Source of the DNA: a virus
Lineage: Duplodnaviria; Caudoviricetes
Length of the DNA stretch: 36,278 nucleotides
Direction: 5' to 3' (one strand)
IMG/VR virus record: IMGVR_UViG_3300032233_001741
Coordinates: 1-36,278 of that record
The position numbers and the translations under genes were made by a program. Positions 1 to 36,278 of this stretch are shown here, one piece after another (the stretch's first letter is position 1; each line of letters opens with the position of its first letter). The notes beneath the pieces were generated by a model. That model was not told the origin of the DNA. It did not search any database and saw only the letters and a program-made list of their open reading frames with translations.

Positions 1-180
1 GCCTAATGTAGTTGCATTAATATTTGTACCAGAAGCAGAATATTGGCCGCCAATTCTGGTTGATTGTACCGCTGCACCCTGTACGCCTAATTGAACAGAA
101 TCAGTAATTCTTGATGTAATTTCTGCAGCAAAAACAGGTGTAGTTAAGAATAACGAAAAGGCTAGAAGAAGTCTTTTCAT
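1..180 (-). CDS. 5' part of a hypothetical protein with a signal-peptide-like N-terminus (runs off the window edge)
   Basis: Manual translation from the ATG at 180 gives MKRLLLAFSLFLTTPVFAAEITSRITDSVQLGVQGAAVQSTRIGGQYSASGTNINATTLG, open to position 1. It has a basic-hydrophobic-VFA/A signal pattern, and a minus-strand late promoter lies at 207-213. Confidence 0.75.
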   Translation of the reverse strand, partial: MKRLLLAFSLFLTTPVFAAEITSRITDSVQLGVQGAAVQSTRIGGQYSASGTNINATTLG

Positions 181-206
181 TTTTCTAGAAAATAATGGAC
201 TATAAG

Positions 207-213
207 TATTTAG
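207..213 (-). promoter_or_regulatory. T4-like late promoter (CTAAATA) for the leftward gene
   Basis: TATTTAG on + reads CTAAATA on -, 26 nt upstream of the ATG at 180. Confidence 0.55.
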
Positions 214-244
214 ATGAAAAAATTTGCAATTGACCGAACATAGG

Positions 245-278
245 TTGACAGAATTTTCCGAGAGTGCTATAATAAATA
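245..278 (+). promoter_or_regulatory. psbA promoter: consensus sigma70 promoter with an overlapping T4-like late promoter
   Basis: TTGACA (245-250), 17-nt spacer, TATAAT (268-273) preceded by TGn (extended -10). ATAAATA at 272-278 overlaps the -10. Confidence 0.9.
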
Positions 279-288
279 AGTCTTAAGG

Positions 289-306
289 AATGTAACGTTT
301 CTTAAC
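289..306 (-). promoter_or_regulatory. HLR1-like (RpaB-type) direct repeat just downstream of the psbA promoter
   Basis: The minus strand reads GTTAAGAA-AC-GTTACATT. Against the HLR1 consensus (G/T)TTACA(T/A)(T/A)-N2-(G/T)TTACA(T/A)(T/A), one half is perfect and the other has 2 mismatches. Confidence 0.45.
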
Positions 307-420
307 CTTGCCCCACCGAGACTAAAGGGCAAGTAAAATCCGTCTCTCATACCTACACTGGAGGGTGGTGTAGGAATACTGTAACTGTTCAATTCCCCTT
401 GGACTCATACTTACCCTTTT
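307..420 (+). ncRNA. PhotoRC-II-like structured RNA in the psbA 5' UTR
   Basis: Stems CTTGCCC (307-313)/GGGCAAG (327-333) and CCTACAC (352-358)/GTGTAGG (368-374), the latter with a GGAGGG loop. A potential pseudoknot pairs GAGAC (318-322) with GTCTC (342-346). Its position directly upstream of a cyanophage psbA fits the PhotoRC-II motif. Confidence 0.75.
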
Positions 421-425
421 AACAA

Positions 426-1505
426 ATGACTGCTACAATTGCTTTACGTAAATCTACTAGCCCCTGGGAACAGTTTTGCCAGTGGGTTACTTCTACGAAT
501 AACCGCCTCTATGTGGGCTGGTTCGGTGTATTGATGATTCCAACGTTGCTTGCCGCAACGATTTGTTTCATCATCGCATTCGTTGGTGCCCCTCCTGTAG
601 ACATCGACGGCATTCGTGAACCTGTATCTGGTTCATTAATGTACGGTAACAACATCATCTCTGGTGCCGTTGTTCCTTCTTCTAATGCTATTGGACTTCA
701 CTTCTATCCTATCTGGGAAGCTGCTTCCTTAGATGAGTGGCTTTACAACGGTGGTCCTTTCCAACTGGTTGTGTTCCACTTCCTGATTGGTATCTACTGC
801 TACATGGGTCGTGAGTGGGAACTCTCTTATCGTTTAGGTATGCGCCCTTGGATTATGGTTGCTTATAGCGCACCTGTTGCTGCTGCATCTGCTGTATTCC
901 TGGTCTATCCTTTCGGTCAAGGTTCTTTCTCTGATGCAATGCCTCTGGGTATTTCTGGTACGTTCAACTATATGCTTGTGTTCCAGGCAGAGCACAACAT
1001 TCTGATGCACCCCTTCCATATGCTTGGTGTTGCTGGTGTGTTCGGTGGTTCACTGTTCTCTGCGATGCATGGTTCTTTGGTTACTTCGTCACTCGTTCGT
1101 GAAACCACAGAAACTGAATCACAGAATTATGGTTATAAGTTCGGACAAGAAGAAGAGACATACAACATCGTTGCTGCTCATGGTTATTTTGGTCGCCTTA
1201 TTTTCCAATATGCGTCCTTTAATAACTCACGTTCACTGCACTTCTTCCTTGCTGCCTGGCCCGTTGTAGGCATTTGGTTTGCTGCTCTTGGTGTTTCCAC
1301 GATGGCTTTTAACCTTAACGGTTTTAATTTCAACCAGTCCCTGCTTGATAGTCAGAACAATGTAATTCCTACTTGGGCTGATATTCTTAATCGTGCTGGA
1401 CTCGGTTTTGAGGTAATGCACGAGAGGAACGCACACAATTTCCCACTGGATCTTGCTGCTGCCGAGACAACTCAAGTTGCTTTGACTGCACCCGCAATCG
1501 GTTGA
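426..1505 (+). CDS. psbA: Photosystem II reaction centre protein D1
   Basis: Unmistakable D1 sequence ([48 protein letters not shown]). Full length, no intron, Glu at the 130-equivalent position (MGREWE). Confidence 0.99.
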
Positions 1506-1520
1506 TATAAAACTCAAAAA

Positions 1521-1527
1521 ATAAATA
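1521..1527 (+). promoter_or_regulatory. T4-like late promoter
   Basis: ATAAATA immediately before the psbA terminator hairpin. Confidence 0.55.
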
Positions 1528-1528
1528 G

Positions 1529-1555
1529 AGGAGTTCCACAAGAACTCCTTTTTTT
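1529..1555 (+). terminator. Rho-independent terminator of psbA
   Basis: AGGAGTTC-CACAA-GAACTCCT followed by a T tract. Confidence 0.85.
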
Positions 1556-1621
1556 ATGCTCCTCATCCTCCTGCTCTTCCAACTATTCGGAGTCTTCCTC
1601 TTTCTAATGTCTCTACTATGA
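1556..1621 (+). CDS. Putative 21-aa hydrophobic micro-protein
   Basis: MLLILLLFQLFGVFLFLMSLL*; its stop overlaps the next start (ATGA at 1618-1621). Confidence 0.4.
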   Translation: MLLILLLFQLFGVFLFLMSLL

Positions 1622-1737
1622 TAACCTCCACCACTTCAAATAAACTCGCAGAGATTATCAGAGATACATGGCCCAATCTTTATAGACCAGCAAAAGATTT
1701 TAAACCACCATCAGAATATAAAAAGAAACCCCACTAA
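1618..1737 (+). CDS. Putative 39-aa small protein
   Basis: MITSTTSNKLAEIIRDTWPNLYRPAKDFKPPSEYKKKPH*. It is ATGA-coupled to the previous ORF and fills the gap up to the next late promoter. Confidence 0.55.
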   Translation: MITSTTSNKLAEIIRDTWPNLYRPAKDFKPPSEYKKKPH

Positions 1738-1740
1738 GGA

Positions 1741-1747
1741 ATAAATA
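1741..1747 (+). promoter_or_regulatory. T4-like late promoter
   Basis: ATAAATA 20 nt upstream of the HNH start codon. Confidence 0.6.
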
Positions 1748-1767
1748 CCAATAAGTCGCAAGCACTT

Positions 1768-2193
1768 ATGGGTCCCTTACATTCGCCTAAGGACTATCTG
1801 TTTAATCTTCATACATCATCTAAAAGTGAAGCAAAACGATTATGGAGACAGAATATAAAAGATGCCTGGACCAACGAATGTGCTTATTGTGGATCTGAAG
1901 AAAACATTACACTAGACCATATCCTTCCTCAATGTAAGGGTGGTCTAGATATCAAAACGAATGTGGTTGCATGTTGTCATTCGTGCAATCAATCTAAGGG
2001 TCATACTCCCTGGGAAACCTGGTATTACGATCAAGATTACTTTACCGAAGAAAGATATAATACTATAGTTAATTGGATGAAACCTGATCCAAATCCAAAT
2101 CTATACAAGTATGGTTCAAGAAGGAATAACGCATCTCTATTGACAGTAGATTTAAAATGTGATAAATTAGGAGAGACAAATTTACCTTTTTAA
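1768..2193 (+). CDS. HNH endonuclease
   Basis: CAYC...TLDHILPQCKGG...NVVACCHSCNQSKG: Zn-binding CxxC pairs and the H-N-N catalytic pattern. Confidence 0.9.
   Translation: MGPLHSPKDYLFNLHTSSKSEAKRLWRQNIKDAWTNECAYCGSEENITLDHILPQCKGGLDIKTNVVACCHSCNQSKGHTPWETWYYDQDYFTEERYNTIVNWMKPDPNPNLYKYGSRRNNASLLTVDLKCDKLGETNLPF
2140..2168 (+). promoter_or_regulatory. Sigma70-type (early) promoter inside the HNH 3' end
   Basis: TTGACA (2140-2145), 17 nt, TAAATT (2163-2168) with a TGn extension, 24 nt upstream of the ATG at 2193. Confidence 0.6.
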
Positions 2194-2375
2194 TGGAAAC
2201 ATTTTCTCAAACATCTTCTAAACTGTATGATAGACATAATTATAAATTAGTTTTGGTTGATGGTAGTAGCAAAACATTTGATAACTATCACGATGTTCAA
2301 GCAATGTGGTATGAGATTGCCAATGACTCTTTGAGTCACATAGAAGTATTAGACAAACACAAAGGATTCAACTAA
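2193..2375 (+). CDS. Hypothetical protein (60 aa)
   Basis: TAATG overlaps at both ends, its own promoter, and normal amino acid composition. Confidence 0.75.
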   Translation: METFSQTSSKLYDRHNYKLVLVDGSSKTFDNYHDVQAMWYEIANDSLSHIEVLDKHKGFN

Positions 2376-2983
2376 TGAGTGATATTAAAATATACAAATC
2401 TGATATTAGAGATTTTATTGGAATCTTTGATACTGATTTTGATTGCCAATCAATGATTAATACCTTCAATACTCTTCAAGAAACTAATAAAACTTTTATT
2501 AGAAACTATGCAAGAGATGAAAAAGAAACTGAAGATGAGGCATATTACTGTCATCCAGCTCACCCAAAAAATTTTGGTGGAGAGAGTTATGAAATTGATG
2601 TTGCCATTCTTGGTGAATATAATGAGTTGATGAATGCTTGTTTTGAAATATATGGTGATACTTATACAGCATTGAAAAAAATGGCAAGTTTTCAGTGGAG
2701 TGTTAATATTCAAAAAACTAAACCAGGGCAAGGATATCATGCTTGGCATTGCGAAAGATGTAATATTTTAAGTTCTGGAAGACATCTAACTACAATGGTT
2801 TATTTGAATGATGTTCTTGATGGAGGAGAAACTGAATTTCTCTATCAAAGTCGTAGGATTAAACCAAGAGCAGGCAGGGTGGTAATTTTTCCCGTAGAAT
2901 GGACTCATACTCATAGAGGAAATCCTCCTCTTTCTGGAGATAAGTATATTATGACAAGTTGGTTATACCATAGGAATCCATAA
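2375..2983 (+). CDS. 2OG-Fe(II) oxygenase superfamily protein
   Basis: GYHAWHCE (HxE), YLNDVLDGGETEF and WTHTHRGNPP...KYIMTSW: the typical cyanophage prolyl-hydroxylase-like motif set. Confidence 0.92.
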   Translation: MSDIKIYKSDIRDFIGIFDTDFDCQSMINTFNTLQETNKTFIRNYARDEKETEDEAYYCHPAHPKNFGGESYEIDVAILGEYNELMNACFEIYGDTYTALKKMASFQWSVNIQKTKPGQGYHAWHCERCNILSSGRHLTTMVYLNDVLDGGETEFLYQSRRIKPRAGRVVIFPVEWTHTHRGNPPLSGDKYIMTSWLYHRNP

Positions 2984-2986
2984 ATA
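2980..2986 (+). promoter_or_regulatory. T4-like late promoter opening the structural gene block
   Basis: ATAAATA overlapping the oxygenase stop codon, 25 nt before the ATG at 3012. Confidence 0.6.
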
Positions 2987-3011
2987 TAGATATCGGAAAA
3001 AAACTACACTA

Positions 3012-3344
3012 ATGTCAGCAGCAGCACTCAATCTTACAATTGAGCAAGGAACAGATTTTGAAGTTAAATTTACCGTTAGAAATAAAAGCGGTGCTCCCTT
3101 GAACTTACTAAGTTATACTGCAACCAGCTCATTACGAAAGCATCATACAGCAACAACCTCATATCCATTCATTGTCACTTTTCTTGACAGAGCAAATGGT
3201 AGAATAGCATTGTCTATGACAGACACTGTGACTTCTACTCTTACTGAGGGAAGGCATGTATATGATGTAATTTTAACTTCTCCAAGTGGATTGAAGAGTA
3301 GAGCAGTTATGGGTTCAGTCATCGTTTCACCTGGAGTGAGTTGA
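3012..3344 (+). CDS. Small virion structural protein (baseplate/fibre-attachment type beta-sandwich)
   Basis: NLTIEQGTDF...GRIALSMTDTVTSTLTEGRHVYDVIL...GSVIVSPGVS, a pattern common in T4-like phage structural genes; preceded by a late promoter. Confidence 0.65.
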   Translation: MSAAALNLTIEQGTDFEVKFTVRNKSGAPLNLLSYTATSSLRKHHTATTSYPFIVTFLDRANGRIALSMTDTVTSTLTEGRHVYDVILTSPSGLKSRAVMGSVIVSPGVS

Positions 3345-4057
3345 TGGCTGATTATATCATAACTATGGATGATGAGGATAATGAATATGATGTGAGGGCG
3401 GATACTGGCGTCCTCAAATATAATATTGGCGTTAGTTATGAGATTCCTACAAAGTCCACTCAGTATAGTAATCTATTATTAGATAATTTTTCTGCTTCCT
3501 TTAATGGATCAAATCGCACATTTCCTTTAAGGGTAAATGGCGAACCATACTTTCCATTAAACGATCAGCAACTTATCATATCAATTAATGATGTAGTTCT
3601 GAGTCCTGGAATTGATTATCAGGTAACTGGAAGTAACGTCTATTTTACAGTAGCACCTACTTCGGGTCAGCAGTTCTTTGGTGTTGCGATGGCAACAACT
3701 GCGGATCTTACAAGAACAGTTAATTTTCTTGTCGATAATGGATCTGTAGATATTCCTCCTGGTTCAAAAGGTCAACTTAAGATCGATGTTACTGGAACGA
3801 TTGAATCCTGGATGGTAGTCTCTAGGGATACTGGATCAATTGTTTTTGACATTAAAAAATGTACCTATGATACCTACCCAGTTTTTACATCCATTGTTGG
3901 AAGTGAATATCCCAGATTAAATAATGAAATTAAAAGTAGAGATGAAAGTCTTTCTACTTGGAACAGTACAATTACTGCAGGAGATATTTTGGATTTTGAA
4001 GTTTTAAGTTGCACTGGGATTACAGATTGTTCTGTTTTTCTTAGACTTAGACTCTAA
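3341..4057 (+). CDS. Virion structural protein (tail/baseplate-associated)
   Basis: Contains the LDNFSASFNG..TFPL...QLIISINDVVLSPGIDYQV.GS.VYFTVAP module typical of cyanophage fibre and baseplate proteins. The start is TTG 3341 or ATG 3344. Confidence 0.7.
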   Translation: MMADYIITMDDEDNEYDVRADTGVLKYNIGVSYEIPTKSTQYSNLLLDNFSASFNGSNRTFPLRVNGEPYFPLNDQQLIISINDVVLSPGIDYQVTGSNVYFTVAPTSGQQFFGVAMATTADLTRTVNFLVDNGSVDIPPGSKGQLKIDVTGTIESWMVVSRDTGSIVFDIKKCTYDTYPVFTSIVGSEYPRLNNEIKSRDESLSTWNSTITAGDILDFEVLSCTGITDCSVFLRLRL

Positions 4058-4076
4058 TTTTCCCATTCTTAAAATT

Positions 4077-4084
4077 TATAAATA
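4077..4084 (+). promoter_or_regulatory. T4 late promoter consensus
   Basis: Exact TATAAATA; the downstream gene has a strong AAGGAG SD. Confidence 0.8.
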
Positions 4085-4136
4085 ATAGAAGAAATATTTC
4101 GCTGCTGCCCCCCACAGTTAAAAAGGAGATTTATAA

Positions 4137-5516
4137 ATGGCACTTTTAGTTCATGATAACGGAGAACTTCAATCTTTACGTTATCTTGTAAATAGTCACA
4201 ACATCGTTCCAAATAACTTAATCCTTAAGTTATACTCAAGTAACACTACTCCTATTGAGAGTGATGTTCCTTCACAGGTTAAGTATTATGAGCCATATGA
4301 TTCAACGGGTCTTGTTGGATATGGCACTGCTCCTTCAACTGGATATCCTTCTATTATTGATAATAGAAATGATGAAACCTATTCAAGACAATATGGAATT
4401 CTTCTTGATGGCAGCAGATGGAATGTAAGAACTATTACAACTCCTATTAAGTCAACAACTGGCAGTGGCAACATCAACGAATATACCATCACTGTAGCAT
4501 CAACCACTAACATTGCTGTAGGGCATTATGTTACTGGTGGTAGTGTTGGAACAAACGCAACGGTTGCTGCAATTGACGGTAGCACAATCGTTCTTACAGT
4601 TAAGAATACTGCTAACTTCTCTAACCAAGCACTTGATTTTGGTGTAGGTACAACTACTGCATCATACCCAGAGCAAGTATTCACCTTTACTTCTGCTGCA
4701 AATAACCAGTATGGTTATTACCTGGTAAGAGCAAACAATCTTCCTGTTGCAATTCATGGTGTTGCTGATGCAATCACTGTGTCAACTGGATCAACAATTG
4801 CCAAGCTTCAAGCAAGTGGTACTGTTGGTGTTTCTTCTGTTATTCTTTTTGAAGATAAGTATACTCCAACAGCAACGGGTATTACTTCAGCATTCAGCAT
4901 CTTATCTTCAAACTTAACTGGAATTACTACGGGTCAGAGAGTAATCGGTGCAGGAATTGCAACTGCAGCAAGAGTTGTTGGAACCTCAGGTACTGACGTT
5001 GTTATTCTTGATAAGAAAAACACTGGTACAGTTACTGGCGTAACAACTTTCTTTGTTAATGTAACCGAAAACATCACTCTTGGAATGGGTGTTACTCACG
5101 GAACGGCAATTGGTGAAGTCAATGCTATTCCTTCAGGAACAACGGTTACTGGTATTGATGAGTTGAGAAGAGTTGTTTACCTCAGCAATCCTCTTTCTAA
5201 CAACATTCAGTCTGCTACTGGTAACACCATTTACTTCAACTTCAGTAGGGTGAATGCTACCAGTCATGGACTTGTTCCAGGTGATGTTGTTTATGTTGCT
5301 GCTGGTACTGGTAACACTACAACTACTTCATCTACATACACCGTATTTGAAACACCAACCACATCTACATTTACAACCACACCTGCAATGACAGGTATCG
5401 GAAGTGCAAGCATCTACAGCAGCATCATGTTTGCTGAAAGATTCACGAACGGTCCTTACAACATTCAGAACAACGGTGACCAAATCAAAGTTACTCTGAA
5501 TATCAGCCTAGACTAA
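4137..5516 (+). CDS. Virion structural protein, probably highly expressed, with inserted Thr/Gly-rich domains
   Basis: 459-aa Thr/Gly/Ser-rich ORF with its own late promoter, strong SD and its own terminator. Confidence 0.7.
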   Translation: MALLVHDNGELQSLRYLVNSHNIVPNNLILKLYSSNTTPIESDVPSQVKYYEPYDSTGLVGYGTAPSTGYPSIIDNRNDETYSRQYGILLDGSRWNVRTITTPIKSTTGSGNINEYTITVASTTNIAVGHYVTGGSVGTNATVAAIDGSTIVLTVKNTANFSNQALDFGVGTTTASYPEQVFTFTSAANNQYGYYLVRANNLPVAIHGVADAITVSTGSTIAKLQASGTVGVSSVILFEDKYTPTATGITSAFSILSSNLTGITTGQRVIGAGIATAARVVGTSGTDVVILDKKNTGTVTGVTTFFVNVTENITLGMGVTHGTAIGEVNAIPSGTTVTGIDELRRVVYLSNPLSNNIQSATGNTIYFNFSRVNATSHGLVPGDVVYVAAGTGNTTTTSSTYTVFETPTTSTFTTTPAMTGIGSASIYSSIMFAERFTNGPYNIQNNGDQIKVTLNISLD

Positions 5517-5542
5517 TTTTTTGAAAACGATATCTTTATTAT

Positions 5543-5577
5543 GGAGGGGTTGCCAAAGCGATCCCTCCTATTTTTTT
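5543..5577 (+). terminator. Rho-independent terminator
   Basis: GGAGGGGTTGC-CAAA-GCGATCCCTCC (11 bp including G-U pairs) followed by TATTTTTTT. Confidence 0.85.
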
Positions 5578-5593
5578 ATTGTAGGAGACTTGT

Positions 5594-7297
5594 ATGGTAT
5601 TGCGTTACGTAGGTCCAGATTATACATTTGAACAACAACGTGTTGAGATTAACAATCTCGCAACGGACGTTGTTGGATTGGGAACTCCTGCGTATTCAGT
5701 TACCGCTGGATATGCTACAACAGCAGGGACTGCTACAACCGCAACCAATCTTGCAGATGCTGCTAATATTACTACTGGAACAATTAATAAGGATAGAATA
5801 TCATCAACAAACAGTCTTAGTGTTCTTGGTGACTTGTATGTAAGTAATAATATTTCTTTTGGTGGGACAACAACTCAATTAAATACTCAACAACTTAATA
5901 TTGTTGACCCCGACATTGTATTAGGTATTGGAACTTCTTTTAGTCCAACTGATAATACTGCAAATCACGGTGGTATTGCAATTGCATCCACAGAAGGAAC
6001 ACCACTTGTAGATTTAAATATTGTTCCTGGAGAAACCAATCCTTCCACATATAAGAAAATTATGTGGTTTAAGGGTAGTACTATTGGCGCAGGACTTACT
6101 GATGCTTGGTTATTTAATTATGGTGTTGGTATTGGTAGCACACAAGTTCCTAATGGTGTAAGACTTGCAGCAGGTGGAATGCAAGTTACCGATACTACAA
6201 TCAGCACTCCAAACTTAAATGTTACTGGTAATCTTGGTATTGGTATTACAAATCCAACATCTAAACTTGCAGTTGTTGGTAATATTTCTGTTTCTGGAGT
6301 TTCAACTTTTACTGGTGATAGTACTGCAGGAAATCCACCTATTTTTGTAAGAAGAGATGCTAATAATAATGCAGGTATAAAACTTTATTCAACTAGTAAT
6401 GGAAACTTTGTTTTTAGTGAATCTACATCATCAAATGGAAAACCATTAGTATTTGATACTTCTCAACAAGAAAATATTATTTTTAAAATTGTAGGAGTTA
6501 CAAGAGCAATAATTCAACCAACAGGAGAATTATTAGTAGGAACAGCAACAACATCAGGAACAGCAGGAATAACATCAACTGGAACAGCAGGTCAAGGTCT
6601 TCAAGTTGCTGGTATTAGTTCTGGTGCTTATATTGGTGGTAATCTTGGTGTGGGGCATACAAATCCAACATCAAGACTTGATGTAATCGGTAATGCTGCT
6701 GTAAGTGGTTTAACATCAACAAATAATCTTAATGTTACTGGTATATCAACACTCAAATCAACGACTTTAATTGGTGGTGCAACTTCTACTGGAACAGCAT
6801 CGCAGACACTACAAGTTACTGGTGGTGCTTATGTTTCTGGTTCTGTAGGTATAGGAACCACAAATCCAGGAGCAGGAGTTAAACTTGATGTTGTTGGTGG
6901 AGAAATCAAAGCAGGTAGAGTTGATTCAACTAATGAAGGTGGTCAAGTAAGTTTTGGTAGAGCAACTGATAATGCGACTGGTTGGTATATTGATGTTTAT
7001 GGTAATACATCAACACCACAACTTCGTTTTGTTGATGTTAGCACTGCATCAGTAAGAATGACAATTGATAGTGCTGGTGTAATATCTGGCAATGGATCTG
7101 GGTTAACTGGTATTGTTGCAACAGGATCTGGTATTGTGGTTCGGGATGATGGTTCTAATATTGGCACTGCAACAACAATTAACTTTGGTGCAAACTTGAC
7201 CGCATCAATTGCTGGTGGTGTTGCAACTATTGATGCTACTGGCGGCGGAACAGCAACAGCATCAATTGATTTATTAGAAGTAATGTTATTCTCATAA
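5594..7297 (+). CDS. Tail fibre protein
   Basis: N-terminal TFEQQRVEIN motif, repeated GNLGIGITNP / GNLGVGHTNP / GSVGIGTTNP...KLDV fibre repeats, Gly/Thr-rich, AGGAG SD. Confidence 0.85.
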   Translation: MVLRYVGPDYTFEQQRVEINNLATDVVGLGTPAYSVTAGYATTAGTATTATNLADAANITTGTINKDRISSTNSLSVLGDLYVSNNISFGGTTTQLNTQQLNIVDPDIVLGIGTSFSPTDNTANHGGIAIASTEGTPLVDLNIVPGETNPSTYKKIMWFKGSTIGAGLTDAWLFNYGVGIGSTQVPNGVRLAAGGMQVTDTTISTPNLNVTGNLGIGITNPTSKLAVVGNISVSGVSTFTGDSTAGNPPIFVRRDANNNAGIKLYSTSNGNFVFSESTSSNGKPLVFDTSQQENIIFKIVGVTRAIIQPTGELLVGTATTSGTAGITSTGTAGQGLQVAGISSGAYIGGNLGVGHTNPTSRLDVIGNAAVSGLTSTNNLNVTGISTLKSTTLIGGATSTGTASQTLQVTGGAYVSGSVGIGTTNPGAGVKLDVVGGEIKAGRVDSTNEGGQVSFGRATDNATGWYIDVYGNTSTPQLRFVDVSTASVRMTIDSAGVISGNGSGLTGIVATGSGIVVRDDGSNIGTATTINFGANLTASIAGGVATIDATGGGTATASIDLLEVMLFS

Positions 7298-7300
7298 ATA
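7294..7300 (+). promoter_or_regulatory. T4-like late promoter
   Basis: ATAAATA overlapping the stop codon of the fibre gene. Confidence 0.55.
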
Positions 7301-7317
7301 TTTAAAAAGGAAATATA

Positions 7318-7725
7318 ATGGCACTTGCAAAGGCAAATTTAGGATTTCCAATTGTAGTTGGTGCAGGAACCACAGTAACAGCTTATAGTGTTGGTTCTGC
7401 AAAGACTGCATATATTAGAAGCATTGTGATTTGTAATACTTTTGGTGGATCTATTAGTTCTACTATTGCACAAACAGTTCAAATTTATATGGTCCCAAAT
7501 AGTGGTGGATCTATAGGTGTAGCAACAGCAGGAAATAGAATTGGTAGAGTTTCTTTAAGTGCTGATGATACATTTTTTTACGATTTGCAATATCCTATTA
7601 CGCTACAAAATACAGGAGATAGTATTCAAGTTTATAATGAAGGAACAAATGCTTATACACTTTCTGGAATTGCAACAGCAACCAATCCAATTAATGTTGT
7701 AGTATTAGGCGATAAGGAGGTATAA
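7318..7725 (+). CDS. Small fibre-associated beta-sandwich protein
   Basis: TVTAYSV...YIRSIVICN...PITLQNTGDSIQV...INVVVLG; similar in pattern to 16752-17069; AAGG SD. Confidence 0.7.
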   Translation: MALAKANLGFPIVVGAGTTVTAYSVGSAKTAYIRSIVICNTFGGSISSTIAQTVQIYMVPNSGGSIGVATAGNRIGRVSLSADDTFFYDLQYPITLQNTGDSIQVYNEGTNAYTLSGIATATNPINVVVLGDKEV

Positions 7726-7727
7726 AA

Positions 7728-8681
7728 ATGCCTTTTAGATCTGCTAAGTTTGGATTAAGAACCGCTCTCAGTGATTATCTTTTGAGTGGAAAGGGTAAGA
7801 CACAACACTCCCAGAATATCACAAGAGTTTCTGCAGATGGAGGAACTATTTTTACACCAGGTAATGGATATCGTTATCATATTTTTACCGCACCAGGAAC
7901 TTTACGTGTAGGGAATGGCGGAACTCTTGATTATGTTGTCGTTGGTGGTGGAGGAGGCGGCGGCGGAGGAGGAAGTAGCACTTCTGGCGGAGGTGGTGGT
8001 GGCGCTGGTGGATATGTATCTAATACTGGTGTGCGTTTTAATACTGGCACCTATAATATAACTGTTGGAGGCGGTGGGGCTCAAAACCCTCCTGCAGGAT
8101 CTAGTGCTCCTCTTAGTGCTGGATCTTCTACAACTATTTCTGGTCCAAATATAACTACCATTAGCGCATCCGGAGGTGGAGGTGGAGGTAACTCAAATAA
8201 TGTTCCACAAGTAGGTTTTCCTGGCGCATCTGGTGGAGGTGGCGGATCTGCTGGCATCTATGTAGGTGGAACTGGAATTGCAGGACAAGGTAATCCTGGC
8301 GGAAGCGGTGGACCTAGTACTGGTAATCCTGGCGGCGGTGGTGGCGGTGCTGGATCTCCTGGGACTGGTGGTGTTGCTGGGCCCACAGGAGGTGGTCCTG
8401 GTGGTGTTGGATTACCAGCATTTCAAGGAGACACTGGAATTCCTGCATCTTATGGAACTCCTGGACCACAACCTGGAAGATATTTTGCTGGTGGCGGCGG
8501 TGGATCAAAAAGTGGTAGTGGAGGATCTGGCGGAGGAGGTAATGGAGCACCGCCGACAGCTGCAACACCTGGAACTGCAGGTACTATCAATACTGGCGGT
8601 GGAGGAGGAGGAGCAAATGCTTCAAATGGATCTGGCGGATCTGGTGGATCAGGAATAGTCATTGTCAGATATCTACAATAA
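7728..8681 (+). CDS. Glycine-rich tail-tip/adhesin-like protein
   Basis: YRYHIFTAPG, YVVVGGGGGGG, many polyglycine runs, C-terminal NTGGGGGG...GGSGIVIVRY; strong AAGGAGG SD. Confidence 0.8.
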   Translation: MPFRSAKFGLRTALSDYLLSGKGKTQHSQNITRVSADGGTIFTPGNGYRYHIFTAPGTLRVGNGGTLDYVVVGGGGGGGGGGSSTSGGGGGGAGGYVSNTGVRFNTGTYNITVGGGGAQNPPAGSSAPLSAGSSTTISGPNITTISASGGGGGGNSNNVPQVGFPGASGGGGGSAGIYVGGTGIAGQGNPGGSGGPSTGNPGGGGGGAGSPGTGGVAGPTGGGPGGVGLPAFQGDTGIPASYGTPGPQPGRYFAGGGGGSKSGSGGSGGGGNGAPPTAATPGTAGTINTGGGGGGANASNGSGGSGGSGIVIVRYLQ

Positions 8682-8696
8682 CCATAGAGAGAAACT

Positions 8697-11600
8697 ATGA
8701 CAGTATTCTCCTATACAACTGGGTTAGATAGCCGTAGGATTAGTCTTTACGCTAATGAAACGATTAGCGACTATTCCTCCGTTTTGCTGTCTGATTTTAC
8801 TTTTATAGGAGATCCTGAGTTTAAAATCTCATCATATTCTGAAGAACTTGAAGAACAAAGAGCATATTCATATGATGATTCTGCTGTAGTTGGATTAGAA
8901 TCTACTGATTATGGATTCATTTCCGAATTACATACACTTGATGATGACTTTGGATTAGTTACAGATACCACAAATTATGCATATCAACGTATTGACTATG
9001 GTTTCTTAACTCCAGATACAACTATTAAACCATTTGGTAGTATTGGTAATATCACAGAGTTTGCTGACGTTGCCCTTGTAAGAAACAGTGTTGGTGGCGT
9101 TACTTTTGCAATGTTTGGCGCTGCCAAAATCTTCGTATTACCAATTCATATTGGTAGAGGTTCGTTCCTTGCAAGAGGTGATGCAGCAATTGCATTCTCC
9201 GCACAAATTGTGGGGAGTGGAAAACTCTTTGAATTTAGTAGCTCTGCGGTTACTAAAGCATCCAAACAGGATGGTGCTGGACTCTTCAAACTCACCAGCA
9301 CCTCCACAAATTCTTTCTCACCAGCTTCACATGTTGGATCTGGTTCACTATTTGGACTTTCAAGTTCTACTTACGCAGAATCTAATGCAGAAAAAACGGG
9401 GGTTACAACCCTCTTTAGATTCTCTGGTGGAATTACAAATGAGATATCTGTCAGTTCTTATGCTGGTAGAGGATCTCTATTCTCCTTTATTAGTCATACA
9501 GAGTCTGTAGCATACAGTTATAACGAATCTTCTGTTGTAATTGTTGATTTTGATGACTATGGATTCATTTCGGAATCTCCAGTTGTTGAAGATGATTATC
9601 TAACAATTGGCGATACTGCCCTGAATTATCCATGGCAGTTTGCTAATTATGGATACATCACTGACAATGAAACCAGACTTCCATTTGGAAGATTCCAAAT
9701 CAAGTCTGATAGTGGAATTGTTAATTCACCATCTCCTGTATGTTCCGGAACCATTAAGGTTTCTGGAGAGGCAAAAGTATATGTACTGCCAATTCATATT
9801 GGTTCTGGTGCATTCAGACTTTATACTGCAACAATCCCAGCTTTCTCTCCGAAAGTTATTGGTAAAGGATCGCTATTTGGATTTGGTGGTGGGGCAGAAG
9901 CAACTGCTCCTCAGATTGCTACAACGACAGCTCTCTTCAGAGTTACTGGTCGTGCTGCAGAATCAACTGTTCCAGCAACTCATGTTGGTTCTGGATCTCT
10001 CTTTACCTTCATTAGTAAGACAGAAGTATATGGTGCAAACCCACCAGAATCTATTGCTCTCTTCAAGATCAGTGGTGCTGCTACTAACGAGCAGAGAGCA
10101 TATGGATATAATGGTACTGGATCCCTCTTTGCAATCAGCGGACATGTTGAGAAGGTTTCTTATGCATATAACGAATCTTCTGTTGTTGCTCCAGATTGTC
10201 TGGATTATGGATTCATTTCTGCCGTCCCAGATGATGTTCCAGATCCAGAAGTAGATTGTGGTTTAATATCTGATCTTGATATTCGCCTTCCATGGCAGAA
10301 ATCTGATTATGGATACATCACTGACTTTGAAACCAGACTTCCATACGGAAGATTTGAAATTTCAAATGAAGCACAGACTCCATTCTCTGTGGTTGCCATT
10401 GGATCTGGTAGTATTAGAAATATTACTGGCGAAGCAAGCGTCTACGTCACACCAATTCACCTTGGCAGTGGCAGTGTATTTGTTTCTGGTGCCGTTGAAA
10501 CCAAGTTCCAGATCCGCACATTTGGATCTGGAAGAATGTTTGGATTCGGTAGCAGTGCCGAAGTCATTGGGTCCAATCCTCCAGATTCTACATTACTCTT
10601 CACGATTACTGGTGCTGCTACAAATATTCAGGCATCGTTTGCACATGAAGGTTCTGGAACCATCAATCTTGGCAAGAGTTCCCCAGGTCTTACTGGAGAT
10701 GGATCTCGTGCGATTACGATCTTCAGACTCAAGCATTTTGGTTCTGGATCTCTATTCGCATTTACTGGTTCTGCAGAGTCTACAACAAACAGACCTGTCA
10801 GAGGTATTGAGCTCTTCCGTTTCGTCGGTACTACAGCATATCAAAGGAACTTTAATTACAACGTTTTAGAATCTTCCTTTGGTACAATTAATATTACTGG
10901 CGCGGCAACGAACGTTGAGTTCAGTCGCTATCAAATTGGATCTGGCGAATTTAGAGTTACTGGTTCTGCAACACCAATCTTCAGACTCAAGCACATTGGT
11001 TCCGGTCAGTTCTCTGCCATTACTGGTTCTGCAGAAGTATTTGGTGCCAATCCTCAAGAGAATACGGAACTCTTCAAGATCCATGGATCTTCCACATCTT
11101 CAGAAACAATCAAAGTTCCTGCAACAACAATTGAAGCAAGACTGTTTGGTTCTGCAGTTGAGAAAAATACAGAAGCTTACTCTGGTTCTGGATCTCTATT
11201 TGGTATTGGTGGGTCTTCTCAGATCTTCAAGGTATCTGCGGATGCTTCTGGTCTCTTCAAACTTACTGGTGCTGCTGCAGAATCGGTTATTCCTGCTCCA
11301 CATGTTGGTTCTGGATCCCTCTTTACCTTCATCAGTAAGGCAGAAGTATATGGTGCAAACCCACCAGAATCTACAGCACTCTTCAGAATTACTGGTTCTG
11401 CTACAGAAAGAAATACTGAAGCATATGTTGGTACTGGATCCCTCTTCACCTTCACCAGCGCAACAGAATCTTCTGGAGCAAATCCACCTGTATCTGGACT
11501 ATTTAAGATTGCTGGTTCTGCAGTCGAGAAGAATACTGAAGCATATGTTGGTACTGGATCTCTCTTCACTTTCGTCAGCAAGACAGAATCTGTCAGCAAT

Positions 11601-12257
11601 GCAGAGTCTACAAAGGGTCTCTTCAGAATTACTGGTTCTGTCAGAGTTTATCGCACCTTCCCCAATTACGATGGATCGGGTCGCATCTTTGGATTCTCTG
11701 GTTCTGCAGAATCTTCTGGAGCAAACCCACCAGTATCTGTTCTCTTCAAGATTGCAGGTTCTTCCCAAGAAAGAATATCCGACGCACACGAAGGAACAGG
11801 ATCTCTCTTTACCTTCGTCAGCAAGACAGAAGCAGTTGCTGCAAATCCTCCAGAGCAAACAGCACTCTTCAGAATCAACGGTTCTGCAGATGTTTCGCGT
11901 GTATTCCCAACCTATGTTGGATCTGGTTCCCTCTTTACATTCGTCAGCAAGACAGAATCCTTTGCTGTTGCTCCTCGCGCAGCATCAATATTCACATTCT
12001 CAGGTTCTGCAGTCGAGAAGAATACCGAAGCCTACCGTGGAACGGGTACTTTCTCCACAATTTCTGGTGCTTCTCTATCTTTCCTCTACACTTACGAACT
12101 TACCAAGGTACTATTCCAGTTCAGCAGTGGAGCAGCAGAATCATTTACACCAACAAATTACAACGGATCTGTTCTTCTTGACATTAATGGTAACGTCACT
12201 AACAGTAGATATGTTGTATATGCCCCACCACGTCCAACTAGAATTTATGTGATCTGA
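8697..12257 (+). CDS. Large internally repetitive virion structural protein (1186 aa)
   Basis: Many repeats of about 20/40 aa (Y/HxGSGSLFTF.S.TE...NPP....LFRI.GSA) and three acidic YSY(D/N).S....DYGFIS modules. Confidence 0.8.
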   Translation: MTVFSYTTGLDSRRISLYANETISDYSSVLLSDFTFIGDPEFKISSYSEELEEQRAYSYDDSAVVGLESTDYGFISELHTLDDDFGLVTDTTNYAYQRIDYGFLTPDTTIKPFGSIGNITEFADVALVRNSVGGVTFAMFGAAKIFVLPIHIGRGSFLARGDAAIAFSAQIVGSGKLFEFSSSAVTKASKQDGAGLFKLTSTSTNSFSPASHVGSGSLFGLSSSTYAESNAEKTGVTTLFRFSGGITNEISVSSYAGRGSLFSFISHTESVAYSYNESSVVIVDFDDYGFISESPVVEDDYLTIGDTALNYPWQFANYGYITDNETRLPFGRFQIKSDSGIVNSPSPVCSGTIKVSGEAKVYVLPIHIGSGAFRLYTATIPAFSPKVIGKGSLFGFGGGAEATAPQIATTTALFRVTGRAAESTVPATHVGSGSLFTFISKTEVYGANPPESIALFKISGAATNEQRAYGYNGTGSLFAISGHVEKVSYAYNESSVVAPDCLDYGFISAVPDDVPDPEVDCGLISDLDIRLPWQKSDYGYITDFETRLPYGRFEISNEAQTPFSVVAIGSGSIRNITGEASVYVTPIHLGSGSVFVSGAVETKFQIRTFGSGRMFGFGSSAEVIGSNPPDSTLLFTITGAATNIQASFAHEGSGTINLGKSSPGLTGDGSRAITIFRLKHFGSGSLFAFTGSAESTTNRPVRGIELFRFVGTTAYQRNFNYNVLESSFGTINITGAATNVEFSRYQIGSGEFRVTGSATPIFRLKHIGSGQFSAITGSAEVFGANPQENTELFKIHGSSTSSETIKVPATTIEARLFGSAVEKNTEAYSGSGSLFGIGGSSQIFKVSADASGLFKLTGAAAESVIPAPHVGSGSLFTFISKAEVYGANPPESTALFRITGSATERNTEAYVGTGSLFTFTSATESSGANPPVSGLFKIAGSAVEKNTEAYVGTGSLFTFVSKTESVSNAESTKGLFRITGSVRVYRTFPNYDGSGRIFGFSGSAESSGANPPVSVLFKIAGSSQERISDAHEGTGSLFTFVSKTEAVAANPPEQTALFRINGSADVSRVFPTYVGSGSLFTFVSKTESFAVAPRAASIFTFSGSAVEKNTEAYRGTGTFSTISGASLSFLYTYELTKVLFQFSSGAAESFTPTNYNGSVLLDINGNVTNSRYVVYAPPRPTRIYVI
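9646..10354 (+). repeat. 49-bp direct repeat pair (9646-9694 and 10306-10354) in the acidic modules
   Basis: ATTATGGATACATCACTGAC..TGAAACCAGACTTCCAT..GGAAGATT, 4 mismatches. Confidence 0.85.
9981..11373 (+). repeat. 73-bp direct repeat pair (9981-10053 and 11301-11373)
   Basis: CATGTTGGTTCTGGATC...GGTGCAAACCCACCAGAATCTA, 3 mismatches. Confidence 0.9.
11412..11569 (+). repeat. 38-bp direct repeat pair (11412-11449 and 11532-11569), 120-bp period
   Basis: AATACTGAAGCATATGTTGGTACTGGATC(C/T)CTCTTCAC, 1 mismatch. Confidence 0.9.
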
Positions 12258-12263
12258 TAAATA
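12257..12263 (+). promoter_or_regulatory. T4-like late promoter
   Basis: ATAAATA 22 nt before the ATG at 12286. Confidence 0.55.
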
Positions 12264-12285
12264 AAATTATAATAAAACCTCTGAA

Positions 12286-12735
12286 ATGTCAAATACAAAA
12301 AGAGTACAACTAAGAAAGGGTACGGAGGTAGAACATGCCAGTTTTACTGGTGCTCTTGCTGAAGTAACCGTTGATACTACTAAAAAAGTCATTAGAGTAC
12401 ATGATGGAACTACGGTTGGTGGTTATGAAGTTTCTAAGGCAAGATATGCTGGAATTGCTGTAACTAGCAACTTAAATTCAAATGTGAAGTATCTTGCTGA
12501 TACTACTGGAGGTGAATTTACTGTAACTTTACCATCACTCGTAACTGTAGGAGATTACATAAAGATCATTGATGCAGAATCTTATTGGAGCATAAATAAT
12601 CTTATAGTAAATTCCCAACCAGGACAACAGTTTAAAGATTTTGAGGGACTCGTAGATTCCCCCCTAGTATGTGATGTTTCAGGTGCTTCTGTTGAATTGG
12701 TGTGGGAAGGTTCTTACTGGAGGGTATTTGCATGA
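12286..12735 (+). CDS. Tail-associated protein with an Mtd N-terminal-like domain
   Basis: KRVQLRKGTEVEHASFTGALAEVTVDTTKKVIRVHDGTTVGG resembles the major tropism determinant N-terminal domain. The C-terminal ADTT...TVTLP...VGD.I.IID...WS.NNL domain is shared with 17086-17424. Confidence 0.75.
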   Translation: MSNTKRVQLRKGTEVEHASFTGALAEVTVDTTKKVIRVHDGTTVGGYEVSKARYAGIAVTSNLNSNVKYLADTTGGEFTVTLPSLVTVGDYIKIIDAESYWSINNLIVNSQPGQQFKDFEGLVDSPLVCDVSGASVELVWEGSYWRVFA

Positions 12736-13130
12736 CAATGTTTTTAAGTGGTATATCCGCTTCCTCTGCCGGGGGAAGCAAGACTGTTTCCCAATTAACA
12801 GATTTTTTCGTTCATGCATTACGTAGAGGTGGCGGATCTGCTACTGATACGGATGATGGAATGCTTTGGTATACTAAAGTAAGGTCTACTGATTCCGCTG
12901 AAACCGCTGATTTTCATAGAACTGATGGAACTCAATATCCTGGATTTCTTGATGGAGTTGATTATGTTGATGAAACGACAGAAGATAAAACATATAAGAA
13001 TAACTCAGCAGATAAATATCAACAGTACCGATTTGATTTTAGAAATTTGACTTATTTTATTGATGATGATGGATATTTGGTTGCTCGCCTTGGCAGCAAT
13101 TATGATCATAACACCGCAGGACCTAAGTAA
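12732..13130 (+). CDS. Hypothetical protein, probably virion-associated
   Basis: Start moved to the ATG at 12732 (ATGA overlap with the previous stop): MTMFLSG...KYQQYRFDFRNLTYFIDDDGYLVARL. Confidence 0.75.
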   Translation: MTMFLSGISASSAGGSKTVSQLTDFFVHALRRGGGSATDTDDGMLWYTKVRSTDSAETADFHRTDGTQYPGFLDGVDYVDETTEDKTYKNNSADKYQQYRFDFRNLTYFIDDDGYLVARLGSNYDHNTAGPK

Positions 13131-13144
13131 GGAATTAAAACAAA

Positions 13145-16100
13145 ATGGCTGATTTTAGACTAGGCAGATTAAAATTTAACTGGAGAGGTAACTGGGCACC
13201 AACCACTGCCTATGTTATTGATGATATAGTTAAATTTGGTGCTAACACGTATGTTTGTACCACGAATCATACCTCAGTATCATCAGAAACAACCTGGTAT
13301 GCTACTGATCTTGCTAAGTGGTCTTTACATGTTGAGGGAATTACCAATAGAGGTGATTGGACTCCTGCAACATATTATAAAATTAATGATTTAATTAAGT
13401 TCGGAAATACTCAATATAGAGTTACAACTGGATTTACATCTGGCGGAACATTTAGTTCCTCCAATATGGTCCAGTATTTTGGTGGTTTCAACTTTGAGGC
13501 TGGTTGGAACTCAGGTACTGAATATCAAACAGGCGACGTTGTATCTTACGGTGGATACAACTACATTGCTAAGACAGTAAATACCAATAAGGCACCAAGT
13601 TCATATACATCAGATTGGGATCCACTTACAAATGGATTTACATTTGTTGGTGCATGGAGTACTACTCGCTCATATATTCCTGGTGAAGTTGTAAGATTTG
13701 GTGGTTATTCATACGTTGCAAAAAATAATATTGGTGTTGCAGGAGCAGGGAAAACTACTAGTCCTGTTGCTGTTGGATATGGTACTCAGTGGGATCTGAT
13801 TGTTAAAGGTTTTGATTGGAAGAGTGCATGGTCTTCCCTCACAACCTATGAATTAGGAGATACTGTTTCTAGAAATAGCAATAGCTATGTTAGCGTTGCT
13901 TCTACTAACTTTAACAATTCTCCTGAAACTGATGCCTTAGGTACATATTGGAATCCACTGACAGAAGGTTCAGCAACGAACGTTCTTTCTGCCACTGGCG
14001 ATATGATCTATAAGAGTGGTGCAGGTGCTGCTGCTCTTACAATTGGTACTGCCGGTCAAGTACTTGGTGTTTCAACCACTGGTATTCCTAAGTGGTTAAA
14101 TAACAACACTACTTACCCAGTCTTCTATGTTTCTGAAGAGGGTAATGATTTAAATAATGGTAAGAATATTAGCAATTCATTTGCTACTATTGCTCGTGCT
14201 GTTGGTGTTGCTACAACTGGTCCTGCCACAATTTATGTAAAAGCAGGAACCTATGAAGAGCAATTCCCAATTATTCTTTCTGAAAATGTAACTCTTGTTG
14301 GCGATAACCTCAGAACTTCAAAAATTACTCCTGCTGTAGGTAATTCAAAAACTCAAATTCTGACAATTGATACTGCTTTTAGTGGTAGTATTTCTTATGG
14401 AAGTACTGTTGCTAATGGTGCGGGAACTAAGGTTGCTCGTGTTATGGAAGCAAACTACTTCCAGAATAAGATTGAAATTATGCAGGTAAGTGGTGGAGCA
14501 TGGACCACTTCCGATACTTATGCTCCAAATGGTTCAGTGATTAGTGCAGTTGAAACTCGCACTAACGCTCAGACAACAATGTTCTACTTAAGCAGTGCTA
14601 CGATGCTTAAGGATGTTCTATTTGAAGGTTTGACTGGGTTTTCTCCAGCAGGTGCAGTTCTGACACAGACTGGTACTATTTCTGGAACAATTCTCACTTC
14701 TACTGGATTATATCCAGATCTTGTTGGAACAACTGTTTCTGGGTCTACTGTTTCTCCTGGAAGTAAGGTTGTCAACTTTATTAGTTCAACTCAGGTAGAA
14801 GTTGATATTTCTCAAACAGTTGGATCAACTGCTCTTACATTTACTGCACCTTCCAGTGACATGAATAATGCCACTGTCAAAGGTGTGGCTGTAAGATTGA
14901 ATCCTTCTTCTCCAATCACCAAATCACCATACGTTTCAAACTGTTCCGTATACTCCACTGGTGGAGTTGGAGCAATTGTTGATGGTAAAACTCATGAACA
15001 GTATGATGCTGGTCCTGTAAAATCCAACAAATCTATTGTTTTTGACTCTTGGACCAACATTAACGATGATGGTGTTGCCTTCTGGGTAACAAATAATGGT
15101 GCAGCAGAAATGGTTTCTTGCTTCACTTATTATAACCATATTTCCTACACTTCAACTCGTGGTGGTAGAATTAGATCTCTTGCTGGCAACAGTTCTTGGG
15201 GCAACTATGGTATTGTTTCTTCTGGATATAACCAGTCAGAAGTACCTGCAACAGGTAAAGTTGAAGGACTTACCTTAAAGTATAATGTTGAGACTCTAAC
15301 TTCACCTGGATTCGTTCAGTATGAGAGAGTTCGTGGTGCCACATCAGGTGCTATTGGCATTATTAATTCAGTTCAAACTTCAAGTGCTACAATCTATTAT
15401 ACTCTTGTTACCAAAGGTCCAAACGTTGGAATCAGCTCTGGATTCCTTCAAAATGAAGTAATTCGTGGTTTGACTAGTGGCACAACTGCTAACCTAACGA
15501 ATAATACTGATGCAAACAGAGGACAAAAAGGATTTACTCTGATTACATCAGGACTTACTACCTCTCAGGTATATGAAGGTGGTAGTGTGGAATTTGTTAC
15601 AGGTAATGGATACGGTGGTACTTTATCTGGTATTGGAACTACAATTACTGGTGCAGATCCTTTCTCATATGTCGTCCAGTCAACTTCTTATACTGGTCCA
15701 GATGGTAGGGGTTCAATTGATATTCAGAGAGGTCAATTAACTACAGTTGCTGCAGGTCACACTGGTGGCATTAAGGTTATGAAGAACCTGCCATTTACTG
15801 CAAGCACAACAACACTTTCGGGTGCAGTTGGCGCAGGTGATACTGCAATTCCAGTATCTTCTACTGGTGGATTCCAACAAGGCGGTTATGTTCTTGCTCC
15901 ATCTGGAGAATTGATGCTTATCAATAGTTTCACTGGTGGAACTCAGATTAATGTGACTAGAGCATCCGAAGGAACATCTGCTTCTGGTGTGTCTGCAGGT
16001 GCTGCAATTACTGCTATTGGATTCCCAAATACATTAGCTCCCGAAACACTGAAGGACTTTACAGGTATCTCCACACAAATGAGAGTTACCTCAACTTCAG

Positions 16101-16687
16101 GATTCACGACCACTAACTTTGTAAGAATTGATAATGAAATTGTAAGAATAACTGCAATTCGTCCCGATACTACTGGTACTTTGATTGCTATTCTTGCTGA
16201 CGAAAAACCAAATTATGCATTTGACGAGCAGACTGTGAAAGTTAGATATCTATATTCACAGGTTCGTTTAACAGGTCACGATTTCTTACAACTTGGTACT
16301 GGTAATAAGGCAAATACTAATTGGCCTTCAACGCCACTTTCTAATCCTATTCCTTCAAGAGAAGTTAATGAGAGCTATCCTGGTCGTGTTTACTACGTAT
16401 CCACCGACCAAAATGGTAACTTCCGCGTAGGTAAGTACTTCCGTGTTAACCAGGCAACTGGTAGCGCAACTCTGAATGCTTCTGCGTTCGACTTGTCGGG
16501 TCTTACCTCCTTGAGACTGGGTTCTATTGGTGCTCAGTTGGGTGCTCAAATTAATGAATTCTCTGTTGACGGAACTCTGTCACAGAATAGTAATGAGAAG
16601 GTTGCCACTCAGGCAGCAGTCAAGACTTATGTTGATACTTCAATTCTTAAGTCCAGACCATTCGCATACTGGTTAGCATCTTCTTGA
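13145..16687 (+). CDS. Large tail fibre/appendage protein with N-terminal W-x5-Y carbohydrate-binding-like repeats
   Basis: MADFRLGRLKFNWRGNW start and five W.....Y...(D/E).V..G..SY type repeats. VFYVSEEGNDLNNG...FATIARA...IYVKAGTYEE looks like a beta-helix entry motif. C-terminal VATQAAVKTYVD. Confidence 0.85.
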   Translation: MADFRLGRLKFNWRGNWAPTTAYVIDDIVKFGANTYVCTTNHTSVSSETTWYATDLAKWSLHVEGITNRGDWTPATYYKINDLIKFGNTQYRVTTGFTSGGTFSSSNMVQYFGGFNFEAGWNSGTEYQTGDVVSYGGYNYIAKTVNTNKAPSSYTSDWDPLTNGFTFVGAWSTTRSYIPGEVVRFGGYSYVAKNNIGVAGAGKTTSPVAVGYGTQWDLIVKGFDWKSAWSSLTTYELGDTVSRNSNSYVSVASTNFNNSPETDALGTYWNPLTEGSATNVLSATGDMIYKSGAGAAALTIGTAGQVLGVSTTGIPKWLNNNTTYPVFYVSEEGNDLNNGKNISNSFATIARAVGVATTGPATIYVKAGTYEEQFPIILSENVTLVGDNLRTSKITPAVGNSKTQILTIDTAFSGSISYGSTVANGAGTKVARVMEANYFQNKIEIMQVSGGAWTTSDTYAPNGSVISAVETRTNAQTTMFYLSSATMLKDVLFEGLTGFSPAGAVLTQTGTISGTILTSTGLYPDLVGTTVSGSTVSPGSKVVNFISSTQVEVDISQTVGSTALTFTAPSSDMNNATVKGVAVRLNPSSPITKSPYVSNCSVYSTGGVGAIVDGKTHEQYDAGPVKSNKSIVFDSWTNINDDGVAFWVTNNGAAEMVSCFTYYNHISYTSTRGGRIRSLAGNSSWGNYGIVSSGYNQSEVPATGKVEGLTLKYNVETLTSPGFVQYERVRGATSGAIGIINSVQTSSATIYYTLVTKGPNVGISSGFLQNEVIRGLTSGTTANLTNNTDANRGQKGFTLITSGLTTSQVYEGGSVEFVTGNGYGGTLSGIGTTITGADPFSYVVQSTSYTGPDGRGSIDIQRGQLTTVAAGHTGGIKVMKNLPFTASTTTLSGAVGAGDTAIPVSSTGGFQQGGYVLAPSGELMLINSFTGGTQINVTRASEGTSASGVSAGAAITAIGFPNTLAPETLKDFTGISTQMRVTSTSGFTTTNFVRIDNEIVRITAIRPDTTGTLIAILADEKPNYAFDEQTVKVRYLYSQVRLTGHDFLQLGTGNKANTNWPSTPLSNPIPSREVNESYPGRVYYVSTDQNGNFRVGKYFRVNQATGSATLNASAFDLSGLTSLRLGSIGAQLGAQINEFSVDGTLSQNSNEKVATQAAVKTYVDTSILKSRPFAYWLASS

Positions 16688-16704
16688 GCTAATTTTGTCT
16701 ATCT

Positions 16705-16712
16705 TATAAATA
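16705..16712 (+). promoter_or_regulatory. T4 late promoter consensus
   Basis: Exact TATAAATA upstream of the gene at 16752, which has a GGGGAG SD. Confidence 0.8.
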
Positions 16713-16751
16713 AACATATAAATGATTTTAACTTAAAATTGGGGGAGTTAA

Positions 16752-17069
16752 ATGGCTTCTGGAGTATTGGGGCAAGTATCTCTTGCATCTACAACAAACA
16801 CAACAGTATATACGGTGCCTTCCAGCACAATTTCTTATGTAAACGTTAACGTTTCCAATAGAAATGCTTCTGACGTTGCAGTGCGTGTAGCACTTGCTGC
16901 TACTACAGCGCCTACAAACGCTGAGTATATCGAGTATGAATCCTTCATTGCACCTAATGGTGTTTTGGAAAGAACAGGATTAGTTCTCGAAGCTGGTAGA
17001 AAAGTCATCGCATATTCAAACTCAACAAACGTAAGCGTTAACGTTTACGGTGTCGAACAATCAGTATAA
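16752..17069 (+). CDS. Small fibre-associated beta-sandwich protein
   Basis: MASGVLG...TTVYTVP...VNVSNRN...VRVAL...EYIEYE..IAPNGVLERTGLVL; resembles both N-terminal domains of 26773-27855. Confidence 0.8.
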   Translation: MASGVLGQVSLASTTNTTVYTVPSSTISYVNVNVSNRNASDVAVRVALAATTAPTNAEYIEYESFIAPNGVLERTGLVLEAGRKVIAYSNSTNVSVNVYGVEQSV

Positions 17070-17085
17070 GGAGTAATTAACGAAA

Positions 17086-17424
17086 ATGGGACGCTTTATT
17101 TCCGCTTCTACTTTTACCTCAGAAATTGTAAACGTATCTTCTACGCCTTACACTGCTACTGCTGGTAAAACCTATCTTGTAAACACAACATCTACAGCAA
17201 TCACTCTGAATATTCCTTCAGGTAGTGATGCAAACGTTGGAGACAGAATTGCAATCGTTGATCCTGCTGGTAACTGGTCAACTAATAATGTAACCGTAGG
17301 CATTAACACTCTTACAACAAAGATTGCTAACCTGAACGAAAACCTTGTTCTTAACGTACCTAACAACTCAGTAGAACTTCTTTATAGTGGAACTACTTTT
17401 GGTTGGGTTCTCCTTAATACTTAA
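17086..17424 (+). CDS. Small tail-fibre-associated protein
   Basis: YLVNTTSTAITLNIP...VGDRIAIVD..GNWSTNNVTV...VELLYSGTTFGW; AAGGAG SD. Confidence 0.8.
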   Translation: MGRFISASTFTSEIVNVSSTPYTATAGKTYLVNTTSTAITLNIPSGSDANVGDRIAIVDPAGNWSTNNVTVGINTLTTKIANLNENLVLNVPNNSVELLYSGTTFGWVLLNT

Positions 17425-17463
17425 TTCTTATAGTGAAGAAAATGCTATACATAGGAGTAACCG

Positions 17464-18645
17464 ATGGCTAATTTAAGAGATTTAATTGATTATACAAACA
17501 AAGCAGGTATTCAGACATCCCAATCATTGGGAGCAGTAGTTGCACCTCCAGCATCTCCAAATGCTGGTATTGCTGCAACTGCATTTATTCCAAGTTTTCC
17601 TGGATCTGCTTATAGGCAAATCAAATACCGCAACTATTGCGTTCAAGAATACAATTGCTGCAACTCATGCTTTATGTGGAAACCTCCTATGGGGACTACA
17701 TTTATTAAGTTTGAAATCTGGGGCAGTGGCGGTAGTGGTGCTGGGTCATGTTGCTGCGGTTGGGGAAATCCTGGCGGTTCTGCTGCTTATGCATTCAAGT
17801 GTATTTGCACTGGAAATGATTTGGGTGGATGTACGTATGAATTCTGTGTTGCAGGTGGTCCATGTGTTACTCCTCTTCAATTTGGATTCAAAGGTTGCAA
17901 GACATTTGTTGTTGGTTACGGTTTAAATAACTTCTGTGCCGAAGGTGGCGGCGGCGGTTCTTGGCATTGCCATTGCAACTGGGTTCTATCCTGTATGTGC
18001 GAGTATGATGTTGCTTGTGCTGAAGGTGCAAGATTCAATAACTGTGCCTACCAGATTTGTTCGGGAAGTCATGAGTCATTTACATGCCATTGCCTTCTTG
18101 CAAATAGCGTACATGGTACGGGTATGATTAACCCATTTGATATGTATGATAATACTCGTTATGATTGTGGCAAATCTACAGGACACTATGATCTAATTGG
18201 TATTGGTAATACGTTTGGATCATTTGGAAGAAGAGTTAAACTAAATCATGCACTTAACCCTTGTTATGGTGCTGCTTGTTACGGATGTTTATTCTGTGCG
18301 CCATTCTATGGTGCTGATGGCGGTGCAAGAGGACTTCCTGGAATGGTTGGATCTCCATGTAACCAAGCTGCTGATGACTTCTGTATGGTTAACCAATATA
18401 TTCCATATTCTGGTGGATTAATTAATACTCGTGGTGGGTACATCATCAGAAGAAATAGTGACATGAATAATAGTGGTAATAACGGGCATCCAAACGACTT
18501 TAATGAATTCTTTGGATATAGTGGCAGTAACCTGGGTCATGGTATTCCTGGATTTGGTGGAAGAACAGCACAGTCTTATGGTGGTAATAATTGCTATTGT
18601 GGTGGATATGGTGGATCTGGTCAAGTTATCATTACCTACGGTTAA
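17464..18645 (+). CDS. Cys/Gly-rich protein, paralogue 1
   Basis: FEIWGSGGSGAGSCCC...PGG.AAYA.K, GCKTFV.G.GL.NFCAEGG, YGADGG, C-terminal GQVIITYG; 32 Cys in 393 aa by manual count. Confidence 0.85.
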   Translation: MANLRDLIDYTNKAGIQTSQSLGAVVAPPASPNAGIAATAFIPSFPGSAYRQIKYRNYCVQEYNCCNSCFMWKPPMGTTFIKFEIWGSGGSGAGSCCCGWGNPGGSAAYAFKCICTGNDLGGCTYEFCVAGGPCVTPLQFGFKGCKTFVVGYGLNNFCAEGGGGGSWHCHCNWVLSCMCEYDVACAEGARFNNCAYQICSGSHESFTCHCLLANSVHGTGMINPFDMYDNTRYDCGKSTGHYDLIGIGNTFGSFGRRVKLNHALNPCYGAACYGCLFCAPFYGADGGARGLPGMVGSPCNQAADDFCMVNQYIPYSGGLINTRGGYIIRRNSDMNNSGNNGHPNDFNEFFGYSGSNLGHGIPGFGGRTAQSYGGNNCYCGGYGGSGQVIITYG

Positions 18646-18656
18646 GGAGAAGAATA

Positions 18657-19619
18657 ATGTCAGAGTTAAGAAGACTTTTAAATACGGAAAATCAAACTGA
18701 ACTCCAAAAACGTACTTGTGGATTTAAGTCTACACAGTGGGGTAATGGTTGGGGTAACACTCTTGTAGATGGATTCACCAATTATTATGGTGGATATTGC
18801 TGGCAAGATACCTGTAACACCGCATATCGTCAGTGGTGTATGGGATATTGCGTATTCCCTGGTGTAACTACCGTCCAGTTTGAAATCTGGGGCGGTGGTG
18901 GTGGTGGTGCAGGTGGTTGCTGCTGCCAACAAGGTTCTCCTGGTGGTTCAGGGGCTTATGCACTTAAGACTCTTTGTGCGTCTGATCTTGGAGTTGATAC
19001 TCTTGGTGGCATGTGCTACCTGATTTGTATTGGTCCTAACTCACAATGCTCTATTAACTGTACTGGATGCCAAGGATGTAAGACTTGGATCACTGGTTGT
19101 GGTCTCAGTAACTTCTGTGCTGATGGTGGAATGTCAGGTAGAACCTGCTGCTACATCTTCCATGATGCTCATGGTGCAAACTTAACAGGTACTTATGGTC
19201 CTGGTGGTGGTGGTAAGAGTGCATGGAACTCTGGTGGATGCTTTACTCTCGATCCAGTTTCTGGATCCTGCTATGCTTGTGACTGTGCTTGCTATTATGG
19301 TGCAGACTTTGGTGTTGCTGGTAGACCTGGTTGGTTCCGCGTAGATTGTATCTGTGGAAATAACTGCTTCGTAAGAATGGGTCTCGCACAAGCTGGCGGA
19401 TTCAAAGATAAATGCACCAGATATGTTATTACCAGAAACGAAGGTAATGCTTGCTTACATCAGAGAACAAACTGCTGGTCGGGTGAATTCCCTGCCAACC
19501 TTGATTGTAACTCTGGTGGCACAAGAGGTCAGGGTCAGATGTCAGCTACAACATGTGCTGGTAGTTGCTGCTATGGATGGAGAGGATCACCAGGTCTTGT
19601 CCGTATTACTTACAGATAA
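18657..19619 (+). CDS. Cys/Gly-rich protein, paralogue 2
   Basis: Start moved to the ATG at 18657 (MSELRRLL; AAGGAG SD at 18644-18649). FEIWGGGGGGAGGCCC, GCKTW..G.GLSNFCADGG, GLVRITYR; 34 Cys in 320 aa by manual count. Confidence 0.85.
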   Translation: MSELRRLLNTENQTELQKRTCGFKSTQWGNGWGNTLVDGFTNYYGGYCWQDTCNTAYRQWCMGYCVFPGVTTVQFEIWGGGGGGAGGCCCQQGSPGGSGAYALKTLCASDLGVDTLGGMCYLICIGPNSQCSINCTGCQGCKTWITGCGLSNFCADGGMSGRTCCYIFHDAHGANLTGTYGPGGGGKSAWNSGGCFTLDPVSGSCYACDCACYYGADFGVAGRPGWFRVDCICGNNCFVRMGLAQAGGFKDKCTRYVITRNEGNACLHQRTNCWSGEFPANLDCNSGGTRGQGQMSATTCAGSCCYGWRGSPGLVRITYR

Positions 19620-19625
19620 TAAATA
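19619..19625 (+). promoter_or_regulatory. T4-like late promoter
   Basis: ATAAATA between Cys-rich paralogues 2 and 3. Confidence 0.55.
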
Positions 19626-19649
19626 CTCATTAACAGGGATACTTCAGAA

Positions 19650-20621
19650 ATGGCAAACCTTAGGACTTTATTAGGCACATCAGATACTAATTTTACCGGT
19701 ATTCACTCCGGTGGTATTGGTAGACTGAGAGAAGGTCAAGTAACCTACTTCATGGCTCACATGTGTGGTTCTTGTAGCTCATATGAATTAACATGTTGCC
19801 AAGCTCCTGCTGGTGACTATACATCGGGTTACAACAACTTTAGTTACTGCTGCTGGAAAGTTCCTTCCTATCCTGGTGTAGGAACAACAGTAGTCACCTT
19901 CGAAATCTGGGGTGGAGGAGGCGGCGGTGCTGGTGCCTGCTGCTGTGCTTATGGTATCCCTGGTGGTGCTGGTGCCTATGCATATAAGTCAGTTATTGGA
20001 GTCTCATCTGGAACTGTTTATAACTTCTGTATCGGAAGTGTTGCATGTAGGACTGATAGTCCAAATGGAACTGATGGTTGTAAGACATATGTAACTGGTA
20101 TTGGTCTAACTAACTTCTGTGCTGATGGTGGTAAGAGAGGTTGCAGTTACTGTCAGTGCTGTCTTGGTAATGCTTTTTATTGCCACTTTAGAACGGGAAT
20201 TGGTAGCACTGATAAACCGATTGATGGTTATGGTGGGTTCCAAGACGTTGTAGGATTGAATACTTCATGTGTTGGATGCTGCTCCTTGTACTACGGTGCT
20301 GACGGTGGCGCTGTTGGACTTTACGGTGCATATCAATTCAACTGTAAGCAGAATAGATTGTGGAATAAATTCTTCATCCCATATCCAGGTGGTCTTGTAA
20401 ACCAGCAAGGTGGTTGGGTTGCTTGGAGTCAGGGTGATAATTCAAGTTGCGGTTATTGCGCTCAGTGTGGTGTTGCTGGAGAAATTGGTTTTGGTGGTCC
20501 ATTCGAACAGAATTATGTTCCTGGTTTGGGCGGTCCTTCTGCTGTCGTTTGTGCTGGCGGTTGCTGCTGCGGAACTCAGGGATGGGCTGGTGCGGTTCGT
20601 GTAACCGTCCGCTACATCTAA
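19650..20621 (+). CDS. Cys/Gly-rich protein, paralogue 3
   Basis: MANLRTLL, FEIWGGGGGGAGACCC, GCKTYV.G.GLTNFCADGG, YYGADGG, GAVRVTVRY; 29 Cys in 323 aa by manual count. Confidence 0.85.
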   Translation: MANLRTLLGTSDTNFTGIHSGGIGRLREGQVTYFMAHMCGSCSSYELTCCQAPAGDYTSGYNNFSYCCWKVPSYPGVGTTVVTFEIWGGGGGGAGACCCAYGIPGGAGAYAYKSVIGVSSGTVYNFCIGSVACRTDSPNGTDGCKTYVTGIGLTNFCADGGKRGCSYCQCCLGNAFYCHFRTGIGSTDKPIDGYGGFQDVVGLNTSCVGCCSLYYGADGGAVGLYGAYQFNCKQNRLWNKFFIPYPGGLVNQQGGWVAWSQGDNSSCGYCAQCGVAGEIGFGGPFEQNYVPGLGGPSAVVCAGGCCCGTQGWAGAVRVTVRYI

Positions 20622-20630
20622 TTGTCTTTA

Positions 20631-20637
20631 ATAAATA
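20631..20637 (+). promoter_or_regulatory. T4-like late promoter
   Basis: ATAAATA 26 nt before the ATG at 20664. Confidence 0.55.
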
Positions 20638-20663
20638 TTCTAAATTAGGGGTTACTATTTAAA

Positions 20664-21539
20664 ATGACTATTATCAAAAAGAAATTTACTTATGATTTAC
20701 CAGATGAATATCTGGCACAAACAAAAGATCTTGGATTAACTGGCGAATGGGAATATGAAGGTCCCAATAAAGTTTACGTTCATGTAGACAAAAAAACCAA
20801 TGTTATTCTACCTCAGTGTAGTTGCCAATCTCATGATGATGAGAGAACTCAAGAAGAGAACGACCATATTATGGACGTTTATACTGGACTTGATGCATAT
20901 CATGCTCCAATTGAATTTGATAAGGATCCTGTTTTACTTTCTTGCTTCTTCCCTAAGCTTGCTAGTGATATGTCCCAAAAGGAATATACACATCCTGTGA
21001 CTGGAGAGGTTTTCTACAGCAGACCAGATCCAATTATGCCAGATCATACCATTCAATTTGATCAAGTTGAATATGATTTTGAGAAGAAAGAGTGGAAAAA
21101 ACCATATCCAATGAGACAACCTCATATTACAAGAGATCAATTTGAGGCAGCCTATAATGGCATTTTAGCAAATTATAAAGTAACTCCAACAGAAAACTAT
21201 ACTTCAGCACAAAAGAAAAAGTGGTCTGATTTTATTAAGGAATTTGAAGCAGTTCCTACAAAGTTTGCTGACTATATGGATACTCCTTGGATGGTTCCAT
21301 TTCCAAGTGATCCAAGAATGGATGAGAAGTGGGGTGTTGAAAATGATGGTTTGATTTCTGAAACTCCAATCACAGAAAATCCTGATGCTGCTCCTTCTGC
21401 TGTAGTTGTAGAAGAAACTCCTGTTAAGGATTTGTCTGGATATGATGTAGAAGCACTTGCTGAAGCAGAACTTACTGATGAAGAAAAAGTCTCTGAAGAA
21501 ACACCCGAAAGATTTAAGATTGGTGTTGGTACTACCTGA
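20664..21539 (+). CDS. Hypothetical protein, possibly a tail fibre assembly chaperone, with an acidic C-terminal tail
   Basis: 291-aa acidic ORF directly after the tip-protein genes. KKKWSDFIKEFEAVP...WMVPFPSDP loosely resembles the W..YR..LRDLP...V.WP..P end of phage tail assembly chaperones. Confidence 0.6.
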   Translation: MTIIKKKFTYDLPDEYLAQTKDLGLTGEWEYEGPNKVYVHVDKKTNVILPQCSCQSHDDERTQEENDHIMDVYTGLDAYHAPIEFDKDPVLLSCFFPKLASDMSQKEYTHPVTGEVFYSRPDPIMPDHTIQFDQVEYDFEKKEWKKPYPMRQPHITRDQFEAAYNGILANYKVTPTENYTSAQKKKWSDFIKEFEAVPTKFADYMDTPWMVPFPSDPRMDEKWGVENDGLISETPITENPDAAPSAVVVEETPVKDLSGYDVEALAEAELTDEEKVSEETPERFKIGVGTT

Positions 21540-21563
21540 TAGAGTGTAGATAATACTACAGAG

Positions 21564-21592
21564 GGGGGTCAGAAATGACCCCCTTTACTTTT
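21564..21592 (+). terminator. Rho-independent terminator
   Basis: GGGGGTC-AGAAAT-GACCCCC followed by TTTACTTTT. Confidence 0.8.
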
Positions 21593-21593
21593 G

Positions 21594-21600
21594 CTAAATA
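21594..21600 (+). promoter_or_regulatory. T4-like late promoter for the sugar-modification operon
   Basis: CTAAATA immediately after the terminator, 39 nt before the ATG at 21640 (GAGG SD). Confidence 0.6.
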
Positions 21601-21639
21601 GCAACGTATAATTAAAACATTATCCCCTTTGAGGCGAGT

Positions 21640-22806
21640 ATGAGACCAAAAGCATTTTTTGTGAATGGCGGAGCGGGGCGTGTAGTTTGCTCTATTCCAG
21701 CATTTGAAAAGTATCAAGAAGAAAATCCTGATGAAGATTTCCTGATTGTCTGCGAAGGTGGAACAGATTTCTTTAAAGGACACGCAACACTTTATCCTAG
21801 AGTTTACGATCATTGGCATAAAAATCTCTTCAGAGATAAGCTGAAGGATATGGATATAGTTACAACAGAACCATATCGTGTTTGGGAATACTATAATCAA
21901 AAGTGCAATCTCTCTCAGGCTTTTGATATTCAAATCAACGATAAAGGTATTCGAGAACTTCCAAAACCAACCATTAAACTTTCCAGGCAAGAATTTATCA
22001 GTGGAAAGTTTGTCTTGGAAGATGTAAGACAAAAAACAAAGAAAGATAAAATAGTAGTATTCCAACCCTTTGGTCGGGGAACTCAAGTAATGGGCAATTT
22101 TATCACTGATTCCAGTGGTAGAAGTTTTGAAATGGCGAATGTTGTTGGACTTGTTAAAAAATTGCAGAGAAAGTATGCTGTAATTTATATGGGCGAAATT
22201 GAAATTGATTTCCAAAAAGAAGGATGCAAAGATCCTGTTGCTACTCCTAGAGGAATTGATTTACGAGCATGGGCTGGTATTATTGGTGAGTCTGATCTTT
22301 TCCTGGGGTGTGATTCTGTAGGACAGCATCTTGCATATTCTCTAGATATTCCTTCCGTAGTCGTAGTGGGTGCTACATGCAAAGAAAATATTTCTTATCC
22401 AAACTCTGATAAGTTTGAAGTTCTTGATATGGGAGAAGGTCTGAGAATCTACGATCCTATTCGTATTACAATGGATGAGGTAACTCAACGTGTAAACGAT
22501 GGTATCATGGCAATGAATGGTAAGATTGAAGATGTTATCGTTCAATCCATCGACAAATTGATGAACAAATATTATGTCAAGAAGAATGAAAACATTGTTC
22601 TTCCAACGATGGATCAGCAACAACAATCTTGTGGTATGCCACCAGCAGCACCAGTTGGTAGTTTGACTGGCGCACCTGCACCAGAGGTTGCACTCTCCCC
22701 AAATAAGCAAAGAAAGAGTGCTATTGACGAATTGATGTCTGAGGCAGTAAAATCTGCTAATGGTACTAAAAAGTCAACAGGATTTCTTGATACGATTCAA
22801 AAATAA
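21640..22806 (+). CDS. GT9-like (heptosyltransferase-like) GT-B glycosyltransferase
   Basis: C-terminal WAGIIGESDLFLGCDSVGQHLAYSLDIPSVVVVG matches the GT9 DSGxxHLAxAxxxP motif; IVVFQPFG strand-loop; N-terminal GGAGR in place of GxGD. Confidence 0.7.
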   Translation: MRPKAFFVNGGAGRVVCSIPAFEKYQEENPDEDFLIVCEGGTDFFKGHATLYPRVYDHWHKNLFRDKLKDMDIVTTEPYRVWEYYNQKCNLSQAFDIQINDKGIRELPKPTIKLSRQEFISGKFVLEDVRQKTKKDKIVVFQPFGRGTQVMGNFITDSSGRSFEMANVVGLVKKLQRKYAVIYMGEIEIDFQKEGCKDPVATPRGIDLRAWAGIIGESDLFLGCDSVGQHLAYSLDIPSVVVVGATCKENISYPNSDKFEVLDMGEGLRIYDPIRITMDEVTQRVNDGIMAMNGKIEDVIVQSIDKLMNKYYVKKNENIVLPTMDQQQQSCGMPPAAPVGSLTGAPAPEVALSPNKQRKSAIDELMSEAVKSANGTKKSTGFLDTIQK

Positions 22807-22822
22807 TTAAAGGTAATTTTAT

Positions 22823-24508
22823 ATGACAATTATTGCATCAATTGCCCGTGGTCACAACGGGAGCACAACTTTAATGAAGGATGGTGAGATCATCTTTTAT
22901 CTTGAGGAAGAGCGCCTTTCTAAGATGAAGTATGATGGGTCACCCCTTCTTGGTCTGGCAAAAGTATTTGACTATGTAGATCATATCGATCACCTTGTAG
23001 TTTGTCATACTCATCGCCATGGTCCTCAATTGGATTGGACTGGTGAAGATCTATATCATGGTTGGGTGAGGAAACTTGCTAAGAAAAAGTTTGATTTTAA
23101 AGTTCATTTTATTGATCTAATTCACCATGAAATGCACGCTGCATGTGGTTTTTATAACTCAGGTTTTGAAACTGCCGCATGTGTAATTGCAGATGGAGCT
23201 GGCAGTTTCCTTCAGTATGAAGGTATTGATGATGTTCTATTTGAATTTGAAACTATCTTCAAGGCTTCTTATCCAAAAACTTTTGATGTAGTTTATAAGC
23301 ATCTTGGCACAAAAGCAGCAGTTGGTTGTAATCAAGTTGATACTGGAGTATTTGTTACCGAGTATCCAGGTCATACAAAAATGTATGAAGCAGTAACAGA
23401 GTATTGTGGTTTCCCTGCGATTGAGGCAGGCAAACTGATGGGTCTTGCTCCTTATGGAAAACCAAATGAAGACCTTCCCAAGTTCTTCAGTAATGGTTGG
23501 AGTAATCGTGAGTTGATTATTCCTACATATCCAAATGCTGCTAAGATTAATGTTGGCAGGTATCCTATTCTGATTGATGATGTTGAGAATCATCAAGAAG
23601 GTCAGTATACTGATATTCAAAAGGATATGGCATATGCGATTCAGGAAGCAACTGAGAATCGTATGATTGAACTGATCCGCAAGGCTCATGAAGAAACTGG
23701 TGAAACAAACATCGTTATTTGTGGCGGTTATGGTTTGAACTGTGTTGCAAACTATAAGTATCTTCAGGCATTCCCAGATTTGAATATCTACTGCGAACCA
23801 ATCTCTCATGATGGAGGCACTTCAATCGGTGGTGCTAACTACATCTGGCACGATGTTTCTGCTAAGAAGTCTGCTAAGAAGCAGGCATCTGTTTATTACG
23901 GTCCTCAGTATGATCCTACTACGTATGAAGATGCTCTCAATGGACTTGAAGTAACTGATACTTCTTACGATGAAGTTGCGAAACTGATTCGTGAAGGTAA
24001 CATCGTCACTGTATATCAGGGTCGTTCCGAAGGTGGTCCTCGTGCTCTGGGTAATCGTTCTATTCTCTTTGATCCTACCATTAAGGATGGCAAGGATATT
24101 GTGAATGCAGTCAAGCATCGTGAATGGTTCCGTCCTTTTGCTTGTTCTATTAAGCAAGATAAAGTTAATGATTGGTTTGATCTGGCTGGTCGTGATGAAA
24201 CTCCTCACATGATGTATGCTGTCAAGTGTCATCCTGGAGTTGAAGAAAAGATTCCTTCAGTGATTCACGTTGATGGAACCTGCCGCATTCAGACAGTAAC
24301 TACAGAACAGAACGAGCACTATTATAATCTGATTGATGCCTTTGAGAAACTGAGTGAAGTTCCCATTCTGTTTAATACAAGTTTCAATCTGGGTGGAGAT
24401 CCTCTGGTTGAAACTGTTGAAGACGGTGTTAATACCTTGAAGAGGTGTGATATTGAGTATATGTATCTTCCTGAAATTCAGAAACTTGTTTATATTCCTA
24501 ACGAATGA
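22823..24508 (+). CDS. Carbamoyltransferase, NodU/CmcH family
   Basis: EEERLSK.K, HHEMHA, DGAG, GKLMGLAPYG, GGYGLNCVANY, EGGPRALGNRSIL, VKHREWFRPFA, HVDGTCRIQTV, NTSFN. Confidence 0.95.
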   Translation: MTIIASIARGHNGSTTLMKDGEIIFYLEEERLSKMKYDGSPLLGLAKVFDYVDHIDHLVVCHTHRHGPQLDWTGEDLYHGWVRKLAKKKFDFKVHFIDLIHHEMHAACGFYNSGFETAACVIADGAGSFLQYEGIDDVLFEFETIFKASYPKTFDVVYKHLGTKAAVGCNQVDTGVFVTEYPGHTKMYEAVTEYCGFPAIEAGKLMGLAPYGKPNEDLPKFFSNGWSNRELIIPTYPNAAKINVGRYPILIDDVENHQEGQYTDIQKDMAYAIQEATENRMIELIRKAHEETGETNIVICGGYGLNCVANYKYLQAFPDLNIYCEPISHDGGTSIGGANYIWHDVSAKKSAKKQASVYYGPQYDPTTYEDALNGLEVTDTSYDEVAKLIREGNIVTVYQGRSEGGPRALGNRSILFDPTIKDGKDIVNAVKHREWFRPFACSIKQDKVNDWFDLAGRDETPHMMYAVKCHPGVEEKIPSVIHVDGTCRIQTVTTEQNEHYYNLIDAFEKLSEVPILFNTSFNLGGDPLVETVEDGVNTLKRCDIEYMYLPEIQKLVYIPNE

Positions 24509-24906
24509 AAAAAGTTTTTGTAAATGGCACTTTTGATTTACTTCATTCGGGTCATATACATCTCCTAAACTATGCAAAAAGTTTAGGAGACTTTTTGTAT
24601 GTGGCAATTGATACTGATGAAAGAGTTAAAGAGAAGAAGGGTTCATCAAGACCAATTTATAGTTTAGAAGAAAGAATCTTTCATCTACAAAATCTTAAAC
24701 CCGTGAATGTAGTTCTTTCCTTTGGAACTGACGAACAGTTAGAAGATCTTGTAAAAATTACAAAACCTGATATAATGGTTGTAGGATCTGACTGGAAAGG
24801 GAAACCTATTATTGGTTCCCAGTACGCTAAAAAATTTGTATTTTTTGATCGAATAGAAGAATATGCCTCAACAAAAACAATACAAAGTATTATTGATCGG
24901 AGATAG
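24505..24906 (+). CDS. Cytidylyltransferase-family nucleotidyltransferase (HldE/RfaE domain II-like)
   Basis: VFVNGTFDLLHSGH (HxGH), KKGSSRPI...ER, KPDIMVVGSDW; ATGA-coupled to the carbamoyltransferase. Confidence 0.88.
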   Translation: MKKVFVNGTFDLLHSGHIHLLNYAKSLGDFLYVAIDTDERVKEKKGSSRPIYSLEERIFHLQNLKPVNVVLSFGTDEQLEDLVKITKPDIMVVGSDWKGKPIIGSQYAKKFVFFDRIEEYASTKTIQSIIDRR

Positions 24907-25624
24907 TTGTGAGGACGAATACATCTATGGAAAGTGTGAGCGTCTAAGTCCTGAAGCTCCAGTGCCCGTAATGAAGTTTTCAAAGACAGAAGTGAAGGCA
25001 GGGATGGCAGGTAATGTATGCCTCAATCTTCAGGCATTTAATATGCATATTACTTTTCTTACAAATTCTGAAAAGATTGTAAAGACAAGAATGATTGATG
25101 AAAAATCTAATCAACAACTTCTTCGTGTGGATGTTGAAGATACTGTGAAACCTCTTCACCTACCAGTGTCAACAGATAGTTTTGATGCTGTTGTGATTTC
25201 TGATTATAACAAAGGATATGTGACGGATAAAAAGTTGTTTGAAATTGTGAGTGAATGCAACGTTCCTATTTTTATTGATAGTAAAAAGCAATATCTACCA
25301 AACAAGAAAAATTGCTTTGTAAAAATTAATGATATTGAATATTCTAAATTGAGTCAAGATTGTCAAATAGATAATCTAATAGTAACCAAAGGTGGTGAGG
25401 GATGCCTATATAATAACACTTTGTATCCTGCAGAAAAGGTAAAGGTATATGATGTGGCAGGTGCAGGTGATACCTTTCTTGCTGCTTTAGTTTATGGATA
25501 TCTTTGCTATGAAAGTATTGAAAGGGCAATACTGTTAGCAAATAAAGCAGCATCTATAGCAGTTCAAAATCAAGGAACTTATGTATTAACGGAGGATGAT
25601 GTGAATGGATTCTTGCAAGATTAA
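24863..25624 (+). CDS. PfkB-family sugar kinase (HldE/RfaE domain I-like, heptose-7-phosphate kinase)
   Basis: LLIGDSCEDEYIYGKCERLSPEAPVPV, VVISDYNKG and VYDVAGAGDTF are diagnostic RfaE domain I motifs. Confidence 0.9.
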   Translation: MPQQKQYKVLLIGDSCEDEYIYGKCERLSPEAPVPVMKFSKTEVKAGMAGNVCLNLQAFNMHITFLTNSEKIVKTRMIDEKSNQQLLRVDVEDTVKPLHLPVSTDSFDAVVISDYNKGYVTDKKLFEIVSECNVPIFIDSKKQYLPNKKNCFVKINDIEYSKLSQDCQIDNLIVTKGGEGCLYNNTLYPAEKVKVYDVAGAGDTFLAALVYGYLCYESIERAILLANKAASIAVQNQGTYVLTEDDVNGFLQD

Positions 25625-25976
25625 GATGGTCCCCAAGGGATGGGGATTTGAAAAATGGATTGTAAATAATGAAGAGTATTGTGGAAAGCTTCTTTACTTT
25701 GTGAAGGGTGGTAAATGTTCCTTCCACTATCACATTTTAAAAGATGAAACTTTCTATATTCAAAGTGGAAAGATTCTTCTTAAGTATAGTACTTCTGATA
25801 GTATTGAAGAATCTCAAGAAATAATCCTCTCCCAAGGTGATAGGTTTCACGTTGAGAGAGGATTGAGACATCAAATGATTGCCCTGGAAGATACTGAGAT
25901 GTTTGAATTCTCAACTCAGCACTTTGAGTCTGACAGTATTAGGGTTGTTCCTGGAGATAGTCTGAAACTGTCTTAA
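25605..25976 (+). CDS. Cupin-domain protein (sugar isomerase-like)
   Basis: VPKGWGFEKWIVN...CSFHYHILKDETFYI...RHQM...FEFST: cupin HxH...E...H metal ligands. Confidence 0.85.
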   Translation: MDSCKIKMVPKGWGFEKWIVNNEEYCGKLLYFVKGGKCSFHYHILKDETFYIQSGKILLKYSTSDSIEESQEIILSQGDRFHVERGLRHQMIALEDTEMFEFSTQHFESDSIRVVPGDSLKLS

Positions 25977-26733
25977 ATTTATAATTCGGCAACCAATTCA
26001 TATCAGCACATGTATATGATTGGTATTTGCCAACTAAATGATCTGGAAAGGGAATGGTATTGATTTTACCATTCTCTTTTTTTGTAACCAATTCTGCTAC
26101 CTCTTGAAATGATATTGGATTTGCTGTGCCAATATCATAGATACCACTTGGAGCATCGTTATTTAAAACGATATCCACTACATCATCGACACAAACAAAG
26201 TCACGAAGAAACTTATCAGATCCTTCGAAGAGATTCAGTTCTCCAGTTTCTCTGATTTGTTTTGCAAATTTACTGACTGGACTGGCTTGATCGCCTTTAT
26301 AATCTTCTCCATCTCCATAGACATTAAAGTATCTGAATCCTTGAATCAGTGGAAACTTATTAAGGTTATCTAATACGCAGTAATCTATTTGAAGTTTTGA
26401 GATTGCATACTGATTCAAAGGATTAATTTGCCCTTGAGTATTTCCATATACTGAAGCAGATGATGCATACTTAAATGGAATTTGATATTCCATTGCATAC
26501 TCTAAAAGAAACAATGTGAATGCAACATTGTTGTGGTATATGGTGCGAATATTTTTTTCGGTTGTAGATGAGATGGCACCTTGATGGAGGATGAGTTCTA
26601 CTTTATCCCACTCATCAAAGTCTCTAAGGAACCTATAGGCATCATCTTTTTCAATTAAAATCACATCTTTATCTTCTAATTTCTTTAAGAAATTTTGTCC
26701 GATAAATCCAGCGTGTCCTGTTAATACAATCAT
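25939..26733 (-). CDS. hldD: ADP-L-glycero-D-manno-heptose 6-epimerase-like NAD-dependent epimerase
   Basis: MIVLTGHAGFIG, HQGAISSTTE, YASSASVYG, PLNQYAISK (YxxxK), GFRYFNVYG, LFEGS..FLRDFVCVDD, GKYQSYTCAD. Confidence 0.88.
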   Translation of the reverse strand: MIVLTGHAGFIGQNFLKKLEDKDVILIEKDDAYRFLRDFDEWDKVELILHQGAISSTTEKNIRTIYHNNVAFTLFLLEYAMEYQIPFKYASSASVYGNTQGQINPLNQYAISKLQIDYCVLDNLNKFPLIQGFRYFNVYGDGEDYKGDQASPVSKFAKQIRETGELNLFEGSDKFLRDFVCVDDVVDIVLNNDAPSGIYDIGTANPISFQEVAELVTKKENGKINTIPFPDHLVGKYQSYTCADMNWLPNYKFKTVSDYLQEQP

Positions 26734-26741
26734 AGGGAATG

Positions 26742-26748
26742 ATAAATA
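26742..26748 (+). promoter_or_regulatory. T4-like late promoter in a 39-bp divergent intergenic region
   Basis: ATAAATA on +. A near-consensus TATAAATT on the minus strand (26754-26761) could drive hldD. Confidence 0.6.
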
Positions 26749-26772
26749 GTTAAAATTTATAATTATAGGTTC

Positions 26773-27855
26773 ATGGCATTTGGCCTGCTCGCTTCAACTA
26801 TACCGATTATAAACAAGGATACATCACTGTATACTTCTTCTTCTGGTACTTTGGTTGAAGGTAAAATTTCCATATCCCATAAAAATTATAATCCTGTCAA
26901 GGTTCGTGTTGCGATCTCCACGAATGGTGTAGATCAGGACTACTTACATTATAACAGGATTATCAATTATGGGGAAACTTTTGAAACTGACACTATTTAT
27001 TTTGGCAACGGACAAAGAATTCTTGTCAGATCAACTGATCCTGACACCAACTTTGTTTTGTATGGAGAGACTTCAACTGATTCTACAAACTCTGGATTTT
27101 TATCTTCAGTTCAAACTGCAGGTAAAACTGAGTTAACATTATATACTGCTCCTGTTGGATATAATGTTACTGCTACAGTTGTTGCATGTAATCTTAATTC
27201 TGTTCCTGCTGTAGCAAGACTTGGAATTACAACAAATTCTTTGGTTGGATTTACTACATCACAGTTTCTTGAGTATGATGCTTCCATAGAACCAGGGCAA
27301 ACTTACGTCAGAAAGGATCTTAAATTATCCCCAGGTCAGACATTAGTTTGTTCCTCAAGTGATTATTCTTATGTGAACTATGTTGTTTATGGAGTTAAAA
27401 CTTCATCCACAACTGTAGCAGTAGATGCAACTTTTGCAACATTAACTGCCAACAAATTGGTAGTTCAAAATGGTGGGGTTGTTACTGGAGTCCTTACTGC
27501 AACATCATTTAATGGATCTATTAATGCTTCTAATCTGACGGGGCGCATTCCAGACTCAGTAACTGGTTCAAGTATTATATCACAATCTAAAGGATTGGTG
27601 GTTGGGGCAGCAAATACAATTAACTTTAATAGTAATTTAAACGTCGTTAATACCAATAGAGTTGCAACAGTAAACTTGGATCAAAATATTAATATTACAT
27701 CAGCAACATTATCTGGTGCATTGAGCGTTGGGTCCACAATCAATGCACTAAATAATAAAGTTATTAACGTAGGGACCGCAACTTCAAATAGTGATGCGGC
27801 AAACAAGTTGTATGTGGATACGAGATCTATTGTGATGTCAATTTCACTATCTTAA
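26773..27855 (+). CDS. Virion structural protein: two tandem small beta-sandwich domains plus a short fibre segment
   Basis: Two copies of the 16752-like domain (GLLAS...SLYT / GFLSS...TLYT), then GVVTGVLTATSFNG and DAANKLYVD fibre motifs. Confidence 0.78.
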   Translation: MAFGLLASTIPIINKDTSLYTSSSGTLVEGKISISHKNYNPVKVRVAISTNGVDQDYLHYNRIINYGETFETDTIYFGNGQRILVRSTDPDTNFVLYGETSTDSTNSGFLSSVQTAGKTELTLYTAPVGYNVTATVVACNLNSVPAVARLGITTNSLVGFTTSQFLEYDASIEPGQTYVRKDLKLSPGQTLVCSSSDYSYVNYVVYGVKTSSTTVAVDATFATLTANKLVVQNGGVVTGVLTATSFNGSINASNLTGRIPDSVTGSSIISQSKGLVVGAANTINFNSNLNVVNTNRVATVNLDQNINITSATLSGALSVGSTINALNNKVINVGTATSNSDAANKLYVDTRSIVMSISLS

Positions 27856-27880
27856 TAGCAAACTTAGGAGATAATTATCA

Positions 27881-30800
27881 ATGGCTAAAAGACAGATTAG
27901 AGATTATGTTTTTACTCCTGGTATTGCTGGGGTAGGTAATATTAAAATCCTGGATAAAATCCAGTTAAATCAGATTTTAATTATTACAAATACTACAGAT
28001 AATAGAGTTCTGTATAATTTTGCGGATCCAACGAATAAAATCCTAGTTGAATTTAGTGCTAGTTTTGATTCTTCGTTCCCATATGCAACATCGGCATCAA
28101 ATGGCGTAACCACCATACATTTTCAGTTTGATACCTCAGACCAAAGTTCGACGGATTCAATTTCAATTTTTATTGAGGTAGAAGAAACACAATTCAGGCC
28201 ATATGATTTTGGTACTGACGCTATCGAAAGAATGAGGGTTGCAACTCCGCAATCCATGATTGACGCCGACTTTGAGTATGGAATTCAACCAACCAAATGG
28301 CAAACTATTGATTTAATCCGTGGATATCCAAGTATCTATGAGATTGCTGGATCTGATGTTACTGTTTCGGCAGTTGTCACTGATGCAAGTTTCCCTGCTG
28401 GCGGAATTGGCGCATCTCTAATTAGTGTTACCACTACAGAAACTCACGGTCTTTCTCCTGGAAGTCCATTTAGAATCGTTGGTCTTGCAGAAAGTATAAG
28501 GGGATCTTCAAGAGCAGAAGGATCTTTTATTGTAGAGACTGTTATTTCCTCAACCACATTTACCTATTTTGCCAAGGGTAAGGTGGGTGTAAATCAGGGC
28601 GATTCTTTGGTTGCTACATACACTCAACTAAGAAAGGGTGGTTTCTACACTGGAGCTTCAATTGGATCTCCAACATATAGCGTTCAGTCTAATGGTAATA
28701 CTGGAACATTTACAACTAAATTAATTACTCAAACTGGATCAACAAGAATTGCATATACTGGAGTTAATAATTCGATTGTAGGTTCTCCTTTAACTGCATC
28801 TGGTCTTCTTAGTGGAACTCAAGTAACTGGTATTACATCAACATCTGCTACAACGGTTTTCGCACAAAACGTTGCTCCACCAACTAACTTGATTCAAGTT
28901 GCCAGCAATTCTGGAATTAGTGTTGGTAATGCCATCGACGATGGATCTGGAAAATCAACATTCGTTACTAACATTGATGGGAATACTCTTACCCTATCAT
29001 CTCCATATACTGCAGTTGCTGTTGGTAACTCCACCAACGTTGGCATCATAACAGCCTCCAGTGTTAATTTTGGAAATGGCGCCGATGCTATCTTCAATGT
29101 TGACAGATATAATGGAAGATATACTCCAACGGTTGTGAATACTGGATATGGATATACAACTGGCGATAGAGTTGTTGCTCTTGGTTCTTCATTAGGTGGT
29201 ACATCCCCAACAAATAATCTTATTATTTACGTTAGAGGTGTTGATGCTGGTGGCGGAATTACAACGTTTACTACATCAAAATATTTTGCTCCGGTAAATG
29301 AAGCTGCACTATCTCAAACACAATATAAGTTTGGAAATGCTTCTCTTCTTCTGAATCCAACTTCTGGTGGTATTGATTATGTCACCTGTGCTTCTAATTT
29401 AGACTTTGCGATTGGAACACAAGACTTTACAATTGAATTTTGGATTTATAGAAACCGAAATGGTGTTGCAGAAACCATTTTTGACATGAGAAATGTATTG
29501 ACAGAATTCTCTCCTTGTTTGAAGATCAGTACTAATAATACACTTGTCCTTCACTTAAACGGTGTTGATGTTAAGGAAAGTGCAAATACTATTACTGCAG
29601 GGTCTTGGAACCATGTTGCACTATCAAGAACATCTGGAGTAACAAAACTATATCTTAATGGTACTCAGGAGAGTACTAATTATGCAGACTCAAATAATTA
29701 TCCTCAGAGAGCAATTAGAATTGGTTCTGCATATGATACTACCAATGGAACTTATGCATACATTGATGATTTCAGATTTACTGTAGGATTATCCAGATAT
29801 ACATCTTCAACATATGCAATACCTTCAGCACACGTAACAGATATTTACACTAAAGCTTTAGTACCATTTAATGGCAATAGTGGAGATGTAGATTTCCCAG
29901 ACAATGCTTATGGAACTGCTGTATCAAGTTCTTCGGCATATTACAATACAAGTGGTATTTCAACTAGTGTTGGTTTTGGCGCAGTTTTTGATATTGTTAG
30001 AGTTGGTGGTGCCACAACATCCTATACTGTAAACTTTATTGCGGGGCAAGCATCAACTGGAAGTTCATATAGTATTTCTGATGTTATTACAATTGATGGA
30101 TCTATACTTAATGGATCTTCTGGTACTAATGATATTGTTATTACAGTAACTTCTGTCGATGTTGTTGGTGGAATTACTGGTTTTAGTCATACTGGAACTG
30201 CTGTAAGTGGAAATGTATTCTATGCAAATCGTCGTGTAACAAATTCTGGATCTGGCGCAACATTCTCTATCTCTAAAGAGGGTGGAGTCTACACTGCTAC
30301 ACCAGTTAATGCTGGATCTGGATATTATCCCGGATATCAATTACGTGCTTTAGGAACCATATTGGGTGGAGTGACAACAGGGAATGACTTGACAATGACC
30401 GTGACTGGAATTAATTTGTCAGGAACTCCTGGTGCAATTTCTTCTGTGTCTTCATCAGGAACACCTGTTGGAGGAACTGCAGCAGTATTTTATCCAACAG
30501 TCAGTATTTCAGAAACAACAACGGGTCAGATTGCAGATGCTACATCAGTATCATTTAGTTCTTTGGCAAGAATTTTGGTACAATTTGGTAGCAATCATGG
30601 ACTTGTTCCTGGTGACACTGTTCTTTCTGCTATCACCAGTGTTGGTTCGGGACATAGTTTAGCATCGGGTCCATTTATTGTTGATAACGTACCCAATTCA
30701 AATCAGATTGTTTATAGTGCTAAATCAACAGGAGCAATTACATCAGCTGGACTTGCTGGAACAGTCTATCCAAGACCAGATTGCTTCTACGTTCATAGAC

Positions 30801-32902
30801 CATTTGATGGTGGAGTTCAGTTAGGAACTGGTGGACCAGCACATGGAGCACATGCTATTCGTCAATCGAAGAAGTATATCCGTTATCAATCTGGTAAAGG
30901 TATCATGTATACCACTGGATGCCTGTTTGCTCCAAGTTATGATCTAAGAAATGTAACTTCTTCTGGAATTTCAACTGGCAGTGTTATTACTTGTGTCACA
31001 GATGATACCGAGCATGGTTTACAGGTAGGTGCTGAAGTGCAATTGAGTGGTCTTGAAACTTCTGGATATACTGGAACTTACACTGTCAATAGTATTGTCG
31101 ATGAGAATACGTTTACAGTATTGTCAAGAGGTGTTCTTGGATCTACTACACCAACATTAGGAAGACCTCCTCAAGTATCTTTATACAAATGGAAAGGTGC
31201 TACTGTAAGAGCAGGTGCATTTGACGATCAAAATGGTATCTTCTGGCAGTATGATGGAATCAATCTTGCGGTGGGATTAAGATCCGCAACATTCCAATTG
31301 GCAGGAACAATTAGTGCAGACCCTGATTCCAACTCAATTACTGGTACGAATACAAGATTCTTAGATCAGTTAACTGCTGGAGATAGAATTGTTATTCGAG
31401 GTATGACTCACATTGTAACTGCAGTTGCAAACAATACTTCAATGGCAGTAACTCCTGATTATAGAGGAGTATCATCAATCACTGGTGCAAGAGCATCTTT
31501 AGTACAGGATATTATTATCCCACAAGATCAGTGGAACCTTGATCGTGCAGATGGAACTGGTACAAGTGGATATGACATTCAAATTAATAAGATGCAGATG
31601 ATTGGATTCCAGTACACTTGGTATGGTGCTGGATTTATTGACTGGATGCTTCGCGGTCCTAATGGAAATTATCTATTCGTTCATAGACTGAAGAATAATA
31701 ATAAGAATACTGAAGCATACATGAGATCTGGTAACCTTCCAGTGCGTTATGAAGTTATCAATGAGGGTCCAAAATCTAAACTTTCTGCAGAGATTAGTTC
31801 TTCTCAGACTACAATTCCACTTGTAGATGCAAGTCTATATCCAACATCGGGTACAATTTATCTCGATAACGAATTGATTACATATACAAATAAAAGTGGA
31901 AACACTTTAACAGGTGCGACAAGAGCATCAACCTTTGCTAATTATTCTGGAGGATCGCAAAGAACATATTCTGCTGGTCCTCAGGCAGGACATCAACAAA
32001 CAACAGGAGCAGTGTTTGTAAGCAATACTGCAACTCCTGTAATCAGTCACTGGGGTTCTGCATTCCTTACTGATGGTTTATTTGATACTGACCGTGGATA
32101 CATCTTTAACTATCAGCAGGTTGGTAACACGATTACTACCACAAAATCGACATTGTTTATGATTCGTCTTTCTCCAAGTGTTTCTAATGCTATTGTTGGA
32201 GATTTGGGACAAAGAGAATTGATTAACCGAGCACAATTGCTTCTAAAATCTCTTGAATTTACTCCAACGGGTGGTGCCACATCGCAGGCAGTTATTATTG
32301 AAGGTGTGTTGAATCCATCCAACTATCCAACAAATCCATCAACAGTTAATTGGTTTGGTCTGAGTTCTCAGGGTGCAGGAGGTCAACCATCATTCGCACA
32401 AATTGCTAACGCATCTAACATTACCTGGGCTGGTGGTGCAGCATCCTTTACTGCATCAACTACAGTAACTCAAAACTACTTTACTCAGTATCAAATTTTC
32501 TCTAAAACTGACACAGCAAACGCCCGTATTGGTTACTTTGTTTCTGGTACTGGAGTCCCTGGTGGTACGCGAGTTATTAACATCTTCCAATACGATGTAA
32601 ATAACAATTACATTCAGTTCTCAAACTCTGTTAACTCAGGATCTGCAGGTTCAATTACTTATACCTTTACTGCAAACACTCTGTCTGCTGCACCTGGAGA
32701 AACTGTTTTCTCCTTCGTTGGTACTGCGGTAGATAAGGCAAACATTGAACTTAATGAATTGAAAGAACTGAATAATACTCCGATTGGTGGTAGAGGTACA
32801 TTCCCGAATGGACCTGACGTTCTTGCAGTTAATGCTTATCTTACAACAGGTTCAAATATTACAGGTAACTTTGTTCTTCGTTGGGCGGAAGCACAGGCAT
32901 AA
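27881..32902 (+). CDS. Very large virion structural protein (1673 aa) with a LamG/ConA-like lectin domain
   Basis: FTIEFWIY...WNHVALSRTSGVTKLYLNG...YIDDFRFT (LamG-like), several HGL..G..V domains and GxGY..GD repeats; AGGAG SD. Confidence 0.85.
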   Translation: MAKRQIRDYVFTPGIAGVGNIKILDKIQLNQILIITNTTDNRVLYNFADPTNKILVEFSASFDSSFPYATSASNGVTTIHFQFDTSDQSSTDSISIFIEVEETQFRPYDFGTDAIERMRVATPQSMIDADFEYGIQPTKWQTIDLIRGYPSIYEIAGSDVTVSAVVTDASFPAGGIGASLISVTTTETHGLSPGSPFRIVGLAESIRGSSRAEGSFIVETVISSTTFTYFAKGKVGVNQGDSLVATYTQLRKGGFYTGASIGSPTYSVQSNGNTGTFTTKLITQTGSTRIAYTGVNNSIVGSPLTASGLLSGTQVTGITSTSATTVFAQNVAPPTNLIQVASNSGISVGNAIDDGSGKSTFVTNIDGNTLTLSSPYTAVAVGNSTNVGIITASSVNFGNGADAIFNVDRYNGRYTPTVVNTGYGYTTGDRVVALGSSLGGTSPTNNLIIYVRGVDAGGGITTFTTSKYFAPVNEAALSQTQYKFGNASLLLNPTSGGIDYVTCASNLDFAIGTQDFTIEFWIYRNRNGVAETIFDMRNVLTEFSPCLKISTNNTLVLHLNGVDVKESANTITAGSWNHVALSRTSGVTKLYLNGTQESTNYADSNNYPQRAIRIGSAYDTTNGTYAYIDDFRFTVGLSRYTSSTYAIPSAHVTDIYTKALVPFNGNSGDVDFPDNAYGTAVSSSSAYYNTSGISTSVGFGAVFDIVRVGGATTSYTVNFIAGQASTGSSYSISDVITIDGSILNGSSGTNDIVITVTSVDVVGGITGFSHTGTAVSGNVFYANRRVTNSGSGATFSISKEGGVYTATPVNAGSGYYPGYQLRALGTILGGVTTGNDLTMTVTGINLSGTPGAISSVSSSGTPVGGTAAVFYPTVSISETTTGQIADATSVSFSSLARILVQFGSNHGLVPGDTVLSAITSVGSGHSLASGPFIVDNVPNSNQIVYSAKSTGAITSAGLAGTVYPRPDCFYVHRPFDGGVQLGTGGPAHGAHAIRQSKKYIRYQSGKGIMYTTGCLFAPSYDLRNVTSSGISTGSVITCVTDDTEHGLQVGAEVQLSGLETSGYTGTYTVNSIVDENTFTVLSRGVLGSTTPTLGRPPQVSLYKWKGATVRAGAFDDQNGIFWQYDGINLAVGLRSATFQLAGTISADPDSNSITGTNTRFLDQLTAGDRIVIRGMTHIVTAVANNTSMAVTPDYRGVSSITGARASLVQDIIIPQDQWNLDRADGTGTSGYDIQINKMQMIGFQYTWYGAGFIDWMLRGPNGNYLFVHRLKNNNKNTEAYMRSGNLPVRYEVINEGPKSKLSAEISSSQTTIPLVDASLYPTSGTIYLDNELITYTNKSGNTLTGATRASTFANYSGGSQRTYSAGPQAGHQQTTGAVFVSNTATPVISHWGSAFLTDGLFDTDRGYIFNYQQVGNTITTTKSTLFMIRLSPSVSNAIVGDLGQRELINRAQLLLKSLEFTPTGGATSQAVIIEGVLNPSNYPTNPSTVNWFGLSSQGAGGQPSFAQIANASNITWAGGAASFTASTTVTQNYFTQYQIFSKTDTANARIGYFVSGTGVPGGTRVINIFQYDVNNNYIQFSNSVNSGSAGSITYTFTANTLSAAPGETVFSFVGTAVDKANIELNELKELNNTPIGGRGTFPNGPDVLAVNAYLTTGSNITGNFVLRWAEAQA

Positions 32903-32906
32903 TATT

Positions 32907-32945
32907 TGACGTACTGTGTTAGAATAAATATCTTCCAGTACGTCA
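32907..32945 (+). promoter_or_regulatory. Perfect 10-bp inverted repeat enclosing a late promoter upstream of glutaredoxin
   Basis: TGACGTACTG (32907-32916) and CAGTACGTCA (32936-32945), with ATAAATA at 32924-32930 in the loop. TTGACG-N17-TATCTT is also present (32906-32934). Confidence 0.65.
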
Positions 32946-32954
32946 CTTATTGAA

Positions 32955-33194
32955 ATGAGATTTACCGTTTACTCTAAGAATGGATGCCCTTATTGCACCA
33001 AGATCGAACAGGTGTTACAGTTAGCGAACCTAGAACACCAAGTTTATAAACTCGATGAGGACTTCAACCGATTCGAGTTCTATAATGCATTTGGTGATGG
33101 TTCTACATTCCCTCAGGTTGTTCTAAACGATCAGGAGAATCTGGGTGGATGTAGTGATACTGTTAAATACCTGCAAGAACAAAATCTGGTTTGA
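32955..33194 (+). CDS. Glutaredoxin
   Basis: VYSKNGCPYC active site, TFPQV cis-Pro motif, LGGCSD. Confidence 0.95.
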   Translation: MRFTVYSKNGCPYCTKIEQVLQLANLEHQVYKLDEDFNRFEFYNAFGDGSTFPQVVLNDQENLGGCSDTVKYLQEQNLV

Positions 33195-33553
33195 TGGAAA
33201 ACAATTTTCACGAAGTTTATTTTGACGTTAAAAAAGCAATCGACTTTGCCTTTGAGGGAAAGTTTATATTAAAATTTTATGATTATTTAAAAATCAAAGG
33301 TGTCCTAAAGAAGCAAATAGAAGAATTCATTGAGAGTAATACTGCCAGTGAACTCAGTAATTTGGTTATGGATCTAGATGAATATCTAGAAGGCGGTTCC
33401 GATGAAGATCATAAACAACTTCGTGAAGGATACGGGCATATTCCAAAACCACAAGCAAGAAAAATAAGAAATTACCTTTACAGTATTCTAGAGGATGCTT
33501 GGAGATATAATCATGATAGAAGACCAGGAAGAAAAAAGAAAACTAGAGTCTGA
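33191..33553 (+). CDS. Hypothetical protein
   Basis: About 120-aa ORF coupled to the glutaredoxin stop (probable ATG at 33194); QLREGYGHIPKPQARKIRNYL motif typical of cyanomyovirus conserved genes. Confidence 0.8.
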   Translation: MMENNFHEVYFDVKKAIDFAFEGKFILKFYDYLKIKGVLKKQIEEFIESNTASELSNLVMDLDEYLEGGSDEDHKQLREGYGHIPKPQARKIRNYLYSILEDAWRYNHDRRPGRKKKTRV

Positions 33554-33740
33554 ATACAATATTAATCGTGGATTTGAATTGATGTTGAGAAGGGCATCGA
33601 GGAAAAAAGTATCACAAAAAAATCAAAAGAAATTTCAAATTAAATTTGCAAAAACTTTTTCCCTTTTTGGACTAGAGGTTTCTTTTGACTTTGATTTTTC
33701 TTTTGATTTTAAAAAGTATTCAAATCGAATAAAAAAGTAG
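33513..33740 (+). CDS. Small basic hypothetical protein
   Basis: INRGFELMLR...FQIKFAKTFSLFGLEVSFDFDFSFDFKK. First ATG at 33513, start uncertain; the 3' end overlaps the convergent reductase gene. Confidence 0.55.
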   Translation: MIEDQEEKRKLESEYNINRGFELMLRRASRKKVSQKNQKKFQIKFAKTFSLFGLEVSFDFDFSFDFKKYSNRIKK

Positions 33741-34362
33741 AAATATATTTTTCTGCAAATTCTCTATCAAAGTATGCCTTCAGAATCCCATAAGCTGGAT
33801 CTGTAACAGATAAGTGTGCGTCATATCCTTTATGAAATAGATATGACGATGATGTTTGTGGAGACTCTTCAAGACAAGTTTTAAATCTATTTAAATAGTC
33901 ACTAGCAATTTTTGAATAGTCTTCATAAAAATCGGTAGATCTTTTTTGTATCCACAATTTTTTTGAAAAATACTTATTCAGATCATATATCTTTGATGTA
34001 TCTCTATCTCTATCTGGCAAATCACTAAGATATTTTTTGATATAACTGTTTGCATATTCTTCATCCATCTTAAGAGGATGGAGATCAATAGCACCAAAGA
34101 ACTTTTTTCCGTTGATCTTTAAATATTCTGTTCCTAGAATGGGAGTTTCATAACAAAAATTTGGATAGATGACTAAAGTTTCTGCATAAAATTTATCCCC
34201 AATTTTTAATTCACATAATCTAATTTTTCTTATTTTTTTACTCTTCCAAATATATGATTTGATTGATGTAGTATCCCTAACAACCTCTTCATCTAACCAT
34301 ACTGGCAGTTTGAGTGGCTCTGCATCGGGAAATACTTCAAATATTTTATCTTTCAAATTCAT
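33709..34362 (-). CDS. Ferredoxin-dependent bilin reductase family protein (PebA/PebS-like, divergent)
   Basis: IRKIRL, LVIYPNFCYETPILG, GAIDLHPL, IYDLNKYFS, YDAHLSVTDPAYGILKAYF...KYISTFLF correspond to the FDBR motifs YP....P..G.D, DFQPL, D.NQYFS and YD......DPA.G...FLF. Confidence 0.8.
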   Translation of the reverse strand: MNLKDKIFEVFPDAEPLKLPVWLDEEVVRDTTSIKSYIWKSKKIRKIRLCELKIGDKFYAETLVIYPNFCYETPILGTEYLKINGKKFFGAIDLHPLKMDEEYANSYIKKYLSDLPDRDRDTSKIYDLNKYFSKKLWIQKRSTDFYEDYSKIASDYLNRFKTCLEESPQTSSSYLFHKGYDAHLSVTDPAYGILKAYFDREFAEKYISTFLFDLNTF

Positions 34363-34374
34363 AATTTTATATCA

Positions 34375-34415
34375 TTGACACTATTTATTTTATGTGATAA
34401 TATGACATCTAAATA
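34375..34415. promoter_or_regulatory. Overlapping divergent promoters
   Basis: On +: TTGACA (34375-34380)-N17-TAATAT (34398-34403) with TGn, and CTAAATA (34409-34415). On -: ATAAATA at 34382-34388, 19 nt upstream of the reductase ATG. Confidence 0.65.
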
Positions 34416-34557
34416 GATCAGATTCGTAAGAGTCTTTGATTTACTCACAATATACGGAGGAGAGAAAACGCCCCAAACGCCCAACGTTTGTTCGATGTTA
34501 TCTCTCTGTCATAGACGAGAGATCTTAGTATAAAAGTACTCTCGGGAGGAAAAAAAG

Positions 34558-34782
34558 ATGTTAGCAGTAACACTCACACTTACAACATTAATTTCCTTGA
34601 TGTTTTTAATGGTTGGATGTATGATTGGATGGATGGCAAAACAACATTTCTATGAGAGAAGCTATACTCCGTATATGCACCCAGAAATGTTTGATGAAAA
34701 TGGGAATGTAATTCCAGATGAAATTTTAGCAGTGAGGTTTGAAAACGATTATGACTACGACGACGACGAAGAAGACGATTGA
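34558..34782 (+). CDS. Small single-TM membrane protein (DUF2973-like cyanophage conserved gene)
   Basis: Hydrophobic N-terminus, HPEMFDENGNVIPDEILAVRFEN, acidic tail; GGGAGG SD. Confidence 0.8.
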   Translation: MLAVTLTLTTLISLMFLMVGCMIGWMAKQHFYERSYTPYMHPEMFDENGNVIPDEILAVRFENDYDYDDDEEDD

Positions 34783-35317
34783 AAAACCAATTGAAACTCT
34801 TCCTATTAACCCATTTATTTTTGAAATTTTAGAACTTGCATCCAAGCAACGTTCTAATGCAAAAAAGATTGAAGTTTTGAAGACATACGAACATGATTCT
34901 ATCAAAACTGTTTTTATTTGGAATTTTGATGAGACTGTAATTAGTCTTATTCCTGAAGGTGACGTTCCTTATGGTGATACAAAAGATCAAAATGTTTACT
35001 CGGGAACTCTTTCCCAAAATCTTTCTAAAGAAGCTGCGGGTGGTGAATCTGCAACAGGACAAGACTTAGATGGAAGAGGCAGAACTTCTCTTCGAAAAGA
35101 GTATGTTAATTTGTATCACTATGTTCAGGGTGGAAATAATACAATTAATACTATTCGTAGGGAGATGATGTTTATCAATCTCTTGCAGGGTCTTCATCCT
35201 AGAGAGGCAGAAATTTTATGTCTTGTGAAGGATAAACAGTTGCAAACTAAATATAAAATTACACTTGAAAATGTAAAGGAGGCTTATCCCGATATTACTT
35301 GGGGTGGGCGTTCATGA
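34751..35317 (+). CDS. Conserved T4-like phage hypothetical protein
   Basis: Start moved to the ATG at 34751; IWNFD...RREMMFINLLQGLHPREAEILCLVKDK. Confidence 0.8.
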   Translation: MTTTTTKKTIEKPIETLPINPFIFEILELASKQRSNAKKIEVLKTYEHDSIKTVFIWNFDETVISLIPEGDVPYGDTKDQNVYSGTLSQNLSKEAAGGESATGQDLDGRGRTSLRKEYVNLYHYVQGGNNTINTIRREMMFINLLQGLHPREAEILCLVKDKQLQTKYKITLENVKEAYPDITWGGRS

Positions 35318-35661
35318 GTAAAATTTATGATGTTGCAAAGAAGGAGAAGGAGGAATTAATTTTGGATAAAACAAACGAAAACAAAATTGTTCCTTCTCAA
35401 TATGGTTGTGAAATTATTTTGGAAAAGTCTACTTTGCAGCAAGTAAAAGATCCATCATTTCCTAGTGATGCCAAACTAATTTGGTATCAAATTGAAGGAG
35501 AGACTCATATGGATCTCTGTCGTGGTAGAAACGTAAAGATTTTTGATATGTACTACGACAAATATGGTCCAGGTGCAGTTAAAAAAATTAGTTTTGGATA
35601 TGGAAGAGTGAATCCTAGATTGTGGGGATATAAGAAACCAGATAATAAGAAAAGAAAATGA
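35314..35661 (+). CDS. Hypothetical protein
   Basis: Start moved to the ATG at 35314 (ATGA overlap); FPSDA...IFDMYYDKYG...GYGRVNPRLWGY. Confidence 0.8.
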   Translation: MSKIYDVAKKEKEELILDKTNENKIVPSQYGCEIILEKSTLQQVKDPSFPSDAKLIWYQIEGETHMDLCRGRNVKIFDMYYDKYGPGAVKKISFGYGRVNPRLWGYKKPDNKKRK

Positions 35662-35849
35662 GTGAAGGATTTGATGATGGAAAGGCAAAGGTAAATATAA
35701 ACACCGACGAACTTTCAAAGATTATTAAAAAATACAAAAAACTTAATAAGTACAAAAGGTCTGCTGTGTTTACAGTAAAGACTATTGATGGCACCGAAAA
35801 TGTCATTAGTTCATTAATTAAAGAAGCAGAGGAGTATCCTATAGACTAA
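35658..35849 (+). CDS. Hypothetical protein (63 aa)
   Basis: ATGA overlap at the start and TAATG overlap at the end. Confidence 0.7.
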   Translation: MSEGFDDGKAKVNINTDELSKIIKKYKKLNKYKRSAVFTVKTIDGTENVISSLIKEAEEYPID

Positions 35850-36175
35850 TGGGAAAGCACTATTTACTTAACTTGTATGGATGCTCGTTTGTCCTTTTGG
35901 ATGATGAGCGTTGTCTTATAGACTTACTGGAAAACGCAGCAATTGCAAGCGGTGCTACAGTGTGCCAAACTATCTCTAAGAAGTTCGAACCACAGGGAGT
36001 TACAGTATTATGTTTACTTTCAGAAAGTCATATTTCAATTCATACTTGGCCTGAGGAAGGTAGGGCAGCAGTAGATGTTTATACTTGCGGAGATTGCAAT
36101 CCTAAGATTGGTTGTGATATAATCATTCAGCAACTTTTTGCAACAAATCATACGTTAAGTTACATAGAACGGTAG
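35849..36175 (+). CDS. speD: S-adenosylmethionine decarboxylase proenzyme (pyruvoyl-dependent, class 1b)
   Basis: MGKH, KFEPQGVT, LLSESHISIHTWPE (E-S self-cleavage site), VDVYTCG. Confidence 0.93.
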   Translation: MGKHYLLNLYGCSFVLLDDERCLIDLLENAAIASGATVCQTISKKFEPQGVTVLCLLSESHISIHTWPEEGRAAVDVYTCGDCNPKIGCDIIIQQLFATNHTLSYIER

Positions 36176-36185
36176 TCTATGTTAC
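36172..36185. promoter_or_regulatory. NtcA-type binding site
   Basis: GTA-GTCTATGT-TAC(A) is an exact GTA-N8-TAC, 12 nt upstream of the late promoter that precedes a glutamine riboswitch. Confidence 0.5.
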
Positions 36186-36197
36186 AAAATTAATTGT

Positions 36198-36204
36198 CTA
36201 AATA
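36198..36204 (+). promoter_or_regulatory. T4-like late promoter
   Basis: CTAAATA ending 6 nt before the first stem of the riboswitch. Confidence 0.65.
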
Positions 36205-36208
36205 ATCT

Positions 36209-36265
36209 GACGTTCATTTGCTATTTGCGAATAGCGAACGGAAGTAGGAATACCGAAGGAACGCA
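36209..36265 (+). ncRNA. Glutamine riboswitch class I (glnA RNA motif)
   Basis: P1 CGTTC (36211-36215)/GAACG (36259-36263); P2 TTTGCTATT-TGCG-AATAGCGAA; P3 with E-loop CGGAAGTAGG-AATA-CCGAAGG. This matches the glnA motif pattern CGUUCA...CGGAAGUA...GAAGGAACG. Confidence 0.9.
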
Positions 36266-36278
36266 CCAATACCCATAA

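Follow-up and report, generated by a model that had tools for sequence, protein, structure and literature searches.

Linkage of a GT9-clan glycosyltransferase family to cysteine-rich phage fibre adhesins suggests that phages glycosylate their own fibre tips

A phage glycosyltransferase family of the GT9 clan (GT) was found to be strongly and tightly linked to nearby fibre proteins that are enriched in cysteine. Judging from the sequence, the T4-like cyanobacterial virus represented by the window, i.e. the whole 36-kb virus contig analysed (about 17% of a genome), probably glycosylates its own Cys-rich fibre-tip adhesins (probability roughly 0.65). The sugar may be carried on the sulfur of adhesin cysteines (S-linked), a tentative reading that is ranked as more likely than attachment elsewhere on the same adhesins by another linkage, which is rather doubtful.

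RESULTS

Organization of the locus

The module sits between fibre genes at 13145-16687 and 26773-32902. A preliminary description of this DNA had laid out the gene order of the fibre region, and all ORFs that it named were recovered in place. The features are as follows.

16705..16712, + strand: T4-type late promoter motif TATAAATA, upstream of the small ORFs of the fibre module and of the first Cys-rich ORFs
17464..18645, + strand: Cys-rich adhesin paralogue 1 (393 aa, 32 Cys; phrog_4205; DNA repeats common to the paralogues)
18657..19619, + strand: Cys-rich adhesin paralogue 2 (320 aa, 34 Cys; phrog_4205; start placed by an AGGAGA site)
19650..20621, + strand: Cys-rich adhesin paralogue 3 (323 aa, 29 Cys; predicted to fold like Pam3 gp24, with TNF-like and glycine-rich parts)
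20664..21539, + strand: likely tail-fibre assembly chaperone (Atlas cluster lead; gene order)
21561..21600, + strand: terminator-like hairpin (21561-21586), then late-promoter motif CTAAATA (21594-21600)
21640..22806, + strand: GT, predicted GT9-clan GT-B glycosyltransferase with Arg14 replacing the catalytic Asp (predicted structure, residue comparison)
22823..24508, + strand: NodU/TobZ-family O-carbamoyltransferase (PF02543 and PF16861; TobZ E 2.5e-47)
24505..24906, + strand: HldC-like nucleotidyltransferase, heptose-1-phosphate adenylyltransferase-like (best NCBIfam match TIGR02199, 106.9 bits, cut-off 181.5)
24863..25624, + strand: HldA-like PfkB kinase, heptose-7-phosphate kinase-like (best NCBIfam match TIGR02198, 157.9 bits, cut-off 345)
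25605..25976, + strand: cupin (PF07883), putative stand-in for GmhA
25939..26733, - strand: HldD-like ADP-heptose 6-epimerase (TIGR02197, 220.6 bits, cut-off 274.6; 39% identity to E. coli HldD)

All module ORFs are intact and keep their motifs. In almost every close locus the chaperone-like ORF comes after the Cys-rich genes, and its Atlas cluster, taken as a lead only, carries PF16778 on 46% of its members (score 0.92).

GT accompanies cysteine-rich fibre proteins

In a blind sample of 71 Gly-rich adhesin-type ORFs, GT and the carbamoyltransferase lay within the locus of all 12 Cys-rich ORFs (at least 10% Cys), whereas GT was present for one of the 59 Cys-poor ORFs (<3% Cys), in a locus that holds another ORF with 13.5% Cys. 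GT also accompanied all 32 CCC-motif adhesins with flanks of at least 5 kb, though most adhesins in both Cys-rich sets (12 and 32) belong to one lineage, so that p values overstate their independence. The co-occurrence and adjacency that the preliminary description had proposed to look for across phage genomes were strongly borne out, though 13 of the 32 distant GT loci had no carbamoyltransferase. The link was weaker in distant clades, with at least 6% Cys in 20/29 cases and, in a second count that left out the GT-bearing control L339, at least 6% in 12/23 and <4% in 5/23. The tblastn search with adhesin paralogue 3 retrieved S-CAM1/3 only and missed P-SSM2 and S-SSM7, which have Cys-rich genes as well, so that it is no test of the linkage.

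Fibres of other types showed a similar association. All 11 beta-roll fibre ORFs adjoining GT contained 3.1-6.2% Cys, and 111 of 127 blind-sampled beta-roll ORFs had no Cys in their repeats. GT occurred on 3/13 Cys-bearing beta-roll contigs versus 0/34 Cys-free ones (p 0.018), the family being absent from the other 10 of these Cys-bearing contigs, which are 7-37% complete. The first 350 aa of an N4-like Vibrio tail protein held 19 Cys in two GT-bearing phages versus 2-3 in three phages without GT. In Aeromonas HJ05, GT lies directly behind a Cys-rich fibre gene, for which no relative was found for a contrast; this HJ05/N4 branch rests on three phage types because single divergent GT proteins retrieved no loci.

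The GT family comprises 3937 clusters at 90% identity and occurs in about 1600 viral stretches. All 15 full-length matches in GTDB genomes adjoin a Cys-rich ORF and a carbamoyltransferase on MAG contigs, most of them with phage fibre genes. Glycan-tailoring neighbours of GT include hld genes, a sulfotransferase, an FkbM methyltransferase and GT1, GT2 and GT25 enzymes.

Cysteine pattern of the adhesins

The three Cys-rich ORFs are paralogues with 8-11% Cys, and a Gly-rich ORF of the same contig (7728-8681) has no Cys. Paralogue 3, the one modelled (pLDDT 78.8), matched Pam3 gp24 (7ypx_A) with Z 16.2 (rmsd 3.0, 194 residues aligned; next unrelated matches at most 5.1) and a gp24-type structure in Foldseek (E 1.3e-6). 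The model indicates that paralogue 3 is likely a gp24/gp38-type adhesin with a TNF-like plus a glycine-rich domain, and together with the PF16778-bearing cluster it upholds the tip and chaperone labels given earlier.

Among the adhesin cysteines, 54% fall in alignment columns conserved in less than 50% and 30% in columns conserved in at least 80%, with about nine strongly conserved Cys columns per adhesin. The Cys count is odd in 39 of 77 adhesins, and variable Cys swap mostly with Q, R, H, Y and K rather than Ser (0.93-fold). The Cys of beta-roll fibres do not stack (21 versus 26.7 expected). Low column conservation, odd counts and unstacked beta-roll Cys fit scattered attachment sites.

GT is a predicted GT9-clan enzyme with an altered active site

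The predicted structure of GT (pLDDT 97) matched 3tov (Z 23.4), WaaF (21.4), TibC (19.6) and WaaC (18.9), with 253-280 residues aligned; 7wff, an NDH subunit from plants that shares this fold, ranked fourth (Z 19.1), and the next match otherwise had Z 12.0. On this model GT belongs to the GT9 clan, as does the protein heptosyltransferase TibC. PF01075 matched 36 of 78 family members at E<=0.01 and did not match the GT of the contig, for which a sequence search against the PDB gave no match and a profile search a weak match to WaaF only.

Arg occupies the catalytic-base position (Arg14; Asp13 in WaaC) in 339/344 homologues, a register that rests on global profile alignments forced against WaaC and against WaaF and on the spacing of the G-x-x5-P motif, not on structural superposition, as local profile comparisons stopped short of the N-terminus. 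On the donor side, D225, H230 and R161 correspond to D261, H266 and K192 of WaaC; D225 is present in 360/360 sequences, and the donor-side residues are invariant across the family. Glu77 is also invariant and could be another base. GT has only seven scattered Cys, one of them beyond residue 250, and residue 1 of the model pairs with residue 96 of TibC, so that the N-terminal beta-barrel has no counterpart in GT. Assignment to the TibC/AAH-type (BAHT) enzymes, which the preliminary description had named as users of the heptose, was rejected, since neither the barrel nor the iron finger nor the catalytic Asp of these enzymes is present in GT. Membership of WaaC/WaaF was also rejected, with Arg in place of the catalytic base Asp13.

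Late-promoter motifs

The motif TATAAATA was not found before the GT gene, which has CTAAATA 45 nt upstream. TAAATA occurs 15-80 nt upstream of GT in 43 of 53 distinct relatives, against a background of 3.5%, and at the same distance before the carbamoyltransferase in one of the 53. A sigma-70-like match overlaps the CTAAATA site, though such matches are not enriched (39 versus 31.7). The motif before the ORF at 16752 is kept in 30 of 44 relatives, and ATAAATA is found at 19619, before adhesin paralogue 3, and at 20631, before the chaperone-like ORF. No late motif precedes hldD in this contig, and only 5 of 30 relatives have one there. The late-promoter operon described previously is supported by the conserved motif before GT. 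The position of the GT gene and its late motif, from which late expression is predicted, suggest a role in virion assembly.

Heptose pathway, cupin and carbamoyltransferase

Heptose synthesis, as claimed in the preliminary description, is represented by HldC-, HldA- and HldD-like proteins with intact motifs, each with its best NCBIfam match below its own cut-off, whereas GmhA and a phosphatase are missing in the contig. GmhA was absent from the 36-kb contig and from complete S-CAM1 and P-SSM2, and only one of 28 related records had it. No GmhB/HAD phosphatase was found in the 36 kb, though close hld loci mostly carry a phosphatase (24 of 28); the HAD gene between the kinase and the cupin is absent here and in loci L005, L006 and L059. 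The PHROG label 'phosphoheptose isomerase' was rejected, the protein being a HAD phosphatase (TIGR01689).

The cupin accompanies hld genes in all 28 close loci, and in phage Bellamy it is flanked by HddA- and HddC-like genes. Its look-alike clusters carry isomerase families on 12-17% of members, and its PHROG label 'cysteine dioxygenase' was rejected. HldA is present in cyanophages S-CAM1 and P-SSM2 and was not found in three complete Vibrio/Aeromonas phages with GT, whose hosts make ADP-heptose. This distribution agrees with the scenario proposed below.

DISCUSSION

We propose the following scenario. A nucleotide-activated heptose would be made late in infection, the donor being ADP-heptose produced via HldA, HldC and HldD, with the cupin replacing GmhA and a phosphatase encoded elsewhere replacing GmhB. 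GT would then attach the heptose to the Cys-rich adhesins as acceptors, possibly as a thioglycoside. The Asp base would be dispensable in such a reaction, as a thiol needs none and the Arg could stabilize the thiolate, though Arg14 could also simply bind phosphate, which counts against S-linkage. There are precedents: SenB is a base-free GT-B enzyme acting on a self-ionizing Se acceptor (PMC10891094), and LmbT is a GT-B S-glycosyltransferase for an octose (PMC12945683). The carbamoyltransferase is predicted to cap a sugar hydroxyl. The resulting sugar coat may adjust how the tip binds its receptor, or protect this exposed part against proteases and oxidation. It is conceivable, though still doubtful, that the GT family as a whole represents widespread phage protein S-heptosyltransferases, derived from GT9 by the change from Asp base to Arg, which place (carbamoyl-)heptose thioglycosides on dozens of fibre Cys, fibres of unrelated folds evolving Cys as attachment sites after arrival of the gene.

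The published reading of such genes is that they remodel LPS or a different envelope glycan on the host surface, blocking superinfection or grazing, as for the 'LPS genes' of P-SSM2 (PMC1079782, PMC3037559, PMC12801897). WaaC and WaaF are among the closest solved folds of GT, the Pseudomonas inner core has a carbamoyl-heptose with the putative carbamoyltransferase WapO (PMC8005017), and cyanophage S-SM2 carries hld-like genes without the GT family. However, the WaaC base is missing in GT, the late promoter suits assembly better than exclusion, the GTDB contexts are mostly those of phage fibres, and Cys enrichment is left unexplained; furthermore, heptose and Kdo are both absent from the LPS of two Synechococcus strains, WH8102 and CC9311 (PMC4515613). 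Host-surface remodelling is thus unlikely. Hypermodification of phage DNA, as by 5-hydroxymethylcytosine (5hmC) carbamoyltransferase or the T4 glucosyltransferases, is highly improbable and was rejected: phage carbamoyltransferases of the same Pfam family do modify 5hmC, but this activity is tied to a thymidylate-synthase homologue, and carbamoyltransferases on unmodified contigs adjoin glycosyltransferases (PMC8670742). PF00303 was found in 0/12 records, including complete S-CAM1 and P-SSM2, no thymidylate-synthase-like hydroxymethylase gene occurred among the 81 neighbour proteins scanned, and the location of the genes as well as the late motif suggest a role in virion assembly. LPS and DNA fit poorly as targets, in line with the earlier preference for fibre proteins.

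The cysteines might instead form a disulfide or metal lattice, with the GT-fold protein using a different anionic acceptor or a small molecule, or travelling with the fibre module as a non-catalytic helper. Virion Cys of Pam3 form disulfides that anchor its fibres (PMC9942802), and the strongly conserved Cys columns, the absent catalytic Asp, the rank of the plant NDH subunit and the incomplete heptose pathway agree with this idea. The invariant donor-side residues, the clustering of hld and glycan-tailoring enzymes with GT, and the odd counts and unstacked Cys argue against it, and hitch-hiking does not account for Cys gain in unrelated folds; we regard it as improbable. With GmhA and the phosphatase both missing, the module in this phage could also be decaying or use a non-heptose sugar, and all hld matches fall below curated cut-offs. 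This is very unlikely, as no ORF is broken and all keep their motifs, the contig covers 17% of a genome, and complete S-CAM1 and P-SSM2 likewise lack GmhA. Glycosylation of the phage's own adhesins, the main proposal of the preliminary description, is partly supported: the linkage, the tip and chaperone labels and the poor fit of LPS and DNA favour it, but the pathway is incomplete in the contig and hld genes also occur without GT. The weaker link in distant clades, the Cys-bearing beta-roll contigs that have no GT, the conserved Cys, the exchange of variable Cys mostly with residues other than Ser, the invariant Glu77 and the Cys-free Gly-rich ORF of the contig also weigh against it.

The module corresponds to the cyanomyovirus 'LPS gene' block T4-GC 302-308 of P-SSM2, S-SSM7 and S-CAM1/3 (PMC1079782, PMC3037559), with orthologous genes in the same order and GT 48-67% identical; unlike that block, the copy here has no HAD phosphatase. 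The block was published as host-surface genes or stuffer DNA with GT annotated 'hypothetical', and the available parts of these papers make no mention of a link to Cys-rich adhesins. TibC and AAH (PMC4358343) share with GT the clan fold, a heptose donor context and an adjacent adhesin as likely substrate, here suggested by genomic linkage; besides their barrel, they differ in a four-Cys iron finger and the catalytic Asp, assigned in TibC (Asp110) by superposition on WaaC. TibC modifies Ser, whereas Cys is enriched in the phage adhesins. The LPS heptosyltransferases WaaC/WaaF with WapO in Pseudomonas (PMC5713226, PMC8005017) share the fold, the donor-side Asp/His and the pairing with a carbamoyltransferase, but the GT family is phage-restricted, has Arg for Asp13, and would meet no Kdo acceptor in the two reported Synechococcus LPS structures. 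Pam3 gp24 and S16 gp38 (PMC9942802) have the same TNF-like plus glycine-rich architecture, while the phage here has three Cys-rich paralogues linked to GT. In mycobacteriophage Che8 a phage-encoded glycosyltransferase acts on virion proteins (Freeman et al. 2023, as cited in PMC13445384 and PMC12619734), as likewise proposed here; according to these citing accounts, glycosylation of Che8 is O-linked on capsid and tail tube, whereas the proposal here involves the fibre tip as target, a heptose donor made by the phage itself, capping with carbamoyl and possibly attachment to Cys.

A literature search found no GT9 enzyme that places S-linked sugars densely on a structural protein, and an S-glycosylating GT9 enzyme, if confirmed, would be a useful tool enzyme. 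If the proposed scenario is true, the 'LPS genes' of abundant marine and freshwater phages would be reassigned to modifying the receptor-binding tip of the virion, and host range would depend on a glycan, not on sequence alone.

Gene block and genomic setting

The window, a 36-kb fragment (17% complete) of a T4-like cyanophage, carries psbA, fibre and baseplate genes and a bilin reductase gene. A free-standing HNH endonuclease gene immediately follows psbA (1768–2193), and a 1186-aa protein with repeated 'GSGSLF' units (8697–12257; phrog_11522) is encoded within the fibre module. Every gene of the candidate virion-decoration module named in the preliminary description was found intact, between flanking fibre genes:

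13145–16687, fibre genes flanking the module
17464–18645 (+), Cys-rich adhesin
18657–19619 (+), Cys-rich adhesin
19650–20621 (+), Cys-rich adhesin
21640–22806 (+), GT9-clan transferase (GT)
22823–24508, carbamoyltransferase
25605–25976, cupin
26773–32902, fibre genes flanking the module

The same gene block was found in S-CAM1, P-SSM2 and S-SSM7. On the 5' side of GT, a terminator-like hairpin is followed by CTAAATA, 45 nt upstream of GT. Because TAAATA lies upstream of GT in 43 of 53 distinct relatives (background 3.5%) and upstream of the carbamoyltransferase gene in one of 53, a separate late promoter for the GT operon is probable, judging from sequence. The hldD gene, on the opposite strand, mostly lacks the motif (present in 5/30).

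All three Cys-rich ORFs share phrog_4205. The structure model of the third matched gp24 of the Pam3 fibre (194 residues aligned at rmsd 3.0, Z 16.2) and, at Z 12.8, a Bxb1 tail-tip chain; a passage of PMC9942802 likens Pam3 gp24 to the S16 gp38 adhesin. The ORF after the Cys-rich genes resembles a tail assembly chaperone, a likeness we take as a lead only. The other fibre proteins of the window contain 0–0.3% Cys, and the Cys enrichment is therefore local. A second Gly-rich adhesin-type ORF of the same genome (7728–8681; 35% Gly) contains zero Cys.

Linkage of GT with Cys-rich fibres

A stretch of 200 residues with at least 8% Cys was sought within 8 kb of GT in loci with flanks of at least 6 kb, a limit that left 64 of the 125 distinct loci for scoring. 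Such stretches occurred in 31/31 close and 15/29 distant GT loci, and in 8/23 scorable metagenome GT loci versus 0/55 fibre loci without GT; at a threshold of at least 6% Cys, the counts were 31/31, 20/29, 12/23 and 5/55, respectively. In the opposite direction, a Cys-blind glycine-motif scan of the first 80 of 121 loci yielded 71 distinct ORFs with bimodal Cys content. GT and carbamoyltransferase genes accompanied 12/12 ORFs with at least 10% Cys and 1/59 with less than 3%, the single locus also holding another Cys-rich ORF, which bears out the co-occurrence and adjacency that the preliminary description had proposed to check. Furthermore, adhesins with a CCC motif had GT in 32/32 loci with flanks of at least 5 kb, 12 of 44 having been dropped for short flanks.

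The scored Cys-rich adhesins are mostly of one lineage, and other fibre folds provide a more independent comparison. Beta-roll fibres adjoining GT contain 3.1–6.2% Cys (11 ORFs, 10 loci); in a blind sample of 127 beta-roll ORFs, the repeats of 111 were free of Cys. Among 50 beta-roll contigs submitted (13 Cys-bearing, the rest larger and Cys-free), of which 47 were searched, GT was present in 3/13 Cys-bearing versus 0/34 Cys-free contigs. In the N4-like Vibrio phages SBP1 and D497, the first 350 residues of the GT-adjacent tail protein include 19 Cys, against 2–3 in its counterpart from three N4-like phages without GT, although that of VBP47, one of the three, aligns poorly there. In phage HJ05, GT immediately follows a fibre gene reaching 8.5% Cys. 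RCC1-type neighbours of GT show weaker enrichment (about 4–9%). One GT clade (L085–L107) lies beside RCC1-repeat proteins, sulfotransferase, APS kinase, methyltransferases and TPR proteins with an Asp-keeping GT9-like motif, which we regard as a broader set of virion-glycan tools in which Cys enrichment is weaker. At a further locus (L222:2342–11037), Cys-bearing beta-roll fibres adjoin a different glycosyltransferase-like gene, suggesting that pairing with Cys-rich fibres may extend to further GT families.

Transferase and predicted sugar supply

The GT model (pLDDT 97) grouped with GT9, WaaF, TibC and WaaC at Z 23.4–18.9; a plant NDH subunit was also among the top matches (Z 19.1), and the next match had Z 12.0. 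GT retains D261 and H266 of WaaC and has Arg at the K192 position. At the position of the WaaC catalytic base D13, Arg is found in 339 of the 344 homologues that aligned among 393 distinct sequences; this register was set by motif spacing and global profile alignments rather than by coordinates. Passages on this residue report D13 in all LPS heptosyltransferases examined (PMC5713226) and Asp110 as its TibC counterpart (PMC4358343). Unlike TibC, GT has neither barrel nor iron finger. Since the donor residues are kept, the D13 position is Arg and these TibC elements are gone, GT, predicted to be GT9-like on the donor side, belongs neither to the LPS heptosyltransferases nor to the TibC family. 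A GTDB genome scan returned 19 GT loci, 15 of them full-length; because all 15 lie on MAG contigs, mostly with phage fibre genes, the GT family appears to be phage-restricted. Each of the 15 holds a Cys-rich ORF and a carbamoyltransferase gene. These loci (L607–L621) are spread over many unrelated taxa and look like mis-binned phage contigs.

Near GT, hld genes occur in 28/40 close and 17/32 distant loci, and carbamoyltransferase genes in 40/40 and 19/32. The HldA-, HldC- and HldD-like assignments in the window are best matches, yet under cut-offs. HldA was seen in 12/29 records; it was not found in the complete phages HJ05, SBP1 and D497, whose gammaproteobacterial hosts make ADP-heptose, and is also missing from several incomplete contigs whose host is not identified. 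Phage S-SM2 has hld-like genes without a GT of this family, and the sugar genes are thus not exclusive to the module. Many relatives (L007, L008, L009, L012–L015, L017, L040, L052) carry a second, divergent carbamoyltransferase gene right after the first. In giant phages without nearby hld genes (L039:10996–11916 and the L062–L084 group), a conserved ORF without a Pfam match separates GT from carbamoyltransferase; its start resembles that of an SGNH hydrolase/acyltransferase.

GmhA was seen in 1/28 related records. A cupin gene accompanies hld genes in 28/28 close and 12/17 distant loci and occurs in none of the scored loci without hld; in phage Bellamy it is flanked by HddA- and HddC-like genes. 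This cupin (also L626:6488–8461), annotated 'cysteine dioxygenase', occurs with ADP-heptose genes (HldA/C/D) as well as with GDP-heptose-like ones (HddA/C) in places where GmhA was not seen, and we infer that it is a candidate non-orthologous sedoheptulose-7-phosphate isomerase replacing GmhA. A phosphatase is encoded in 24/28 close hld loci and not in the window. Cyanophage genes labelled 'phosphoheptose isomerase' (L001:18919–19242; L002:24024–24368) encode HAD phosphatases instead (best match, TIGR01689), which probably catalyse the GmhB step. This gene has been lost from L005, L006 and L059 as well as from the window.

Target of the module

Passages of PMC1079782 and PMC3037559 present the cyanophage block as LPS genes, the latter stating its function as unknown. 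Action on host LPS is nevertheless unlikely, as LPS of strains WH8102 and CC9311 is described in part of PMC4515613 as lacking heptose and Kdo. Modification of phage DNA, the alternative raised in the preliminary description, is very improbable: a 5hmC enzyme accompanies a thymidylate synthase homologue in the case described in PMC8670742, and no such homologue was found in any of the 12 records examined. The strongest remaining rival is that the Cys form a disulfide lattice and GT has an unrelated role. By analogy with Pam3, adhesin Cys may possibly include a structural disulfide core. Among 77 adhesins, columns at least 80% conserved hold 30% of the Cys and columns less than 50% conserved hold 54%; the Cys count is odd in 39/77, and variable Cys exchange chiefly with Q, R, H, Y and K, with no preference for Ser. 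The majority of adhesin Cys act like scattered, exchangeable sites. Beta-roll fibre Cys show no stacking between rungs.

Considering adhesin glycosylation, we propose the following scenario. ADP-heptose is probably produced by the phage during the late phase of infection, GT likely transfers heptose from it onto nascent adhesins, and the TobZ-like carbamoyltransferase likely adds a carbamoyl group, as noted for Pseudomonas HepII in a passage of PMC8005017. The missing Asp base fits a thiol acceptor; relevant passages describe base-free glycosylation of a self-ionising Se acceptor by SenB (PMC10891094) and LmbT as a GT-B S-glycosyltransferase (PMC12945683). Glu77 may act as the base instead, and O-linkage is therefore also possible. 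At distant loci, sulfotransferases, methyltransferases and further GTs replace or join carbamoyltransferase, as expected of variable glycan capping. Virion O-glycosylation is already known from Che8, as cited in passages of PMC13445384 and PMC12619734, and no paper proposing fibre adhesins as the target of this module was found in the open-access literature searched. The module is a real observation, and we read it as a new candidate form of virion and adhesin glycosylation.
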